Assembly: GCA_039188975.1 (NCBI GenBank)
Contig: JBCCYT010000003.1
Coordinates: 2,703-66,702 of the forward strand
DNA: 64,000 nucleotides
Source: Actinomycetota bacterium
GTDB lineage: Bacteria > Actinomycetota > Acidimicrobiia > Acidimicrobiales > Aldehydirespiratoraceae
Direction: 5' to 3'
The notes under the pieces: generated by a model
Seen by the model: the letters and a program-made list of their open reading frames with translations, nothing else
The model's database searches: none
Told to the model about the DNA's origin: nothing
Position numbers and translations under genes: made by a program
In this document: positions 1-64,000 of the stretch, piece by piece
How positions within the stretch are numbered: position 1 is the first letter of the stretch
How the letters are laid out: each line of letters starts with the position of its first letter

Positions 1-2146
1 GGGCACGTTCGCTGCTGCGGCTGGTGACGATCGGCGGGAGTTTGCCGCAGCGCTCAACACGATCGACGGGGTGCGGCTTGCGAGCGGCCGTGACTTCGGC
101 GATGACGGCCGGCTTGCCCGCAGCGATGTCACGGTGCTCGATGAGGCCGGGGCTCAGGCGCTGGTCGGTGCGCTGGACGGTGTGCCGTACGAGGTGCGCT
201 CCCGCGAAACCAAGCCGTACCGGCGCCGTCCGGCGGCACCATTCATCACCTCGACGTTCCAGCAAGAAGCCGGCCGCAAGCTGGGCATGAGCGCCCAGAT
301 GGCGATGCGAGCCGCGCAGGGCCTCTACGAAAAGGGCTACATCACCTATATGCGAACCGACAGCACCACGCTGTCCGACACCGCATTGCAGGCGGCCCGC
401 ACGATGATCTCCGAGCGTTACGGCAAGACCTTCCTGCCCGATGCGCCTCGCCACTACGCCACCAAGTCGAAGAACGCGCAGGAAGCCCACGAGGCGATTC
501 GTCCGGCGGGCGACACCTTTCGGCTGCCGGCCGCCGTCGCGCAGGAAGTGCCGTCGTCGGAGGCACGCGCCTATGAACTGATCTGGCAGCGAACGGTCGC
601 CTCGCAGATGACGGATTGCACCGGCGAGACCGTCACGCTGAAGCTCGGCGCAACCGCCACCGACGGTCGAGATGTCGAGTTCTCGGCGACCGGTACCGTC
701 ATCGCCCACACCGGGTTCCGCGAGGTCTACGAGGAGACCAAGGTCGTCGAGCGAGGTGCGGAGGAAGACGCCGATGAGCGGCGCCTGCCGCCACTGGCCG
801 AAGGCGACGCCGCCCGCGCGGCAGGACCGCTCGAATTCGAAGGCCACACCACGTCACCGCCGTCTCGCTACACCGAAGCATCGCTCGTGAAGCGACTCGA
901 GGAGCTCGGCGTCGGCCGCCCGTCGACCTATGCCTCGATCATCGGCACGATCCAGGACCGTGGCTATGTGTGGAAGAAGGGCTCGGCCCTCGTCCCGTCC
1001 TTCACCGCGTTCTCGGTGGTCAACGTGATGGAAGGCCACTTTCCGAACCTCGTCGATTACGCCTTCACCGCCAAGATGGAGGACGACCTCGACAAGATCG
1101 CTACCGGCACCGAAGAAGCCGAGCCGTGGCTCACCCGCTTCTACTTCGGTGAGAGCGGCGGTTCCGGTGAGCCGGGCCTGAAGGAGAAGGTCTCGACCCG
1201 GCTGCCCGACATCGACGCCCGCATGGTCAACACCATCCCGTTGGGGATGAGCGACGAAGGCAAGCCAGTGGTGGCCCGCGTCGGTCGATATGGCCCGTAT
1301 GTCCAGATGGGCGACAGCGAGAACGCCGACGACAACCAGACGGCGTCGATCCCCGACGACATCCCGCCCGACGAGCTGACCCTCGATAGGGCCATGGAGT
1401 ACCTCGCCATGCCGAAGGAGGGGCGCATCATCGGTGTGCATCCCGAGCACGGCTTGGAGATCTATGCGAAGGCGGGTCGGTTCGGCCCGTACGTTCAGGT
1501 CGGTACCCATGACGACTGGGAAGAGCGCGGTGAGGAAAAGCCGCCGACTGGGTCCTTGTTCTCGACCATGGCGCTCGAGACGGTGACGATGGAGGAAGCG
1601 ATGCAGATCCTGTCGCTTCCGCGCACCGTCGGTGCCCACCCCGAGTCGGGTGAGGTCATCACGGTCCAGAACGGTCGCTACGGCCCGTATCTCAAAATGG
1701 GGACCGACAGCCGCAGCCTCGAGACCGAGGCGCAGATGCTCACCATCACCCTCGAAGAGTGCCTTGCGATCCTGGCCCAGCCCAAGCGTCGTCGGGGCCA
1801 GGGGGCGGCGAAGCCGCCGTTGCGCGAGATGGGCGAAGACCCCGAAACGGGCAAGCCGATGATCGTCAAGGACGGTCGGTTCGGGCCCTACGTGACCGAT
1901 GGCGAATACAACGCGTCACTGCGCAAGGGCGACACGGTCGAGGAGCTGACGGTCGAACGCGCAGCCGAGCTGCTGGCTGATCGCCGCGCCAAGGGGCCGG
2001 CCAAGAAGGCGAAGAAGGCCAAGAAGGCGTCGAAGAAGAAGGCGACCAAGAAGAAGAGCGCGAAGAAGGCTGCCAAGAAGAGCGCGAAGAAGACGTCGAA
2101 GAAGACGGCCGCAAAGAAGGCAAACGGCGCCTCGACCGACGACTGA
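1..2146 (+). CDS. topA: DNA topoisomerase I, 5'-truncated by the window edge
   Basis: The frame is open from base 2 with no stop. It has the active-site Tyr region GYITYMRTDST, repeated GRFGPYV/GRYGPYL C-terminal modules, and a Lys-rich AKKAKK tail typical of actinobacterial TopA. Confidence 0.93.
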   Translation, partial: GTFAAAAGDDRREFAAALNTIDGVRLASGRDFGDDGRLARSDVTVLDEAGAQALVGALDGVPYEVRSRETKPYRRRPAAPFITSTFQQEAGRKLGMSAQMAMRAAQGLYEKGYITYMRTDSTTLSDTALQAARTMISERYGKTFLPDAPRHYATKSKNAQEAHEAIRPAGDTFRLPAAVAQEVPSSEARAYELIWQRTVASQMTDCTGETVTLKLGATATDGRDVEFSATGTVIAHTGFREVYEETKVVERGAEEDADERRLPPLAEGDAARAAGPLEFEGHTTSPPSRYTEASLVKRLEELGVGRPSTYASIIGTIQDRGYVWKKGSALVPSFTAFSVVNVMEGHFPNLVDYAFTAKMEDDLDKIATGTEEAEPWLTRFYFGESGGSGEPGLKEKVSTRLPDIDARMVNTIPLGMSDEGKPVVARVGRYGPYVQMGDSENADDNQTASIPDDIPPDELTLDRAMEYLAMPKEGRIIGVHPEHGLEIYAKAGRFGPYVQVGTHDDWEERGEEKPPTGSLFSTMALETVTMEEAMQILSLPRTVGAHPESGEVITVQNGRYGPYLKMGTDSRSLETEAQMLTITLEECLAILAQPKRRRGQGAAKPPLREMGEDPETGKPMIVKDGRFGPYVTDGEYNASLRKGDTVEELTVERAAELLADRRAKGPAKKAKKAKKASKKKATKKKSAKKAAKKSAKKTSKKTAAKKANGASTDD

Positions 2147-2226
2147 TCGATGCGTGCGGTGTCAACCGCGGGCGGTGGTTGTCTACGGTGGGATCCGTGA
2201 CCCCCTCGTCTCGTAGCTCTGAGCGC

Positions 2227-3663
2227 ATGCAGGATGCGGTCAATGCGACCCAGCCGAGCGGGCGAATCGACTCGTTTTTTGGTTCGTGGGCCTTCTTCAA
2301 GCTGTGGATCGCCCAGGTCATCTCCGCGACCGGCGACTGGCTCGGTCTGATCGCGATCATCTCGCTCGCCAGCCGGATCAGCGAGGAGTCAGAGGGCACC
2401 GCAATCGCGCTCGTGCTCGGCGCCCGGATCGCCCCAGGTTTCTTCCTCGCGACGGCGGCGGGCGTCATCGTCGATCGGCTCGACCGCAAACAGGTGATGG
2501 TCTTCTGCGACATCGGCCGGGCGCTCGTGATGTTCGCGTTGCCCTGGGTCGACAGTCTCGCCGGTTTGATCATCGCGTCGTTCATCCTCGAGATCCTCAC
2601 GATGCTGTGGTCGCCGGCAAAGGAAGCGGTGGTGCCGAACCTGGTGCCGAAGGAGAAGTTGACGACCGCGAACTCGCTGAACGTTGCGGCGGCGTACGGC
2701 ATGTTTCCGGTCGCGGCCGGGATTGCGGCGCTGCTTGCCAAACTCTCGAGCGGCTTCGCCGACGAGGGCTGGGTCGACACGTGGCACTTCAACGAGGAGG
2801 GCCTGGCGTTCTATGTGAACGGCATCTCGTTCATTGCGACCGCTCTCATCATCTGGAACATCCACTGGATTCGGCGCACCCGAGAGGAACGCCGATCGGG
2901 CGAACGGGGCAGTTGGGATCTCGGTGGTGCGGTTCGGGAGCTGCGGGAGGGGTGGCGCTACATCGCCGTGAACCCGATTGTGCGAGCGGTCAACATCGGG
3001 CTGGCAACCGGGGTGATCGGCGGTGGCATGCTCGTGCCGCTCGGGGCGATTTTCGTCGACGAGGTGATCTCGGGCGAGGGCGCTGATTTCAACCTCGTGC
3101 TGTTTGCGTTGGGCACCGGCATGGCGGGCGGCGTCGTGATGGCTTCGGTCTTCCAGAACCGCATCAATCGGTCCCGGGTGTTCCCCTTTGCGCTGCTCGT
3201 CGCCGGTGGCGCGTTGCTCGTTGCTGCGTCCGGGTCGGTTCTGTCGATCGTCGTGCCTGCCATCGCGGTTGTGGGTTTCGCAGCGGGACCGATCTATGTC
3301 CTGGGGTTCACGCTGTTGCACGAGAACGTCGATGATGAGCTGCGAGGCCGGATCTTTGCGTCGCTTCTCGTCCTCGTTCGGTTCTGTGTCTTGTTGGCGT
3401 TGGCGATCGCGCCTGCGCTCTCGGAGGTGCTTGACGGGGTGAGTAACTCGTTGTGGGACCGTGACATCTCGTTCGGTGACCTGTCGATCTTCGTGCCGGG
3501 TGTGCGGCTGACAATGTGGTTGTCCGCCATCATCATCATGCTTGCCGGGTTGTTGGCGATGATGAGTTTGCGGGCCGGGTCAGGTGCGTTCGTGAGCGGC
3601 GCCGCCTTCGTCGATGACGAACCCGCCGATCGAGATCGACCGGGAAACGAGTCTCGATCGTGA
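2227..3663 (+). CDS. MFS transporter
   Basis: The ORF is largely hydrophobic with multiple helices and has the MFS loop motif VDRLDRKQV after TM2. Start is uncertain (TTG 2179 or ATG 2227). Confidence 0.75.
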   Translation: MQDAVNATQPSGRIDSFFGSWAFFKLWIAQVISATGDWLGLIAIISLASRISEESEGTAIALVLGARIAPGFFLATAAGVIVDRLDRKQVMVFCDIGRALVMFALPWVDSLAGLIIASFILEILTMLWSPAKEAVVPNLVPKEKLTTANSLNVAAAYGMFPVAAGIAALLAKLSSGFADEGWVDTWHFNEEGLAFYVNGISFIATALIIWNIHWIRRTREERRSGERGSWDLGGAVRELREGWRYIAVNPIVRAVNIGLATGVIGGGMLVPLGAIFVDEVISGEGADFNLVLFALGTGMAGGVVMASVFQNRINRSRVFPFALLVAGGALLVAASGSVLSIVVPAIAVVGFAAGPIYVLGFTLLHENVDDELRGRIFASLLVLVRFCVLLALAIAPALSEVLDGVSNSLWDRDISFGDLSIFVPGVRLTMWLSAIIIMLAGLLAMMSLRAGSGAFVSGAAFVDDEPADRDRPGNESRS

Positions 3664-4268
3664 GCGGCCGGCTGATTGTTTTCGAGGGCGCTGACGCATC
3701 TGGCAAGTCAACCCAGGCCCGCCGCCTTGCGATGCGACTCGATGCGGAGTTGACGTTTCAGTTCGGCGCCACCGCGATCGGCGGTGCGATCCGCTCGATT
3801 CTGCTCGACCCGGACCATGTCGATCTCGACGATCGCGCGGAGGCGTTGCTGGTGATCGCCGACAAGGCGCAACATGTCGCGGAGATCGTCGGTCCGGCGT
3901 TGGCGCGAGGGGAGACGGTTGTGTCGGATCGGTTCACCGCCTCTACGAGTGCATACCAGGGCTATGGCCGTGGCCTGGATCGCGGTGAACTCGACGCGAT
4001 GATGCGGTTTGCGACTCATGGCATCGAACCAGACCTCACGGTCTTGTTGGATGTGCCGTGGTCGGTCGCACGGGCCCGTCTCGGTGAGCAGATGGATCGC
4101 ATCGAAGGGGCAGGAGCGGACTTCCACACCCGGGTCCGCGAGGGGTATCTGGAGATGGCAGCCGCCGACCCGGATCGGTGGGTGGTGGTCGATGCCGGCG
4201 GGTCGCTCGACGACGTCGCGGCGCGGGTCGACGCCGCGGTCGACGGCTGGTTGGCGGCCAACCTGTGA
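3660..4268 (+). CDS. tmk: thymidylate (dTMP) kinase
   Basis: P-loop FEGADASGKST and the ~200-aa length fit Tmk. Its GTG start overlaps the upstream stop (GTGA). Confidence 0.88.
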   Translation: MSGRLIVFEGADASGKSTQARRLAMRLDAELTFQFGATAIGGAIRSILLDPDHVDLDDRAEALLVIADKAQHVAEIVGPALARGETVVSDRFTASTSAYQGYGRGLDRGELDAMMRFATHGIEPDLTVLLDVPWSVARARLGEQMDRIEGAGADFHTRVREGYLEMAAADPDRWVVVDAGGSLDDVAARVDAAVDGWLAANL

Positions 4269-5323
4269 CCGTCGCGACGGAACCGTGGGCCTCGATTGTC
4301 GGTCAGGCTGATGCAGTTCGCCGACTCCAGGCTGCGGTTGGCGCGCCGGTTCACGCCTATCTCTTCGTCGGGCCTTCGGGCGCAGGCAAGTTGCATGCCG
4401 CCAAGGTGTTTGCTGGCGAGTTGCTTGCGGCGGCCGACCCTGAGCACGCCGAACGACATCGCCGGTTGGCCACGGGTGAGGGCCATGCCGACGTCCATGT
4501 GCTGAACCCGGCGGGCAACAGTCTTCGTCGAGACGAAGAGGCTGAACCGTTGATCGTGCAGGCGAGCCGGTCGCCGGTGGAAGGAAATCGGAAGGTCCTG
4601 GTGGTCAATCGCTTTCATACTGCGACACCGGCGGCGGCTGCGTCGTTGTTGAAGACGATCGAGGAACCTCCCGCAACGTCGATCTTTGTCTTGCTCGCCG
4701 AGGATGTGCCGCCGGAACACATCACGATCGAGAGCCGGTGCACCCGGGTCGACTTTCCGCCGGTCGCGGTGGAGGCGATCGCCGACGCGCTCGTTGCGGA
4801 GGGGGTTGTGGGTTCGGAGCAAGCGCCGATCGTCGCTCAGGCTGCGGCGGGCAGCGTTGAACGAGCGCGGACGTTGGCGTCTGATGAACGGCTGGTCGCT
4901 CGTCGTGACGCCTGGTGGTCGATCCCCGATCGGCTCGATGGGTCGGGCGCGGCGGTGGCGGTGATGGTCGAAGAGGTGCGTGGGCTGATCGACGACGCGA
5001 GCGCGAGCAAGGTCAAGCAGCATGATGCGGAGCTCGAGGCGCTCGATGCCCGAGAGGAGCAGCTCGGCACTCGTGGATCGGGGCGCAAGGATCTTGAGGC
5101 TCGGCATCGTCGTGAGTTGCGACAGTTTCGTACCGAGGAGCTGCGTTTCGGTTTGTCGACGCTGGCGTTGCGCTATCGAGAGGCGATCGTGGCCGATCCT
5201 GACCGCAGAAACATGTTGGGTGCGATCGACTCGTTGCGCGACACCCAGGATGCGCTGGTGCGCAATCCCAACGAAGCGCTTGCCCTTCAGGCCCTCCTCC
5301 TTCGGTTGCCGACGCTGGGGTAG
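4265..5323 (+). CDS. holB: DNA polymerase III delta' subunit
   Basis: AAA+ clamp-loader features are present (HAYLFVGPSGAGK). It follows tmk as in many bacteria. The GTG at 4265 overlaps the tmk stop; the ORF-track start at 4178 is probably too early. Confidence 0.82.
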   Translation: MTVATEPWASIVGQADAVRRLQAAVGAPVHAYLFVGPSGAGKLHAAKVFAGELLAAADPEHAERHRRLATGEGHADVHVLNPAGNSLRRDEEAEPLIVQASRSPVEGNRKVLVVNRFHTATPAAAASLLKTIEEPPATSIFVLLAEDVPPEHITIESRCTRVDFPPVAVEAIADALVAEGVVGSEQAPIVAQAAAGSVERARTLASDERLVARRDAWWSIPDRLDGSGAAVAVMVEEVRGLIDDASASKVKQHDAELEALDAREEQLGTRGSGRKDLEARHRRELRQFRTEELRFGLSTLALRYREAIVADPDRRNMLGAIDSLRDTQDALVRNPNEALALQALLLRLPTLG

Positions 5324-5367
5324 CCAGGGAGGATCACGCCGCTTGGTTTGGTACCGTTCGATACCCC

Positions 5368-5443
5368 GCCCGAGTAGCTCAGTTGGTAGAGCGACGCTCT
5401 CGTAAAGCGTAGGTCAGGAGTTCAATTCTCCTCTCGGGCTCCA
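5368..5443 (+). tRNA. tRNA-Thr (anticodon CGU), CCA encoded
   Basis: It folds by hand into a cloverleaf: acceptor GCCCGAG/CTCGGGC, D-arm GCTC..GAGC, anticodon stem ACGCT/AGCGT with loop CTCGTAA, and T-arm AGGAG-TTCAATT-CTCCT. It is 73 nt plus CCA. Confidence 0.93.
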
Positions 5444-5461
5444 GTCTCAACAGGAGGTCCT

Positions 5462-6040
5462 GTGGCCGATCAAGCCACGTTCGCAGAGGACGCAATGCCG
5501 TTGATGGACGGCCTCTACTCCGCGGCGATGCGCATGACCCGAAACGCTTCTGACGCGGAGGATCTCGTCCAGGAGACGTTTCTCAAGGCGTATCGGGCGT
5601 ATGAGCGGTTCGAGGCCGGTACCAACTTGAAGGCGTGGATGTACCGCATCCTCACCAACAGTTACATCAACGAGTACCGCAAGAAGCAGCGGCGACCCGA
5701 TGAGACCGACCTCGACGATGTTGAAGATCTCTACCTGTATCGCCGGCTCGGCGGGGCGGAGAGTGCGACGCTCAGCCGCTCGGCCGAGGACGAGTTGATG
5801 GAGCTGTTTGGCGAAGACGAGGTGAAGGTCGCGCTCGAGGACCTGCCGGAGCATTACCGGTTGCCGATTCTCTTGGCCGATGTCGAGGGTTTTGCGTACA
5901 AGGAAATCGCGGAGATCCTCGATGTGCCGATCGGCACCGTGATGTCTCGTCTGCATCGTGGAAGAAAGCAGCTGCGGAAGCGGTTGTATGCCTTCGCCGA
6001 GGAGCACCGGCTCCTCCCCGACCCCGAGCCCGTGTCATGA
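5462..6040 (+). CDS. sigH: ECF sigma factor, SigH/SigR type
   Basis: There is strong similarity to mycobacterial SigH (LRMTRNxxDAEDLxQET, GTNLKAWxYRILTNxYINxYRKKQR, [13 protein letters not shown]). An RsrA-like anti-sigma gene overlaps its stop. Confidence 0.9.
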
Positions 6041-6303
6041 CAAACCCGATCGACGATTTCGCATCCGCCGACTGTGGCCAGAACAGTCCGTGCGTTTCGC
6101 AGTTCCTCGATGAGTGTCCACAGAACATGGAGTGCCAGGAGGTCATCCAGGCGCTGGTCGCCAAGTGCGGCACCTGCAGCGATTCGTACACGTTCGAGAT
6201 GCGGGTGCGGACGGTGGTTTCGAAGCGGTGTTCTGATGAGGTGCCTGATGCATTGAAGGCGAAGATCTTCATGGCGCTGCAGCAGGTTCGCGACGAACGC
6301 TGA
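6037..6303 (+). CDS. rshA: RsrA/RshA-type (ZAS) anti-sigma factor
   Basis: An 88-aa Cys-rich protein translationally coupled to sigH. It has a CGTC (CxxC) motif and a C-terminal [17 protein letters not shown] segment resembling RsrA LVKRCCGQDDVPGDLRAKV. Confidence 0.8.
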
Positions 6304-6362
6304 TCAGCTTCAGCCGCGATCGTGGCGATCTGTGATGCCTATGTGACATTTCGGTGTCGGGT

Positions 6363-6389
6363 GGAACTAAACGGGCCACTCGCTCCGTT
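6363..6389 (+). promoter_or_regulatory. candidate ECF (SigH-like) promoter: GGAAC-N19-GTT
   Basis: GGAAC lies at 6363-6367 and GTT at 6387-6389. The ATG at 6399 is ~10 nt downstream of the -10 element, which fits a leaderless transcript. The spacer is 1 nt longer than the classical GGAAT-N18-GTT. Confidence 0.35.
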
Positions 6390-6398
6390 ATTGCGGGC

Positions 6399-6578
6399 AT
6401 GCGGGTTATCGGAGAGAAATTCACCAGTATCGAACGCAACCTCCCCGTGATGGATGAGGGCCGGGTGTGCCTGGAAACCGACTGTGAGACGAAGCTGAGT
6501 CGGTACAACGATCAGGAGTACTGCTCGTTGCATGCGCCGATGGTCGTCCCCCGGATGCGAGGCAAGGTCCTCGACTGA
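6399..6578 (+). CDS. small zinc-ribbon-like protein (59 aa), function unknown
   Basis: The ORF-track entry 6354-6578 is trimmed here to the ATG at 6399. It has a C-x4-C ... C-x2-H pattern (CLETDCETKLSRYNDQEYCSLH) and high GC3. Confidence 0.5.
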   Translation: MRVIGEKFTSIERNLPVMDEGRVCLETDCETKLSRYNDQEYCSLHAPMVVPRMRGKVLD

Positions 6579-6667
6579 GAGGACGGTGTTGAGGTCCTCG
6601 ACTGAGAGGACGGTGTTGAGGTCCTCGACTGAGAGGACGGTGTTGAGGTCCTCGACTGAGAGGACGG
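6566..6667. repeat. perfect 27-bp tandem repeat, 3.8 copies, each copy a hairpin
   Basis: The unit GGTCCTCGACTGAGAGGACGGTGTTGA occurs at 6566, 6593 and 6620, with a 21-nt partial copy at 6647. Each unit contains the inverted repeat GTCCTC/GAGGAC. Confidence 0.97.
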
Positions 6668-6753
6668 GTGGGTCGAACGGCTCATGAAGGTCGTGACTTG
6701 AACCGCACCGCCCGGCTCTTCTGTGGTCGTGCGGGCCAGCCGATGCTGCGGGG

Positions 6754-9096
6754 GTGACCATTCGTGCGCGAGTTGCGGCGTGGCGCCTGACTCGGGTCGG
6801 TGTTGCCACCGTGATCTGTGGCGTTGTCGCGTCGTTGGTCGGTGCTGCGGTGATGGTCAATGTCGAGCGAGGCCGCCAGCGGTCGTTCACGGCGAATGCT
6901 GCTGAGGCGGAAGCAGCGATTGAGACGCGGCTTGCGGTGTACGAAGAGGTGCTGGAGGGGATCCGTGGTCTGTACCGGTCTGACTTCGGGGTTGACCGGG
7001 CGGAGTTCCATCGGTTTGTGGATGTCGACGGCCTGATTGCGCGTTGGCCGGGTATCGACGTGGTGGGTTTTGCTCGGCGGCTGCCGGCGGAGGCGGTGCC
7101 GGCGTATGAGAGTGCGGTGCGGAGCGACACAACGCTCCATGTCGGCGGCTATCCCGATTTCGCCGTCCGGCCCCAAGCGGTCGTGGGCGCGGATGCGGTG
7201 GTGTTGGAGTTTGTCGAGCCGATGGCCGGCAACGAGGCGTCGCTCGGCTTTGATCTGTCGAGCGATCCCGACCGCGCTGCGGCGATGATCGCTGCTCGCG
7301 ATACGGGTCAACCGTCGGCGACGGCACCGGTGCAGCTGGAGAACCGGTCGACGGGTGCATCGGGTGTCGTGCTGCTCGCTCCGTTGTTCGATGGCGATGC
7401 GACGCGCATTGCGGACCGGCGAGCGAACATCGCCGGTTATGTGGTTGCCAAATTTCGAGTCGATGAGATGTTGTCGGAGGCTACGGCCACGGTTCCGCTT
7501 GGGGTGACGGTGGTCGATGCGTCGGTTGAAACGGAGCGGGCTGGTTTGTTGCTCGGCGGTGATGACGCGTCGGGGCGTGAACTCACGTTCGATGTCTCGT
7601 TTGGGGGTCGGACGTGGCTGGTCCAGGTGCACGACGGGGCGTCGTCGCTCCCGCTGGGTGTTCCGGGACCGGCTTTTGTTGCGGCGATCGGGTTGGTACT
7701 GACGCTGTTGCTCACCGTGCTCTTCGAGAACCTCGTGCGGTCGTACCGCGATGTGGTTGGGCGGGCGGCGCTTGGCTCTGAGGTTCGGCTCGACCCGATC
7801 ACCGGTTTGTTGAATCGGTTCGGGTTGGCGGAAGCGGTCGCGGTGGAGCTGGAAGCCGCCGATGATCCCGCGAAGGTCGCGGTCGTCTTGCTCGACATCG
7901 ACATGTTCAAACGGGTCAATGACGAGCGTGGTCGGGCGGCAGGGGACGACTTGTTGCGGGCGGTAGGGCGGGCGATTCAGCGCAGTGCGGGGGATGACGC
8001 GTTTGCGGGTCGGTTGGTCGGCGACCAGTTCGCGGTGGTGCTGTGCGACCGAACGGCTTCTGGCGAACGGGCGTTGGCGTTGGCGCACGGGGTCCGTCGT
8101 TTGATCGCGACGATCCATGAGGTGGGCCGGATCCCGATCGCGGTGACGGCAACGGTTGGTTTGGCGTATGGCCGAGATGCTGATTCCGAAGTGTTGTTGA
8201 ACGATGCCGGAGCGGCGCTTCATGAGGCGAAGCGAGCTGGTGGTGACCGGGTCGAGGTGTTCGACCAGAAGCTTCGGCAGCGGCTCGAACGGCAGATGCG
8301 GCTCGAGACCGATCTGCGGGTGGCGGTGCAGGAACGACAGTTCGTTTTGCGGTACCAGCCCCAGGCGAGCGCCCGCACTGGCGAGATCGTCGGTTTCGAA
8401 GTTCTGATCCGTTGGGAGCACCCGGAGATGGGGTTGCTCGGGCCGCAGGACTTCGTGGAGGTTGCGGAGCAGGCCGGGATCGTGCAGCACCTCGACCGTT
8501 TCGTGATCGAGGAGGCAGCCCGTCAGCAACGGGCGTGGCGCGAGCAGCTCGGTCGCCCGGTTGAGCTCGGCGTCAACTTGTCGGGCGTGACGCTGGTGAA
8601 AGACGCAATCGTCGACGTGGTCCGCCAGGCACTCACTCGGTACGAGATGCACCCGAGCGATTTGTGTATCGAGATTACGGAGACGGCGATCATCGATTCT
8701 CCGGAGCTGGCGCAGTCTCGCTTGGAGGCGCTTCGAGCGTTGAGTGTCCGGATCGATCTCGATGATTTCGGCACCGGGTATTCGTCGCTGACCCATCTGC
8801 AGCGGATGCCGCTCACGGGGATCAAGGTCGATCGGTGTTTCGTGAGCGGGATGACGACCGAGGCGAAGGATGCGGCGATCGTCGAGGCGTCGATTCGGCT
8901 GGCCCAGCAGCTCGGCTTGCGGGTCGTGGCTGAGGGGGTCGAGGACACGGCGCAGGCCGCATATCTCGATGCGCTCGATTGTGATCTCCTGCAGGGCTAC
9001 CTGGTCGGGCGACCGTTGAGCCCTGAGCAAGCGACGGAACTGTTGGCGGCGGGCACAATCGTGCCGGTCACCGGCGGTTCGGTTCGTCGTGGCTGA
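6754..9096 (+). CDS. membrane sensor (CHASE-like periplasmic domain) with a degenerate GGDEF domain and an EAL phosphodiesterase domain
   Basis: An N-terminal TM helix is followed by a ~280-aa extracytoplasmic domain and a second TM helix. The GGDEF fold carries VGDQF in place of GGDEF. The EAL domain has EVL, EITE, DDFGTGYSS, KVDR, EGVE and QGY. Confidence 0.85.
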   Translation: MTIRARVAAWRLTRVGVATVICGVVASLVGAAVMVNVERGRQRSFTANAAEAEAAIETRLAVYEEVLEGIRGLYRSDFGVDRAEFHRFVDVDGLIARWPGIDVVGFARRLPAEAVPAYESAVRSDTTLHVGGYPDFAVRPQAVVGADAVVLEFVEPMAGNEASLGFDLSSDPDRAAAMIAARDTGQPSATAPVQLENRSTGASGVVLLAPLFDGDATRIADRRANIAGYVVAKFRVDEMLSEATATVPLGVTVVDASVETERAGLLLGGDDASGRELTFDVSFGGRTWLVQVHDGASSLPLGVPGPAFVAAIGLVLTLLLTVLFENLVRSYRDVVGRAALGSEVRLDPITGLLNRFGLAEAVAVELEAADDPAKVAVVLLDIDMFKRVNDERGRAAGDDLLRAVGRAIQRSAGDDAFAGRLVGDQFAVVLCDRTASGERALALAHGVRRLIATIHEVGRIPIAVTATVGLAYGRDADSEVLLNDAGAALHEAKRAGGDRVEVFDQKLRQRLERQMRLETDLRVAVQERQFVLRYQPQASARTGEIVGFEVLIRWEHPEMGLLGPQDFVEVAEQAGIVQHLDRFVIEEAARQQRAWREQLGRPVELGVNLSGVTLVKDAIVDVVRQALTRYEMHPSDLCIEITETAIIDSPELAQSRLEALRALSVRIDLDDFGTGYSSLTHLQRMPLTGIKVDRCFVSGMTTEAKDAAIVEASIRLAQQLGLRVVAEGVEDTAQAAYLDALDCDLLQGYLVGRPLSPEQATELLAAGTIVPVTGGSVRRG

Positions 9097-9162
9097 GCCG
9101 AACGTCCTATTCGTCGACCCGGGCTGCGGCTTGGGTCCTGACCTCGCCTACACTTTCGAACC

Positions 9163-9291
9163 ATGACTCTCGCTGTCGTCTGGCATTTCTGGATCGCCCC
9201 GGTTCTCGTCGGTGCCTGTGTCCTCGTGTTGCTGGTCTCCGTCGTCGGGTACCTCTCGCAGGTCACCTACAAGCGTTACCCGCGGGACTGA
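9163..9291 (+). CDS. possible 42-aa single-pass membrane microprotein
   Basis: It is not in the ORF track because it is under 60 aa. Sequence: MTLAVVWHFWIAPVLVGACVLVLLVSVVGYLSQVTYKRYPRD. A TACACT -10-like hexamer at 9149-9154 lies 8 nt before the ATG. Its TGA is 1 nt before the GTG of the next gene. Confidence 0.4.
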   Translation: MTLAVVWHFWIAPVLVGACVLVLLVSVVGYLSQVTYKRYPRD

Positions 9292-9292
9292 C

Positions 9293-10366
9293 GTGAGCGG
9301 CGCCGTCGATTGGGACGTCGCTCGTACTGTCGCGGCCAAGGTCGCCGGCAAGGAGCCGTACACCGCCGCTCGGTATCGAGACGGCTTGGAAGAGGATTTC
9401 GATCGGTACACGGCGATGGCCGAGGATCTCGTGGCCGAGTGCACCGGGCTTCGGTCGTTGGACGGCAACGCCCGGGGGCGGGTCACGAATCGTGAGGGCT
9501 GGGTCGAAGCGAACCTGGCGTCGTTTCAGCGCCTGCTGAAGCCGATCACGAACAAGCTCGAAGACAAGATGGACGGCAACGACGGCGGCTTCGGTTCGAA
9601 GATCGCCGGCGCGGAGCTGGGCGCGATGCTGGGTTGGATGTCGACTCGGGTGCTCGGCCAGTACGACTTGCTGGTCATCGAAGACGAGAATCCTGAAGAG
9701 CAAGACATCGTCTATTACGTCGCTCCGAACGTGTTGGCACTGGAGAAGCGCTACGCGTTCCCTCCCCAGGAGTTCCGGCTCTGGTTGGCGCTGCACGAAG
9801 TCACCCACCGGGCCCAGTTCACCGGGGTGCCGTGGATGCGCGAGCACTTCCTCGGTCTGGTGAATTCCACGATGGATTCCGTCGACCCCGACCCCAAGCG
9901 GGTGTTGGCGGCGGCCCAGCGGCTGCTCGAAGCTCGCAAGCGGGGCGAAGACCCGATGGATCAGGGCGGCATCATGGCCTTGTTCGCGTCGGAGGAGCAG
10001 CTGGCGGTGATCAATGAGGTCGCCGGCCTGATGAGCCTGCTCGAAGGTCACGGCGACGTCACGATGGATCGGGCCGGCAAGGATCTGATCCCGTCGCAGG
10101 AACGGTTCGCTCGGGTGCTGCGCAACCGTCGTCAGAACACGAGCGGATTCGCGAAGGTGTTCCAGCGTCTCGCCGGGCTCGAAGCGAAGATGAAGCAGTA
10201 CGCCGAAGGCGAGTACTTCATCGATGTGGTCGAGAAGGCGGGCGGTATCGAGATGCTCGACAAGGCGTGGGCCGAGCCGGCGAATGTGCCGTCGATCTCG
10301 GAGATCCGTGAGCCGTCGCTGTGGCTCGACCGGGTCAACGCAACGTCGGCGGCGTCGGCTGCCTGA
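9293..10366 (+). CDS. zinc-dependent metalloprotease (DUF2342-like)
   Basis: It has the HExxH motif (LHEVTHRAQF). The position upstream of tilS matches mycobacterial synteny. A GTG at 9293 is the likely start (track start is 9212). Confidence 0.75.
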   Translation: MSGAVDWDVARTVAAKVAGKEPYTAARYRDGLEEDFDRYTAMAEDLVAECTGLRSLDGNARGRVTNREGWVEANLASFQRLLKPITNKLEDKMDGNDGGFGSKIAGAELGAMLGWMSTRVLGQYDLLVIEDENPEEQDIVYYVAPNVLALEKRYAFPPQEFRLWLALHEVTHRAQFTGVPWMREHFLGLVNSTMDSVDPDPKRVLAAAQRLLEARKRGEDPMDQGGIMALFASEEQLAVINEVAGLMSLLEGHGDVTMDRAGKDLIPSQERFARVLRNRRQNTSGFAKVFQRLAGLEAKMKQYAEGEYFIDVVEKAGGIEMLDKAWAEPANVPSISEIREPSLWLDRVNATSAASAA

Positions 10367-10370
10367 GCCG

Positions 10371-11258
10371 ATGGCGATCGCGGAGCTGCTCGAACGATGC
10401 AGCTTCGGCGAGGGTGAGCTGCATCTCGGGGTGAGCGGCGGCACGGACAGTGTTGCGATGGCGGTGCTGGCGCGTGCGGCCGGGCGGCCGTTCACGATCT
10501 GGCATGTCCATCACGGCGTGCGAGCAGGCGCCGACGGCGACGCCGCGTTCGTCGAAGACTTGGCGGCCGAGTGGGGGGTGCCGTTCGAACTGCGTCGCCT
10601 CGATCTGGAACCCAGCGCGAACTTCGAAGCGACCGCTCGCGAGCAGCGATACGCCGTGCTGCCCAACGATGTGTGCGTGGCTCACACGGCCGACGACCGG
10701 GCCGAGACGGTGCTGCTCAACCTGTTTCGTGGCGCCGGGCTGGTCGGTGCTGCGGCTCGCATGGAGCAGGTGCGTCGACCGATCCTTCGCTTGCGGCGAT
10801 CCGACACCGAGGCGGTGTGTGCCGAAGCGGGGATCGTGCCCCGTGAAGATGAAACGAACGCCGATGTTCGGCATCGTCGTGCTGCGGTGCGGCACCGGGT
10901 GCTGCCCGAGGTCAATGCCGTATTCGATCGTGACGTGGTGCCGATCCTCAACCGGCACGCCGACCTGCTCGCCGACGCCCTCGACGTGGTGGCGACCGCG
11001 GCCGACGCGGTCGATCCGACCGACGCAAGAGCGTTGCGGGCGGCGCCGCGGGCGGTGGCGAGCGAAGCGCTGCGACGGTGGATCGTGGCCGAATCCAACG
11101 ATCCGTACGCCGTCGACGCCGCAACGATCGACCGGGTGCTGGCCGTCGTCGATGGCGAATGCCGAGCGGCGGAAACGGTGGGCGGGCATCGGGTTGCCCG
11201 GCGAGAGGGGCGGCTGTCGTTCTCGGTAGCCTCGGGGGATGGACAAGCCCGCACCTGA
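10371..11258 (+). CDS. tilS: tRNA(Ile)-lysidine synthase
   Basis: It has the PP-loop SGGTDS (LGVSGGTDSVAM). The ATG at 10371 is in frame with the track ORF 10224-11258. Confidence 0.85.
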   Translation: MAIAELLERCSFGEGELHLGVSGGTDSVAMAVLARAAGRPFTIWHVHHGVRAGADGDAAFVEDLAAEWGVPFELRRLDLEPSANFEATAREQRYAVLPNDVCVAHTADDRAETVLLNLFRGAGLVGAAARMEQVRRPILRLRRSDTEAVCAEAGIVPREDETNADVRHRRAAVRHRVLPEVNAVFDRDVVPILNRHADLLADALDVVATAADAVDPTDARALRAAPRAVASEALRRWIVAESNDPYAVDAATIDRVLAVVDGECRAAETVGGHRVARREGRLSFSVASGDGQART

Positions 11259-11388
11259 CGCCGCGAAGCTGCTCGCCTACTGGGAAGAGTGGGAGACCGG
11301 CGAAACCCCGCCCGGCAAGGTCATGAGCAATCTCAAGACCGGCGGCCTGCCCGACCTGTTGCAGTCGCTGATCGAGGGCGAGTCCTGA
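11239..11388 (+). CDS. possible 49-aa acidic microprotein
   Basis: Sequence: MDKPAPDAAKLLAYWEEWETGETPPGKVMSNLKTGGLPDLLQSLIEGES. It has high GC3 and a protein-like composition. The overlapping frame (N-terminal extension of the Nudix ORF) is Arg/Pro-rich junk. Confidence 0.4.
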   Translation: MDKPAPDAAKLLAYWEEWETGETPPGKVMSNLKTGGLPDLLQSLIEGES

Positions 11389-11480
11389 GCGACCGGTTTG
11401 CCCCGCCACCCGGTCGCGGGGGACCTCAGGTCATCCCTCGTCCTCCGAGTGCCGAGGTCGGCGGACCGCCGCCGTGGGGC

Positions 11481-12110
11481 GTGCGGCGCGATGGTGCGCC
11501 GTTACCGTCGCTGGACGAGATCGTTGCTCGCCTCGACGCGCACCGTGACCCGGTCGTGCTGGGCGACGTCGCCCCGGAGACCGGCGAATCGGCCGTGCTG
11601 TGTGTGCTGTACGACGACCATGGCGGGCCGCACGTGTTGTTGACCAGACGTTCGCCGAAGATGCGCCATCACGCCCACGAGGTGTCGTTCCCGGGCGGTC
11701 GCCGCGACGACACCGACGCCAACCTGTGGTCGACCGCGCTGCGAGAAGCCGAAGAAGAGGTGGCGCTCGATCCGTCGACCGTGACCGAGGTCGGCGGCCT
11801 CGACCGGTTCACCACGGTCGGTTCCCGTTCGCTCATTCACCCGTTCGTGGCAGTGAGCGAAACGGTGCCGGACGTGCGGGTTGCCTCACCGAACGAGGTC
11901 GAAGCGATCGTGCGGGTCCCGATCGCTGAGTTGTTGCGGGCCGACGTGTGGCGCGAAGAGATCTGGGGAATCCGCGACCTGGGCCCTCGAGCGTTGACGT
12001 TCTTCGAGATCGAAGGCGACACGATCTGGGGAGCGACCGGCTCCATGCTGCGCCAACTCCTCGCCATCGCAACCGGAACCGACGGCTCGATCCTCGGCGG
12101 CCCGGGCTGA
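11481..12110 (+). CDS. NUDIX hydrolase (CoA pyrophosphatase-like)
   Basis: Nudix box: FPGGRRDDTDANLWSTALREAEEEVAL. Start is uncertain (GTG 11481 is proposed; the track ORF starts at 11289). Confidence 0.75.
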   Translation: MRRDGAPLPSLDEIVARLDAHRDPVVLGDVAPETGESAVLCVLYDDHGGPHVLLTRRSPKMRHHAHEVSFPGGRRDDTDANLWSTALREAEEEVALDPSTVTEVGGLDRFTTVGSRSLIHPFVAVSETVPDVRVASPNEVEAIVRVPIAELLRADVWREEIWGIRDLGPRALTFFEIEGDTIWGATGSMLRQLLAIATGTDGSILGGPG

Positions 12111-12113
12111 TCC

Positions 12114-12923
12114 TCAGCAGCTGGTCTCGTGCTCGGCGGTGCTGAGGTTGGTGAGGAGTTGGGTGACGCCGACGGCGGTCGGGTGGAGGAAGTCATCGAC
12201 CGGTTCCCGGTGGCCGACCGTTTCGACGTCGCGGATCGACCACGGCAAGAGTTCGCATCCCAGCCCGGCGGCGACGAGGTCGTTGAGGGCTCGTAGCTCG
12301 GCGGTTTCTTGTGGTGTGGGTGTGGGTTGGCCGAGCGGTCCGTAGATCACGGGCACGCCGACGACGATGACGCGATGGCCAGCGTCCCGGTAGCGCTCGA
12401 CCGCATCGACATAGGGGGTTGCGTCGGCGATGCCGACATCCCAAATCGACACGCCGATCACGACGGTGCCGTCAAAGTCCGCGTCGGGGAGGTCGAGTCG
12501 GTTGACCTCCCCGACCAGAGGGGCGAGCACGAACCCGCGGCCCGGATAGGCCGAACCGAAACCGATTTCTTCGGCGGCCGCAGTGAACGTCGAGTCGCCG
12601 ACGAGGAACCAGCTGCGGTCGTCGGCGTCGAGTTCGATCGGGCCCGCCAGTGCGGTCAGCGCAGCCCGGTCGACCGCCTGCTCGGGATCACCCAAACCGG
12701 CCGGCTGATCGCGTTCGTCGACCGCGGCGTTGCCGGTTTCGGTTTCGCTCGGCTCGTCGCCGACGACTCGCTCGACCCCGACCGCAGGCGGCGGTACCGC
12801 CGGTCCCTGCGTTGGCGTGCTGTCGGCCATCACGACCCCGGCAATGAGCGCGGCAAGGAGCACCGGACGAACGCGGTGGGTCCATGGCGTTGCCTCGCCA
12901 TCGGCCGGGGGGAGCAGTGGCAC
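12114..12923 (-). CDS. secreted or membrane-anchored SGNH/GDSL-like hydrolase (putative)
   Basis: It has an N-terminal hydrophobic anchor, a GDS block (FLVGDSTF), and a DxxH block near the C-terminus (DDFLHPT). Confidence 0.45.
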   Translation of the reverse strand: MPLLPPADGEATPWTHRVRPVLLAALIAGVVMADSTPTQGPAVPPPAVGVERVVGDEPSETETGNAAVDERDQPAGLGDPEQAVDRAALTALAGPIELDADDRSWFLVGDSTFTAAAEEIGFGSAYPGRGFVLAPLVGEVNRLDLPDADFDGTVVIGVSIWDVGIADATPYVDAVERYRDAGHRVIVVGVPVIYGPLGQPTPTPQETAELRALNDLVAAGLGCELLPWSIRDVETVGHREPVDDFLHPTAVGVTQLLTNLSTAEHETSC

Positions 12924-12961
12924 ATGTCCAGAGTCGGCAGTTCGTCGCCTACCATCAGGAG

Positions 12962-13342
12962 ATGCCCGAGATCCGATTCTCTGCCGACACCCACCCGGAG
13001 CTGGTTCGTCAGGTCCAGGTTTGGCTCGAGTCGACGGAGGCTGAGCGCACCGCGAGCGATGTGGTAGAGGTCAGCGCCCAGCTGACCAAGGATGCGTTGC
13101 GAATCATCGCCTCCGCGGCCCCGGCCCCGATTGCGGAATCCGACCTGGTGAAGGGGTTGACCGGCCTCGGTCATCGGGCCACCGACATCAGCCGCGACAC
13201 CATGCTCGCCGGGCTCGACGGGCTCGCATCGGTGACCGACGGTCGCCTCGTGAAGAAGGTCAGCGAGAGCGGCGCCAAAGCCGCGTATGAAATGAATGCA
13301 GCCACCGCGAGGCAGCTCCTGAAGTCCGTCCTCGGCGGCTAA
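12962..13342 (+). CDS. hypothetical protein
   Basis: The ATG at 12962 is preceded by an AGGAG ribosome-binding site. The composition is protein-like, but no motif was recognised. Confidence 0.5.
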   Translation: MPEIRFSADTHPELVRQVQVWLESTEAERTASDVVEVSAQLTKDALRIIASAAPAPIAESDLVKGLTGLGHRATDISRDTMLAGLDGLASVTDGRLVKKVSESGAKAAYEMNAATARQLLKSVLGG

Positions 13343-13357
13343 CATCGTCTCTTTCCA

Positions 13358-13373
13358 CCCCACGCTGGTGGGG
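13358..13373 (+). terminator. short GC hairpin after the hypothetical gene
   Basis: CCCCAC-gctg-GTGGGG lies 16 nt after the stop. There is no U-tract. Confidence 0.3.
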
Positions 13374-13393
13374 CCGAACGGAGAGGCGCCCCC

Positions 13394-14244
13394 ATGGCCG
13401 AAGTACAGATCGGGCGAGGCAAGACCGCCCGGCAGGCCTACGAACTCGACGATGTGACCATCGTGCCGAGTCGGCGAACCCGCAATGCCGACGACGTCGA
13501 CCTGTCGTGGAAGATCGACGCGTACAAGCTTGGTCTTCCGATGATCGCGGCAGGCATCGCTGCGCCGATGACGACCGACGATGCCGTCACCGCGGGTGCT
13601 GCGGGTGCCCTCGCCGTCGTCAACCTCGAAATGCTGTTCGCGGAGCACGGCGATGCCACCGGTCTCGCCGCGGCACTCAACGAAGCCCGTGGGGAGCATC
13701 GCATCGCGGTCAGCGTTTCCCCGAAGAACGCCGAAGAGCTCGTGCCCCACGCAGTGAAGGCCGAAGCCGAGCTCATCATCATTCGCGGCGATGTCGTCTC
13801 GGCCCAGCACGTCTCGTCACAGGGCGACACGCTCGATCTCAAGACGTTCATTCGCAGCCTCGACACCCCGGTCGTCGTCGGCGCTTGCCAGAGCTACGAA
13901 GCCGGTCTGCACCTGATGCGCACCGGAGCGGCGGGCGTGCTCGTCGGCAACAACGGTGGCGGCGCCGGCATCGACGTTCCGCTCGCCACTGCGATTGCCG
14001 ATGTGCGAGCCGCTCGGGTTCGTCACCTCGATGAAACGGGCGTTTACTGCCATCTCATCGCGATGGGCGCGATCGAGAGCGGCACCGACGTCGCCAAGGC
14101 GATTGCCATCGGTGCGGATGCGGTCGTCGTCGACCAGTCGATGGTGACGGGCGATGAACCGGTCGCCGATGACCTGCGAGAGACGATGGCGGTCTGTGGG
14201 TACACCGACGTGAAGGCCTTCCAGAAGGCCGAGGTCGTCGTCCG

Positions 14245-14248
<4 letters not shown>
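13394..14248 (+). CDS. GuaB3-family IMP dehydrogenase-related protein (short form)
   Basis: The N-terminus [24 protein letters not shown] and [14 protein letters not shown] closely resemble mycobacterial GuaB3. It sits directly upstream of guaA. Confidence 0.8.
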
Positions 14249-15825
<1,577 letters not shown>

Positions 15826-15831
15826 GGGCGA

Positions 15832-16404
15832 GTGGCAGGAGCGGTGGACGCTGACGGCTACCAGCGGGCGGCCGCGCTGTTCGGCGAGGTCATCACGACC
15901 CTCACCGATGAGGAATGGGAACTGACCACCCACCCCGACGACTGGACCGCCATCACCACCACGGCCTGGGTCGTCGTCGGCGACGCCCAGTTACGGGGCG
16001 CCGCTGAAGGCGAAGCGCTCGGCACGGTCGGCGAATTCGACGCCGCCATCCTCGGCTCGAACCCGGTCGCCGCATGGCGAGGCACCGCCGTCGCCGCGAT
16101 CAGCGCGTTGCGGTCGGTCGACCCCGCCGCAGTGATCGTTCCCCACCCCGACGGGCACGTGCTGCTCGCCGACCTGCTCGCCCAACGAGTCAGCGAGAAC
16201 CTCGTCCGGGCATGGGACATCGGTCGAGCCGTCGGCCGCCCCGTCGACCTGCCCGGCGATCTCGCCGACGCCTGCCTCGATTTCTGGGCCGACCACGCCG
16301 ACGCCGTCCTGGCCGGCGGCGTGCTGCCCGACACCCCGGTCGAGCCAAGCGCCGATGCGTCGACCGTCGAGCGTTTCCTCGCCCTGATGGGCCGAACTGC
16401 CTGA
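15832..16404 (+). CDS. DinB/MDMPI-like (mycothiol-dependent maleylpyruvate isomerase N-terminal domain family) protein
   Basis: The size and overall pattern resemble TIGR03086-type actinobacterial proteins. This is a weak by-eye call. Confidence 0.45.
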   Translation: MAGAVDADGYQRAAALFGEVITTLTDEEWELTTHPDDWTAITTTAWVVVGDAQLRGAAEGEALGTVGEFDAAILGSNPVAAWRGTAVAAISALRSVDPAAVIVPHPDGHVLLADLLAQRVSENLVRAWDIGRAVGRPVDLPGDLADACLDFWADHADAVLAGGVLPDTPVEPSADASTVERFLALMGRTA

Positions 16405-16482
16405 CCCGACGAAACGGCGAGACACCCATCTGAGATACTCGGGACCAGCGGGATGCGGCGGCATCCCTGTCTGGAGAAACCC

Positions 16483-17880
16483 ATGCCGAACCATGATGTG
16501 CTCGATGTCGACCTCGACGGTCCGTCGAAACGGTCGAATTGGCGGGCCCGTGTCACGGTGATCATCGGGTTGCTCGCCCTGATCGGCGCCGCGGCCGCCG
16601 TGCTACAGATGACGGACACAAACGGCACCAACGATCCAGACGCGATCGACCAGACACCCGACGATGAGGAAGACACCGTGCTCGGTGAGGTCGTGGTCGA
16701 GATCCAAAGCGCGGGGCGCGCCGACGGACTCGACTCGCTGCGAATGCCGATGGTTGCGTCACCCAACGACGGCCTCGTCGACGGCCAACAGGTCGCACTG
16801 AGCGCAGCCGGCTTCCAACCAAACACCACGATCGCGACGGTGCAATGCGCCGCGACACCCGGATCGATCGGCGGCGAAAGCAACTGCGATGTCGGGAACT
16901 ACACCCTTCACTCCTCCGACGAGAACGGAGAGATCAAGGTTCGCATGACGGTCCGCCGCTACATCTCCACCGCCAACGGCGAAGTCGACTGCGCCAACCC
17001 CGGCGAGTTCCAGTGCGTCATCGCCGCTGCCAACATCTCCGACTACGACGAATCGGCGACCGCCGACGTCTGGTTCGACCCGACCGTCGACGGCGAACGA
17101 GGCCCGATCATCGAGGTGTCGCAGCTCGACGGACTGCATGACGGCGACATCGTCACCGTGAGCGGCACCGGCTTTCCGCCGGACGCGCCCGTCATCGTCG
17201 GGCAGTGCATCGTCGGTGGTTCATGGAGTATCTACGGGTGTTGGGATCTTGATGCCCGCCTTGCCGATGTCGTGGCGGACTCGCAGGGCTCCTTCAGCGT
17301 CGAGGCGAACGTGCGCCGGGTGGCGAACGGCAACCAAGACTGTTTTGCCTCGCTCTACGGCTGCCGCATCGCCGCCCGAGCCGACGTCACCCCGTTCGAA
17401 CTCGGCGACGGCACCGCCACCAACCCGGTGCGGCTCTGGTTCGACGGCACCACACAGCCCGACGACCTCGCATACGGCGTGGCCTACTCGTTGAATCCCG
17501 ACCGCAACCTCGCCGATGGCGAGGTCGTGACCTTGGCGATGAGCAACCTCACCATCCTTGCCGAGTGCACTGAGCACGAGTTGCTCGACGCCGACGGCGA
17601 CGTGGTCGAGGTCTGGGCCGACTGCCGAGAAGTGCCCCTCACCGACGGCACCGTCACCGCGATGCAATGCGTCGATCTCGCAGCCGGCGAGGAGTACTGC
17701 ACCGACGCCGTCGAACTCGAGGTTGCCGACGGTACTGCGAGCGGGTCGGTCACTGTCCAGCGCTTCTTCCTCCGGGAATCCGGCGAACGGGTCGACTGCG
17801 CCGAACCAGGCCGGATCTGCGAACTGCGCCTCGGCGGCGACATCGCCGGTTACGTGCCGCTGCGGTTCGCCGGCGACTGA
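16483..17880 (+). CDS. membrane-anchored secreted protein with three tandem neocarzinostatin-like domains
   Basis: An N-terminal TM helix is followed by three ~110-aa repeats. Each has a DG-x-V-x-[LV]-S-x-x-GF...QC start and a paired-Cys end (VDCANPGEFQCVIAA, QDCFASLYGCRIAA, VDCAEPGRICELRL). Start is ATG 16453 or 16483. Confidence 0.6.
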   Translation: MPNHDVLDVDLDGPSKRSNWRARVTVIIGLLALIGAAAAVLQMTDTNGTNDPDAIDQTPDDEEDTVLGEVVVEIQSAGRADGLDSLRMPMVASPNDGLVDGQQVALSAAGFQPNTTIATVQCAATPGSIGGESNCDVGNYTLHSSDENGEIKVRMTVRRYISTANGEVDCANPGEFQCVIAAANISDYDESATADVWFDPTVDGERGPIIEVSQLDGLHDGDIVTVSGTGFPPDAPVIVGQCIVGGSWSIYGCWDLDARLADVVADSQGSFSVEANVRRVANGNQDCFASLYGCRIAARADVTPFELGDGTATNPVRLWFDGTTQPDDLAYGVAYSLNPDRNLADGEVVTLAMSNLTILAECTEHELLDADGDVVEVWADCREVPLTDGTVTAMQCVDLAAGEEYCTDAVELEVADGTASGSVTVQRFFLRESGERVDCAEPGRICELRLGGDIAGYVPLRFAGD

Positions 17881-17893
17881 CGGCCGCTGCGCC

Positions 17894-17937
17894 GTTAACC
17901 GAACGTTCAGATAGGCCGCTCTGACCGTTCACCCAGT
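17894..17937 (+). promoter_or_regulatory. PHO-box-like direct repeats upstream of pstS
   Basis: GTTAACC (17894), GTTCAGA (17905) and GTTCACC (17927) keep 11-nt phasing, and the 17916 unit is degenerate. The array ends ~40 nt before the pstS ATG. Confidence 0.6.
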
Positions 17938-17977
17938 AGCAGTCGAAAGCAAACTTCGGATCCGTAGCTTGCGCGGC

Positions 17978-19090
17978 ATGCAAACAACGAACCTGCAACG
18001 GGCCCGCCTGCTCGTCATCTTGCTCACGGTCTTCTCGCTCGTCGTCGCTGCTTGTGGCAGCGACGAGGAAGAGACCACAGCCGAGTCGACCGACGCTGCG
18101 GCGAGTTCGGAAGCCTCCAGTGACGCAGGAAGCTCCGACCTCGAGGGTGAGTTCCTCGTCTCGGGTTCCTCCACCGTGTTCCCCATCGTGCAGAAGCAGG
18201 CCGAAGAGTTCGCCGCCGCCAACCCCGGCGTTGCCATCTCGGTCGAGGGGCCCGGCTCCGGCGACGGCGCAGCCTTGTTCTGCGAAGGCGAGATCCCGAT
18301 CGGCAATGCCTCGCGTGCCTACAAAGACGAAGAGATTGCCAACTGTGAAGCCAACGGCATCGAGTTCATCGAACTGCGGCGCGGCATCGACGGCATCTCG
18401 GTCATCACCTCCGCCGACAACGACGCCGTCGACTGTGTCTCGTTCAACCAGCTCTACGCCCTCATCTCCACCGACGCTCAGGGCGTTGAATCATGGGCCG
18501 GCGGCAACGACATCCTCACCGCGATCGGGTCCGGCGCCGACGCGCTTCCCGACGCGCCACTCGACATCTTCGGTCCGGGTGAAGAATCGGGAACCTTCGA
18601 CTCGTTCGGCGAGATCGTGATCGAAGCGGTCGCCAAGGGCAAGACCGGTCTCGACACCGAGGCGTATGCGTTCACCGACGAGATTCGCCCTGACTACCAG
18701 TCCTCAGGCAACGACAACGTCATCATCGAAGGCATTGGTTCGAGCGCCACCAGCCTCGGTTGGGTCGGCTTCGCCTTCGCCAAGGAAGCCGAGGAAGCCG
18801 GTGAGGCGAAGCTCCTCGCCGTGTCGAAGGAAGACGGCGGCGACTGCATCATCCCGAGCCCGGAGACCATCGCCTCGGCCGAGTTCCCGATCGCTCGTTT
18901 CCTCTACACCTACGTCAACGCCGAAATGGCGGCCAACGACCCCGCCGTTGCCGCCTTCGTCGACTACATGATGAGTGACACCGGCCTCGAAGCAGTCACC
19001 GCCGCCGGCTACATCGACCTCTCTGAGGCAGACCAGTCGCTCGCTCAGACGGTCTGGGCGGAGCGCATCACTGGCCGCAGCTTCAGCTGA
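17978..19090 (+). CDS. pstS: phosphate ABC transporter substrate-binding lipoprotein
   Basis: It has a lipobox (LVVAACGS) and PstS-family motifs (GSSTVFPIVQ, GPGSGDG). Confidence 0.88.
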   Translation: MQTTNLQRARLLVILLTVFSLVVAACGSDEEETTAESTDAAASSEASSDAGSSDLEGEFLVSGSSTVFPIVQKQAEEFAAANPGVAISVEGPGSGDGAALFCEGEIPIGNASRAYKDEEIANCEANGIEFIELRRGIDGISVITSADNDAVDCVSFNQLYALISTDAQGVESWAGGNDILTAIGSGADALPDAPLDIFGPGEESGTFDSFGEIVIEAVAKGKTGLDTEAYAFTDEIRPDYQSSGNDNVIIEGIGSSATSLGWVGFAFAKEAEEAGEAKLLAVSKEDGGDCIIPSPETIASAEFPIARFLYTYVNAEMAANDPAVAAFVDYMMSDTGLEAVTAAGYIDLSEADQSLAQTVWAERITGRSFS

Positions 19091-19216
19091 CCCGGCAACC
19101 GACGCCAGCCCGCCACCACAACCAAATCCCCCTCCTCGGGCGGGGCGCGGACCGATCCACTCGGCCGTGTCCCGCCCCGGGCGTTTTCAGGGCTGTCCAT
19201 CTCGGGCTCGACCCTC

Positions 19217-19255
19217 GTTCACCGTCCGTTCACCCAAAGGTGGTGAACGTTCAGA
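19217..19255 (+). promoter_or_regulatory. PHO-box-like direct repeats upstream of the second pstS
   Basis: GTTCACC occurs at 19217 and 19228 (11-nt spacing), followed by the inverted GGTGAAC at 19242 and GTTCAGA at 19249. The array lies ~50 nt before the ATG at 19306. Confidence 0.6.
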
Positions 19256-19305
19256 CAACCCCCCTCGTGCGGTCAACTCGCCGCCGTAGCGTCGCGACCG
19301 TCGCT

Positions 19306-20442
19306 ATGTCCTCATCGCTTCCCACGTCCCAACAGCGGCTCGTTTCGATGGCCGTCGTCGCCCTCGTCATCGCCGTCGTTGGCGTTGTCGTCGACTCGGT
19401 GACCGGCGACCCGGAAACCGCAGCGGCCCCGACGGCGGTCACTGCAACGGAAGATGTCGAAGAAGAGCGAGTCCCGCTCGCCGAGCTGACCGGCGAGTTC
19501 AACGTGGCAGGATCGTCAACGGTCTTCCCGATCGTGCAGCTCCAGGCCGAGCGATTCAAGGAACTCGCCCCGGGTGTCGCCATCTCCGTCGAGGGACAGG
19601 GTTCCGGCGACGGTGCCCAGCTCTTCTGTACAGGTGAAGTGCCGATCGCCAACGCGTCCCGCCTCTTCAAACAAGAAGAGATCGACCTGTGCGCCGACAA
19701 CGGCATCGAGTTCATCGAGATCCGGCGAGCGGTCGACGGCATCACCGTGATCACGTCGCCAGCAAATGACGCCGTGGACTGTGTGTCGTTCAATGACCTC
19801 TATGCGCTGCTCTCGTCGGAAGCACAGGGTTTCACGGCGTGGTCCGACGCCAACACCCTCACCTCGGCCTGGGGTGGCACCGAGTTCCCCGATGGCCTCG
19901 AGCTCGACATCTTCGGTCCCGGTGAAGAATCCGGCACCTTCGACTCCTTCACCGAGATCGTCATCGAATCGGTCGCCGACGGTGATACCGGCCTCGACAC
20001 CGCCGCTCGGGACTTCGTCGAGACGATCCGCCCCGACTACTCGTCATCGGGCAACGACAACGTGATCGTCACCGGTGTCGAGTCGAGCAGCCACTCCATC
20101 GGTTGGATCGGCTATGCGTTCGCGGCCGAAGCCGCTGAAGCCGGCAGCGCGAAGCTCCTGCGGGTCTCGGTCGAAGACGGCGGCACCTGCGTGAGCCCCA
20201 ACGAAGAGACGATCGGCGCGGCGGCGTTCCCCATCTCTCGTTTCCTCTACACCTACGTCAGCGCCTCGGCCGCCGAAACAGATCAGGCGGTGAGTGATTT
20301 CGTCGACTACATGCTCTCCGACGAAGGTCTCGAGGCGGTGAGCGAGGTCGGCTACATCGACCTGCCAAACGCGGACCGTACGAGAGCGAACACGATCTGG
20401 CGGGCCGGCCTCACCGGCTCGGGTCAGTGGACCGAGGACTGA
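19306..20442 (+). CDS. pstS: phosphate-binding protein paralog (signal-anchored, no lipobox)
   Basis: It is roughly 65% identical by eye to the upstream PstS over the mature domain. The N-terminal helix LVSMAVVALVIAVVGVVV has no Cys. Confidence 0.85.
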   Translation: MSSSLPTSQQRLVSMAVVALVIAVVGVVVDSVTGDPETAAAPTAVTATEDVEEERVPLAELTGEFNVAGSSTVFPIVQLQAERFKELAPGVAISVEGQGSGDGAQLFCTGEVPIANASRLFKQEEIDLCADNGIEFIEIRRAVDGITVITSPANDAVDCVSFNDLYALLSSEAQGFTAWSDANTLTSAWGGTEFPDGLELDIFGPGEESGTFDSFTEIVIESVADGDTGLDTAARDFVETIRPDYSSSGNDNVIVTGVESSSHSIGWIGYAFAAEAAEAGSAKLLRVSVEDGGTCVSPNEETIGAAAFPISRFLYTYVSASAAETDQAVSDFVDYMLSDEGLEAVSEVGYIDLPNADRTRANTIWRAGLTGSGQWTED

Positions 20443-20443
20443 C

Positions 20444-21919
20444 ATGACGACCACGATCACGGCTGAAGACCTCACCATCGAACTCGCACCGGCCACCGGG
20501 CGCCCGCTCCAGCGTTGGCGGCGAGGGGTCACCCTGCTCCTCGAGGGTGTGCTCTACATCGTGATCACCTTGCTGGTCGCCATCGTCGAGTACTTCGTCA
20601 GTGGACCCATCACCGATTTCGGCCTGTCCAACTGGTGGATCGGCGCCATCATCTACGGCGGTCTCGAAGGCCACAGCTGGCCAGGCGCTCAGAGCTTCGC
20701 CATGCGACTCACCGGCAGCTCCGTGATGCTCGACCGTGGTGGCCATGCGGGCACGCTCCAGATGGCGCTACGACAAACGCTCCGCTTCTTGCTGCTCTAC
20801 GGCTTCGCCATCTGGGGCATCGAACTCGTCGGTGGTTCGTTCAATGTGGCGTGGATCGCCTTTGTCGCCGTCGGTGTCGGTGTCGTCACGGTGGTGATGG
20901 AACGGCTCGGGCTCGGTGCCAAAGCGCCATGGGACTTCGCCATCGGCGGATCGGTCGTCGAAGGGGCGATGAGCGGTGCTGCGTTCGAGCTGGCGCCGGT
21001 TCGTTCCACCACCGATCTTCAGCTCGCACCCGCCCGAGCCGCCCAAAACCGTCGGGCGCAAAACCTGATGCTCATCGCCGGATTGTCCTCCGTCGTCGTG
21101 AGCGTCCTGATCGTCTACAACATCTTCACCGAGGCTGCCGTCTTCGTCGCCGACGCCGAGTTCAGCTGGGGCCTGCTCTTCGATGAAGGCTGGTTCCCCC
21201 GCCGCGGTCAGTTCGACCTCTCCACCCTCTTCGTCGGCACCCTGTGGGTGACGCTCATCGCCATGGTCGTCGCCGCCCCCGTCGGTATCGGCGTTGCGTT
21301 CTACCTGTCGGAGTACGCCACCGAGCGGACGCAGCGGTTCGCCAAGCCGCTCATCGAAACGCTGGCATCGATCCCGTCGGTCGTGCTCGGCCTGTTTGCC
21401 ATCAGCTTCATCTTTCCGAACATCCTTCGCCCGATCTTCAGCGACATCGGCATCTTCTCGTTGCTGGCTGCCGGCCTCGGCGTTGGCATCTTGACCATCC
21501 CGATCGTGGCGTCGATCTCCGAAGATGCGATGCGAGCCGTACCGCAGGAGCTGCGCGAAGCGAGCTACGGGCTTGGCGCTCGCAAAGCCACAACTGCGTT
21601 GCGGGTCGTCTTCCCGGCTGCAATCTCCGGCATTTCGGCCGCACTGATCGTCGGGATTTCGCGGGCGATTGGCGAGACCATGGTCGTCTTCATCGCGGCG
21701 GGTGGCACCGGCGGTCAGCTCTTCGAAACCGACCCAACCGAAGCCGGCCAGACCGTGACCGCCGCCATGGCTTCGGTGGCAGCCGGCACCGACTCGGTGG
21801 CCGGCTCCGGGCTCGCGTTCCAGAGCCTCTACTTCCTCGGCGCCTTGTTGTTCCTCTTCACGTTGTTGCTCAACGTGGCATCCGACTCCATCGTTCGTCG
21901 ATTCCGGCAGGTGTACTGA
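20444..21919 (+). CDS. pstC: phosphate ABC transporter permease PstC with an N-terminal RDD-like membrane extension
   Basis: Residues ~200-491 form a typical PstC core (EAA-loop region SEDAMRAVPQELREASYGLGA). Residues 1-~190 are an extra multi-TM module. Confidence 0.88.
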   Translation: MTTTITAEDLTIELAPATGRPLQRWRRGVTLLLEGVLYIVITLLVAIVEYFVSGPITDFGLSNWWIGAIIYGGLEGHSWPGAQSFAMRLTGSSVMLDRGGHAGTLQMALRQTLRFLLLYGFAIWGIELVGGSFNVAWIAFVAVGVGVVTVVMERLGLGAKAPWDFAIGGSVVEGAMSGAAFELAPVRSTTDLQLAPARAAQNRRAQNLMLIAGLSSVVVSVLIVYNIFTEAAVFVADAEFSWGLLFDEGWFPRRGQFDLSTLFVGTLWVTLIAMVVAAPVGIGVAFYLSEYATERTQRFAKPLIETLASIPSVVLGLFAISFIFPNILRPIFSDIGIFSLLAAGLGVGILTIPIVASISEDAMRAVPQELREASYGLGARKATTALRVVFPAAISGISAALIVGISRAIGETMVVFIAAGGTGGQLFETDPTEAGQTVTAAMASVAAGTDSVAGSGLAFQSLYFLGALLFLFTLLLNVASDSIVRRFRQVY

Positions 21920-21920
21920 C

Positions 21921-22835
21921 ATGCGTGGCGAAGCGTTCGACCCTTCAGCCCTCCGTCGTCGTCCAGGCGCCGACCGACCCGGTCAGGCGTTCTACGGCCT
22001 CATCGCGACCGCAGTCCTCATAGCGTTTGTCCTCGTCGCCGCGGTGGTCTGGGACGTCATTCAGGGGTCGTCCGACATCATGACGAGCCGAGCGTGGGAC
22101 TTCTTGACATCCCCGTTCTCGTCGAACCCTGACAACGCCGGTGTCGCCCAGGGCATCAGGGGCACCCTCATCATCGCCGCCATCGTCATCATGACTTTCC
22201 CGATCGGGATCGGCGCTGCGATCTACCTCGAGGAGTACGCGACCGACAACTGGCTGAGCCGCCTCATTCAGGTGACCGTGCGCAACCTCGCCGGCGTTCC
22301 ATCGATCGTCTACGGCCTGCTCGGTCTGGCCGTCTTCGTCCAGACGCTCGGTGGTCTGACGGGCGGCCGGTCGGTCATCTCGGGTGCCCTCACGCTTGCG
22401 GTGCTCGTCCTGCCGATCGTGATCATCACCTCCGCTGAAGCGATTCGGGCCGTCCCGAGCGCCTACCGAGATGGGGCCTACGGTCTCGGCGCGACTCAGT
22501 GGGAAACGATCCGCACCCAGGTGCTCCCCGCAGCGATGCCGGGCATCCTCACTGGCACCGTGCTCTCGATCGCACGTGCGCTGGGCGAAGCGGCGCCGCT
22601 GCTCGTTGTCGGCGCAGCAGGCTTCTACACGGTCGGCAACAACGACTTCCTCGATCAGATGCAAGGTGCGTTCACCGCCTTGCCGATGAACATCACGACG
22701 TTCACGAAAGAGCCGGCCGCCCTCTTCCGTGGCCACGCCTCGTCTGCCAGTCTTGTCCTGCTCGTCCTCGTCTTCCTGGTCAACCTGGTGGCGATCATCG
22801 GACGGGCCCGAATCGCCAAGCGTCTTGGGCGCTGA
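21921..22835 (+). CDS. pstA: phosphate ABC transporter permease PstA
   Basis: It has a typical PstA topology and the EAA loop ([21 protein letters not shown]). Confidence 0.9.
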
Positions 22836-22849
22836 TCTCCGGAGAAACG

Positions 22850-23698
22850 ATGTCCGTGACCGAGAACGAAACCGTCCCCCACGTGTCTGACCTCACCATC
22901 GACCAACGAGATGCAGACGCTGCCGCCGAGGTGTTCAACCTCGCCGACCTCAACGTCTACTACGCCGACAATCGCGCGGTCGCCGACGTCAACCTGACGG
23001 TGAAGGAACGAGAGATCACCGCATTCATCGGACCATCGGGCTGCGGCAAGTCGACCGTGCTGCGCTGCTTCAATCGCATGAACGACCTCATCCCGATCGC
23101 CCGGGTCGAGGGATCGGTGAAATACCACGGCGTCGATCTCTACGCTCCCGAGGTTGACCCGGTCGCGGTTCGTCGCCGGATCGGTATGGTGTTCCAGAAG
23201 CCCAATCCGTTCCCCAAGTCGATCTTCGACAATGTCGCCTACGGCCCCCGCGTCGGCGGCATGAAGGGCAACATGGAAGAGATCGTCGAGAGTTCGCTGC
23301 GACGAGCCGGCCTGTGGGACGAGGTGAAGGATCGTCTCAACGAGTCAGCGCTTGGCATGTCCGGCGGTCAGCAGCAGCGGCTGTGCATCGCCCGTGCGAT
23401 CGCCGTCAACCCCGACGTTCTTCTCATGGACGAACCGTGCTCGGCGCTCGACCCGATCGCGACCGGTCGTATCGAGGAACTCATGAAAGAGATCCAGAAC
23501 GACTACACGATCGTCATCGTCACCCACAACATGCAGCAAGCGGCCCGCGTCTCGGACCGCACCGCCTTCTTCACGGCCGAGCTCGATGACTCCGGGAACC
23601 GGCGCGGACGTCTTGTCGAGTTCGACGAAACCTCCACGATCTTCTCCAACCCGGCCGACGAGCGCACCGAGGCCTATGTGACCGGTCGGTTCGGATGA
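22850..23698 (+). CDS. pstB: phosphate ABC transporter ATP-binding protein
   Basis: Walker A is GPSGCGKST, the signature is LSGGQQQR, and Walker B is LLMDEP. The ATG at 22850 follows a GGAGA ribosome-binding site. Confidence 0.95.
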
Positions 23699-25137
23699 TG
23701 GAGAACCGCACGCAGCTCGACGAGCGGATCGGGTTGATCGAGCGGAACCTGCTCGAAATGATCGAGATGGTCGCCGACCGGGTCGGGCAGGTGACGACCG
23801 CGATGCTGGAAGGCGACATTGCCTTGGCCGACGATCTCGTGGCGCGAGACGACGAGATCGACCTGCTGTCGACCCAAGTCGAGGAAGGCTGTGTCGACAC
23901 GCTTGTACGTGAACAGCCGGTTGCATCGGACCTGCGTTTCATCGTGGGCACACTGCACGCCAACTCCGACGTCGAACGCAGCGGCGACCTGGTCGCCAAC
24001 ATCGCCAAGGCGGTCGGCCGCCTGCAAGGTGCCCATCCCGACGATCAAATTCGTGACCTCGTCGCTCACATGTCAGCCCAGGCCGTCGAGCTGTTTCGGC
24101 GGGCGGGGACGGCGTTTCGAACCCGTGACGCAGAGCTGGCCAAGTCGATCGACGAACTCGACGACCTCCTCGACGATCTCCACTACCGCTACATCCAGCA
24201 TGTGATTCAAGACGCTCGTCGCGGCGAGATCGATCCACAACAGTCGTTGCAGCTGGCGCTCGTCGGCCGCTTTTACGAACGGATCGGCGACCATGCGGAG
24301 AACATCGGGGAGCGAGTTCGTTACATCGTCGACGGATGGTCGCCTGAAGCGCAGGCCGCGGAACGGGCGAAGGCTCGCCTCGCTGGCCTCGCCGAGACGC
24401 CCGCGTCGCGAGGTCTCGCGGTGATCGACCAGATCGCCGAGGAACGCCGCATCGATGCCATTCGTCGCGACTTTGTTGCGAACGTCTCTCACGAACTCAA
24501 GACGCCGGTCGGGGCGATGAGCCTCCTTGCGGACACGATCTCCACCGAGCCCAACGCGGAAGATCGAACCCGCCTGAGCGACATGTTGATGCGCGAAGCG
24601 AAGCGGGTCGAAGACATCATCGATGACCTGCTGGAATTGACCCGACTCGAAGAAACCGAATCCGACACCGAAACCGTTGCGGTCGACGACGTTGTGAGCC
24701 GGTCGATCGAAAAGGTCAACGTCTTCGCGTCGACGCAACGGGTCGAACTGGCATCTGTCGGCGTGCCCAGTGGGCTCCTCGTGACCGGCGACCGTCGGGC
24801 GCTCGTGCGGGCCCTCACCAATCTGATCGACAATGCGGTGCGCTACAGCGAGTCCGACTCTCAAGTGACCGTCGTGGTCGAGGACCTGTCCGAGAACGTG
24901 GCGATCAGTGTCCGCGATGAAGGTGTCGGTATTCCTCGCACCGAACTCGAGCGGGTGTTCGAACGCTTCTACCGAGTCGACCGAGCCCGGAGTCGAGAGA
25001 CCGGCGGAACCGGCCTGGGCTTGGCGATCGTCCGGCACGTCGCCAGTAACCACGGCGGTCGCGTGTCGGTCGAATCCAAACCCGGTGACGGTTCGGTCTT
25101 CACGATCACCTTGCCGCTGGAGGCAACCGTTCTGTGA
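23695..25137 (+). CDS. PhoU-domain fused to a histidine kinase (cytoplasmic, no TM or PAS)
   Basis: Residues 1-~215 are a two-repeat PhoU ([12 protein letters not shown]...[13 protein letters not shown]; [18 protein letters not shown]). Then come the H-box [13 protein letters not shown], the N-box [10 protein letters not shown]1 DEGVGIP and G2 [10 protein letters not shown]. An ATGA overlap joins it to pstB and a GTGA overlap joins it to the regulator. Confidence 0.88.
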
Positions 25138-25835
25138 CCGATCTGATCAGCGTCCTGGTTGTCGATGACGAACCAGCGTTTCGGGAAGGGCTTCGTCAAG
25201 CCCTCAAACAGGAAGGGTTCATCGTGCACCTCGCCGCTGATGGCGAGGAAGCACTCGAGGTCTACCGGGCATATCACCCGGATCTCGTTCTGCTCGACGT
25301 GATGCTGCCCCGTATGTCCGGCATCGATGTCTGTCGCCAGATCCGAGCGGCGGACGACACGCCCGTCATCATGGTGTCGGCCCGCAACGAAGAGATCGAC
25401 GCTGTCGTCGCGCTCGAGGTCGGCGCCGATGACTATGTCTCGAAGCCCTATCGAGTGCGTGAGCTCGTCGCCCGCATGCGAACCGTCTTGCGTCGAGCCG
25501 GCACCGCACCGAACCAGCGCGACGAGACACCCGCATCGGTGCTCACGGTTGGAGAGATCTCCCTCGACCGAGACCGCCACGAGGTCGCGATCAACGGCGA
25601 GTCGGTGCAGCTGCCGCTCAAAGAGTTCCAGCTCCTCGCACTCCTGATGGAAAACGCCGGCATCGTCGTCACCCGCCAGACACTCATCGACCGGGTGTGG
25701 GGCTACGACTATGTCGGCGACACCAAGACCCTCGATGTGCACATCAAACGGCTGCGGGCCAAGGTCGAGCCGATGCCCGACAACCCCGAGCGCATCGTCA
25801 CCATCCGCGGGCTGGGCTACAAGCTGAATTCCTGA
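25134..25835 (+). CDS. OmpR/PhoB-family response regulator (RegX3/PhoP-like)
   Basis: The receiver domain has LVVDDE...LVLLDVMLP...VSKP. The winged-helix output has LDVHIKRLRAKVE and IVTIRGLGYKL. Confidence 0.92.
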   Translation: MTDLISVLVVDDEPAFREGLRQALKQEGFIVHLAADGEEALEVYRAYHPDLVLLDVMLPRMSGIDVCRQIRAADDTPVIMVSARNEEIDAVVALEVGADDYVSKPYRVRELVARMRTVLRRAGTAPNQRDETPASVLTVGEISLDRDRHEVAINGESVQLPLKEFQLLALLMENAGIVVTRQTLIDRVWGYDYVGDTKTLDVHIKRLRAKVEPMPDNPERIVTIRGLGYKLNS

Positions 25836-25848
25836 CAGGCCGCCGCCC

Positions 25849-26501
25849 ATGGCCGACCTGTACGAGACGATGAGCACGCTGCGGGCGGTGCGGCGTGTTC
25901 GCCCTGACCCGATTCCCGACGATGTGCTCGAACGGGTCTTGCAGGCGGCGTGTTGGTCGCCGACCGGCGGCAACACCCAGCCGTGGAAGGTCGTGGTCGT
26001 CACCGACCTCGAACGCAAGGCTGGGCTGCAGACCATCTACAAGGCCGAGTGGGATCCGTACGTGGTGCAGTTCCTCGACTCGAGCGAGTGGCCGGCACCC
26101 GCGACGAGGAGCAGTGGAAGAAGGTCGCGGACGCGGGCAATCGGCTGGCCGACAACCTCCACGAAGCCCCGGCCATTTTGCTATTCGCCGCCAATCCAGC
26201 GGCGATGGCGATCACCGATGCCAAGCTCGACCGCATCAGCATGGTCGGCGGCGGCTCGGTGTATCCGGCAGTGCAGAACGCCATGCTGGCGTGCGCCGCG
26301 GAAGGCCTCGGCTGCACGCTCACGACGCTTCACTGTCACCGCGAAGACGAGGTGAAGGCGCTGCTCGACATCCCCGACTCGTGGGCCACGGTCGCCATGG
26401 TGCCGATCGGCTACCCCGAGCTGAAGGGGCACGGCCCGATCACGAGGAAGCCCCCGTCGAAGATGGCCGCCCGCAATTCCTTCGAAGGCACCTCGCCCTG
26501 A
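25849..26501 (+). pseudogene. nitroreductase-family gene with a frameshift near 26080-26100
   Basis: The N-terminal ~78 aa (TLRAVRRVRPDPIPDDVLERVLQAACWSPTGGNTQPW) read in frame 1. The C-terminal ~135 aa (EEQWKKVADAGNRLADNLHEAPAILLF...GYP) read in the frame of ORF 25950-26501. Confidence 0.75.
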
Positions 26502-26562
26502 CCCTCGGAGGCCGCCTCCTGGCGCGGTCTGGTGTCAGTCGCACTCGCTAGGGTGGCCGACG

Positions 26563-29500
26563 ATGTCGGAATCTCCCTTGCTCGCCGGTCTCAACCCGGC
26601 CCAGTACGACGCGGTTCTCCACGACGGCGGGCCGCTGCTCGTCGTCGCCGGTGCCGGTTCGGGCAAGACCCGAGTCCTCACCCATCGCATCGCCCACCTG
26701 ATCGAGCAGGGTCTGTCGCCGTTCGAGATCCTCGCCATCACCTTCACCAACAAGGCGGCAGGCGAGATGAAGCACCGCGTCGGTGGCCTCGTCGGGCCGG
26801 TCGCCGAGAAGATGTGGGTGTCCACGTTCCACTCGGCGTGTGTGCGCATCCTGCGGCGCGACGTCGAACGCCTCGGCTTCCCCGGTCGGTTCTCGATCTA
26901 CGACCAAGCCGACGCGGTTCGCCTCGCCGGCTATGTCATCCGTGACCTGAATCTCGATCCTAAGCGGTTCCCGCCCCGGTCGGTGCACGGCACCATCTCG
27001 ATGGCCAAGAACGAGAACATCGGCCCCGAGCAGTACGCAGCCGAGGCGGAGCAGATCTTTCAGCGCAAGATCGGCGACGTGTACGCCGAGTATCAGAAGC
27101 GCCTGCTCCAGGCTGGCGCCATGGATTTCGACGATCTCCTGATGCGTACTGCGCAGCTGTTCCGTGAACATCCTGACGTGCTCGACGGCTGGCGCCGGCG
27201 CTTCGGTCATGTGCTCGTCGACGAGTACCAGGACACCAACCCGGTCCAGAACGACCTCGTCCTCCAGCTAGCCGAGGAGCACCGCCAAGTCACCGTCGTC
27301 GGCGACAGCGATCAGTGCCTTCCGCCGGGGACGATGATCTCGACACCCCAAGGCGATCGCCCGATCGAGACACTTCGCGAAGGCGATCTCGTCTACGGCA
27401 CCGGCGGGTCGAACACGCCGGTGGCCCGTCCGATTCGTGAGGTCCGTAAGACACGCCACATGGGACGGCGCTATCGCATCCACGCCGGGGGTCGAACGAT
27501 CGAAGGGACACCTCACCACATCGTCCCGGCCCAGCTCACGCTCGACCCGTCGGCACATGTCGTCTACCTCATGTACCGACACGATCGCGGGTTCCGCGTC
27601 GGGCAAACCAAAGCGACGCGTCCCAACGGGAAGGGTGGCTTGGAGATCGGTCTGCGAGTCCGATGCAACCAGGAGCACGGCGACAAGGCCTGGATCCTGC
27701 GGGTCGTCGGTTCCTCGGCCGAGGCCTCCTGGTGGGAGGCCTACTACGCCGCCCAGTACGGGCTCCCGACAGCTTGTTTTCATTCCCTTGGCCGGAACCT
27801 GGCGATGGGAGCCGACGATCTTGCTCGGCTGTTCGATGCGCTCGACACCGAACAGGCGGCAAAGCAACTCTTCGAGGATCTTGATCTGCATGAGGAGTTC
27901 CCGCATCACCGACCGCAGAGCGGGGCGAATAGGCAGACGCTCAACCTCACGATGTTCTCCGACCACCGTTCTGGAGAGGTGGGGTACCACCGGCTTCAAT
28001 GGTCGTCCAACCGGCAAGACGTTGCGAAACGGCTGCTTGACGGCGGTTGGAACGTCCGGAAGTCCAAGCACGCATCGGTGCGTGTGGAGACATCACGGAA
28101 GAGCTATTGCGAAGCACTTTGGGAAGCCACGGCGATGTCTTGGGAGGGGCAGCTGGAAGTCAACCGTCGGATGGCCGTCGATGGCGAGATTTACGGCTAC
28201 CAACCGCTTAGCCACCTCCGCCCGGGGATGGTCGTGTTGGTGGAGACAGACCACGGCTTCGATCGAGTGGCAGTCGACGACGTCGAGATCTTTGAGGCGT
28301 CGGGCCCGGTCTACGACCTCGAAGTCGATGATGTGCACACGTATGTCGCTAATGGCGTGCTCGTGCACAACTCGGTCTATGCGTTCCGAGGCGCCGACAT
28401 TCGCAACATTCTCGAGTTCGAAGAAGCGTTCCCCGACGCCACCGTCGTCGTGCTCGAACAGAACTACCGATCGACCCAGTCGATCCTCGACGCGGCCAAC
28501 GCCGTCATCGCTCGCAACGTCGGCCGCAAACCCAAGGACTTGTGGACCGACAAGGGCGCCGGCGAGAAGATCGTTCGCTACCACGCCGACGACGAATCCG
28601 ACGAAGCCCAATTCGTCGCCAACGAGCTCGCCAAGCTCCACGATCACGACCACAAGCGATGGGGCGAGATGGCGGTGTTCTACCGAACCAACTCCATGTC
28701 GCGTGTCATCGAAGAGTTCCTGGTGCGGGTCGGGATCCCGTACAAGGTCGTCGGCGGCACCCGCTTCTATGACCGTCGCGAAGTGAAGGACGCGCTGGCG
28801 TACCTCCGGGCGATCGTCAACCCGACCGACGAGGTGTCGGTCAAGCGGGTCATCAACACCCCCAAGCGAGGGGTCGGCGATTCGTCGATCGGCAAGCTCG
28901 ACGCCTGGGCCTCCGCCAACGGCGAATCGTTCGACCAGGCGGTTCTGCGCTTCGACGAAGCCGGTGTCGGGGGTCGAGCCGCAACCGGTATCGAGAAGTT
29001 CCTGGTGCTGACCACCGAGATCCGCAAGCTCAACGCCGGTCCGGCCACTATCATCGAAGAAGCGCTCGAACGGTCCGGCTATCTCGAAGAGCTCCAGGCC
29101 GAGCGGTCGGTCGAGGCCGAAGGGCGGCTGGAGAACCTGTCCGAACTGGTCGGCATGGCTCGCGAGTACGAGACGGTCGACGACTTCCTCGAACAGGTTT
29201 CCCTCGTCAGCGACACCGACGACATCGACGAAGAGGAATCCCAGGTCACCTTGATGACCCTGCACTCGGCGAAGGGACTCGAGTTCCCCGTCGTCTTCTT
29301 GGTCGGCATGGAAGACGGTGTGTTCCCGCACATCCGGGCCCTCGGCGAACCAGCCGAACTCGAAGAAGAACGCCGCCTCGCCTATGTCGGCATCACCCGA
29401 GCGATGGAGAAGCTGCATCTCACGAGCGCATGGAGCCGGATGATGCACGGCCAGACGCAGTACAACCCGCCGAGCCGCTTCCTCGACGAGATCCCGTCCG

Positions 29501-29868
29501 AGCTGATCGAGGAGATCGGCGGCACCCGCATGTTGCGCTCACGCCGCGACCGCAGCGGAGGCGGCCGAACCTATGGCGGGGGAGGGGGCAGCGAGGTCCC
29601 GACCGGCCGGACCTTCGGCGGCGGTGGCCGCGACAGCCACCACGACGACGTCGTCGAAGCCGCCCTCGCCGCCGCCAACAAGCCGACCCCATCCGGAGCC
29701 GAAGCAATGGGCCTCAAGGTCGGCGACGACGTGCGCCACAACCAGTGGGGCGAAGGCGTGATCACCGACATCGAAGGCGCCGGCGACAAAGCCGAAGCGT
29801 CCGTCTACTTCGGCTCGGTCGGCGAGAAGCGGCTGCTCCTCAGCTGGGCCCCACTCGAAAAGATCTGA
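26563..29868 (+). CDS. pcrA: ATP-dependent DNA helicase PcrA/UvrD, interrupted by an in-frame intein
   Basis: Walker A is AGAGSGKT and motif II is DEYQDT. Motif III is split as VVGDSDQ | intein | SVYAFRGA. The C-terminal Gly-rich linker and Tudor-like tail (HNQWGEGVI) are present. The 1101-aa length compares with ~750 aa typical. Confidence 0.92.
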   Translation: MSESPLLAGLNPAQYDAVLHDGGPLLVVAGAGSGKTRVLTHRIAHLIEQGLSPFEILAITFTNKAAGEMKHRVGGLVGPVAEKMWVSTFHSACVRILRRDVERLGFPGRFSIYDQADAVRLAGYVIRDLNLDPKRFPPRSVHGTISMAKNENIGPEQYAAEAEQIFQRKIGDVYAEYQKRLLQAGAMDFDDLLMRTAQLFREHPDVLDGWRRRFGHVLVDEYQDTNPVQNDLVLQLAEEHRQVTVVGDSDQCLPPGTMISTPQGDRPIETLREGDLVYGTGGSNTPVARPIREVRKTRHMGRRYRIHAGGRTIEGTPHHIVPAQLTLDPSAHVVYLMYRHDRGFRVGQTKATRPNGKGGLEIGLRVRCNQEHGDKAWILRVVGSSAEASWWEAYYAAQYGLPTACFHSLGRNLAMGADDLARLFDALDTEQAAKQLFEDLDLHEEFPHHRPQSGANRQTLNLTMFSDHRSGEVGYHRLQWSSNRQDVAKRLLDGGWNVRKSKHASVRVETSRKSYCEALWEATAMSWEGQLEVNRRMAVDGEIYGYQPLSHLRPGMVVLVETDHGFDRVAVDDVEIFEASGPVYDLEVDDVHTYVANGVLVHNSVYAFRGADIRNILEFEEAFPDATVVVLEQNYRSTQSILDAANAVIARNVGRKPKDLWTDKGAGEKIVRYHADDESDEAQFVANELAKLHDHDHKRWGEMAVFYRTNSMSRVIEEFLVRVGIPYKVVGGTRFYDRREVKDALAYLRAIVNPTDEVSVKRVINTPKRGVGDSSIGKLDAWASANGESFDQAVLRFDEAGVGGRAATGIEKFLVLTTEIRKLNAGPATIIEEALERSGYLEELQAERSVEAEGRLENLSELVGMAREYETVDDFLEQVSLVSDTDDIDEEESQVTLMTLHSAKGLEFPVVFLVGMEDGVFPHIRALGEPAELEEERRLAYVGITRAMEKLHLTSAWSRMMHGQTQYNPPSRFLDEIPSELIEEIGGTRMLRSRRDRSGGGRTYGGGGGSEVPTGRTFGGGGRDSHHDDVVEAALAAANKPTPSGAEAMGLKVGDDVRHNQWGEGVITDIEGAGDKAEASVYFGSVGEKRLLLSWAPLEKI
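27316..28371 (+). mobile_element. intein (352 aa) within PcrA motif III
   Basis: Block A is C1 (CLPPGTMIS), block B is TPHH, block F is VYDLEVDDVHTYVANG and block G is VLVHN followed by +1 Ser. Removing it restores GDSDQSVYAFRGA. Confidence 0.88.
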
Positions 29869-29882
29869 GCCCCGACCCGGCC

Positions 29883-30265
29883 ATGGCGATCGACGACGCG
29901 GAACCCAATCGAGTGCCGCCGACGATCCGTGGCGTGCGTGGGGTGATGGTCTTCGTCGACAACCCCGAAGTGGTCTGTGGATGGTGGGCGGCGGCATGCG
30001 ACGAAACGCCGCAGTGCGCCAACAGCTTCTGCTGGATCGATCTCCCTGGCGGCGTCGAGTTTGGCTTCCACCCGGCCGAGAGACCAAGAATCCGCCGGGA
30101 GCGAGCGTCGTGCCGTACCTCGGGGTCGATCGCTTCGACGAGGCGCTCGACCGACTGGTTCACAACGGCGCCACCGTCTATCGGGGCCCGCTCGCGGTCG
30201 ATGGGTGGCGGATGGCGCAGATCAAAGACCCGTTCGGCACCATCGTCGGCATCACCGATCGGTAG
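29883..30265 (+). pseudogene. VOC/glyoxalase-family gene with a frameshift near 30075-30085
   Basis: The N-terminal half (GVMVFVDNPEVVCGWW...GGVEFGFHPAE) is in one frame. The C-terminal half (KNPPGASVVPYLGVDRFDEALDRL...IKDPFGTIVGI) is in the frame of ORF 29981-30265. Confidence 0.65.
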
Positions 30266-30280
30266 CGAGCTGCACGACGG

Positions 30281-31525
30281 CTACCAGGCGCACTCGATGT
30301 GCTTGAGTCCGTTGATGAAGCTCGAACGCAGGCGGTCGGGTTCACCCACGCTGTGAATCTCGGGAAGCTCACGCAGCAAGTCCCGATACATCACGCTGAT
30401 CTGGCGGCGGGCGAGGTGGGCGCCAAGACAAAAGTGCGGTCCGGGTCCGCCGAAACCGACATGATCGCGGAGATTGTCGCGGGTGATGTCGAACCGGTAC
30501 GGGTCGTGGAAGACGGCATCGTCGCGGTTGCCGGAGGCATAGAACAGCACGACCTTGTCGCCCTCGGAGAACGTGTGGTCGCCGAGCTGGGCGCCGTCTT
30601 CGGTGACGGTGCGGCGGAAGTGAATGACCGGGCTTGCCATGCGAACCATTTCCTCGACCGCGTTTGGCATGTGGGTCTCGACATCGCTCATCAACAGGTC
30701 GCGCTGGTCGGGATGGTCGGTCAAGAAGGTCAGGCCCCACGCGATCGAGTTGCGGGTCGTCTCGCTTCCGGCAGCACACAGCAGCACGAAGAAGCTCTGG
30801 ATCTCCTGTCGGGTCAGCTTGTCGCCCTCGATCTCTGCGTTGACGAGCGCAGTGGTCAGATCGGCCGCGTCGCCGTCGACGGAACGGTCGGCGATGTCAT
30901 CGATCAACGCCGCCAGACCGGCGCCGGCTTCGAGAAACGCTTCGAGCGGGTTCTTGCCTTCCGGAATGAACTCCGGATCGCCCTGACTCAAGATGATGTT
31001 CGTCATGTCGAAGACGAACTCGTACTGCGACTCGGGAATCCCCATCATGTCGCAGATGATCTTCACCGGAAGCCACGCCGCGCAGGCCGTGACGAAATCA
31101 CAGCCCGGGCCTTCTTCTCGGAGCCGGTCGACGATGCGGCCCGCCGCCAGCTCGACGTCTTCCATGTTGCGTTGCAGCATGCGCGGCGTGAAACCGGCGG
31201 CCACCAGCTTGCGAAGACGCTTGTGGCGAGGGTCGTCCATGTTGATCATCGAGCCGAAGAACTCGTTGAACTCGGGCGGGAGATCTGGAATGTTCGTCCC
31301 GGCCCCGGATTGGAACAGTTCTGGTTGGCGACTGGCTGCGATGATGTCGGCGTGTCGGGTCAGGGCGTAGTAGCCGGGGCCGGCCGGGAGATACTCGGTC
31401 TCGTGCTCGGCGAAGAAGCGAATCGGGTCCTCGCGTCGAAGCGTCTCGAAGGCCGCCTCTCGGACATCGAGCGGTTCGGTCCAGAACCCTTCGACGTCGG
31501 ACAGATCGATTTCACTCAGCTGCAT
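30281..31525 (-). CDS. cytochrome P450
   Basis: It has the heme-binding loop FGGPGPHFCLGAHLAR, the I-helix AGSETT and the ExxR motif. Confidence 0.92.
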   Translation of the reverse strand: MQLSEIDLSDVEGFWTEPLDVREAAFETLRREDPIRFFAEHETEYLPAGPGYYALTRHADIIAASRQPELFQSGAGTNIPDLPPEFNEFFGSMINMDDPRHKRLRKLVAAGFTPRMLQRNMEDVELAAGRIVDRLREEGPGCDFVTACAAWLPVKIICDMMGIPESQYEFVFDMTNIILSQGDPEFIPEGKNPLEAFLEAGAGLAALIDDIADRSVDGDAADLTTALVNAEIEGDKLTRQEIQSFFVLLCAAGSETTRNSIAWGLTFLTDHPDQRDLLMSDVETHMPNAVEEMVRMASPVIHFRRTVTEDGAQLGDHTFSEGDKVVLFYASGNRDDAVFHDPYRFDITRDNLRDHVGFGGPGPHFCLGAHLARRQISVMYRDLLRELPEIHSVGEPDRLRSSFINGLKHIECAW

Positions 31526-31569
31526 GCCGAGACGTTAGGTCACGGCCTCAACCGGTCGGTAACCGACGG

Positions 31570-32907
31570 TCAGCTGGCGAGTGCGGTGGCGTCGATCTCC
31601 GTGGCGACGATCTGCGTGAGAGGTTCGTCGACCCCTGCGGCGGTGGCATGGTCACGCCAGGTGCCAACTGCGGCCACGACCTCGTCGATGATGCGTCCGG
31701 CGCTTGAGACCTTGGCCCGCTCAGCGAGTTCGAGCAGGGCCCCTCGCGGCGCTCCATGGACCGAACCGTTGACTGTCAACTGGTGATTGCGAAGCCATCC
31801 GCCGTCGTCATCGAACGCGAACGTCAGATCGAACGCCGGAGCGAGCGACCAGCGCCCGGCTTCGTAGAGGAACGCGTGGTTCTTCGTGTGGTCGTCCCGG
31901 ACGACCGCAGCGATGTTGAACACGATCCGGCGGAAGACCTGTCGTCGTTCGTCAGCCGTGAGCCCGAGCCGGATGCACGTCTGGAGCAGCTGTTCGTAGC
32001 TGTGGGCACCGACATGCTCGGGCGGAAGGTGCCCCATTGCCGCGAACGACTGAACGTGCAATCGGGTCGCAGGCCCGGGCCGATCGAATCGCCGGGTAAG
32101 GAAGTGAGCGAGTCCGTCGACCTGGAGAAGCCGGCATTCGCTCATCTCGATGCCCGCATCGACGGCCATACGGGCGTAGGCGTATTCGACCCGACCGAGT
32201 CCGGTCGGGTTCGCACGCGCTCTCGATCGGCCGACATCGAACTTCAAGAGCCAATGGGAGTATCCCTCCGGGGCGTCATGCTGTCCGGAACGAACCTCGC
32301 CGGCGGGCCCCAGCGCAATGGCGGCCTTCGCCCGGGCCCCACCCGCTGACCCCGACGTGTCGAGGAGTTGCTCGAGCGCGTCCGGCGCCTCGCTGTCGAG
32401 CAAACTGCCGTTCACGGCGCGATGAGCCGCAGAGGCCGCCTCGCCCAGGTCGACCACGGTCGGCGTCGGGCCTCCATCGTCCCTGAGATCGGGTTCGAAG
32501 GTCAGCGCACCGACGCCGCGGCTTCCGACATAGCCGAGTCTGTCGACGGCAGTGATGGCGCCGGGTTGTACGCCGTGGCGGGCGAGCCAGGCGTTGGTGA
32601 GGAGGTCGGCGAACGCACCGGGCAAGCTGTCGGCGACGAGTCCCGGCAGGCCGCGGAAGGACGACCGGTCGAGGTCAGGGAAGGCCACGGGTCCGGCCGT
32701 TCTGGGCAGCTCCAGTGGTGCGAGATCATCGCCTGTTCGTGCCCAGTTGGTTTCGTACTCGAAGACCGGAAGCTTGGATCGAGGGTCATTCGCGATTGCG
32801 CCGACGAGCCGCCCCTCGAAAAGGACCTTGACCACGTCGAGTTGGCGAAACGGCTCAGTCACGACTTCGGCGTCCCCGCTTCCTGGGTTCGGGACGTTGT
32901 TGCTCAA
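31570..32907 (-). CDS. hipA: HipA-family serine/threonine kinase toxin
   Basis: It has a HipA N-terminal coupling domain, the catalytic loop DDHTKNHAF and the downstream APAFDLTF. The start is ATG 32907 or GTG 32862, the latter adjacent to the hipB stop. Confidence 0.85.
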   Translation of the reverse strand: MSNNVPNPGSGDAEVVTEPFRQLDVVKVLFEGRLVGAIANDPRSKLPVFEYETNWARTGDDLAPLELPRTAGPVAFPDLDRSSFRGLPGLVADSLPGAFADLLTNAWLARHGVQPGAITAVDRLGYVGSRGVGALTFEPDLRDDGGPTPTVVDLGEAASAAHRAVNGSLLDSEAPDALEQLLDTSGSAGGARAKAAIALGPAGEVRSGQHDAPEGYSHWLLKFDVGRSRARANPTGLGRVEYAYARMAVDAGIEMSECRLLQVDGLAHFLTRRFDRPGPATRLHVQSFAAMGHLPPEHVGAHSYEQLLQTCIRLGLTADERRQVFRRIVFNIAAVVRDDHTKNHAFLYEAGRWSLAPAFDLTFAFDDDGGWLRNHQLTVNGSVHGAPRGALLELAERAKVSSAGRIIDEVVAAVGTWRDHATAAGVDEPLTQIVATEIDATALAS

Positions 32908-33163
32908 GGAGAGCGATTGGTGAGATCGGCTCGTCCGGTGTGAGCGAGTCGAGCCACGACTCGGCGTCGAGCGCCCGGAGAACCTTGATCAACGTGTTCA
33001 ACGTCGAACCGCGGCCGTGTTCGAGATTGGCGACCGTCTTCTGCGATACCTCGGCGCGCTCTGCCACCTCGGCAACGGTCATCCCGGTTCGAAGACGTCG
33101 TCGTCGAACCGTCTCGCCGAAGCGGGCCTCCTGTTCTTCTGCGGTAAGCCACATGGCGCTCAA
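32855..33163 (-). CDS. hipB: XRE-family HTH antitoxin (HipB-like)
   Basis: The HTH is MTVAEVAERAEVSQKTVANLEHGRG. It lies immediately upstream of, and overlaps, hipA. Confidence 0.8.
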   Translation of the reverse strand: MSAMWLTAEEQEARFGETVRRRRLRTGMTVAEVAERAEVSQKTVANLEHGRGSTLNTLIKVLRALDAESWLDSLTPDEPISPIALLEQQRPEPRKRGRRSRD

Positions 33164-33242
33164 GACTAGTAGAAAGTTGCTACTTAGGATCTATTTCGAT
33201 CACTAAAACGAAGATCTTTACTGCTCATGGTTCAGCCGCAGA
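33164..33242 (-). promoter_or_regulatory. AT-rich hipBA promoter/operator region
   Basis: GC drops to roughly 35-40% against a ~66% background. The region has the 8-bp palindrome AAGATCTT (33211-33218), three GATC cores (33188, 33198, 33213), and the inverted repeat AGTAG-N7-CTACT (33168-33184). Confidence 0.5.
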
Positions 33243-33557
33243 TCAATCGGGGGTGTTGGGGGAGACGGGCACATCGCTGGTGAGCTGGTGCAGCGCAGTG
33301 AGGTGCTGGTCGTAGGCCGATGCGCCGTCACGGGTGAGGCGGAACCAAGCAGTGCCTCCCCGACGTCCGCCGGCGCGTTTGCTCTCGGCGTAGCCCGCAT
33401 CGATGAGGTGCTTCATCTGTTTCGATAGGTCGGTCTTGGAGAGCCCGACGTGGTCTTGGAGAAACGCGAACTCCGCCCAAACGGATGCCCGAAGAATCGC
33501 GGCCAGGCGAAGGCGCTTTGGTGCGGTGAAGTTCGGATCGAGTTGCTCGAGGCTCAT
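33243..33557 (-). CDS. winged-helix (MarR-like) transcriptional regulator
   Basis: It is 104 aa. The wHTH segment is FAFLQDHVGLSKTDLSKQMKHLIDAGY. An ATGA overlap joins it to the upstream membrane-protein gene. Confidence 0.65.
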   Translation of the reverse strand: MSLEQLDPNFTAPKRLRLAAILRASVWAEFAFLQDHVGLSKTDLSKQMKHLIDAGYAESKRAGGRRGGTAWFRLTRDGASAYDQHLTALHQLTSDVPVSPNTPD

Positions 33558-33976
33558 TCGCCGGTGAGTTGGTCGATGAGTATGCGGGAACGTCGGTGGT
33601 AGGTGATGCCGCCGACGGTGACGCAGAGAGCAACGACGACGCCGCCGATGACAAAGTTCGTGGCGAACGAGACCGCCATCGCAACGACGCCGACGAGAGC
33701 GCTGGCTACCCAGAAGCCGTAGAGGTTGCGCCGCAGTGGTTGTGGCATGGTGTCGAATCGGGGCTGGACGCCGGTTCGCGTGATTTGCCAGAACACGGCG
33801 ATGAAGACACCGACCACATAGACGGCGACGGCAACACCGCGAGCGGCTGCGCTGTCGATCGCGAATGATGCGAAGAGCAGGCCCGCCAGAACGCCGATGA
33901 GCGGCCACATCGTCAACGGCCCGCGGGCGGCGGCCTCGTAGGAAGCCAGCGTGAGATGACCGGAGTTTGTTTCCAT
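33554..33976 (-). CDS. small integral membrane protein (about 4 TM)
   Basis: It is 140 aa and hydrophobic. It is translationally coupled to the wHTH regulator. Confidence 0.55.
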   Translation of the reverse strand: METNSGHLTLASYEAAARGPLTMWPLIGVLAGLLFASFAIDSAAARGVAVAVYVVGVFIAVFWQITRTGVQPRFDTMPQPLRRNLYGFWVASALVGVVAMAVSFATNFVIGGVVVALCVTVGGITYHRRSRILIDQLTGE

Positions 33977-33990
33977 AGCATCAACATAAA

Positions 33991-34017
33991 GATTTGTTGC
34001 CGGACTGTCAACAAATC
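33991..34017. promoter_or_regulatory. perfect 9-bp inverted repeat GATTTGTTG-N9-CAACAAATC
   Basis: It lies 15-41 nt upstream of the membrane-protein/wHTH operon start and 12 nt downstream of the VOC gene stop. It could be an operator or a terminator. Confidence 0.5.
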
Positions 34018-34028
34018 GCTCGTCGGGA

Positions 34029-34388
34029 TCAGTCGTTGTGGTATTCGAGGCAGAACGGATGTCCGGCGGGGTCGGCGTAGACCCGAAACCCGGCGACGGC
34101 GCCATCCTGAGCACCGAGCTTGGTGCCGCCGCTTGCCAGCACCTGCTCCTCAGCGACATCGATGTCGTCGACCTCGATGTCGAGATGTGCCTGTTGCGGG
34201 CGAGCCGGATCGCCCCAAGACGGCGGCTGATGATCCGGGGCGTACTGGATCGCAAGACGCGCCGTTCCATCGCTCATCGAGATCCACTCGTCTGACCAAC
34301 GTTCCATCGGCCAGCCGAGTAACTCGGACCAGAAGGTGGCGACCCGTTCGACCTCCGCCGTGTCGAGCACGATCTGACGAATGCGCAT
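34029..34388 (-). CDS. VOC/glyoxalase-family protein
   Basis: It has the typical pattern: IVLDTAEVERVATFWSELLGW ... HLDIEVDD ... DPAGHPFCL. Confidence 0.8.
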   Translation of the reverse strand: MRIRQIVLDTAEVERVATFWSELLGWPMERWSDEWISMSDGTARLAIQYAPDHQPPSWGDPARPQQAHLDIEVDDIDVAEEQVLASGGTKLGAQDGAVAGFRVYADPAGHPFCLEYHND

Positions 34389-34396
34389 CAGGGATC

Positions 34397-35119
34397 TCAG
34401 GTGTCGTGGAGCTGGACGCGCAGGCGCTTGTTGCCCTTGCCCTTCGACTCGGTCTTGACGACCTCGAACCGGCCGACCTCGCCGGTCGACGCAACATGGG
34501 TGCCGCCATCGGCTTGCTTGTCGAGTCCGACGATGTCGATCACCCGAATTTCGGTGACTGACTCGGGAATGAGGTTGACCTTCGTGCGGATCAGATCAGC
34601 GTCGGCCAACGCGGTGTCGCGGGGCAAGAAGCTGACCTCGATGGGGCGGTCGGCGGCGATCTCGGCATTGACGAGTTCAGTCACCCGGTCGACGAAGCCT
34701 TCGGGCAGCGGGTCGAACTCGAAGTCCATCCGGGCCGACAGCGGCTCCATGTTGCCGCCCGTCACCGGCGTGCCCCATTCGTTCCAGATCACACCGCACA
34801 GGATGTGCAGCACCGTGTGCGTGCGCATCAGTTGATGGCGCCGCTCCCAGTCGACCGTGCCGGTCACCTCCGTCCCGACCGCTGGCGCTTCGCCATCGAC
34901 GGTGTGGAACACGACCGGGCCCTTGCCTCGCACATCGGTGACCGCCACGGACCCGCCGTCCCAGGTCAGCGTGCCGGTGTCGTGAGGCTGACCACCACCG
35001 GTCGGATAGAACGCGGTGGCGTCGAGACCGACTGCGCCGTCGTTGTTGATCTCGATGACGGTGGCCGTGAACTCCCGCAGTTCGGCATCACGCAGATAGA
35101 TCCGGTCGGTTTCACCCAT
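34397..35119 (-). CDS. alanyl-tRNA editing protein (AlaX-M-like)
   Basis: It has the HxxxH motif (HTVLHIL) and a GGTHV motif. The residue at the usual Cys of CxxxH is Asp (DGGTH). Confidence 0.75.
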   Translation of the reverse strand: MGETDRIYLRDAELREFTATVIEINNDGAVGLDATAFYPTGGGQPHDTGTLTWDGGSVAVTDVRGKGPVVFHTVDGEAPAVGTEVTGTVDWERRHQLMRTHTVLHILCGVIWNEWGTPVTGGNMEPLSARMDFEFDPLPEGFVDRVTELVNAEIAADRPIEVSFLPRDTALADADLIRTKVNLIPESVTEIRVIDIVGLDKQADGGTHVASTGEVGRFEVVKTESKGKGNKRLRVQLHDT

Positions 35120-35642
35120 CGGTCTCAGCGTCGTCTCGGTTGGCGTTGATGTCGACTCGCACGTTGTTGTCGTCGTCGATCGCCACCGGGTAGGTCACGA
35201 TCAGCTCACCGGTGGAGAGATTGCCTCGCTCATCCATCGTGACGTCGGCGCATTCGGCGTCGCTGCCGGGCGCCTGGATCAGGTCGAACCGGTCGGCATC
35301 CTCGTTCCACTCGAAGAAGCAATCCCTCGGTTCGCCCGCCGGACGGGCTTCAAATGCAAACCATCCGGCCTCGGGATCGTCACCGATGTGCTGCAAGATG
35401 ATGTCTCGGTTTCGACCCGCGACATCGCTGTAGAGGATCGGACCGCGATCGTCGATCTCCTCGGAGATCCGGCCGATCTGCCCGGCGTTGAAATCACGAT
35501 CGCCCAGCTGAATCTCGACATCGCCGCCCTGGCTGGCGAGAAACAGCACACCGCCGCCGAGCACAACGGCAATCATCACGCCGGTCAAACCGACCAGCAC
35601 CGCGGAGCGGGCGTTCATTTGAGGGCCGCGAGCGACGGGCAT
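35112..35642 (-). CDS. membrane-anchored hypothetical protein
   Basis: An N-terminal TM helix is followed by an acidic soluble domain. No motif was recognised. Confidence 0.5.
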   Translation of the reverse strand: MPVARGPQMNARSAVLVGLTGVMIAVVLGGGVLFLASQGGDVEIQLGDRDFNAGQIGRISEEIDDRGPILYSDVAGRNRDIILQHIGDDPEAGWFAFEARPAGEPRDCFFEWNEDADRFDLIQAPGSDAECADVTMDERGNLSTGELIVTYPVAIDDDNNVRVDINANRDDAETDG

Positions 35643-35730
35643 ACGACATCTCCGTTTCTGAGGCTGGATCGGGGGAGGCGTCCCGCTCCTGCCTAGTATC
35701 TCTCCGTACGCGATCCGGGAGGCAACGCCG

Positions 35731-36870
35731 GTGGATTTGTTCGAATATCAGGGCAAGCAGTTCTTCGCCCAGTACGGAATGCCGGTGAGTCCCGGCCTAG
35801 TGGCATTCACGGTCGATGAAGCCGTCGCCGCCGCCGAAGAACTCGGCACGCCGGTCATGGTGAAGGCTCAGGTCCACACCGGTGGGCGAGGCAAGGCCGG
35901 TGGTGTGAAGTTCGCCGCCGACATCGACGCGGTGCGCGAACACGCCACCAACATCCTCGGGCTCGACATCCGAGGCCACATCGTCAAGCGCGTCTGGATC
36001 GAGAAGGCCTCCGACATCGCCGAGGAGTACTACGCCAGCTTCACCCTCGATCGTTCGGCCAAGAAGCACCTCGGCATGCTCTCCAAGGAAGGCGGTGTCG
36101 AGATCGAAACCGTCGCCGAAGAGAACCCTGACGCGATCGCCAAGATCTGGGTCGACCCGGTCGTCGGCCTCTCCGAAGAAGCCACCCGCGAATGGGTCGC
36201 CGCTGCGAATCTGCCCGATGCGGCCGTCGAAGGCTCGGTCGACATCCTCCAGAAGCTGTACACCGCCTACACCGAAGGCGACTGTGACCTGGTCGAGATC
36301 AACCCGCTGATCCTCACCCCCGAGGACAAAGTGCACGTGCTCGACGCCAAGGTCACCCTCGACGGCAACAGCACGTTCCGCCACGAGGACTACGCCCAGT
36401 ACGACGAAACGCAACCCCGCGACGACCGAGAAGAAGCCGCTCACGCCAAGGGTCTCGAGTACGTCGGTCTCGACGGCACCGTCGGCGTGATCGCCAACGG
36501 CGCCGGCCTCGCCATGAGCACGGTCGACGTCGTCAACCAGGTCGGCGGCAGCCCGGCCAACTTCCTCGACATCGGCGGCGGCGCCAACGCCGACGTCATG
36601 GCTGGGGCGATGGAAGTCATCAACAACGACCCGAACGTCAAGTCGATCTTCATCAACATCTTCGGTGGCATCACCCGCGGCGAAGAGGTCGCCAACGGCA
36701 TCCTCGAAGCGATGCGGCGAGTCGACATCGACAGCCCGATCGTGATCCGCCTCGACGGCACCAACGCTGAAGAAGGACGAGCGATCCTCGAACCGAACCT
36801 CAGCGACAAGCTGATGATGGAAGAGACCATGTTGGATGCAGCTCGCAAAGCTGTGGAACTGGCGAGCTGA
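35731..36870 (+). CDS. sucC: succinyl-CoA synthetase beta subunit
   Basis: It starts VDLFEYQGKQFF, has the ATP-grasp motifs, and has GGIT(R)GEEVA. Confidence 0.95.
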   Translation: MDLFEYQGKQFFAQYGMPVSPGLVAFTVDEAVAAAEELGTPVMVKAQVHTGGRGKAGGVKFAADIDAVREHATNILGLDIRGHIVKRVWIEKASDIAEEYYASFTLDRSAKKHLGMLSKEGGVEIETVAEENPDAIAKIWVDPVVGLSEEATREWVAAANLPDAAVEGSVDILQKLYTAYTEGDCDLVEINPLILTPEDKVHVLDAKVTLDGNSTFRHEDYAQYDETQPRDDREEAAHAKGLEYVGLDGTVGVIANGAGLAMSTVDVVNQVGGSPANFLDIGGGANADVMAGAMEVINNDPNVKSIFINIFGGITRGEEVANGILEAMRRVDIDSPIVIRLDGTNAEEGRAILEPNLSDKLMMEETMLDAARKAVELAS

Positions 36871-36881
36871 GAGGACCAATC

Positions 36882-37766
36882 ATGAGCATCTTCGTCGACG
36901 AAAACACCAAGGTCATCTACCAGGGCCTCACCGGCTCCCAGGGCAGCTACTACGGCAAGCTCAACGCCGAGTACGGCACTCAGGTCGTGGCCGGCACCCA
37001 CCCCAAGAAGGCCGGCACCGACGTAGACGGCGTGCCGATCTACGCCTCGGTTGCCGAGGCCAAGGAAGCCACCGGCGCCACCGCCACCTGCATCTTCATT
37101 CCCGCGCCGGGCGTGCAGGGTGCGGTGCTCGAAGCGGCCGAGGCCGGCATCGAGTTCATCGTGGCGATCACCGAGGGCGTGCCCGCCCACGACGAGGCCT
37201 ACTTCTTCAACAAGCTGAAGGCCGACTTCCCGAACACCCGGCTCCTCGGGCCGAACTGCCCCGGCATCATCAGCCCCGGCAAGTGCAACATCGGCATCAC
37301 CGCCGGCCACATCGCCAAGCCCGGCGGTCCGGTCGGCATCGTGAGCCGCTCCGGCACACTCACCTATCAGGCGCTGTATGAGCTCAAGCAGAAGGACATC
37401 GGCGTCACCACCTGCGTCGGCATCGGCGGCGACCCGGTTCCGGGCACGTCGTTCATCGACTGCCTCCAGGCGTTCGAGGCTGACCCCGACACCAAGGCCG
37501 TCATGATGATCGGCGAGATCGGCGGCTCGGCCGAGGAAGAAGCGGCCGAGTTCATCAAGAACCACATGACCAAGCCGGTCAGCTCCTACATCGCCGGCGT
37601 CACCGCACCTCCCGGCAAGAAGATGGGCCACGCGGGCGCCATCGTCTCCGGCGGCAAGGGCACCGCGGCGGCCAAGATGGAAGCACTCGAGGACGCCGGT
37701 GTGAAGGTTGGCCAGAACCCGACCGAAGCCGGCGAGCTCATGGCCGAAATCGTCGCGTCTCTCTGA
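36882..37766 (+). CDS. sucD: succinyl-CoA synthetase alpha subunit
   Basis: It has VIYQGLTGSQG, SRSGTLTY and the active-site MGHAGAI. Confidence 0.95.
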   Translation: MSIFVDENTKVIYQGLTGSQGSYYGKLNAEYGTQVVAGTHPKKAGTDVDGVPIYASVAEAKEATGATATCIFIPAPGVQGAVLEAAEAGIEFIVAITEGVPAHDEAYFFNKLKADFPNTRLLGPNCPGIISPGKCNIGITAGHIAKPGGPVGIVSRSGTLTYQALYELKQKDIGVTTCVGIGGDPVPGTSFIDCLQAFEADPDTKAVMMIGEIGGSAEEEAAEFIKNHMTKPVSSYIAGVTAPPGKKMGHAGAIVSGGKGTAAAKMEALEDAGVKVGQNPTEAGELMAEIVASL

Positions 37767-37813
37767 GCGCGCCAACGAGGTCGCGGGGCTGTAGCTCGGG
37801 GACAATTCAGCAC

Positions 37814-37848
37814 CGCTGCCACCACCAAGGTGCGGCGGTTTGGCAGCG
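37814..37848 (+). terminator. hairpin after sucD
   Basis: CGCTGCCA ... TGGCAGCG forms an 8-bp stem with an inner CACC/GGTG pairing. There is no U-tract. Confidence 0.35.
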
Positions 37849-37855
37849 TGGGGGA

Positions 37856-38956
37856 ATGTCGTTCCCCCGCGTTGCCGTTTTGGGCCTCCTGGCCGTGTTG
37901 ACGGCGTGTGGGACGACGTCGGTCGGCGTTGCTCCAGAGTCGGTGACGACGACGACATCCACGACGTCGATCACAACCACAGACGACGCGCCACCCACGA
38001 CCGTACCGACCACCACGACCACGACGACAACCACGACCACGACGACAACCACGACCACAACCACGACGAGTACAACCGTGCCGGAGGTGCTCCCCGAACT
38101 CGCACTCGATGAGCGCGGTACACCGATCAATGGACAAACCGATGGCGTCTTGGTGACGAACACGGGCTGGATCACCCCGATCCTCAGCGGGCTGGAAGGC
38201 GATCGGCACCGGGTGTGGACCCCGTGCGGCCGCCTCGCGGACATCGGCGGCGGCCGGGTGATCGAGACCGCTGACTTCGTGCTCGACCCCGGTCACGGAG
38301 GCTCCGAGCCCGGTGCGGTGGGACCGGGTGGGTTGCGAGAAGCTGATCTCAATCTCGACGTCACGCTCAAGCTGCGCGACACCCTCGTCGGTGCCGGCTA
38401 CTCGGTGGTCATGACCCGCCAAACGGACGTACGAGTGCCGATCGTGACGCGGGCAGAGATCGCCCACGCCCTCGACCCGATCGCATTCATCTCGGTGCAC
38501 TTCAACGCCGGGACCGATGCTGCGAGCGAAACCCCCGGCACCGAGATGTATCACCAGATCGACAACCCGGAATCGAAGCGTCTCGCCGGCTTGATCTACG
38601 AGGAGTCCTACGCCGCGCTGGCGCAGTACGACATCAACTGGGTGGCGCTCAACGACGCTGGCGCGACCTTTCGGCCCAACCAGGAGGGTGGCGACTACTA
38701 CGGAGTTCTACGGCGCCCCGCGCCGGTGCTGAGCGTGCTCACCGAGTACGCCTACCTGTCCAATCCGGCGGAGGAAGAACTCGTCTCGGATCCGGCGGTG
38801 CAACAGGAGCTCGCCGATGCGACGCTTGCTGCGATCCAACGGTTCTTGACCACCGACGATCCGGGGACCGGCTTCATCGACGACCCGATCTTTCGGGGCT
38901 TCGGTCCCTCGGGTGCCGGTGGCACCGGCAACTGCACCGATCCGAGGCTCGAGTGA
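37856..38956 (+). CDS. N-acetylmuramoyl-L-alanine amidase (Amidase_3) lipoprotein
   Basis: It has a lipobox (LTACGT), a poly-Thr linker, and catalytic motifs LDPGHGGSEPG, SVHFNAG and GTEMYH. Confidence 0.85.
   Translation: MSFPRVAVLGLLAVLTACGTTSVGVAPESVTTTTSTTSITTTDDAPPTTVPTTTTTTTTTTTTTTTTTTTTSTTVPEVLPELALDERGTPINGQTDGVLVTNTGWITPILSGLEGDRHRVWTPCGRLADIGGGRVIETADFVLDPGHGGSEPGAVGPGGLREADLNLDVTLKLRDTLVGAGYSVVMTRQTDVRVPIVTRAEIAHALDPIAFISVHFNAGTDAASETPGTEMYHQIDNPESKRLAGLIYEESYAALAQYDINWVALNDAGATFRPNQEGGDYYGVLRRPAPVLSVLTEYAYLSNPAEEELVSDPAVQQELADATLAAIQRFLTTDDPGTGFIDDPIFRGFGPSGAGGTGNCTDPRLE
38009..38077 (+). repeat. poly-threonine coding tract (20 consecutive Thr, then STT)
   Basis: The ACC/ACG/ACA run includes an 18-nt unit, ACCACGACCACGACGACA, repeated twice. 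Confidence 0.9.
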
Positions 38957-39954
38957 GGCGACGCGGCATCGTCGGTTTCGTTGCGGCCTTGGCCGTCGGT
39001 TGTGGCACCGGCGGAACCGACATCGAGTTCACCGAACCGACGCCCACCCTGTTCTCTGACGATGCCGACGTGGAAACCACGCTGCCGCCGACGACTGTGG
39101 GCTCGCCGGCCGGTCTCGCCACCCTCGACCGCCGTGACCTCCCATCGCCGCGGCCGGCACCTGGCGTCGTCATCATCGACGGCATCGCGGCGCCGGTCCT
39201 CAACGCCAACAACACATCGTGGACCATCGAAACGCCATGCGGCACCGCCCGCACGGAGACGGGCACCGAGGTCGAACATGCGCTCGTGGTGATCGATCCG
39301 GCAGGGGATGCACGCACCGCAGACGGTGCGACCGAGGTCGAACGGAACGCAGCGCTATCGACCACGATCGCCGACCGGCTCCAGGCCGCCGGCATTGCAA
39401 CGGTCATCACTCGCCAGGGTGCAGTCGACCTTGCTGCCTCCTACCGACGCGAGGCCGGGGTTTCGGCAGGAGCTTTGGTGGTCGTGACCGTGTCGGTGGT
39501 CGACGGCGTTGGTGCCTTGACCGCCGACCCTTCGCTCGAAGTCGTCTACCCGGCGATCGACGAACCGTCGCAACGGCTCGCCGGGCTTTTGTATGCCGAC
39601 GTCGTGTCGGCCATCGACCTCTTTTCGGTGGGGTGGCCCGATGATCTCGATTCCGGCGTGCGATCCGTCCTGAACCAGCGCGGCGATGACTTCTTCACTG
39701 TCCTTCAGGAGCCCTCGACCTCGGCCCGAGCCGTCGTGCACCTGCCGGTCGACCCGGATGCGGCTTCGGTGATGTGGACGGGGGGCACGAACCGGGCGCC
39801 GCTCGCCGATGCAATCGCCAACGCCATCGTTCGATGGTTGGTCACCGACGCTGAAGGGTCCGGGTTTGTGACCCCGGCCCACGAGGTTCGTCAGGCCGAG
39901 GTCTCGTCCGCGGGCCCGTGCATCGATCCGCTCGCCGTCGAGGTCGGCGACTGA
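38953..39954 (+). CDS. amidase_3-like lipoprotein paralog lacking the zinc ligands
   Basis: It has a lipobox (LAVGCGT). The segment equivalent to DPGHGG reads IDPAGDAR, and the equivalent of SVHFNA reads TVSVVDG. Confidence 0.6.
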   Translation: MRRRGIVGFVAALAVGCGTGGTDIEFTEPTPTLFSDDADVETTLPPTTVGSPAGLATLDRRDLPSPRPAPGVVIIDGIAAPVLNANNTSWTIETPCGTARTETGTEVEHALVVIDPAGDARTADGATEVERNAALSTTIADRLQAAGIATVITRQGAVDLAASYRREAGVSAGALVVVTVSVVDGVGALTADPSLEVVYPAIDEPSQRLAGLLYADVVSAIDLFSVGWPDDLDSGVRSVLNQRGDDFFTVLQEPSTSARAVVHLPVDPDAASVMWTGGTNRAPLADAIANAIVRWLVTDAEGSGFVTPAHEVRQAEVSSAGPCIDPLAVEVGD

Positions 39955-39964
39955 CCCGTCTGCT

Positions 39965-40375
39965 TCAGAACTGGGTGGGTGGACTCGCTGGGGCCGCCCG
40001 CATGTCCATCATCGACGACGCGACGATGACAGCCGATGCAATCCATCCGAGGAGAACCCCGACTCCTGGGTTCGAGGCGAACTGTTGACCAAAGGTGATC
40101 AAGAAGGCGCCGAAGCCCAATGTGAGATGGATCTGCGGATGCTCGAGACCGACGATGCGCTCGGGCAACGTGACCCCGCCGAAGGCCTGGGCGCCAACGC
40201 CACCAGCGATGGCCAACCCGATCACCGCCACGAAGAGCCCCTTGAGCCCAAAGAACTCCGTCTCCCACCCGTTGGTGCTGCCGAGCGGCGTGTCGAACCA
40301 TGGCAGGAACGTGGCGAGAAAGAGCACCGCACCACCGATGAGCGCCATGATCTGTGTCGTCTTCAAGTTGTCCAT
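39965..40375 (-). CDS. small integral membrane protein (about 4 TM)
   Basis: The 136-aa ORF is hydrophobic. No motif was recognised. Confidence 0.5.
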   Translation of the reverse strand: MDNLKTTQIMALIGGAVLFLATFLPWFDTPLGSTNGWETEFFGLKGLFVAVIGLAIAGGVGAQAFGGVTLPERIVGLEHPQIHLTLGFGAFLITFGQQFASNPGVGVLLGWIASAVIVASSMMDMRAAPASPPTQF

Positions 40376-40477
40376 CGGCCCTCCCGGCCAGTCACTCTCG
40401 CCGGAGCGTAGTGCACGGCTTCCGGGTGGCTGCCGGAGGCTTCAAGACGTGCGGCTGGGGCTGGTAGCTTCCGTCTC

Positions 40478-42028
40478 GTGAGCGAACCCCGCCGTGCCCT
40501 GCTGTCCGTGTACGACAAGTCGGGTGTTGTCGACCTGGCCCGCGGTCTCACCGAGCTGGGATGGGAGTTGATTTCCAGCGGAGGGACCGCGCGGACCATC
40601 GCCGAGGCTGGCATTGCGGTCGTCGACGTCGCTGACCACACCGGCTCGCCGATCATGCTTGGTCACCGAGTGGTGACGCTGCACCCGAAAGTACACGGCG
40701 GCATCCTGGCCGACCGCACCGACCCCGAGCATCAAGCCGACATGGCCGAACACGGCATCACCCCGATCGATCTTGTCGTCGGCAACCTCTACCCGTTCGG
40801 ATCGAGCGTCGCCGACTTTCAACATGGCGCCGGGCAGCCGGAGGAGCTGATCGACATCGGTGGCCCGGCCATGGTGCGGGCCGCAGCCAAGAACCATGCC
40901 CACGTCGGGGTCCTCGTCGACCCGTCCACCTACGGTGACATCGTCGACGAACTCCGAGCCGACGGGTGGTTGAGTGAGCCCACCCGCCGCAAGCTCGCCC
41001 GTGACGCGTTTGCCCACACCGCTGCGTACGACGCGGCGATCGTGACCTGGTTCGACGCGACCGACGACGAACACGATGCGTTGCCGCCGACGATCCATCT
41101 GGCACTCGAACGAGTGGATGTCCTCCGGTACGGCGAGAATCCCCACCAGCGCGGTGCCCGCTACCGCCGAGCCAACGAACCCGGCATCTGGGACGCGATC
41201 GAACAGCACAGCGGTGTGGCGCTGAGTTACCTGAACTTCTTCGATGCGGATGCTGCGTGGCGGCTTGTCCACGACCTCGGCGACCAGCCGGCCGTGGCCA
41301 TCATGAAGCACGCAAACCCGTGCGGCGCAGCGGTCGCTGATGATCTCGCAACGGCGTATGCCCGTGCGTTTTCGTGCGATCCTCGTTCGGCGTTCGGCGG
41401 GATTGTGGCCACCAATCGCGTCGTCGATGGAGCCACGGTCGAAGCAATGGTCGACGCCGCTCAGGCCGACGTGGTCCTGGCTCCGGGATATGCCGATGGT
41501 GTGATCGAACAGCTGGTCGCCAAGCGCAAGAACACCCGCATCCTGACCGTGGGCGTGCCGACCGCGTCACCTGAGCTGGCCCTGCGCCAGATGGCCGATG
41601 GCTTCCTGGTGCAAGAGAGCCATCGCTTTGCGTCACAGCCGGCGTCGTGGGACATCGTCACCGAACGCCAGCCGACGCAACAAGAACTCGCCGATGCCGC
41701 GTTTGCCTGGCGGGTCTGTGGGCATGTCTCGTCGAACGCCATCGTGCTCGCAAGAGATGGCGTTGCCTGGGGGATTGGGGCCGGCCAACAGAACCGGGTC
41801 GAGTCAGGCGAGATCGCTGCGTCGAAAGCAGCCGGTCGAGCCGATGGAGGCGCGTGCGCAAGCGACGCGTTCTACCCATTCCCTGATGGCATTCATGCCG
41901 CCGCCGACGCCGGAGCCGCGATCATCGTGCAGCCCGGTGGCTCGGTCGGCGACGAGCAGACCATCGCCGCGGCCAACGATCGAGGCATCGCCATGGTCTT
42001 CACCGGCGAACGACAGTTTCTTCACTAG
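40478..42028 (+). CDS. purH: bifunctional AICAR transformylase / IMP cyclohydrolase
   Basis: It starts [11 protein letters not shown], has MGS-like and AICARFT domains, and ends TGERQFLH. Confidence 0.95.
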
Positions 42029-42044
42029 GTCCCGGCAACTTCTG

Positions 42045-42731
42045 ATGAGCGAACGCGAAGCCAAATCGATCGAGTGGGCCATCAAGGTCCAGGCCAGTCG
42101 GGCCGGTGGTGTCTTCTACTACGTGGTCCGCAGCGTTCTGCGCTGGACACTCATGCGGTGGCTCCGGGTCACGGTGGAGGGCAGGGAGCACTTGGCCCTC
42201 GACGGGCCGGTGATTCTGGCGCCGGTGCACCGCAGCAATCTCGACTCGGTCCTCGTCGCTTGCACGGCCACGCGGCGAATCCGGGCCATCGGAAAGGAAT
42301 CACTGTTCATCCATCCCGCGTTTGCCTGGGTGAACGCTGCGTTGGGTGCGATTCCGGTCCGGCGGGGCGAAGCAGACCGTCAGGCGATGAAGGCCTCCCA
42401 GGAGATCATCGGTGACGGAGCGATGATGATCGTTTTCCCGGAAGGAACCCGGCAGACCGGCTCGCAGGTACAGGGTGTGTTCGATGGCACGACCTACCTC
42501 GCGCAAAGGACTGGCGCCCCGATCATTCCGATCGGCATCGGCGGCACGGAGGCGGCGATGGCGAGCGGATCGAAGGGCATTCGGCGAGTTCGCTGCTCGG
42601 TGGTCATCGGGCCGCCGATCGCCGCGCCCGTCGGCCGGCTGAGTCAGCCGCAGCGGCGCGAGTTCAGCGAGAACGTGGTGGTCGAGCTCCAGACCGCCTT
42701 CAACCGCGCTCAGGCGCTCGCAGGCGGCTGA
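42045..42731 (+). CDS. 1-acyl-sn-glycerol-3-phosphate acyltransferase
   Basis: It has the HxxxxD motif (VHRSNLD) and the FPEGTR block. The ATG at 42045 is in frame with the track ORF 41598-42731. Confidence 0.82.
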   Translation: MSEREAKSIEWAIKVQASRAGGVFYYVVRSVLRWTLMRWLRVTVEGREHLALDGPVILAPVHRSNLDSVLVACTATRRIRAIGKESLFIHPAFAWVNAALGAIPVRRGEADRQAMKASQEIIGDGAMMIVFPEGTRQTGSQVQGVFDGTTYLAQRTGAPIIPIGIGGTEAAMASGSKGIRRVRCSVVIGPPIAAPVGRLSQPQRREFSENVVVELQTAFNRAQALAGG

Positions 42732-42736
42732 CCCGC

Positions 42737-43525
42737 TCAGTCCGCTGCGAGGTGGTCGCCGGGAGGGGTTTCCTCGAAGAAAAAGCTGATGAGGGCATCG
42801 AGCCCGAGCGCAAACAGTGTCCATGGGTTGTCGTCACCGTCGAGGCGGACAGCCATCGGATCGTGAGGTGACGTCGGAAACAGATAGCGCCTCGCGAGGC
42901 CCTCGCCGAGCGCACTGGCGAGCATGGTGTAGGCCCGCATGTTGTCGCCGCCGTCGACCGTGAAGCGAGGTCGATAGTTGAAGAGCTCCATGTACGGCTG
43001 GTGGATCGACCGGAGCGAGTCCTCCTCGAACTCGGTTTCGATTCGAGCCAACTCACTCAGCAGCTCTTCGTCGCGTTCTCCTTCGGGGAGCGACGCCAGC
43101 GAGCTGTGGACTGCGCTGGTGATCCACCATCGCCAGGAGTTCTGCACCGTTCGGGCGTTGGCTGCGCCGGCGATGCGGATCAGTTCCTGACGAGTCGCCG
43201 CCCGTTGCTCCGGCGTCCCGTGCAGTCCACTGATGTCGACCTCCGCCATCTCCTGGGTTGTCTCGTGGATCTCGTCGTCGTCGACGGGGTGACGGATGGC
43301 CTCGAAGAGAACGGCGCGGCGGAACGCCTCCTGCGGGGTCTGGGTCGCTTCACCTGCTTCGGCCCAGGCCGCGTATGCACTCGAGCGGGGCACGTCGGCG
43401 TCGATGTAGGCCGTCTCGAGGCTGACGGAGTCGAGTCCGACGGTCAGGCCTCGCTCTTGGAGTGCGGCGATGCCGGCATCGACCAGGCGTTGGCGCGTTT
43501 CCTCGCGCTTGGACGGGCGGGCCAT
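42737..43525 (-). CDS. TetR/AcrR-family transcriptional regulator
   Basis: The N-terminal HTH is REETRQRLVDAGIAALQERGLTVGLDSVSLETAYIDADVPRSSAY. The start is 43525 or 43546. Confidence 0.7.
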   Translation of the reverse strand: MARPSKREETRQRLVDAGIAALQERGLTVGLDSVSLETAYIDADVPRSSAYAAWAEAGEATQTPQEAFRRAVLFEAIRHPVDDDEIHETTQEMAEVDISGLHGTPEQRAATRQELIRIAGAANARTVQNSWRWWITSAVHSSLASLPEGERDEELLSELARIETEFEEDSLRSIHQPYMELFNYRPRFTVDGGDNMRAYTMLASALGEGLARRYLFPTSPHDPMAVRLDGDDNPWTLFALGLDALISFFFEETPPGDHLAAD

Positions 43526-43642
43526 GTGGGCACGGTAGCGCTCCACGCCACCCGACTTGCAATCAGATCTCAGATGCCGTATCTCTAAATAGGGTTCGGG
43601 CCGCGGCGAGAGAGCGTGACCGGGCGGACGCGGCGGGTGACG

Positions 43643-43676
43643 GGCGTGGGGCCGACGGCGGAGCCGGCCCCACGCC
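43643..43676 (+). other. perfect 12-bp GC stem-loop in the tetR-icd divergent intergenic region
   Basis: GGCGTGGGGCCG-N10-CGGCCCCACGCC lies ~95 nt upstream of the icd ATG. Confidence 0.6.
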
Positions 43677-43768
43677 GGCCGCCGAGAAATGCCGGTCCGG
43701 TTTGGAAATGCGCGAAATCAGACCGGAGTTCGGGGCTCTGGGCATGGCGGCCCGCTACGATCCGCTCT

Positions 43769-44965
43769 ATGGCAGAGAAGATCACGATGCAGGACAACGG
43801 CACGCTTCACGTGCCGGACAACCCGATCATTCCGTTCATCGAGGGCGATGGCACCGGCGTCGACATCTGGCCTGCCGCCAAGCTCGTGCTCGACGCTGCG
43901 GCCGCCAAGTACGGCAAGACCATCGAATGGATGGAAGTCCTCGCTGGCGAGAAGGCCTTCAACGAGACCGGCGACTGGCTGCCACAGGACACGATCGACA
44001 AGTTCGAGGAGTACCTGATCGGCATCAAGGGTCCGCTCACCACCCCGATCGGCGGCGGCTTCCGCAGCCTCAACGTCGCCATTCGTCAGATCATGGATCT
44101 CTACGTCTGCCTGCGTCCGGTGCGCTGGTTCAGCGGGGTGCCGTCGCCGGTCAAGGAACCGCAGCTCGTCGACATGGTGATCTTCCGCGAGAACACCGAG
44201 GACATCTACGCCGGCATGGAGGTCGAGGCGGGCACGCCCGAAGCGAAGCGGATGATCGAACTCCTCCATGATGCTTACGGCTGGGAGATTCGTGAGGATT
44301 CCGGTATCGGCATCAAGCCCATCTCGAAGACCGGCTCGCAGCGCCTGCAGCGGGCGTCGATCGAGTACGCGATCAAGCGCAACCGCAAGCGGGTGCACTG
44401 GGTGCACAAGGGCAACATCATGAAGTTCACCGAGGGTGCCTTCCAGAAGTGGGGCTACGACCTCGTCCGCGAGGAGTACTCCGATGTGGCCGTCGGCTGG
44501 GAAGACTGCGGCGGCGACCCGGGCGACAAGATCCTCGTGCAGGATGCCATCGCCGACATCGCTCTCCAGCAGGTGCTGACCCGTCCGGCCGAGTTCGACG
44601 TCATCGCCACCATGAACCTCAACGGCGACTACCTCTCCGACGCCCTGGCCGCCCAGGTCGGTGGCATCGGCATCGCGCCGGGCGCAAACATCAACTACAT
44701 GACCGGTCACGGCGTGTTCGAGGCCACCCATGGCACCGCCCCCAAGTACGCCGGTCAAGACAAGGTCAACCCGTCGTCGGTGCTGCTCTCGGGCGTCATG
44801 ATGTTCGAGCATCTGGGCTGGCAAGACGCGGCCGACGACATCATCCGTGCGGTCGAGGCCACCATCGGCGACAAGGTCGTCACCTATGACTTCGCCCGTC
44901 TCATGGACGGCGCAACCGAGGTGAAGTGCTCGGAGTTCGCCAGCGCCATCGTCGACCGTCTCTGA
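43769..44965 (+). CDS. icd: NADP-dependent isocitrate dehydrogenase (homodimeric type)
   Basis: It has [18 protein letters not shown] and [10 protein letters not shown]. The ATG at 43769 is in frame with the track ORF. Confidence 0.93.
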
Positions 44966-44974
44966 CGGTCGGTC

Positions 44975-45001
44975 CCTTCGGCACAACGGCCACACCGAAG
45001 G
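44975..45001 (+). terminator. hairpin after icd
   Basis: CCTTCGG-N13-CCGAAGG starts 10 nt after the stop. Confidence 0.35.
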
Positions 45002-45088
45002 TTCAGCCCACGCGCTGAGCGCAGGTTTCGACGCCCTCGACCTCTCGCTCAGGGCCGGCGCGAGGCATCTTCGGCGCTTCCGACGCAA

Positions 45089-46888
45089 ATGGCGCGTTCG
45101 GAGTGCCGCGACGCCGGTACCGTGCCAGGAGTGGTGGACGCGGAGGCGAGCGACGAACACATGTGGCGGCGGGGCGGTCGCCTCATCATGCGGTCGCTAC
45201 GGGCGTACCCATGGCTCCACGCCGCATCGATGATCGGTGCCGTGGGCTTCGTCGCGGCCTCCATCGGGGGTGCCTGGGTGCTCCGAGCGGCGACCGACGA
45301 TCTGGTCGTGCCTGCCTTCGAGGACGGCTCGGTCGAACAGGCCGACATCTGGGCGGTCATGTTCTTGATCATCGTCGTGTCCGTCGGCCGCGGCATCGGC
45401 GTCATGATGCGACGCTGGTACCTCTCGCTGGCGGAAAACAAGACGCAACGCGACTGGCGCCGGCACCTCGTGCATCACTACCTCGACGTGCCGCTGCGCT
45501 TCCACCGAGAGCGTCCAACCGGCGAGCTCCTCGCCCACGCCGACATCGATCTCACGACGGCGACCATGGTGCTCAAACCGCTTGCCTTCTCGTTGAGTGC
45601 GCTCGTTTTGGTGATCATCGCGGTGATCACCCTCTTCATCATCCACCCTCTCATCGCTCTCCTCGGCGTTGTGCTGTTCCCCCTCCTGCTCGTTCTCAGC
45701 CAGGTGTACACCAACCTGGTCGAAGCACCGTCGGCGCGGGCCCAGCAGGCCGTCGGTGACGTTGCATCGGTCGCCCACGAGAGCTTCGAAGGTGCGCTCG
45801 TCGTGAAGACCCTCGGCCGCGAACCCGCTGAGGTCGAGCGGATGCGGGCGGCGTCAGCGACGCTGCGCAAGGAGCGCCTCGTGGTCGGCCGGGTCCGGGC
45901 CTTCTTTGAACCCACCATCGATGCGCTCCCAAACATCGGGATCGTGCTCTTGTTGCTCATGGGGAGCTGGCTCGTCTCGGAGGGGTCGGCCACCCCGGGC
46001 GATCTCGTGCTGGCGGCAGTCGTGTTTGGTCTCCTTTCGACCCCACTGCGCGTCTTCGGCTTCTTCTTGCAGGAGATGCCGAGGTCGGTCGTGGCCCTCG
46101 AACGAGTCGATCGGGTGATGGCCGAGCCGGTCGAAGACCGTTCTGGCTCGGTGACGCTGCCGGACGGCGCGGTCGATGTGCGCACGACCGGTCTCGCCGT
46201 CCGTTACGCCGACAACGAGGTGCTCCGAGGTGTCGACCTCCATGTGCCGGCCGGAACGACGGCAGCACTCGTCGGCGCAACCGGGTCCGGGAAGTCGACG
46301 CTGCTGGAGTCGATCGCCGGCCTCCTCGATCCCGATCGCGGAAGTGTGGAACTCGGCGGTGCCGCGGTCGACGACGTCGCCGTTGCCGATTGGACCGACG
46401 CCGTCGCAATCGCCTTCCAGGAGTCGTTTCTGTTCACCGACTCGATCACCGAGAATGTGTCGCTGGGCGATGCCACTGACGAGGTTGACCGAACCTTGGA
46501 GCTCGCCCGCGCCGCAACGTTCGTGGCCGAGCTCGCCGATGGAGAAGCGACGGTCGTTGGTGAACGAGGCACGACGCTGTCGGGAGGACAGCGGCAGCGG
46601 GTGGCGTTGGCTCGGGCCTTGGCCCGACGCCCCAAGGTGCTGTTGCTCGACGACGCCACGAGCGCCGTCGATCCGTTGGTGGAAGCGGAGATACTCGATG
46701 GGCTGGGCGCAGCGCTCGACATGACGGTGCTCGTGGTGGCCCATCGCATTTCGACGATTTTGCTGGCCGACACCGTCATCTATGTCGACGACGGCCGAGT
46801 GGTCGCCACCGGCACCCATCACGAACTGCTCGAGCGCGACGACTACCGCGCCCTCGTCACCGCCTACGAGCAAGGTGATGGCGCATGA
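45089..46888 (+). CDS. ABC exporter, fused permease/ATPase (half-transporter 1)
   Basis: It has six TM helices, Walker A GATGSGKST, signature LSGGQRQR and Walker B LLLDDATS. The start is uncertain (45089, 45161 or 45188). Confidence 0.88.
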   Translation: MARSECRDAGTVPGVVDAEASDEHMWRRGGRLIMRSLRAYPWLHAASMIGAVGFVAASIGGAWVLRAATDDLVVPAFEDGSVEQADIWAVMFLIIVVSVGRGIGVMMRRWYLSLAENKTQRDWRRHLVHHYLDVPLRFHRERPTGELLAHADIDLTTATMVLKPLAFSLSALVLVIIAVITLFIIHPLIALLGVVLFPLLLVLSQVYTNLVEAPSARAQQAVGDVASVAHESFEGALVVKTLGREPAEVERMRAASATLRKERLVVGRVRAFFEPTIDALPNIGIVLLLLMGSWLVSEGSATPGDLVLAAVVFGLLSTPLRVFGFFLQEMPRSVVALERVDRVMAEPVEDRSGSVTLPDGAVDVRTTGLAVRYADNEVLRGVDLHVPAGTTAALVGATGSGKSTLLESIAGLLDPDRGSVELGGAAVDDVAVADWTDAVAIAFQESFLFTDSITENVSLGDATDEVDRTLELARAATFVAELADGEATVVGERGTTLSGGQRQRVALARALARRPKVLLLDDATSAVDPLVEAEILDGLGAALDMTVLVVAHRISTILLADTVIYVDDGRVVATGTHHELLERDDYRALVTAYEQGDGA

Positions 46889-48717
46889 GCGAACCGCTCG
46901 ACCTTCCCGCGCTCGACGAAGCCGCGTCGTTGCTCGACGACGAGCGCCCCTCGATCGGGGCACTGGACGTCATGCGGCGAGGCGTCAGGGTTTCGCCGGA
47001 GCTGCGGGCCGGTCTCGGGATCACCGTCGTGATGGCATTGACAGCGGCGGTCGGGCGGCTCGTCGTCCCGATCCTCACCCAGCTCATCCTCGACAACGGC
47101 GTGCTCGGCGACGAGGGCTACCAGGCCGGCTACGTCTGGACCGCGAGCATCGTCGCGCTGATCATCGTGCTCGTTGTCGCCGGCGCTAGCCGGGTCGCGT
47201 TGATTCGGCTCGTCGACATGGCCGAGACCGTGTTGATGAATCTGCGAGTGCGGGTGTTCGAACACATCCACCGACTGAGCATGGCCGACCACACCGAGAG
47301 CCGACGAGGCGTCTTGGTCGCTCGGGTCACCTCCGACGTCGAGGCGCTGGCTCGTTTCACGCAGTGGGGGTTGATCAGCTGGATCATCGACACTGCGATC
47401 ATCGCCGGCACGTTGATGGTGATGGCGTGGTACAGCTGGCAACTCACCTTGATGGTCGTCGTGGTGCACGTGCCGCTCATTCCCTTCCTGCGCTGGGTCC
47501 AACGCAGCCAGTTCATCTCCTATGGCAAGGTCCGAAGCCGGGTCGCGGAAACCCTGGGTCAGGTGTCTGAAGCGGTCACCGGCGCGCAGGTGATTCGGGC
47601 GTACGGCTACAGCGAACCGGTCCGTGACCGGCTCGACGATGCGATCGAGCGTCAGTTCGCACAGCAACAGCGCAGCCAGGTGTGGTTCGCGTGCATGCTC
47701 CCGGTCGTCGACATCGTGTCATCGATTGCGCTCGCGATCTCGGTTGGCGTCGGCGTGTGGTGGCGTGACGACCTCGGTCTCGATGCGGGCGAACTCGTGG
47801 CCTTCATCTTCCTGGTCAACTTGATGTTGCAGCCGATCGCCCAACTCGGCGAGGTCCTCGATCAGACCCAGACCGCGCTCGCCGGCTGGTGGAAGGTGCT
47901 GCGGGTGCTGGATGTGCCGGTCGACGTCGTCGAACCGTCCGACGGCGTGCCCCTCCCCTCCGGGCCGCTCGGCATCGAGCTCGAACAGGTCGAGTTTTCG
48001 TACCGGACCGGCCCGCCGGTGCTTCATGGCGTGGATCTCACGATTCCTGCCGAGTCCGTGGTCGCCATCGTGGGGGAGACCGGTTCAGGCAAGACCACAA
48101 GTGCTCGGCTCGTGACCCGATTGGCAGACCCGACCGCCGGTACGGTCCGTATCGGCGGTATCGACCTCCGCTCGGTCAGTCCTGACGCCCGCCGGGCGGC
48201 GATTCGTATGGTTCCCCAGGACGGGTTCCTGTTCGACGTCTCGATTCGCGACAACATCCGCTTCGGTCGTCCCGATGCTGTCGATGCCGACGTCGACGCG
48301 GCGATCGATGCCCTCGAGCTGCGCGACTGGGTGTCCAGCTTGCCGGAAGGGCTCGACACGGTGGTCGGCGAGCGTGGCGGTCGGCTGTCCGTGGGCGAGC
48401 GACAGCTCGTGGCGCTGGCTCGCGCCCAGGTCGCCGATCCCGGGTTGCTCATTCTCGACGAGGCGACGTCGGCAGTGGATCCGGAGACCGAGGAGGCGCT
48501 GGCTGCGGCGCTCGACCGGCTGGCGAGCGGTCGCACCATGGTGTCGATCGCCCATCGCTTGTCGACCGCGGAACGCGCTGATGTGGTCGTCGTCTTCGAC
48601 GCAGGACGCATCGTTCAAGTCGGCCCGCACCGCGAGTTGGTCGAGCAGCCTGGCGTGTATCAGACGCTGTACGAGTCCTGGATCGGCAACACTCGATCCG
48701 GAAGCTCATCGTCGTGA
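46885..48717 (+). CDS. ABC exporter, fused permease/ATPase (half-transporter 2)
   Basis: An ATGA overlap joins it to the upstream gene. It has Walker A GETGSGKTT, signature LSVGERQ and Walker B LILDEATS. It probably forms a heterodimer with the upstream gene product. Confidence 0.88.
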   Translation: MSEPLDLPALDEAASLLDDERPSIGALDVMRRGVRVSPELRAGLGITVVMALTAAVGRLVVPILTQLILDNGVLGDEGYQAGYVWTASIVALIIVLVVAGASRVALIRLVDMAETVLMNLRVRVFEHIHRLSMADHTESRRGVLVARVTSDVEALARFTQWGLISWIIDTAIIAGTLMVMAWYSWQLTLMVVVVHVPLIPFLRWVQRSQFISYGKVRSRVAETLGQVSEAVTGAQVIRAYGYSEPVRDRLDDAIERQFAQQQRSQVWFACMLPVVDIVSSIALAISVGVGVWWRDDLGLDAGELVAFIFLVNLMLQPIAQLGEVLDQTQTALAGWWKVLRVLDVPVDVVEPSDGVPLPSGPLGIELEQVEFSYRTGPPVLHGVDLTIPAESVVAIVGETGSGKTTSARLVTRLADPTAGTVRIGGIDLRSVSPDARRAAIRMVPQDGFLFDVSIRDNIRFGRPDAVDADVDAAIDALELRDWVSSLPEGLDTVVGERGGRLSVGERQLVALARAQVADPGLLILDEATSAVDPETEEALAAALDRLASGRTMVSIAHRLSTAERADVVVVFDAGRIVQVGPHRELVEQPGVYQTLYESWIGNTRSGSSSS

Positions 48718-49892
48718 CCTGACCGACCGGTGAGCCGCGTCACGGTGAGCCCCAGAACGGTGAACACCACGATGATCAGGGGGCTGACGTCGGCGATGTG
48801 GCGGGCGAGGTGAAGAAGTCCGCTCGCCCACAGGAGGGCGATGCCGGTCGGTGAGAGCTGACGTCGGTCAGCCAACACCACGACCGAGAAGATCAGCAAC
48901 GAACTGTCGTAGTAGATGGCGTGCGGGCCCAGAAGGGTCAGTGCCGCGGTGGTAATCGCCATTCGGCCGGCGAGGTCGATTGGTCGGCGCCACCACAGCG
49001 CCATGAGCCCGACCACGATCGCCGTAGAGACGGCTGCTCCGGCCCCAACCGCAACGGTCGACTCGCCAAACAGCGCAACGAGAACGCCGATCGGTGCGAT
49101 CTCGTTCATGGCGTTGACCTCGGCGTCGGCCTCGAGCAGCGGTCGCACGCCGTCGTACCACGTCGTGATCCAACCCGGCCCGACGAGCGCGGCATTGGCG
49201 ATCCACACCAGGCCGGCGCCGATCGCCGCCGTCGCAAGGGTGCGAAAGCGGCGATCGAGAAGTGCGAGGCCGAGCATCGGTAGCGCGTACTGCGGCCGGA
49301 ACAGCAGCAACGCCAGCGCAAGGCCTGCGATGTCGTCTCGATCTTCGTGCCATGCCCGCCAGGCGACAGCGATGAGGAGAAGGGACAGTGCCGTGTTCTG
49401 CCCACCGGTCATGCCGACGAAGACCGGGTACGTCGTCATCGAGGCGGCGGTCGCGAGCGTGACCCGGTTTCGAAGGATCGGCACCACTGGTCGCAGCAGC
49501 GACAACGCCCCGACGAGGGCACCGATCATCACCGCGGTGTGGGCCACATAGGCAAGCCGGTACGGAACCGCCGACAGGGGCGAGTAGGCGGCTGCGACGT
49601 GGGGCGCATACGGATACATGATGAAGCCGTCTTCGTCGCCCAGCAGGCCCGCTTGCGCCGCCTCTTGCACGATGGGTTCATACAATCGGTCGATGTCGCC
49701 GTCGGCGACGATCGTTCCTGCGCCGTAGAAGGCGGGAAAGTCGCCGCCGATCCGGCCGGTTGCCGTTGTCGATCCGGTGCCGCTCAGCAGCACGAAGAGG
49801 AACGCCACGCTGAGCGCGACGAGAAGCACCACGGGGTACACCCGCAGCCGTTGTTCCCATGCATCGTTGAGGGGGGTCCCATGCGCGGCCAC
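48660..49892 (-). CDS. polytopic membrane glycosyltransferase (GT87/DUF2029-like), putative
   Basis: It has about 10 TM helices and the N-terminal loop GGDFPAFYGAG. This is a by-eye assignment only. Confidence 0.5.
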   Translation of the reverse strand: MAAHGTPLNDAWEQRLRVYPVVLLVALSVAFLFVLLSGTGSTTATGRIGGDFPAFYGAGTIVADGDIDRLYEPIVQEAAQAGLLGDEDGFIMYPYAPHVAAAYSPLSAVPYRLAYVAHTAVMIGALVGALSLLRPVVPILRNRVTLATAASMTTYPVFVGMTGGQNTALSLLLIAVAWRAWHEDRDDIAGLALALLLFRPQYALPMLGLALLDRRFRTLATAAIGAGLVWIANAALVGPGWITTWYDGVRPLLEADAEVNAMNEIAPIGVLVALFGESTVAVGAGAAVSTAIVVGLMALWWRRPIDLAGRMAITTAALTLLGPHAIYYDSSLLIFSVVVLADRRQLSPTGIALLWASGLLHLARHIADVSPLIIVVFTVLGLTVTRLTGRSGHDDELPDRVLPIQDSYSV

Positions 49893-49930
49893 AACACGTC
49901 AATCGGCCGATGCGCTCGCCGAGATGAGGT

Positions 49931-52262
<2,332 letters not shown>

Positions 52263-52266
52263 GTCG

Positions 52267-53106
52267 GTGCCGGAGCTGCCGGAGATCACGGCGCACGCCG
52301 AGCGCCTGGCCGCCAACTACACCGGCGCGGAACTCACCGCGTTCCGGGCGCTGCACCTGACGGCGCTCAAGACCTTCAACCCCAACCCACGCGAGACGCG
52401 CGGGTTGGCGTTGACGCGCACCGGCCACCGAGGCAAGTACCTGACGCTCACGTTCGGCGATGACCTGACCTATGTCGTGCACCTCATGCAGGGTGGTCGG
52501 ATGCGGCCCGACCCAAAGCGGGCCAAGAAGCCCCGGGGTGGGATGGCCCGATGGGAATTCGCGGATGGCGGGGCGCTCCTGCTCACCGAGGCGGGTACCG
52601 AGCGCAAGGCCGGTGTGTGGTTGGTCGAAGGCGAGACCGAGGGGATCGACCCGCTGACCGGACTGGGACCCGACGCCAACACCGTCACCCGTGACGAGCT
52701 GGCCGAGATCCTCCAGCAAGACAACGCCAGGATCCACGGGTTTCTGCGCCGACAGGGCCATGTTGCCGGTATCGGCCGGCTTCTCGCGAACGAGATCCTC
52801 CACACCGCGATGCTCTCGCCGTTCGCGATGTCCACCAAGCTCGATGATGACGAGATCGACCGGCTTCATGCTGCGATGCAGTCGGTGATCGCTGCATCTA
52901 TCGAGCACGAACGCACGCTCGACGACATCGGAAAGTCGGCCGACCGGCCAAACGACGTGCATCACCGGGTCGGGTTGCCGTGCGTTCGCTGCGGTGATGA
53001 CGTCCGCTCGGTGGAGTACCGGCGCTACACGGTTGCGTACTGTGCGACCTGCCAGACCGGTGGGAAGGTGCTGGCCGACAACACCACGAGCAAGTTCTTG
53101 AAGTGA
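52267..53106 (+). CDS. Fpg/Nei-family DNA glycosylase
   Basis: It has the N-terminal PELPE sequence, an H2TH region and a C-terminal zinc finger (CVRCG...CATCQ). Confidence 0.85.
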   Translation: MPELPEITAHAERLAANYTGAELTAFRALHLTALKTFNPNPRETRGLALTRTGHRGKYLTLTFGDDLTYVVHLMQGGRMRPDPKRAKKPRGGMARWEFADGGALLLTEAGTERKAGVWLVEGETEGIDPLTGLGPDANTVTRDELAEILQQDNARIHGFLRRQGHVAGIGRLLANEILHTAMLSPFAMSTKLDDDEIDRLHAAMQSVIAASIEHERTLDDIGKSADRPNDVHHRVGLPCVRCGDDVRSVEYRRYTVAYCATCQTGGKVLADNTTSKFLK

Positions 53107-53466
53107 TCAGGCGAAACCGAGGCCGAGCTCGGCGATCTGGTCGCGATGGGCCATCAGGGACTGGACATCGCCCCCGATCCGCAGACGCCCATCGAGGAAC
53201 GCCCGCTGAGCCGAGACCGAACCCGCCTGAATCCCGGTCGCCGTGGCCCGATCGGTGACGATGCGGACGTCGGCCTCGGTGTTCGGGTCTCGATCGATCC
53301 GCACGGTGCCGTCGGCGATGACCACATGCCACCGATCGTCGTCGGCTCGCCCGTCATCCGCGGCAACGACTTGCTCGATCCGCAGCTGAAGTTCGGTGGG
53401 AACGGTCGCCGCCATTGCCCGCGCCTCCACGTGGGCGAACCATGCGTCGGAGAGAAACTCAGGCAC
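53107..53466 (-). CDS. SCP2 sterol-binding-domain protein
   Basis: The 119-aa protein has the typical C-terminal pattern AFLDGRLRIGGD. Confidence 0.6.
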   Translation of the reverse strand: MPEFLSDAWFAHVEARAMAATVPTELQLRIEQVVAADDGRADDDRWHVVIADGTVRIDRDPNTEADVRIVTDRATATGIQAGSVSAQRAFLDGRLRIGGDVQSLMAHRDQIAELGLGFA

Positions 53467-53546
53467 CTACCCAGGCTAGGGGTCGGAACGGAACGAGGCC
53501 TCGCCGGGCGTGGCCGTGCGCCGTGCCGCCGCCTACCCTCGGCCTG

Positions 53547-54035
53547 GTGGACACCCGGCCCGCCCCCGCAGCCGTTCGTCATCGTCTCGGTGCCCGGCTC
53601 GTCGACGCGATCACGCTCGGGTGGTTGCTCGTCTTCATCCTGGTCGAGATCGACCAGCGCCTCCTCGGTGGCGATCCGTTTGGTCGGCGACCGCTGCAGA
53701 TCGATGTCACCCAAGGCCGATCGTTGGTTTTCGTGATCATGACCGTTGCCGCCTACGAGGTGCTTCCGGTCGTTTTGAAAGGGGCGACGTTGGGCAAGGC
53801 GTTGGTGGGCTTGCGAGTTCGAACGGTTGAGCCGGCGGCACGAGTGCCCGCAACCCGGGCCATTGCCCGCGCGCTGGTTCTCTACGGCGCACCGATCGCC
53901 TTCGGCGCCTTCGGTGGTCTGGTTGTGCTCGCGCTCGTCGCCAGTTTCGTGATCCCTGCGTCGGGGCGCGGTCTGCACGACCGGTTGGCGGGAACGACGG
54001 TTGTTTCCCTCCCTCGATCGGAGCCGGCGCCATGA
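53547..54035 (+). CDS. RDD-family membrane protein
   Basis: It has RLGARLVDAI, GATLGKALVGLRV and GLHDRLAGTTVV. A GTG at 53547 is the proposed start. Confidence 0.75.
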   Translation: MDTRPAPAAVRHRLGARLVDAITLGWLLVFILVEIDQRLLGGDPFGRRPLQIDVTQGRSLVFVIMTVAAYEVLPVVLKGATLGKALVGLRVRTVEPAARVPATRAIARALVLYGAPIAFGAFGGLVVLALVASFVIPASGRGLHDRLAGTTVVSLPRSEPAP

Positions 54036-54685
54036 TCGACACCGACCGCCTTGATCCTGGTCATCCGCACGACGGCCTCGATGACACGATCGATATCGAA
54101 TGGGTTGACCGGGCCCAGGCCCTTGCCGGTCTGCTGCGAGTCTCCGTCCGGCCGAGCATCGGATCGACGTGGTTTCTGGCTGTGGTCCATCAGCGAGGCG
54201 AGGATCCGGTGGTGGTGCTCGACTGGGAGCTGCCGGTTGTCTCGCATGCGTTCGAGTTCCGGGCACCGGGCATATGGACCGACTTCGTGTGTGAGACGCC
54301 GGTTGAACAGTGGACGATCGGACTCGAAGCCTTTGGCCTGGGGGTGGACGCAGCCGACATCTTGACCCCAGAAATGTATGGCGACCGGACACCGGTTGGT
54401 CTCGATCTCGATGTCGAGGCCGCGACTGCGCCGGATGAGCACGATGACGGCTTCGCGCACGACGTCACGGTTCGAGGCGAGGTGCTCGTCGGGTCCGATG
54501 CCTGGGAGATCGATGCGGTTGGGGTCCGTCGTCGCCGGTGGGATGGGCGGTGGCCCCGCCTCGGTTCACTGACGCCGGGGTTCGATCCCCAGACCCGAAT
54601 TGCGGTGCAGTGGCCGGGGCAGCCATCGCCGGAGATCCGGGGCTGGATCATGAGCAACCGGCCCGGATGGGTCGAGCTGCCATAG
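54032..54685 (+). CDS. hypothetical protein
   Basis: An ATGA overlap joins it to the RDD gene. No motif was recognised. Confidence 0.5.
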   Translation: MIDTDRLDPGHPHDGLDDTIDIEWVDRAQALAGLLRVSVRPSIGSTWFLAVVHQRGEDPVVVLDWELPVVSHAFEFRAPGIWTDFVCETPVEQWTIGLEAFGLGVDAADILTPEMYGDRTPVGLDLDVEAATAPDEHDDGFAHDVTVRGEVLVGSDAWEIDAVGVRRRRWDGRWPRLGSLTPGFDPQTRIAVQWPGQPSPEIRGWIMSNRPGWVELP

Positions 54686-54692
54686 AGCGTGG

Positions 54693-57386
54693 TTGAACGG
54701 GCAAAACGACACAGACCCGTCTACGCTCTGCGTGAGGAGGTGGGTGCGTTCCGTGAGGCAGCGGCTGCATGTGTTCGTGAGACGAATCGATCGGGTGGCC
54801 GTGCTCACGCTGGCGCTTGGCCTTGCGCTCACTGCCATGGTGACGGCGTGGAGGTCCGAAGCCGTTACCTCCGCCGAGACCGACGCGATCGACGTTGCCG
54901 AAGAGCACTTTCTCGCCATCGTCGACAGCGTCGACTTTCGAACCCTCGCCCTCGCGAACGAGATCGAGATCTCGATGCGAGCGGTCGCAGCCAGCAATCC
55001 GGTCGACAACGACACGGTCCTGGGTCGGCTTCTTGCCCGCTATGAGGTGGTCGAACAGCCCGGCTTCACGGGTGCCGCATTCAGCCGAGATGGTGAGGTG
55101 CTCGTCGCTACCGACGGCTGGCCAGCGCCACTTCGCGAAGCACTCGCCGCCAGCGAGGGATCCCTCCCCAACGAACCGTCGACGACCCTGTCGAGCGAGG
55201 GTGTCCTGGTAACGATGGCAACCCGGAACGGCGTCCTTGGCTACTGGTTTGAAGCCGACGGGTTTCTGATCGACGACGAACGTGACGGCTACCCCGTGCG
55301 ATCCTCGCTGGTGTTTGCGGGTGCGCCGGCCGCCGGGCACACCGAGCTCGACGCTGCCGCGCCAAGCCACTCACACGATCACGCCGATGACCATGGCCAT
55401 GCCGGTGGCGAACGCGAGAGTCACGGTCACGAAACCTGGCGCCCGGCCGACCTCGACGGCGACAATCTGCACTTCCACGCCGGCACGATTGCCCACGATC
55501 ACAACAATCTCTCAACGTTCGCGAGCACCGCACACTTCGATCTCCTCGGCGCCCACTGGCACCTCACGCTCGAAACCTCCGAGGGCTTCGTCGAGATCCC
55601 TACGAGTCAGGAAGTGCCGATCGTCGCGATCAGCGGGAGCGTCATCTCGCTCGGGCTCTTCCTCCTCGTTCGATCGTTGCGCCGCGAGCGCGACGAAGCC
55701 AACCGACGGTCCGCCGCTCGAGCCGAACGCTTCGCCGTTGGCTTCTCCGAATCGCCGATCGGTGTGCTCGAACTCACCCACGATCTCGTGGTCGTTTCGG
55801 CAAACCGAGCCGCGTCGGTGCTCCTCGACCGCCCGGCGCCCACCCTGGTGGATCACCGGCTGCAAACGCTGCTCACCGAGGACTCGCAGGTTCACGCTGA
55901 AGACCACATCCGGGCGGTCCTCGTCGGCGATACGCCGACCGCTCGCAGCCATCGTCGCGAGGTCCAGCTGAGCGGCCCTGGCGGTTCCCCCGGCCCATGG
56001 GTCCAGATCACCCCTGCGGCGATCTCCCACGAAGACGGTGGTGCGGGTGTGCTCCTCCAGTTGACCGATGTCACCGAACAGCGTCGAGCCAACGCCGAAC
56101 TGCAACAACGTGCGCTTCACGATGCGCTCACCGGGCTACCGAACCGTGCCCTGCTGCTCGATCGGCTCGAACACGCATTGGCGCACGCAGCTCGGTCTCA
56201 GACCTGTACGGCGGCACTCTTCATCGACGTGGATGGGTTCAAACAGGTCAACGACTCGCTGGGGCACGGCTCCGGGGACATGTTGCTGCAAGAGGTTGCT
56301 ACTCGGATCCAGGCGTCGGCGCGAACGGACGACACCGTCGCTCGATTCGGTGGCGACGAGTTCGTCGTGCTCTGCGAGGCCCTCGCCTCACCGACCGACG
56401 CCGTCGAGCTCGCCGAGCGAGTCCGTCAATCGCTCACCCGGCCGATCCAACTGGCTGGCACGCCCATCACCGTCACCATGTGGGTGGGCGTCGCTGTCGC
56501 CCGCGCGGGCGACAGCGCCGAAGCCGTGATCCGCGACGCCGACCTTGCCCTCTACGAAGCCAAGTCCCAGGGCCGGAACCGAAGTGTGATGTTCGCGCCC
56601 GCGATGCGAGCCGAACTTCTCGAACGGATCGATCGCGAAACCGCCCTTCAGGCGGCCGCCGACCGCGGCGAGTTTGCCGTTCACTTCCAACCGCTTCTCG
56701 ATCTTCGTACCGATGTTGTGGTTGGCTTCGAAGCGCTCATCCGCTGGCACCATCAGCTCGAGGGCCTCGTGCTCCCCGCTGACTTTCTTCCATCGGCGGC
56801 GCAACTCGGCTTGTTGCCCGAGCTGGACCGCTTCGTGCTGCGCTCGGCGCTACGCCATACCCGGCTATGGAGTGAAACGCTCGGACGAACCCTGACCGTT
56901 GCCGTCAATGCGTCGTCGGCGACCATCACCGATCCGACCTTCCCCGATGCGATCGGTACCTCCCTGGCGCTCGAGGGTGTCGATCCCCACCAGCTCATCA
57001 TCGAAATCACCGAGCAAGACGTGGTCGACGTCCAGCAGGCCACCCCGGTGATCCAACGCATCCGGTCGCTCGGTGTGCAGGTTGCCATCGACGACTTCGG
57101 GACGGGCCAGAGCTCGTTTGCCCAGATCGCCTCCCTCGACTTCGACATCTTGAAGATCGACCGCTCGTTTGTGCAGCATGCCGAGACGCCTCGCGGCGCG
57201 CAGATCGTTCGGACCCTCGTCGAGATGGGCGACGCAATGGCGGTCGCCATGGTGGCGGAAGGAGTCGAGACGGCCGCCGACCTCGAACGCGTTCGAGCGA
57301 TGGGATGCACCGTTGCCCAGGGGTTTCACATCGGCGAGCCAGCATCCAGCGACGCGGTGATGGCGTCGCTCCTTGCGTCGACCTGA
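54693..57386 (+). CDS. membrane sensor, PAS, GGDEF and EAL protein
   Basis: Two TM helices flank a ~280-aa extracytoplasmic domain. GGDEF is intact (RFGGDEFVVL) with an RxxD site (RTDD). The EAL domain is intact (EALIRW, EITE, DDFGTGQSS, KIDR, EGVE). The start is uncertain (TTG 54693; GTG 54732, 54744 or 54753). Confidence 0.88.
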   Translation: MNGQNDTDPSTLCVRRWVRSVRQRLHVFVRRIDRVAVLTLALGLALTAMVTAWRSEAVTSAETDAIDVAEEHFLAIVDSVDFRTLALANEIEISMRAVAASNPVDNDTVLGRLLARYEVVEQPGFTGAAFSRDGEVLVATDGWPAPLREALAASEGSLPNEPSTTLSSEGVLVTMATRNGVLGYWFEADGFLIDDERDGYPVRSSLVFAGAPAAGHTELDAAAPSHSHDHADDHGHAGGERESHGHETWRPADLDGDNLHFHAGTIAHDHNNLSTFASTAHFDLLGAHWHLTLETSEGFVEIPTSQEVPIVAISGSVISLGLFLLVRSLRRERDEANRRSAARAERFAVGFSESPIGVLELTHDLVVVSANRAASVLLDRPAPTLVDHRLQTLLTEDSQVHAEDHIRAVLVGDTPTARSHRREVQLSGPGGSPGPWVQITPAAISHEDGGAGVLLQLTDVTEQRRANAELQQRALHDALTGLPNRALLLDRLEHALAHAARSQTCTAALFIDVDGFKQVNDSLGHGSGDMLLQEVATRIQASARTDDTVARFGGDEFVVLCEALASPTDAVELAERVRQSLTRPIQLAGTPITVTMWVGVAVARAGDSAEAVIRDADLALYEAKSQGRNRSVMFAPAMRAELLERIDRETALQAAADRGEFAVHFQPLLDLRTDVVVGFEALIRWHHQLEGLVLPADFLPSAAQLGLLPELDRFVLRSALRHTRLWSETLGRTLTVAVNASSATITDPTFPDAIGTSLALEGVDPHQLIIEITEQDVVDVQQATPVIQRIRSLGVQVAIDDFGTGQSSFAQIASLDFDILKIDRSFVQHAETPRGAQIVRTLVEMGDAMAVAMVAEGVETAADLERVRAMGCTVAQGFHIGEPASSDAVMASLLAST

Positions 57387-57389
57387 GGG

Positions 57390-58340
57390 TCAGGCCGCGA
57401 AACGCTTCCCGATACGGGCGATTGCCATCACGATCACGAAGCCCAGGACCCCGAGCGCGACCGGCCCCAGGATTTCGTCACCCGCAGGCAACTCGAGACC
57501 GGTGCCATCGATCACCTCTGACTCGTCCTCGCTGATCACGCCAACCCCGTTCGGCCACGGCCACAGCACCCGCAACGATCCGAGCATCAATCCGACCATC
57601 GCCGCCATCACGTTGTCGCCGTGGTTGTCGAGCAGCCATCCGAGAAAAGTCGAGAACAAGGCCAAGCCGACAATCGCTCCGATCCCAACCAGGGCAATGT
57701 CGCCGAACGCGCGGTCGTCGACGGCTCCGATCACGGCCGCATACATCCCGATCATCAACAAGATGAACGAGCCGGAGATCCCCGGCAAGATCATGGCGCA
57801 AATGGCCAAAGCCCCGGCCCCGACGAAAACGCCCGGGCTCGGGTCGGCGATCGGGCCGGACTGGAACCCCAACAAGAAGAACACGGCAACGGCGACGACC
57901 AGGGTGATCGCCAGATGGCTGCTCGTTCGCCGGTTCACCAGATCCCAGCCGATCAACACCGAGCCAGCAACCAGGCCAAAGAACAGTCCCGCCATCTCCT
58001 CAGGGTTCTCTTCGAGTTGGGTCTCGAGCACCGAGGCAAGGCCTCCGACCGCAAGCAAGACGCCCACGCCCAACGGAACCAGGAAGAGCCAGTCGAGTCC
58101 GACCACGCGCCGCCAGAAACTCCGGATGTCAGCTCTGGCCAGACTGCCGAGCGCTCCCGCGCCCGCACGCACCTGCTCGATCAACTTCTCGTAGATCCCG
58201 ACGATCAACGCAATCGTGCCGCCCGACACCCCGGGCACGACATCAGCCGCCCCCATCAAGAAACCGCGGACGAGTTGGGCACCGATCTTGGGGAACACGG
58301 GGGTCAACGGTACCGTTCGCCTGGATGACCAACGCGGCAC
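57390..58340 (-). CDS. DUF368-family membrane protein (polyprenyl-phosphate transporter family)
   Basis: It has the signature MGAADVVPGVSGGTIAL and a second PGISGS repeat. The start may be GTG 58298. Confidence 0.8.
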   Translation of the reverse strand: MPRWSSRRTVPLTPVFPKIGAQLVRGFLMGAADVVPGVSGGTIALIVGIYEKLIEQVRAGAGALGSLARADIRSFWRRVVGLDWLFLVPLGVGVLLAVGGLASVLETQLEENPEEMAGLFFGLVAGSVLIGWDLVNRRTSSHLAITLVVAVAVFFLLGFQSGPIADPSPGVFVGAGALAICAMILPGISGSFILLMIGMYAAVIGAVDDRAFGDIALVGIGAIVGLALFSTFLGWLLDNHGDNVMAAMVGLMLGSLRVLWPWPNGVGVISEDESEVIDGTGLELPAGDEILGPVALGVLGFVIVMAIARIGKRFAA

Positions 58341-59209
58341 GAGACGTCGACCGAGGCGAGGTCGTCCGGGTCGGCGACATCGAACTCTGGGTGGATGTCG
58401 ACGGTGACGGACCGGCGGTCGTCCTGCTGGCCGGTGCCGACACGCCGGGTTTTCGCTGGGACCCAGGGTTCACCGATGCCCTTCTCGATGCTGGCTTCCA
58501 AGTCATCCGATTCGATCACCGCGACTGCGGTCGATCGAGTTTGCTCGGTCCCGATGCCGGGTACCTGCTCGATGATCTCGCGGCCGATGTGATCGGCATT
58601 CTCGACCAGTTGGGCGTTGGCCGCGCTCACCTCATCGGTCGGTCGATGGGCGGGATGGTCGGCCAGGTCCTCGCGCTTGATCAACCGACTCGGGTCGACT
58701 CGCTCACGTTGATCGGCACAACCCCCGGTGCCGGCGACGACCGCCTCCCCGGCCCCACCGATGACTTCGTCGACAAGATGATGCACCGCCTCTACGCCGG
58801 ACCCCCTACTGATCATCTCGATCGAATCGAGTGGCTCGTCGAGCTCGGGGAGTACATGGCCGGCACTGCGTTCCCCTACGACCGAGCCGAAGCCGCCCTG
58901 CTCGCCCGGGCCGAGCTGCTCACCGGATGGCAGCCCGAGTCTGGACACGGCGTAGCCGTTCACGCCTCTCCCAGCCGACTCGACCGCCTCGCCGAGATCG
59001 TTCACCCCACCATCATCATTCACGGCACCGCCGACCCCGTCTTCCCGGTCGAGCACGGCCGAGCCCTCGCCAACGGAATCGGGGGCGCGGTTCTCCTCGA
59101 AGTCGACGGTCTCGGGCACGAAACCCCGGCCCCGATGCTCGCTGCCCTTGCGCCGACCATCATTGGTCACCTGCATGCAGCAGAGCGGGCCGGCCCCCCG
59201 TCGACCTGA
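58325..59209 (+). CDS. alpha/beta-fold hydrolase
   Basis: It has the nucleophile elbow GRSMGG and a C-terminal GHE motif (catalytic His region). Confidence 0.8.
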   Translation: MTNAARDVDRGEVVRVGDIELWVDVDGDGPAVVLLAGADTPGFRWDPGFTDALLDAGFQVIRFDHRDCGRSSLLGPDAGYLLDDLAADVIGILDQLGVGRAHLIGRSMGGMVGQVLALDQPTRVDSLTLIGTTPGAGDDRLPGPTDDFVDKMMHRLYAGPPTDHLDRIEWLVELGEYMAGTAFPYDRAEAALLARAELLTGWQPESGHGVAVHASPSRLDRLAEIVHPTIIIHGTADPVFPVEHGRALANGIGGAVLLEVDGLGHETPAPMLAALAPTIIGHLHAAERAGPPST

Positions 59210-59216
59210 CGCGAAC

Positions 59217-59242
59217 GAGGCGCCCCGGGGCAGGGGCGCCTC
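59217..59242. terminator. perfect 10-bp GC hairpin after the hydrolase gene
   Basis: GAGGCGCCCC-ggggca-GGGGCGCCTC starts 8 nt after the stop. Confidence 0.55.
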
Positions 59243-59517
59243 ATCCACGAAAGGCAGTGTCCGACAAACAGCCACGCAACACAGTTGGCGGAGCGGATGC
59301 CTGGCTGCTCTGGTGTCGAACTTCCTTTCGATCACAACGAGTTCGAGGCGAGTGCAGCGCGCGAACTCTTCACTGCTGTGACCCTGTCAACGTCGCACCC
59401 GATCGCACGCCGGTCAACCGACACCGCACAGCGTGGTCGACTCTGATGGTGAGCGATCGTCGCGCGGAAGCGCGTCGTACCTCGAGGGACGGTTGCGGCG
59501 GGATCGCCGCATCGACA

Positions 59518-60291
59518 TCAGCGCTGTGATGCCAGGCTGCGGTTCTTGATCTTCGACTTCACGTAGTCACGGTTCATGAACGCAATGAAGTCGAGCGAGA
59601 TTTCCTTCGGGCAGGCCTCGGCGCACTCCCCGTGGTTGGTGCATGAACCAAAGAAGTCTTCCATGGTCTCGACCATGGCCTCGGTGCGCTTCCACCGCTC
59701 GGGCTGACCCTGGGGCAGCGTGTTGAGGTGGTGGAGCTTCGCCGAGGTGAACAGCTGGCCCGCCGAATTCGGACACGCTGCCACACAGGCACCGCAGCCG
59801 ATGCAGGCTGCGGCGTCCATCGACGTGTCGGCCACTTCCTTCGGGATCGGGATCTCGTTGGCGTCCGGCGCCGTACCGGTCGGCGCCGAGATGTAGCCGC
59901 CGGCCTCGACGATGCGGTCGAATGCTCGACGGTCGACTTCCAGATCTTTCAGGATCGGAAACGAGGTCGCCTGCCACGGCTCGACGACGATTTCGTCGCC
60001 GTCGTTGAACTTGCGCATGTGGAGCTGGCAGGTCGCCGTGGCTTTCTCCGGGCCGTGGGCCTGGCCGTTGATCATCACGCCGCAGGTGCCGCAGATACCT
60101 TCACGGCAGTCATGGCCGAAGGCCACCGGCTCGACATCATCGGCGATCAAGCGCTCGTTGACGACGTCGAGCATCTCCAGGAAGGACGCGTCCTCCGGGA
60201 TGCCGTGGGCGTCGACGTCGAGGAAGTGACCCTGGGCGTGAGGGCCCGCTTGGCGCCAGATCTTCAGCTTGAGATTCAGGATTTTGCTCAT
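59518..60291 (-). CDS. sdhB: succinate dehydrogenase/fumarate reductase iron-sulfur subunit
   Basis: It has the 2Fe-2S, 4Fe-4S and 3Fe-4S Cys clusters (CREGICGTCG, CIGCGACVAAC, CTNHGECAEAC). Confidence 0.93.
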   Translation of the reverse strand: MSKILNLKLKIWRQAGPHAQGHFLDVDAHGIPEDASFLEMLDVVNERLIADDVEPVAFGHDCREGICGTCGVMINGQAHGPEKATATCQLHMRKFNDGDEIVVEPWQATSFPILKDLEVDRRAFDRIVEAGGYISAPTGTAPDANEIPIPKEVADTSMDAAACIGCGACVAACPNSAGQLFTSAKLHHLNTLPQGQPERWKRTEAMVETMEDFFGSCTNHGECAEACPKEISLDFIAFMNRDYVKSKIKNRSLASQR

Positions 60292-60319
60292 CGTTTTCAG
60301 ATTCCTCGCTGATCCCAGA

Positions 60320-62242
60320 TCACTTGTAGCTGCGCTGGGTCAGCTTGACGTATTCGAACTCGAGGTCTTCTTTGTGCAGGGTGGGATCGGCATCGGGGCC
60401 GTTCCACTCCCAGGCGCCGACGTAGGCGAAGTTGTCGTCGTCACGCAACGCCTCGCCCTCTTCGGTCTGTGACTCCTCCCGGAAGTGACCGCCGCAGCTC
60501 TCGTTGCGATGCAGGGCATCGCGCACCTTGAGCTCGGCGAACTCCATGAAGTCGTCGACTCGGTTGACCTTCTCGAGCATGGTGTTGATGCCATCGGGCG
60601 AGCCGAGCACCTTCACGTTCTTGCGGAACTCTTCGCGCAGCGCCGGGATTTCGCCCAGTGCCTTCTCGAGACCGTTCTCGTTGCGGGCCATGCCGCAGTA
60701 CTCCCAGACGATTTTGCCGAGCTCGCGGTGGTAGTGCTCGACACCGTGGGTGCCGCCCTTCTTCGCCGTCCACTGCCGGGTGCGATCGTCGACCTCGGCC
60801 TGCGCCTCGATGAACGCAGGGTCGTCGGTCGACAGTGGTGTCTCACCGAGCTTCGGGGCGAGATAGTCGCCGATGGTGTAGGGCAACACGAAGTAGCCGT
60901 CCGCGAGGCCCTGCATGAGCGCGGATGCCCCGAGCCGGTTGGCGCCGTGGTCGGAGAAATTCGCCTCTCCGAGGGCGTACAGGCCGGGGACGGTGGTCAT
61001 CAGGTTGTAGTCGACCCACAACCCACCCATCGTGTAGTGGGTGGCGGGGTAGATGCGCATCGGCGTGTCGTAGGGGTTCTCGCCGGTGATGCGCTCGTAC
61101 ATGTCGAACAGGTTGCCGTAGCGCTCGCGAACAGCCTGTTCGCCGTCTCGTACGATCGCCGCGCTGAAGTCGAGGTACACCCCGTTCTTGAGCGGCCCGA
61201 CACCGCGGCCCTCGTCGACCACGGTCTTGGCGTTTCGGCTGGCGACATCTCGTGGGACGAGGTTGCCGAAGGCGGGGTACTTCTCTTCGAGGAAGTAGTA
61301 GCGATCGTCTTCGGCGATGTCACCTGCCGATCGAGCCTCGTCACGGTCCCGCGGCACCCAGATGCGTCCGTCGTTTCGCAACGACTCCGACATGAGGGTC
61401 AGCTTCGACTGGAACTCGTCGGAGGCCGGAATACAGGTCGGGTGGATCTGGGTGTAGCAGGGGTTGGCGAACAGGGCGCCTTTGCGATGGGCCCGCCACG
61501 CTGCGGTGACGTTGGAGGCCATTGCGTTCGTGGACAGGTAGTAGACGTTGCCGTAGCCGCCGGTGGCGAGCACGACCGCGTGCGCCGAGTGGCTGTGCAT
61601 CTCGCCCGTGAGCATGTCGCGAACGATGATGCCCTTGGCCTCGCCGTCCTTGGTGACGATGTCGAGCACGTCGGAGCGGTTGTAGAGGGTGACCTTGCCG
61701 CTCTTGATGGCGCCCGCAAGCGCCTGGTAGGCGCCGAGCAGCAACTGCTGGCCGGTCTGACCGCGTGCGTAGAACGTGCGGCTCACCTGGGCGCCACCGA
61801 ACGAGCGGTTGGCGAGCAGGCCGCCGTACTCGCGGGCGAACGGCACGCCTTGCGCTGCGCACTGGTCGATGATGTCGACCGAGACCTGAGCAAGCCGATA
61901 CACGTTGGCCTCACGGGCTCGGTAGTCGCCACCCTTCACCGTGTCGTAGAAGAGGCGGTAGACCGAGTCACCATCGTTGCGGTAGTTCTTCGCCGCGTTG
62001 ATGCCGCCCTGTGCGGCGATCGAGTGGGCTCGACGGGGCGAATCGTGGAACGTGAAGACCTTCACGTTGTACCCGAGCTCGGCGAGCGACGCTGCGGCCG
62101 AGGCGCCGGCGAGACCGGTGCCGACGACGATGATGTCGAACTTGCGTTTGTTGGCCGGGTTGACCAGCTTCACGTTGAATTTGTGCGAGTCCCACTTGTC
62201 CTGGATCGGACCGTCGGGGATCTTGGCATCGAGCGTCACCAT
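60320..62242 (-). CDS. sdhA: succinate dehydrogenase/fumarate reductase flavoprotein subunit
   Basis: It has the FAD motif [22 protein letters not shown] and the active-site region HYTMGG. The ATG at 62242 lies just after the sdhC stop. Confidence 0.93.
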
Positions 62243-62243
62243 G

Positions 62244-63104
62244 TCACTCACCTTCCTCTTCGTCGCCGAGAGCATCGCCCTCGGAACGTTCTTCAGCTGC
62301 GCCTTCTTCAGAGTGGCTGTATTGGCCGGGGGTATGTCCGTCGAGGTCGATCAGGCCGGTGTTGACCGCCAGCGGGAAGCTGAGGTTCCCGAGCAAAATG
62401 ACCGTTGCGAGCCCACGAGCGAAGTTCTTGCGCAGGCCGTTGTAGCGGGGGTTGTTGATGCCGAGGGTCTGAAACATCGACCAGGCACCGTGGAAGATGT
62501 GGATCGCCAATGCGACGTTGGCCACGACATAGATGGCCGTGATCCACCAGACGCTCAGCGAGATGTAGACGTTGTTGTACACGTCGCCGTAGACGAAGTC
62601 GCCGTTGGTCACCCCTGCGTCAGAGGTGTAGCCGAGCGTGAGATCGGCGATGTGCCACAGCAGGTACAGCAAGATGATCGGGCCGGTCCAGCGCATGGTG
62701 CGGCTCGCGAAGTTGACCGCGATGTAGTCACGGTTGCCGGCATAGGCCTTGTTGGCCTTCGCGTTCATTCGGCTCAGCGAATACGCGGCGTGAATGTGCA
62801 CGGCGAACATCGTGAGGAGGCCGAGACGCAGCACCCAGAGAACGAACTCTCTCGGGACGAGATGCCCCCCGAGCTCGCGAAGCGCTTCGGCGTACTCGTG
62901 GACCTCGGTCGGCCCCTCGTAGAGGTGGAGGTTGCCGATCATGTGGACAACGACGAAACCGAGCAGGCCGACGCCCGTGATCGCCATTGCGTATTTCTTG
63001 CCGATGGCCGTCTGATACAGGTTCAGCGGCCAGGGGAGCTCAGGGGCTCGTCGGCGTATCGGTGGGATCGAATGATCGGTCCCACGCGGCATCGTCTGCG
63101 CCAT
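62244..63104 (-). CDS. sdhC: succinate dehydrogenase membrane anchor / cytochrome b (single 5-TM subunit type)
   Basis: The 286-aa protein is hydrophobic with conserved His residues. The C-A-B gene order matches mycobacterial Sdh1 and Bacillus SdhCAB. Confidence 0.75.
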
Positions 63105-63201
63105 AGATGCGGGTTCCTTCGTGAAGAGAGCTGCGATTCACAAAGGTACTTGTCGGAACCGGGCGAGGCCTACATGAGCGTTGGCACGCTGCGTGACGGG
63201 G

Positions 63202-64000
63202 TCAGGTCGCGACGTTGGTGCGGTACCGGTTCACGGTTGCGATCGGTCCGTGAGCGCCGGTTGCCTCGAACGCCAAGTCGACCGTGAGCTCTCCATCGGT
63301 CTCGATTTCGATGACGAGCGTCGTGATGCGTTCGACACTGTCGGCCGCGATCTCGCCGCCGAATCGCTGGGTCGTCGTCCGCCCGTCGCCCTGGGTGATC
63401 GTGGCGGTGACAACACCTTCGGTCAGGGCGTCAGGGCGATCGGAGATCACATGGACGGCGGCCAACCATCGGTCCCCGACCTCCATCGACCATGGAAGCG
63501 GCTCGGCGACGACAATGACGGGGCGACACGCGTCGATCAGCGCCGTCCACGACGGTTTCGCTCGACGGTCGTGATCGAACACCCCGAACCCGCCCGCAGT
63601 GCTGGGGTCGGCGAGATAGTGCAAGCAGAACCCGCCGGTCGGCCGGTACTTGACCTTGCGAAGGGTCTCGATCGTCGTCTTGATCAGGTCGGCCTGCGCC
63701 TGCCCCATCAGATGACCCCAGGTCGGGCCGTCCTCGACGAGTCGAGGGGGCATCAGGTGCTGTAGCGACTCCGGCCGGGCACCGATGGCGTCGGCCACCG
63801 CGTGCCAGTTCAGCGCCGGCCACCGAGCGCTCGTCAGTTCGGGGAGCTCCGGATTGACCGTCGCCGCGCCGAACGCTGTCACGAATCGCCCCATGCGGGG
63901 CACGCGCGCCAACGCGGCCGCGAGATCCCGCGCTTCGCCGTCGTGCCAACCGAACCACAGATGGCTCGTCGTGCCGTCGAGTTGAGGAAGGTGGGGCGGC
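63202..64000 (-). CDS. glycoside hydrolase (GH2, beta-mannosidase-like) C-terminal part, 5' end beyond the window
   Basis: The frame stays open upstream of the track start (TTG 63912) to the window edge. The family assignment is by eye only. Confidence 0.4.
   Translation of the reverse strand, partial: PPHLPQLDGTTSHLWFGWHDGEARDLAAALARVPRMGRFVTAFGAATVNPELPELTSARWPALNWHAVADAIGARPESLQHLMPPRLVEDGPTWGHLMGQAQADLIKTTIETLRKVKYRPTGGFCLHYLADPSTAGGFGVFDHDRRAKPSWTALIDACRPVIVVAEPLPWSMEVGDRWLAAVHVISDRPDALTEGVVTATITQGDGRTTTQRFGGEIAADSVERITTLVIEIETDGELTVDLAFEATGAHGPIATVNRYRTNVAT

Follow-up and report, generated by a model that had tools for sequence, protein, structure and literature searches.

The window is a stretch of 64,000 nucleotides from an Actinomycetota bacterium of the order Acidimicrobiales. 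It harbours a pst operon in which a gene for a PhoU-histidine kinase fusion protein is located between pstB and a response regulator gene. The operon comprises the following features:

17894..17937, plus strand: PHO-box-like 11-nt direct repeat units 5' of pstS1 (GTTAACCGAAC GTTCAGATAGG ccgctctgacc GTTCACCCAGT)
17969..19090, plus strand: pstS1, phosphate-binding lipoprotein (PBP_like_2, E 2.1e-32)
19217..19238, plus strand: PHO-box-like direct repeats 5' of pstS2 (GTTCACCGTCC GTTCACCCAAA)
19240..20442, plus strand: pstS2, second phosphate-binding protein (PBP_like_2, E 6.6e-34; probable true start 19306)
20444..21919, plus strand: pstC permease (BPD_transp_1 at aa 281-487)
21921..22835, plus strand: pstA permease (BPD_transp_1)
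22850..23698, plus strand: pstB ATPase (TIGR00972 PstB, 384.1 bits against a cutoff of 343.2)
23695..25137, plus strand: PhoU-histidine kinase fusion gene, 480 aa, an ORF without internal stop
25134..25835, plus strand: OmpR/PhoB-family response regulator (Response_reg and Trans_reg_C)

The stop codon of pstB overlaps the start of the fusion gene (ATGA), and the stop codon of the latter overlaps the start of the response regulator gene (GTGA), as had been read from the sequence in the earlier note. The product of pstC carries an N-terminal extension of about 200 amino acids with hydrophobic, TM-like segments, and no Pfam match was obtained in its N-terminal 219 amino acids. Neither a stand-alone phoU nor a second Pho kinase gene is present within the 64-kb window, and a scan of the operon for sigma-70 promoters and terminators revealed nothing exceeding chance. 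A frameshifted nitroreductase gene (25849-26501) is located nearby. The response regulator falls short of the PhoB model TIGR02154 (219.1, cutoff 296.2). With MtrA and YycF it obtains higher scores, which likewise stay under the respective cutoffs. A Pho role of the regulator is supported by its operon position and by the repeats upstream of the pstS genes.

The pattern GTTMA-N6-GTTCA, which was defined post hoc from the sites themselves, occurs at two sites in the 64-kb window, each of them upstream of a pstS gene, with 0.06 sites expected. The same repeat is found upstream of pstS in relatives, namely twice in L001 and in L083 and L084. Its core agrees with the Streptomyces-derived consensus of the PhoP repeat unit, G(G/T)TCAYYYR(G/C)G (PMC2275107), and the sites thus qualify by sequence as PHO boxes of this type. 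Because of the position of the pstS2 repeats, the true start of pstS2 is probably the in-frame ATG at 19306 and not the GTG at 19240. The pst operon is probably autoregulated by the two-component system via the PHO-box-like repeats 5' of both pstS genes, with the response regulator as the putative repeat-binding protein.

The 480-aa product of the fusion gene can be divided into the following segments:

23713..24336, plus strand: complete PhoU module, aa 7-214, a six-helix bundle scoring above the TIGR02135 cutoff
24334..24381, plus strand: PhoU C-terminal tail helix, aa 214-229, found also on stand-alone Acidimicrobiales PhoUs
24382..24408, plus strand: fusion junction with a hypervariable tether, aa 230-238, defined by entropy and length distribution in 121 family members
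24409..24468, plus strand: aa 239-258, a remnant with the final beta-strand of PAS, a DIT-like motif and the S-helix, defined by alignment to unfused and long forms
24463..24654, plus strand: HisKA/DHp domain, aa 257-320 (Pfam), with the codon of the phospho-acceptor His266 at 24490-24492 and an H-E-x-x-T motif
24787..25122, plus strand: HATPase_c catalytic domain, aa 365-476, with N, G1, F and G2 boxes (Pfam)

Pfam detects two PhoU repeats (E 9.5e-34, best stretch aa 19-107), followed by HisKA (aa 257-320, E 1.3e-15) and HATPase_c (aa 365-476, E 4.6e-33). The NCBIfam model TIGR02135 (phoU_full) reaches 159.6 bits against a curated cutoff of 130.25 and aligns aa 7-214 with model positions 2-209 of 212. 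The HMM check thereby bore out the earlier assignment of a complete N-terminal PhoU followed by a HisKA/HATPase core, and every motif quoted there is present in the translation. The helices of the PhoU module are predicted by AF2 with a pLDDT mostly above 90, and the module matches the solved PhoU structures 1T72, 4Q25, 1XWM and 2I0M in sequence. Both E/DxxxD metal motifs, ERSGD (aa 94-98) and ERIGD, are present and invariant in the family, and so is the RxxERxxD(R/H) motif of helix alpha6 (R192-x-x-E195-R196-x-x-D199-H200). The equivalents of the E. coli PhoU contact residues A147/R148, by contrast, are not conserved in the fusion. With its 480 amino acids and a C-terminal kinase, the protein differs from stand-alone PhoU proteins, which have a length of about 210-250 aa.

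The C-terminal part has the features of a class I HisKA kinase, namely the H-box histidine and the N, G1, F and G2 boxes. H266, E267 and T270 of the H266-E267-L-K-T270 motif are invariant in the family, as are the catalytic-box residues N376/N380, D408-G410-G412, F422/F425 and G438-G440-G442. In HisKA kinases, an E/DxxT/N sequence beside the phospho-acceptor histidine is the phosphatase motif. The invariant HExxT motif and catalytic boxes fit a bifunctional kinase/phosphatase. Among solved kinase structures, HK853 is the nearest (E 9e-40). The top-ranked families are those of the phosphate kinases PnpS and PhoR, with alignments limited to the DHp-CA part, and the scores stay below the equivalog cutoffs (PnpS 255.5 versus 400, PhoR TIGR02966 236.5 versus 334.2, PRK11006 157.8 versus 390). 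The N-terminal TM anchor and the cytoplasmic PAS domain of PhoR/PnpS/SenX3-type kinases are absent from the fusion protein: the highest Kyte-Doolittle value of any 19-residue window of the 480-aa product is 0.78, with a threshold of about 1.6, and a PAS domain was not detected in the linker, even at E<=1. Both absences had been noted from the sequence, and PhoU is indeed the only input module of a real fusion within the pst operon. The linker itself had been estimated at about 35 aa; it exists, but spans 42 aa from the end of the PhoU model to the start of HisKA. It is not uniform and consists of the PhoU tail helix, the tether and the conserved 20-aa remnant. The tether has an entropy of 2.58 bits and varies from 8 to 19 residues in the 121 family members. 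The remnant (aa 239-258) aligns with the end of the PAS domain of unfused and long forms, and no other segment of the protein is conserved as strongly (entropy 0.40 bits, compared to 0.68 for DHp). AF2 confidence between PhoU and DHp is low (pLDDT below 50 at aa 235-258; monomer pTM 0.50). A rigid continuous helix from PhoU alpha6 to DHp is not supported as the signal route in view of the separate tail helix, this low-confidence segment and the variable tether length.

The earlier note had treated this architecture as singular, but it belongs to a large family. More than 120 protein clusters (62-93% identity) from Acidimicrobiales MAGs all possess the PhoU-HisKA-HATPase_c architecture, and their ORFs of 477-500 aa occur in independent NCBI, ENA, JGI and Logan assemblies. 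Annotation pipelines name the family simply PhoU; the PGAP name "phosphate signaling complex protein PhoU" covers less than half of the 480-aa protein. Full-text searches of one literature collection found no description of a natural PhoU-kinase fusion. The order pstSCAB-fusion-response regulator is kept in L001, L003, L084 and L086/87, and the response regulator is conserved downstream of the fusion genes in the loci examined, with the exception of the reverse-order form L090. In L004, the fusion-response regulator pair has no pst genes alongside; its flanks share synteny and 81-83% identity with the window, which identifies the "Gammaproteobacteria" label of this locus as a binning error. 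The 823-aa "PstB-PhoU-kinase" triple fusion P0294 in L083 is a probable indel artefact, as the same contig fuses pstS to pstC. L071 (Desulfomonilaceae), a full-length match in the genome scan, has no fusion; the C-terminus of a kinase precedes an independent phoU gene there. The stand-alone PhoU-domain gene of L001, which is paired with a Na/Pi cotransporter, was rejected as a second canonical PhoU (44.8 bits against 130.25).

Unfused Acidimicrobiales carry phoU, a TM-PAS kinase gene and a response regulator gene as separate adjacent genes in this order, and this arrangement occupies the same position in L008, L015, L053, L055, L079, L016 and L027. Their PhoU proteins have 235-256 aa and reach 164-176 bits with TIGR02135, and the kinase cores of fused and unfused proteins are 44-53% identical (best segment, among the matches listed). 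According to the junction alignment, the fusion lacks the phoU stop codon, the kinase TM helix and the PAS domain except for its last strand and the S-helix; relative to the unfused pair, about 170 codons encoding the TM helix and the PAS region are absent. The fusion gene thus evidently descends from an adjacent pair of phoU and a SenX3/PhoR-like TM-PAS kinase gene. The S1 clade, to which the form of the window belongs, is monophyletic in both halves (bootstrap 97-100%), so that one fusion was followed by joint evolution of the two halves as a single gene.

Several sister forms exist. A long form, PhoU-PAS-HK, of 574-609 aa keeps the PAS domain, and one of these long fusions is named SenX3 by JGI. 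A second short clade, S2 (494-519 aa), is PAS-less and sister to the long form P0287 (bootstrap 90-100%), and this clade has lost PAS independently. Reverse-order proteins of the type (sCache/HAMP)-PAS-HK-PhoU (478-875 aa), in which PhoU is C-terminal and the membrane sensor region is sometimes kept, are Deltaproteobacteria/Myxococcota-like, and two of them (L090, L091) do not adjoin pst. Most sister forms are TM-less. With the exception of L090, those checked have a response regulator gene next to them, and several have pst or ppk genes as neighbours. Linker lengths are bimodal without intermediates. A single fusion event for all forms was rejected, since groupings of all short, all long or all fused forms received 0% bootstrap. 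PhoU and kinase apparently fused independently at least twice and probably more often, with either domain coming first and seemingly in two phyla, and the phylogeny indicates that PAS was lost at least twice after fusion. An S1-specific signature in the alpha5-alpha6 loop was considered as a general adaptation to PAS loss, an idea weakened by its absence from the PAS-less P0125 of the second clade. The Rosetta-stone argument for direct PhoU-kinase coupling, which the earlier note had raised, is strengthened by the unfused pair surviving in sister lineages and by the repeated fusions.

Among the characterised systems, the mycobacterial SenX3-RegX3 system with PhoU1/PhoU2 (PhoY1/PhoY2), of which that of M. 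smegmatis is the closest to the fusion, comes from the same phylum as the organism of the window. Unfused Acidimicrobiales kinases share the TM-PAS-HisKA-HATPase layout of SenX3. Unlike in the SenX3 system, PhoU is covalently attached in the fusion, and the TM helix and PAS are both gone. Mycobacterial phoU genes are not fused to senX3 and have not been described as adjacent to it. The earlier statement that the characterised actinobacterial systems keep these proteins separate and the kinase membrane-anchored is correct (PMC12301784). The PstSCAB-PhoU-PhoR-PhoB system of E. coli and Salmonella has the same components and operon logic as the window, with pstSCAB followed by phoU. Its regulator is likewise of the OmpR/PhoB type and binds direct repeats, and PhoU contacts PhoR via the PAS domain (A147/R148) and the kinase domain (R184) (PMC4423584, PMC9239213). 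In contrast to the fusion, PhoR is unfused and membrane-bound there, with PAS and two TM helices. The Streptomyces PhoR-PhoP-PhoU system resembles the window in its 11-nt direct repeat units with a GTTCA core 5' of pstS (PMC2275107, PMC7866108) and in the linkage of phoU to the two-component genes; its PhoR, unlike the fusion kinase, is membrane-bound. In YjbB-type Na/Pi cotransporter-PhoU proteins, PhoU is also a covalent regulatory module on a phosphate-handling protein, but the partner is a transporter and not a kinase. L001 has a split version next to its pst operon, with Na_Pi_cotrans and a PhoU-like protein encoded by two genes, and this PhoU-like domain is highly divergent (44.8 bits against 130.25).

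Two views exist on phosphate sensing in the Pho regulon: either PhoU relays transporter flux to the PAS domain of a membrane kinase, or PhoU senses cytoplasmic Pi directly. To our knowledge, the ligand site of PhoU has been demonstrated in no species. In M. smegmatis, purified PhoU1 and Pi shift SenX3 from kinase to phosphatase in vitro without Pst, a pstB deletion strain retains Pi sensing, the TM helix of SenX3 is dispensable, and PhoU-dependent sensing requires the PAS domain (PMC12301784). Mycobacterial PhoU is a negative input that pushes the kinase to the phosphatase mode, and the alpha6 RxxERxxD(R/H) motif was proposed as the Pi site (PMC12301784). In Salmonella, R184 of PhoU additionally touches the kinase domain (PMC9239213). 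Because PAS is essential in M. smegmatis, yet missing here, the fusion must have another contact geometry.

The gene is genuine and probably encodes a soluble bifunctional HisKA kinase/phosphatase with PhoU as its sole input, which would form the Pho two-component system of the organism together with the translationally coupled OmpR/PhoB-type response regulator. Most likely it serves as a kinase/phosphatase of the Pho regulon that takes its input through PhoU; the ligand and the direction of regulation are inferred. In the proposed mechanism, as long as cytoplasmic Pi is plentiful, the Pi- and metal-loaded PhoU bundle would sit on the DHp stalk, in the usual position of PAS, where a tether of 8-9 residues could keep it; this placement is conjectural. 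Docked and loaded PhoU would hold the DHp-CA core in phosphatase mode, and a drop in Pi would change the conformation of PhoU, leading to autokinase activity, phosphorylation of the response regulator and induction of pst. Docking of the PhoU moiety on PstB could provide an additional transport-flux input and feedback on transport, but would not be required. More tentatively, PhoU may be a self-sufficient Pi-sensing input acting directly on DHp-CA, with the TM anchor and PAS as dispensable adaptors and no need for contact with Pst.

The earlier note had instead concluded that phosphate is sensed purely through contact with PstB; the PhoU moiety would then have no part in ligand sensing and only serve to dock the anchor-less kinase on PstB, with the transporter conformation as the signal. 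E. coli PhoU does bind both PstB and PhoR (PMC4423584), the loss of the TM anchor could be offset by tethering to the membrane-bound transporter, and a kinase dimer would match the PstB dimer. This is difficult to reconcile with the Pi sensing of the M. smegmatis pstB deletion strain and the sufficiency of purified PhoU1 and Pi in vitro (PMC12301784), with the L004 pair lacking adjoining pst genes and with L090 and L091, which are not beside pst; furthermore, neither the alpha6 motif, a putative Pi site, nor the two metal motifs vary in the family. The fusion gene is translationally coupled to pstB (ATGA) and adjoins it in most loci; however, this is the ancestral position of phoU, and the adjacency carries no extra information because it was inherited from the pstSCAB-phoU arrangement. 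Sensing through PstB alone is thus unlikely, and this part of the earlier interpretation is not supported.

In E. coli and Sinorhizobium, PhoU is also a modulator of Pst transport, and it could be argued that the PhoU moiety mainly throttles PstSCAB import, the kinase being secondary or serving a non-Pho regulon. The sub-cutoff scores of the kinase core and response regulator with the curated PhoR and PhoB models are compatible with such a role, which is not mutually exclusive with that of a Pho kinase. As the main function, it is rather improbable, given that all catalytic motifs are invariant, a response regulator is co-encoded with the fusions (L090 being the exception among sister forms), the best family matches of the kinase core are the phosphate kinases PnpS and PhoR, and PHO-box-like repeats are found at the pstS promoters. 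Least probable by a wide margin is a missed stop, frameshift or misassembly joining a normal phoU to a downstream kinase, even though the frameshifted nitroreductase gene lies close by and the gene fusions on the related contig L083 are probably artefactual. Had a stop been read through, the TM helix and PAS would still be there, whereas about 170 codons are absent; moreover, ORFs of 477-500 aa are present in more than 120 independent clusters, the linker lengths are bimodal and the junction remnant is strongly constrained. A sequencing error, which the earlier note had raised as a possibility, can be dismissed on these grounds.

On comparative grounds, the repeated fusion and the visible unfused ancestral pair argue strongly that PhoU and the kinase act as a unit. 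The membrane anchor, and in two lineages also PAS, can be lost once PhoU is tethered, and the loss of the anchor accords with the dispensable anchor found in M. smegmatis in 2025 (PMC12301784). A fusion without PAS, set against the essential PAS of M. smegmatis, suggests that PAS is mainly a docking site for PhoU. Since pipelines name these kinases PhoU, the Pho two-component systems of Acidimicrobiales would be scored as missing. As a soluble single-chain protein of 480 aa, the fusion makes the competing sensing models directly testable in vitro and suits structural work. If PhoU is indeed a self-sufficient input, the S1 protein would be a minimal single-polypeptide cytoplasmic phosphate sensor, and the 20-residue PAS-strand/S-helix remnant would be the lever by which PhoU sets kinase versus phosphatase output.

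The open reading frame at 23695-25137 (+) is unbroken and encodes a product of 480 aa, in which Pfam detects two PhoU repeats (E 9.5e-34) followed by a kinase core:

aa 257-320 of the fusion, HisKA (Pfam)
aa 365-476 of the fusion, HATPase_c (Pfam)

TIGR02135, the full-length PhoU equivalog, scores 159.6 bits (curated cutoff 130.25) and aligns aa 7-214 of the fusion with model positions 2-209 of 212. By sequence, the N-terminal half is thus a genuine PhoU, albeit one that is not a separate protein. The C-terminal half, for its part, is a genuine HisKA kinase descended from the local SenX3/PhoR-like kinase; it lacks the TM helix and PAS domain that define such kinases and falls short of their equivalog cutoffs. 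Its best family scores are those of the phosphate kinases PnpS and PhoR, yet they lie under both cutoffs because the alignment is confined to the DHp-CA part. The Kyte-Doolittle maximum over all 19-residue windows is 0.78, and the fusion therefore has no TM helix; the linker gives no PAS match, even at E<=1. An earlier note had described a complete two-repeat PhoU followed by a HisKA/HATPase core, lacking both a hydrophobic helix and a PAS-like module, and overlapping its neighbours at both ends; all of this is borne out, the overlaps being ATGA (pstB stop and fusion start) and GTGA (fusion stop and response regulator start).

The gene order is pstS, pstS, pstC, pstA, pstB (start at 22850), fusion, response regulator of the OmpR/PhoB type (RR), and no further PhoU or histidine kinase is encoded in the 64 kb window. 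The surroundings hold the following features:

16453-17880 (+), 475-aa protein with two Neocarzinostatin-family (PF00960) repeats, immediately 5' of the pst operon
17969-20442 (+), two tandem pstS paralogues with PHO-box-like repeats 5' of each
20444-21100 (+), N-terminal extension of ~200 aa on a 491-aa PstC, with several hydrophobic segments
25849-26501 (+), nitroreductase gene split over two frames, just 3' of the RR gene
26563-29868 (+), UvrD/PcrA helicase of 1101 aa, split by an intein of ~370 aa

The PstC extension has no Pfam match and might be a membrane partner of the anchor-less kinase. PstC is of similar length in L001, a locus of the same clade of short fusions (S1; 463 aa), and of ordinary length (309-321 aa) at loci carrying the long or S2 fusions described below. 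The Pfam Nitroreductase model is covered at positions 5-65 in ORF 25849-26355 and at positions 79-167 in the frame of 26100-26498, a frameshift that reflects either a pseudogene or an assembly indel error. In UvrD, Hint_2 (aa 252-295) and Intein_splicing (aa 570-603) fall between the UvrD-helicase and UvrD_C domains. An insertion of intein size is missing from the L004 orthologue (the match is only 2.2 kb long), and the L001 orthologue (983 aa) has a faint Hint_2 match.

Of 5.8 billion protein clusters searched, more than 120 matched the fusion (62-93% identity, 453-500 aa), all with PhoU, HisKA and HATPase_c. Nearly all named clusters come from Acidimicrobiales, Acidimicrobiaceae or Actinomycetota MAGs; the name given by the NCBI pipeline is 'phosphate signaling complex protein PhoU', and the fusion sequences are public and mislabelled. 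On one contig of 4.5 Mb, a homologue of 74% identity lies in the order pstS-pstC-pstA-pstB-fusion-RR; next come a short gene without annotation and a UvrD gene with an intein. The related locus L003 has the order pstB-fusion-RR. The frameshifted nitroreductase gene shows that indels do occur in the window sequence; an indel through a phoU stop would, for its part, have retained the TM helix and PAS domain of the kinase, both of which are missing from the fusion, and such an artefact was rejected. Two observations on related contigs concern sequence quality. The label of L004, 'uncultured Gammaproteobacteria', is a binning error, as this MAG contig shares synteny with the window (GMP synthase 81%, UvrD 81-83%). 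L083, an ENA contig, carries two further fusions:

L083 2886-4976, pstS-pstC fusion (696 aa)
L083 6001-8472, pstB-PhoU-kinase fusion (823 aa, P0294)

Their sharing of a single contig suggests indel errors; the PstB-PhoU-kinase chain would be remarkable if real.

Scanning of GTDB species genomes revealed that other Acidimicrobiales carry three separate genes at the same position, namely phoU, a kinase gene and the RR gene (among the matches listed: L008, L015, L053, which is a complete chromosome, L055, L079, L016 and L027). The unfused PhoU proteins have 235-256 aa and TIGR02135 scores of 164-176 bits; the unfused kinases have 385-430 aa and each possess a single strong N-terminal TM helix (19-residue Kyte-Doolittle values 2.35-3.32), with a PAS domain over the Pfam cutoff in L053 and L008. 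In the junction alignment, the PhoU tail GW.PE..A.R.KAR is common to all forms. At unfused loci phoU then stops and the kinase gene starts, encoding in turn the TM helix, a spacer, a PAS domain of ~105 aa with its last strand, a DIT-like motif and an S-helix leading into the H-box. In the window protein, a 9-residue junction leads from the PhoU tail directly to the last PAS strand and the S-helix (a 22-residue segment). This alignment shows that, compared with the unfused pair, the fusion lacks the stop codon of phoU, the TM helix and practically all of the PAS domain.

In the PhoU moiety, the two E/DxxxD motifs (ERSGD and ERIGD) and the alpha6 motif R192-xx-E195-R196-xx-D199-H200 do not vary; the alpha6 motif is the proposed Pi-binding site in a study of M. 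smegmatis (PMC12301784). The equivalents of E. coli PhoU A147/R148, which contact the PAS domain of PhoR (PMC4423584), are not conserved, consistent with the missing PAS domain. The alpha5-alpha6 loop RRGxLDPQQSLQ is near-invariant in S1 and absent from S2; it aligns with the Salmonella R184 region, which contacts the kinase domain (PMC9239213). On the kinase side, the HExxT residues H266, E267 and T270 are invariant, and so are the N, G1, F and G2 boxes, as would be expected for a bifunctional kinase/phosphatase. The tether (aa 230-238) is hypervariable among 121 members of S1 (2.58 bits), measuring 8-9 residues in 90 of them and 19 at most, and the following 20 residues (aa 239-258) are the best-conserved stretch of the protein (0.40 bits versus 0.68 for the DHp). 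AF2 models the PhoU bundle and the kinase core with confidence, but pLDDT is <50 for aa 235-258 and the pTM is 0.50; no rigid helical link between bundle and core is predicted. No solved structure pairing PhoU with a kinase was found.

Most likely, the fusion would function as a Pho sensor kinase/phosphatase that receives its input through PhoU. The earlier note held that phosphate is sensed purely through contact with PstB. The fusion may dock on PstB: translational coupling would match the amounts of PstB and fusion, and E. coli PhoU binds PstB (PMC4423584). That sensing must be purely through PstB is, however, not supported: in M. smegmatis, the closest characterised system, purified PhoU1 and Pi push SenX3 to phosphatase mode without Pst, and Pi sensing is kept in pstB deletion cells (PMC12301784). 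L004 carries a fusion-RR pair (7881-10108) without pst genes directly 5', unlike all other actinobacterial loci examined in detail, and the reverse-order fusions examined (L090 and L091, see below) have no pst linkage. Together with the invariant candidate ligand motifs, these data speak against the claim and favour sensing of cytoplasmic Pi and metal by the PhoU moiety itself. With Pi bound, PhoU would keep the core acting as a phosphatase; once Pi is depleted, the core would be free to act as a kinase. The TM helix of SenX3 is dispensable in M. smegmatis, whereas its PAS domain is essential (PMC12301784). As the latter is missing from the window's fusion, we infer that PAS may chiefly be a docking site for PhoU, made redundant by covalent tethering.

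The pattern GTT(A/C)A-N6-GTTCA, set after sight of the sites, occurs exactly twice in the window (chance expectation 0.06), at 17894 and 19217, each time just 5' of pstS; the position of the second implies that pstS2 starts at ATG 19306, not GTG 19240. As an independent check, L001 (at both pstS copies), L083 and L084 were found to carry the repeat 85-125 nt 5' of pstS and at no other place in the locus; L086 and L087 have a degenerate form. Because the repeat units fit the core of the Streptomyces PhoP consensus G(G/T)TCAYYYR(G/C)G and share its 11-nt spacing (PMC2275107; PMC7866108), the pst operon is probably equipped with an operator for a regulator of the OmpR/PhoB type, the obvious candidate being the RR encoded at the 3' end of the operon.

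Further forms emerged from an exhaustive HMMER search of 1.84 billion representatives and from two follow-up searches. The long form (PhoU-PAS-HisKA-HATPase, 574-609 aa, ~20 clusters, 41-70% identity) has no TM helix, and S2 is a second PAS-less clade (494-519 aa); both lie in a pstSCAB-fusion-RR context like S1. The distance from the PhoU YERIGDH motif to the H-box is strictly bimodal, with 50-68 or 142-174 residues. P0128, an S2-like protein of 396 aa, has one PhoU repeat directly joined to the kinase core; this single sequence from a 3.6 kb contig may stem from an internal deletion or be artefactual. A reverse-order family, (sCache/HAMP)-PAS-HisKA-HATPase-PhoUx2 (478-875 aa, ~16 clusters), includes one cluster named Deltaproteobacteria, and its nearest unfused relatives are PhoR proteins of Myxococcota. 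Loci and proteins of this family, all from Deltaproteobacteria/Myxococcota-like metagenome sequences, are:

L091 6203-11005, flanked by a response regulator and polyphosphate kinase
L090 7001-9532, no RR or pst genes within the recovered region
P0193, P0324-P0337 and P0339, proteins of the family

Neighbour-joining trees (simple distances, 200 bootstrap replicates, no outgroup, limited sample) were built from the PhoU part, the kinase part and both concatenated. S1 is monophyletic (99%, 97% and 100%, respectively), and S2 likewise forms a single clade, whose sister is P0287, a long form that contains PAS (96%, 90% and 100%). Bootstrap support was 0% for a grouping of all short forms, of all long forms, or of all fused against all unfused forms. 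Since S1 is a separate clade, S2 pairs with P0287 and the short forms do not group, PAS was lost at least two times, after or during fusion. Fused and unfused lineages are interleaved in these trees, although single fused-unfused pairings reach only 52-74% bootstrap, and the number of independent fusion events, counting the reverse-order family, is at least two and probably more.

In the S1-clade genome of L001, another PhoU-domain gene was observed:

L001 3742-5554 (-), Na/Pi cotransporter and a separate, highly divergent PhoU-domain gene between two pstS

These genes are a split YjbB-like pair, which is absent from the window.

The window's fusion functionally resembles PhoR-PhoB/PhoU and SenX3-RegX3/PhoU and is not a new kind of system. 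No natural PhoU-kinase fusion was found described in about 8.3 million papers and preprints searched in full text, and a genome paper on a cultured Acidimicrobiia strain handles PhoU generically; the architecture is very likely listed in domain-architecture databases. For the Pho-signalling field, the fusion allows the sensing question to be tested with a single soluble protein.

Follow-up and report, generated by a model that had tools for sequence, protein, structure and literature searches.

The pcrA gene in the window, by which the whole 64,000-nucleotide stretch of DNA analysed here is meant, raises the question of what separates the two halves of its helicase product and what the large domain in the middle of the intervening segment may do. 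The open reading frame (26563 to 29868, plus strand, as are all features below) codes for 1101 amino acids plus a stop codon and is recognised by Pfam and by the NCBIfam pcrA equivalog model TIGR01073, which scores 921.1 bits with the insert included (cut-off 911.2). The TIGR01073 match is interrupted exactly at residue 603, while the Pfam domains UvrD-helicase, UvrD_C and PcrA_UvrD_tudor fall at residues 10-252, 629-955 and 1053-1100, respectively. The N-extein (residues 1-251; 26563 to 27315) is collinear with intein-less orthologs of 749 amino acids and ends in VTVVGDSDQ, the first half of motif III, and the C-extein (residues 604-1101 plus stop; 28372 to 29868) opens with the second half, SVYAFRGAD. 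Lying in frame between Gln251 and Ser604 is a segment of 1056 bp, coding for 352 amino acids (residues 252-603; 27316 to 28371), with the junctions VGDSDQ/CLPPGTMISTP and ANGVLVHN/SVYAFRGADIRN, where the slash marks the point of joining. This placement matches to the nucleotide that of the intein proposed in the preliminary description, and the strings quoted there, CLPPGTMIS, GTPHHIV, VYDLEVDDVHTYVANG and VLVHN followed by Ser, are all found in the 1101-residue frame. The segment has a GC content of 0.63 against 0.61-0.69 in its flanks, with no compositional anomaly by this measure, and no further intein of this type is found elsewhere in the window. An exact-sequence look-up of the 1101-residue protein returned no identical record; the nearest copy (L014), from an independent assembly, shows 99.8% nucleotide identity and has an intact reading frame.

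Removal of the segment in silico yields a PcrA of 749 amino acids, and 117 of the 120 best matches to this spliced protein are intein-less clusters of 749 amino acids, aligned collinearly with 100% coverage and 93-98% identity; one other copy of 1101 amino acids is among the 120 best matches listed. The excess of about 350 residues over the usual length, as well as the junctions drawn initially, are upheld by these orthologs. Alignment of the spliced protein with residues 192-340 of Geobacillus PcrA (1PJR) contains no gaps and therefore locates the junction at Q254/S255 of SF1 helicase motif III (GDSDQ/SVYAFRGA), exactly at the Gln-Ser pair previously named. Motif III is also aligned without gaps to 9dci and 2is1, and the restored motif aligns to PcrA, UvrD1, UvrD and Rep structures. 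The site is empty in most close relatives, as had been looked for, and the syntenic empty allele of L015 reads ...GATTCCGACCAG/TCGGTCTAC... at the insertion point (also given as ...GTCACTGTGGTCGGCGATTCCGACCAG/TCGGTCTACGCCTTCCGCGGTGCCGAC...). Near the insertion site no co-conversion tract is seen, the mismatches relative to the empty allele being evenly spread.

Judged by its residues and its modelled fold, the segment is a complete class 1 intein in which every splicing residue is present, in agreement with the first reading of the locus. The Hint N-terminal lobe (intein residues 1-74; 27316 to 27537) contains the block A Cys1 (27316-27318) and the block B motif T65-P-H-H68 (27508-27519), and its first 45 residues match Pfam Hint_2 (E 3.4e-8; 34.4 bits, cut-off 28.4). 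The Hint C-terminal lobe (residues 291-352; 28186 to 28371) contains block F, VYDLEVDDVHTYVA, with Asp334 at 28315-28317, and block G, VLVH351-N352, with Asn352 at 28369-28371, and is followed by the +1 nucleophile Ser of the C-extein (28372-28374). Across 12 same-site alleles Cys1, T65, H68, D334, H351, N352 and Ser+1 are invariant, and conservation of the block F residue H341 reaches 90% or more. Among the approximately 120 complete family members listed, nearly all have a Cys directly after GDxxQ and a C-terminal junction reading HN/S or, less often, HN/C. The NCBIfam intein_Cterm model TIGR01443 is matched with 33.8 bits (cut-off 15.6), while Pfam Intein_splicing at the intein C-terminus (26.6 bits, cut-off 35.8) and NCBIfam intein_Nterm (18.6-19.4 bits, cut-off 24.5) score under their thresholds. 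Among solved structures, the C-terminal half can be aligned with the Spl DnaX (7cfv; E 1.2e-4) and Mtu RecA mini-inteins. An AlphaFold (AF2) model of the intein (pLDDT 93.7, pTM 0.89) shows the Hint fold, and its best Foldseek matches in the PDB are inteins, among them the Mtu RecA mini-intein 3ifj (TMt 0.81) and gp41-1 (TMt 0.82). A naturally split intein was rejected, there being one unbroken reading frame both in the window and in L014. The same applies to relatives in which PcrA is divided over two reading frames: the break in L023 comes from two indels, +1 and -4, on a contig of 3x coverage, and is most likely an assembly error.

It is highly likely that this locus encodes a selfishly mobile class 1 intein in motif III, whose splicing restores PcrA and whose central domain is a likely homing endonuclease. 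Going by the residues and fold, the precursor would be translated as a single chain of 1101 amino acids, where an N-S acyl shift at Cys1, aided by Thr65 and His68 of block B, would give a thioester open to attack by Ser+1, with a branched ester as the product. Cyclisation of Asn352, aided by His351 and by Asp334 and His341 of block F, would then free the intein, and an O-N shift would leave a Gln-Ser peptide bond, with GDSDQSVYAFRGA restored in an active helicase of 749 amino acids. Motif III, with Gln254 in Geobacillus PcrA, links the ATP gamma-phosphate to the binding of single-stranded DNA. As this motif is split by the insert, unspliced PcrA should be inactive, given what PcrA mutagenesis and structures have established. 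In the homing part of the scheme, the proposed target of the central domain is the motif III coding sequence of an intein-free allele, which it would recognise and cleave; the intein would then be copied into the empty site during recombinational repair.

Allelic inteins are found at the same site in Acidimicrobiia, Calidithermus, Anaerolineae, Patescibacteria and Armatimonadota, amounting to five bacterial phyla, and in E. coli phages, although the Armatimonadota copy (P0026) is a truncated protein with the N-terminal junction only. Since the site is filled in such distant phyla and in phages and is mostly empty in close relatives, its distribution identifies the intein as a selfish, mobile element. 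Intein and extein identities are incongruent among the same-site copies: at the level of the intein, identity to the Calidithermus copy (51%) is much the same as to other Acidimicrobiia copies (52-53%), where the exteins show 47-49% and 59-72% identity, respectively. The dS of the intein is about twice that of the exteins, and the dN/dS of the central domain is 0.06-0.09, both values being rough because dS is near saturation. The preliminary description had singled out the insertion site as notable, a view that is not sustained by this distribution, by the intein mat_peptide annotation that some E. coli phage records already bear in GenBank, or by the listing of UvrD as a host class. Helicases of the UvrD/Rep/PcrA class are already listed among intein hosts, and a survey of 2016 counted 16 UvrD inteins, from Actinobacteria and Deinococcus-Thermus among others (PMC4760082; PMC5874633).

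The central domain (intein residues about 75-290; 27538 to 28185) takes up approximately 215 of the 352 residues of the intein, is separate from the Hint lobes and represents a candidate homing endonuclease or DNA-recognition module. It went unremarked in the preliminary description. The AF2 model predicts two beta-beta-alpha-beta-alpha lobes with a helical hairpin between them, and a possible internal duplication of the two lobes is hinted at only weakly by hhalign (E 0.018, probability 2.6%). The domain is very widespread in metagenomes, its profile matching 1855 cluster representatives (50% identity clusters) at E <= 0.001, and nearly all of the best 150 of these 1855 matches sit at this helicase site. 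Both Hint halves are present in 123 proteins among these best 150 and those of the first search, nearly all with junctions of the form GDxxQ/C and HN/[SC]IYxFRG. The copy in the window retains 37 of the 38 family-conserved columns of the domain, and the family-invariant residues Tyr84, Arg94, Arg116, Glu120, Asp123, Glu141 and His197 are candidates for catalytic or phosphate-binding roles.

No Pfam, NCBIfam or PHROG family matches the central domain of the window copy, and Pfam gives no match to it in 11 further same-site alleles and seven divergent relatives. A fold search of the PDB returned nothing significant, with LAGLIDADG enzymes as the best matches (E 0.05, probability 0.14); DNA-binding folds are among the weak matches, for example LAGLIDADG saddles and the C-terminal domain of MotA. 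A LAGLIDADG, HNH or Vsr-like endonuclease in the middle of the intein was rejected, as no HMM match was obtained for the window copy, the 11 alleles or the seven relatives, and the LAGLIDADG Foldseek matches are non-significant. Some actinophage inteins encode their endonuclease in another frame or antisense (bioRxiv 10.1101/2025.01.02.630785). Alternative-frame reading frames of 267 amino acids on the minus strand and 449 amino acids in frame +2 are present in the window, and were dismissed as high-GC artefacts, none longer than 81 amino acids occurring in the low-GC alleles. The lack of a conserved alternative-frame reading frame in the low-GC alleles thus leaves no other endonuclease candidate inside the intein.

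That the central domain is a homing endonuclease appears reasonably probable. In phages as in the various phyla, it is tied almost exclusively to one site and one gene family, a pattern that marks a site-specific homing enzyme. From its predicted structure, it may represent a very divergent GIY-YIG-like fold. The first lobe has the strand-strand-helix-strand-helix order of I-TevI type GIY-YIG nucleases (beta1-beta2-alpha-beta3-alpha) and their Tyr...Arg...Glu pattern, with a Tyr in beta1, a [Y/F]-R-x-G motif in beta2, an Arg in the first helix and a Glu in the second; Y84, R116 and E141 are invariant. It departs from these enzymes in a 20-residue hairpin ahead of the Arg helix and in a second aromatic residue that is not a conserved Tyr. 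At this 'YIG' position there is a Phe in the window copy and a Tyr, Phe or Trp among its relatives, which is atypical of a catalytic GIY-YIG tyrosine, and no equivalent of the Asn is evident. Several GIY-YIG endonucleases are matched weakly by Foldseek in BFVD (E 4e-3 to 0.2), and none is among the top 50 Foldseek matches of the domain in the PDB. A GIY-YIG assignment by sequence was rejected for want of HMM or profile-profile similarity: no PF01541-type match is found in the central domain at E <= 10, and local and global hhalign comparison with an alignment of seven sequences, I-TevI and six verified phage homologues, gave a probability of 0.4%. As of 2006, inteins with GIY-YIG enzymes were reported not to be known (PMC1564403). 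It is tentatively suggested, as a possibility somewhat short of an even chance, that the domain founds a new family of homing endonucleases, either with a new fold or as an extremely divergent GIY-YIG-like nuclease, which would be the first carried in frame by inteins. Its specific target would be the sequence coding for motif III, and occasionally motif II, in UvrD/PcrA-type helicases, and it would have spread the intein over at least five bacterial phyla and phages.

The same observations could be read with splicing retained and the central domain serving instead in DNA binding, as a scaffold or as a recruited domain (for example in folding of the precursor), the intein having spread by means of another endonuclease or ordinary recombination. 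This is rather unlikely. The failure to assign a nuclease family by sequence or solved structure, the DNA-binding folds among the weak PDB matches and the strong purifying selection, acting even where the exteins suggest long residence, would all suit such a role; they are set against the near-exclusive link of the domain, in all these phyla and in phages, to a single insertion site of a single gene family, the resemblance of the invariant E120, D123, E141, H197, R94 and R116 to an active site and the lack of any alternative nuclease frame within the intein. At the other extreme, the 352 residues might not splice at all, as a bacterial intein-like (BIL) domain, another non-splicing insertion or a dead intein, leaving the gene a variant or a pseudogene. 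The sub-threshold Intein_splicing and intein_Nterm scores of the window copy would be in keeping with this, but the catalytic residues are all invariant, nearly all of some 120 complete and diverse homologues have the insertion within an invariant motif and carry Ser or Cys at +1, the orthologs with an empty site align collinearly, residue for residue, the reading frame is intact in an independent assembly and the model gives a high-confidence Hint fold. The invariant catalytic residues and the collinear orthologs led to the rejection of this reading, which is extremely improbable.

A splicing intein could also act as a stress- or redox-gated switch on PcrA activity. Conditional splicing is documented in other helicase inteins, such as that of M. 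smegmatis DnaB (PMC6195587); in the present case, Cys1 is a redox-sensitive nucleophile and the splitting of the catalytic coupling motif should render the precursor inactive. Among the cysteines of the 12 same-site alleles, however, C1 alone is invariant, with no conserved second Cys to partner it, most close relatives (93-98% extein identity) do without the intein, so that the host is not dependent on it, and the distribution fits a selfish element. A regulatory role is accordingly improbable, and the initial suggestion that PcrA activity is conditional on splicing amounts to speculation, the sequence speaking neither for nor against regulated splicing.

With splicing and selfish mobility as the preferred reading, PcrA in the window genome is predicted to be made as an inactive precursor of 1101 amino acids that needs splicing, and it will be mislabelled by domain-based annotation and gene callers. 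As an intein it brings nothing new, its host class being known and its exact site being annotated in phage genomes. Novelty is limited to the central domain, which is conserved, neither LAGLIDADG nor HNH, uncharacterised and modestly interesting; it is absent from the Pfam, NCBIfam and PDB collections searched and, for the window copy, from PHROGs. Were it a nuclease, it would constitute a new homing-endonuclease family whose natural target, the sequence coding for motif III, is long, highly conserved and shared by nearly all bacteria, and it could provide sequence-specific DNA cutting with a new scaffold.

Classical actinobacterial RecA and DnaB inteins carry a LAGLIDADG endonuclease and are inserted in the P-loop or elsewhere in these two proteins. 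The Mtu RecA (PI-MtuI) and DnaB inteins have the Hint fold, Cys1, TxxH, the block F Asp, His-Asn and the +1 nucleophile in common with the window intein, whose C-terminal lobe can be aligned with the Mtu RecA mini-intein, while the unclassified central domain and the location in SF1 motif III set it apart. Another counterpart is found in the UvrD/Rep helicase of Stephanstirmvirinae phages, for example bas62_0080 of JohannJBalmer (MZ501084.1), labelled 'intein-containing UvrD / Rep family helicase precursor' in GenBank. Its intein is inserted at the same point (...VVVGDEFQ/C...SHN/CIYQFRG), has the same layout of Hint-N, central domain and Hint-C, shares the VYLMWRKDLGFRVG, YGIPT and PHW motifs of the central domain and is of similar length (347 against 352 amino acids), but is only about 32% identical, with a +1 Cys in place of Ser, in a helicase about 31-32% identical to the PcrA of the window. 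In Calidithermus (Meiothermus) chliarophilus DSM 9957 (NZ_KE387026.1), the PcrA/UvrD intein is probably one of the Deinococcus-Thermus UvrD inteins counted by Novikova et al. 2016 (PMC4760082). It differs in belonging to a cultured strain of another phylum, with exteins only 47-49% identical, yet occupies the same site (VVVGDPDQ/CLPPDTLV...VLVHN/SIYGFRNAD) and, at 353 amino acids and 51% identity over its full length, has the central domain in common with the intein of the window.

The pcrA precursor is encoded by a single ORF of 1101 aa on the plus strand (26563..29868), in which all strings quoted in the preliminary description are present. The regions flanking the insert are bona fide PcrA: even with the insert the protein scores above the cut-off of the NCBIfam equivalog TIGR01073 (921.1 vs 911.2 bits), with the second matched stretch beginning at residue 603, and Pfam places UvrD-helicase at residues 10-252, UvrD_C at 629-955 and the PcrA/UvrD tudor domain at the C-terminus. 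The insert comprises residues 252-603, corresponding exactly to positions 27316-28371 (plus strand), with the junctions VGDSDQ/CLPPGTMISTP at the N side and ANGVLVHN/SVYAFRGADIRN at the C side, and its in-silico excision yields a 749-aa protein.

The insert is an intein, placed to the residue, as had been proposed from the sequence. Its first 45 residues match Pfam Hint_2 (34.4 bits; cut-off 28.4) and NCBIfam intein_Cterm is also matched (33.8 bits; cut-off 15.6), while Pfam Intein_splicing on the last residues (26.6; cut-off 35.8) and NCBIfam intein_Nterm score below threshold. The C-terminal 60 residues can be aligned with the solved mini-inteins Spl DnaX (7cfv) and Mtu RecA, and C1, T65, H68, D334, H351 and N352 are unchanged across 12 same-site homologues. 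The top PDB matches of an AlphaFold2 model built from 22 input sequences (mean pLDDT 93.7, pTM 0.89) are inteins, and mini-inteins superpose on its split Hint lobes with a TM of 0.8 relative to the target. When the 749-aa spliced PcrA was used as query against 5.8 billion proteins, 117 of the 120 best matches listed were 749-aa PcrA clusters (100% query coverage, 93-98% identity). Only one further 1101-aa protein occurred among these 120, on contig JBCCVN010000008.1 of GCA_039195265.1 (locus L014), which has the same gene neighbours and 99.8% DNA identity to the window and thereby assigns the window to that Acidimicrobiia-like MAG lineage. The syntenic empty allele of another relative (locus L015) reads ...GATTCCGACCAG/TCGGTCTAC... 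at the site, and the spliced protein aligns without gaps to Geobacillus PcrA (1PJR residues 192-340), M. tuberculosis UvrD1, E. coli UvrD and Rep. The ortholog alignment and empty site suggested as checks thus confirm the exact junction, and together with the invariant residues and the Hint-like model they refute the alternative of a conserved, non-splicing insertion.

In the structure-sequence alignment, the junction falls at Gln254/Ser255 of motif III (PcrA numbering). As established for PcrA, Gln254 contacts the ATP gamma-phosphate, and the aromatic and Arg residues after it bind ssDNA, so that the unspliced 1101-aa precursor should be inactive. Splicing would follow the standard class 1 route, with an N-S shift at Cys1, trans-esterification onto Ser+1, cyclisation of Asn352 and an O-N shift, which would restore motif III and release active 749-aa PcrA. 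The further suggestion that splicing makes PcrA activity conditional has a precedent in other helicase inteins (PMC6195587), but nothing supports it here: Cys1 is the sole conserved cysteine among the 12 same-site homologues, and most close relatives among the best matches listed manage without the intein.

The genes around pcrA in the window and in L014 give no indication of a mobile-element island. Upstream (23695-25835) are a PhoU-domain histidine kinase and a response regulator, preceded by pst transporter genes in L014 and L015, and a cytochrome P450 gene (30281-31525, minus strand) is directly downstream, followed in L014 by a HipA/HipB-like toxin-antitoxin pair. The sole tRNA gene in the window is a tRNA-Thr (CGT) at 5368-5443. 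The nitroreductase gene directly upstream of pcrA (~25849-26551) is frameshifted near 26070-26080, the intact 215-aa ortholog in L015 being matched in one frame over residues 1-77 and in another over residues 73-215; the same break occurs in L014, and it therefore represents either a real pseudogene of the lineage or a shared assembly error.

Scanning one genome per species revealed homologous inteins in exactly this position, between GDxDQ and S[IV]YxFRGAD. They share 80%, 67% and 52-53% identity with the window's intein in other Acidimicrobiia MAGs, 51% in the cultured Calidithermus chliarophilus DSM 9957 and 34-39% in Anaerolineae and Patescibacteria, and a truncated Armatimonadota copy from the first protein search (P0026; only the N-terminal junction visible) shares 32%. 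The intein is a mobile element. Sequence comparison indicates that intein and extein histories disagree: the intein is 51% identical to the Calidithermus copy vs 52-53% to other Acidimicrobiia copies, whereas the exteins are 47-49% and 59-72% identical, respectively. Within a clade sharing at least 93% PcrA extein identity, the intein proteins are 20% apart, and intein dS is roughly twice that of the exteins (1.2-1.5 vs 0.6-1.1, window vs relatives L001 and L002; rough values near saturation), an excess compatible with inteins having been acquired independently or exchanged inside a tight host clade. Neither a co-conversion tract around the insertion site nor a compositional anomaly of the intein was seen.

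The Hint domain accounts for only ~135 of the 352 residues. While the preliminary description was right on the intein's identity and site, it overlooked a separate central domain distinct from Hint (residues ~75-290; 27538-28185, plus strand), modelled as two lobes, each strand-strand-(hairpin)-helix-strand-helix, connected by a helical hairpin. The lobes show a weak similarity signal (E 0.018) and may derive from an ancient duplication. The window copy retains 37 of the 38 columns conserved at ≥75% across 150 diverse relatives; dN/dS is 0.06-0.09 in this domain vs 0.09-0.24 in the splicing lobes (rough, with near-saturated dS), and purifying selection on it appears at least as strong. In many metagenomic relatives the central domain is out of frame, and pcrA is consequently split into two predicted ORFs (P0017/P0040, P0024/P0035 and locus L023). 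L023 (ENA contig ctg296376_3x_l) has indels of +1 and -4 at PcrA codons 344 and 500, respectively; given its 3x coverage and the apparently split adjoining gene, assembly error is likely and is favoured over genuine decay of the domain.

No match to the central domain was found in Pfam, NCBIfam or PHROGs with the window copy, in Pfam with 11 further same-site alleles and seven divergent members, or among PDB sequences searched with a profile. At the structural level, the domain modelled on its own (pLDDT 85) had no significant Foldseek match in PDB; LAGLIDADG enzymes came closest (E 0.05, probability 0.14). Among predicted viral structures there are three strong matches, all large viral proteins (a named helicase, a named methyltransferase and one without name), which on the models evidently contain the same domain; GIY-YIG endonucleases recur among the weak matches that follow (E 4e-3 to 0.2). 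The 'adenine specific DNA methyltransferase' of Myoviridae sp. ctCuC1 (BFVD A0A8S5TZY8, 782 aa; E 5.7e-8, 24% identity) may carry the domain or intein in a non-helicase host, or may be wrongly named. A domain profile run against 1.84 billion cluster representatives retrieved 1855 proteins at E <= 1e-3 (1091 at E <= 1e-10). Both Hint halves accompany the domain in 123 matches among the best 150 of these 1855 and the first-search proteins, and in nearly all of them GDxxQ is followed by C and HN by [S/C]IYxFRG. Pfam identified each of the five larger members checked as a UvrD-family helicase, in some cases with multiple inteins; P0110, P0144, P0162 and P0181 are giant UvrD-like helicases of 1872-2536 aa with several inteins each. 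The domain also occurs in inteins at or beside helicase motif II (VDEAQDLNK/C, VLVDE/C), so that it has spread to at least one other site. In P0025 (332 aa, ENA) the Hint N-lobe is missing and a TrpRS/TyrRS-type C-terminal fragment (PF00579) leads straight into the domain, which could reflect a chimeric contig, a frameshift or another context of the domain. The modest novelty is this uncharacterised, widespread, site-linked domain.

Alternative reading frames inside the intein are open for no more than 81 codons in low-GC alleles, leaving the in-frame central domain as the sole candidate for a mobility function. It is a candidate new homing-endonuclease family that would cut the uninterrupted motif III coding sequence, with the family-invariant Y84, R94, R116, E120, D123, E141 and H197 as putative active-site residues. 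In the model, lobe 1 resembles the GIY-YIG core in topology and Tyr...Arg...Glu pattern. The domain is nevertheless not assigned to GIY-YIG, since the probability was 0.4% when its profile was compared with that of a verified I-TevI-type alignment, and the second aromatic is variable (Phe in the window copy; Y, F or W among relatives). As of 2006, no intein was known to carry a GIY-YIG enzyme (PMC1564403), and a 2025 preprint mentions them in passing among intein-associated endonucleases (10.1101/2025.01.02.630785).

UvrD/Rep/PcrA is already a known intein host class (PMC4760082; PMC5874633); a 2016 count gave sixteen UvrD inteins, with Actinobacteria and Deinococcus-Thermus among the hosts (PMC4760082). 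In tblastn against phage genomes the same domain was found in 39 records, four named as Campylobacter phages and all others as phages of enteric bacteria, the latter Stephanstirmvirinae where read. The search for allelic inteins thus returned many, from bacteria and phages, and the homologues in other phyla and the annotated phage copies contradict the proposal that the site is notable. The PcrA intein is an ordinary addition to a large family already annotated in public phage records: the helicase of phage JohannJBalmer bears the label 'intein-containing UvrD / Rep family helicase precursor' and a mat_peptide feature for the intein, and its junctions, VVVGDEFQ/C...SHN/CIYQFRG, lie at the identical site.
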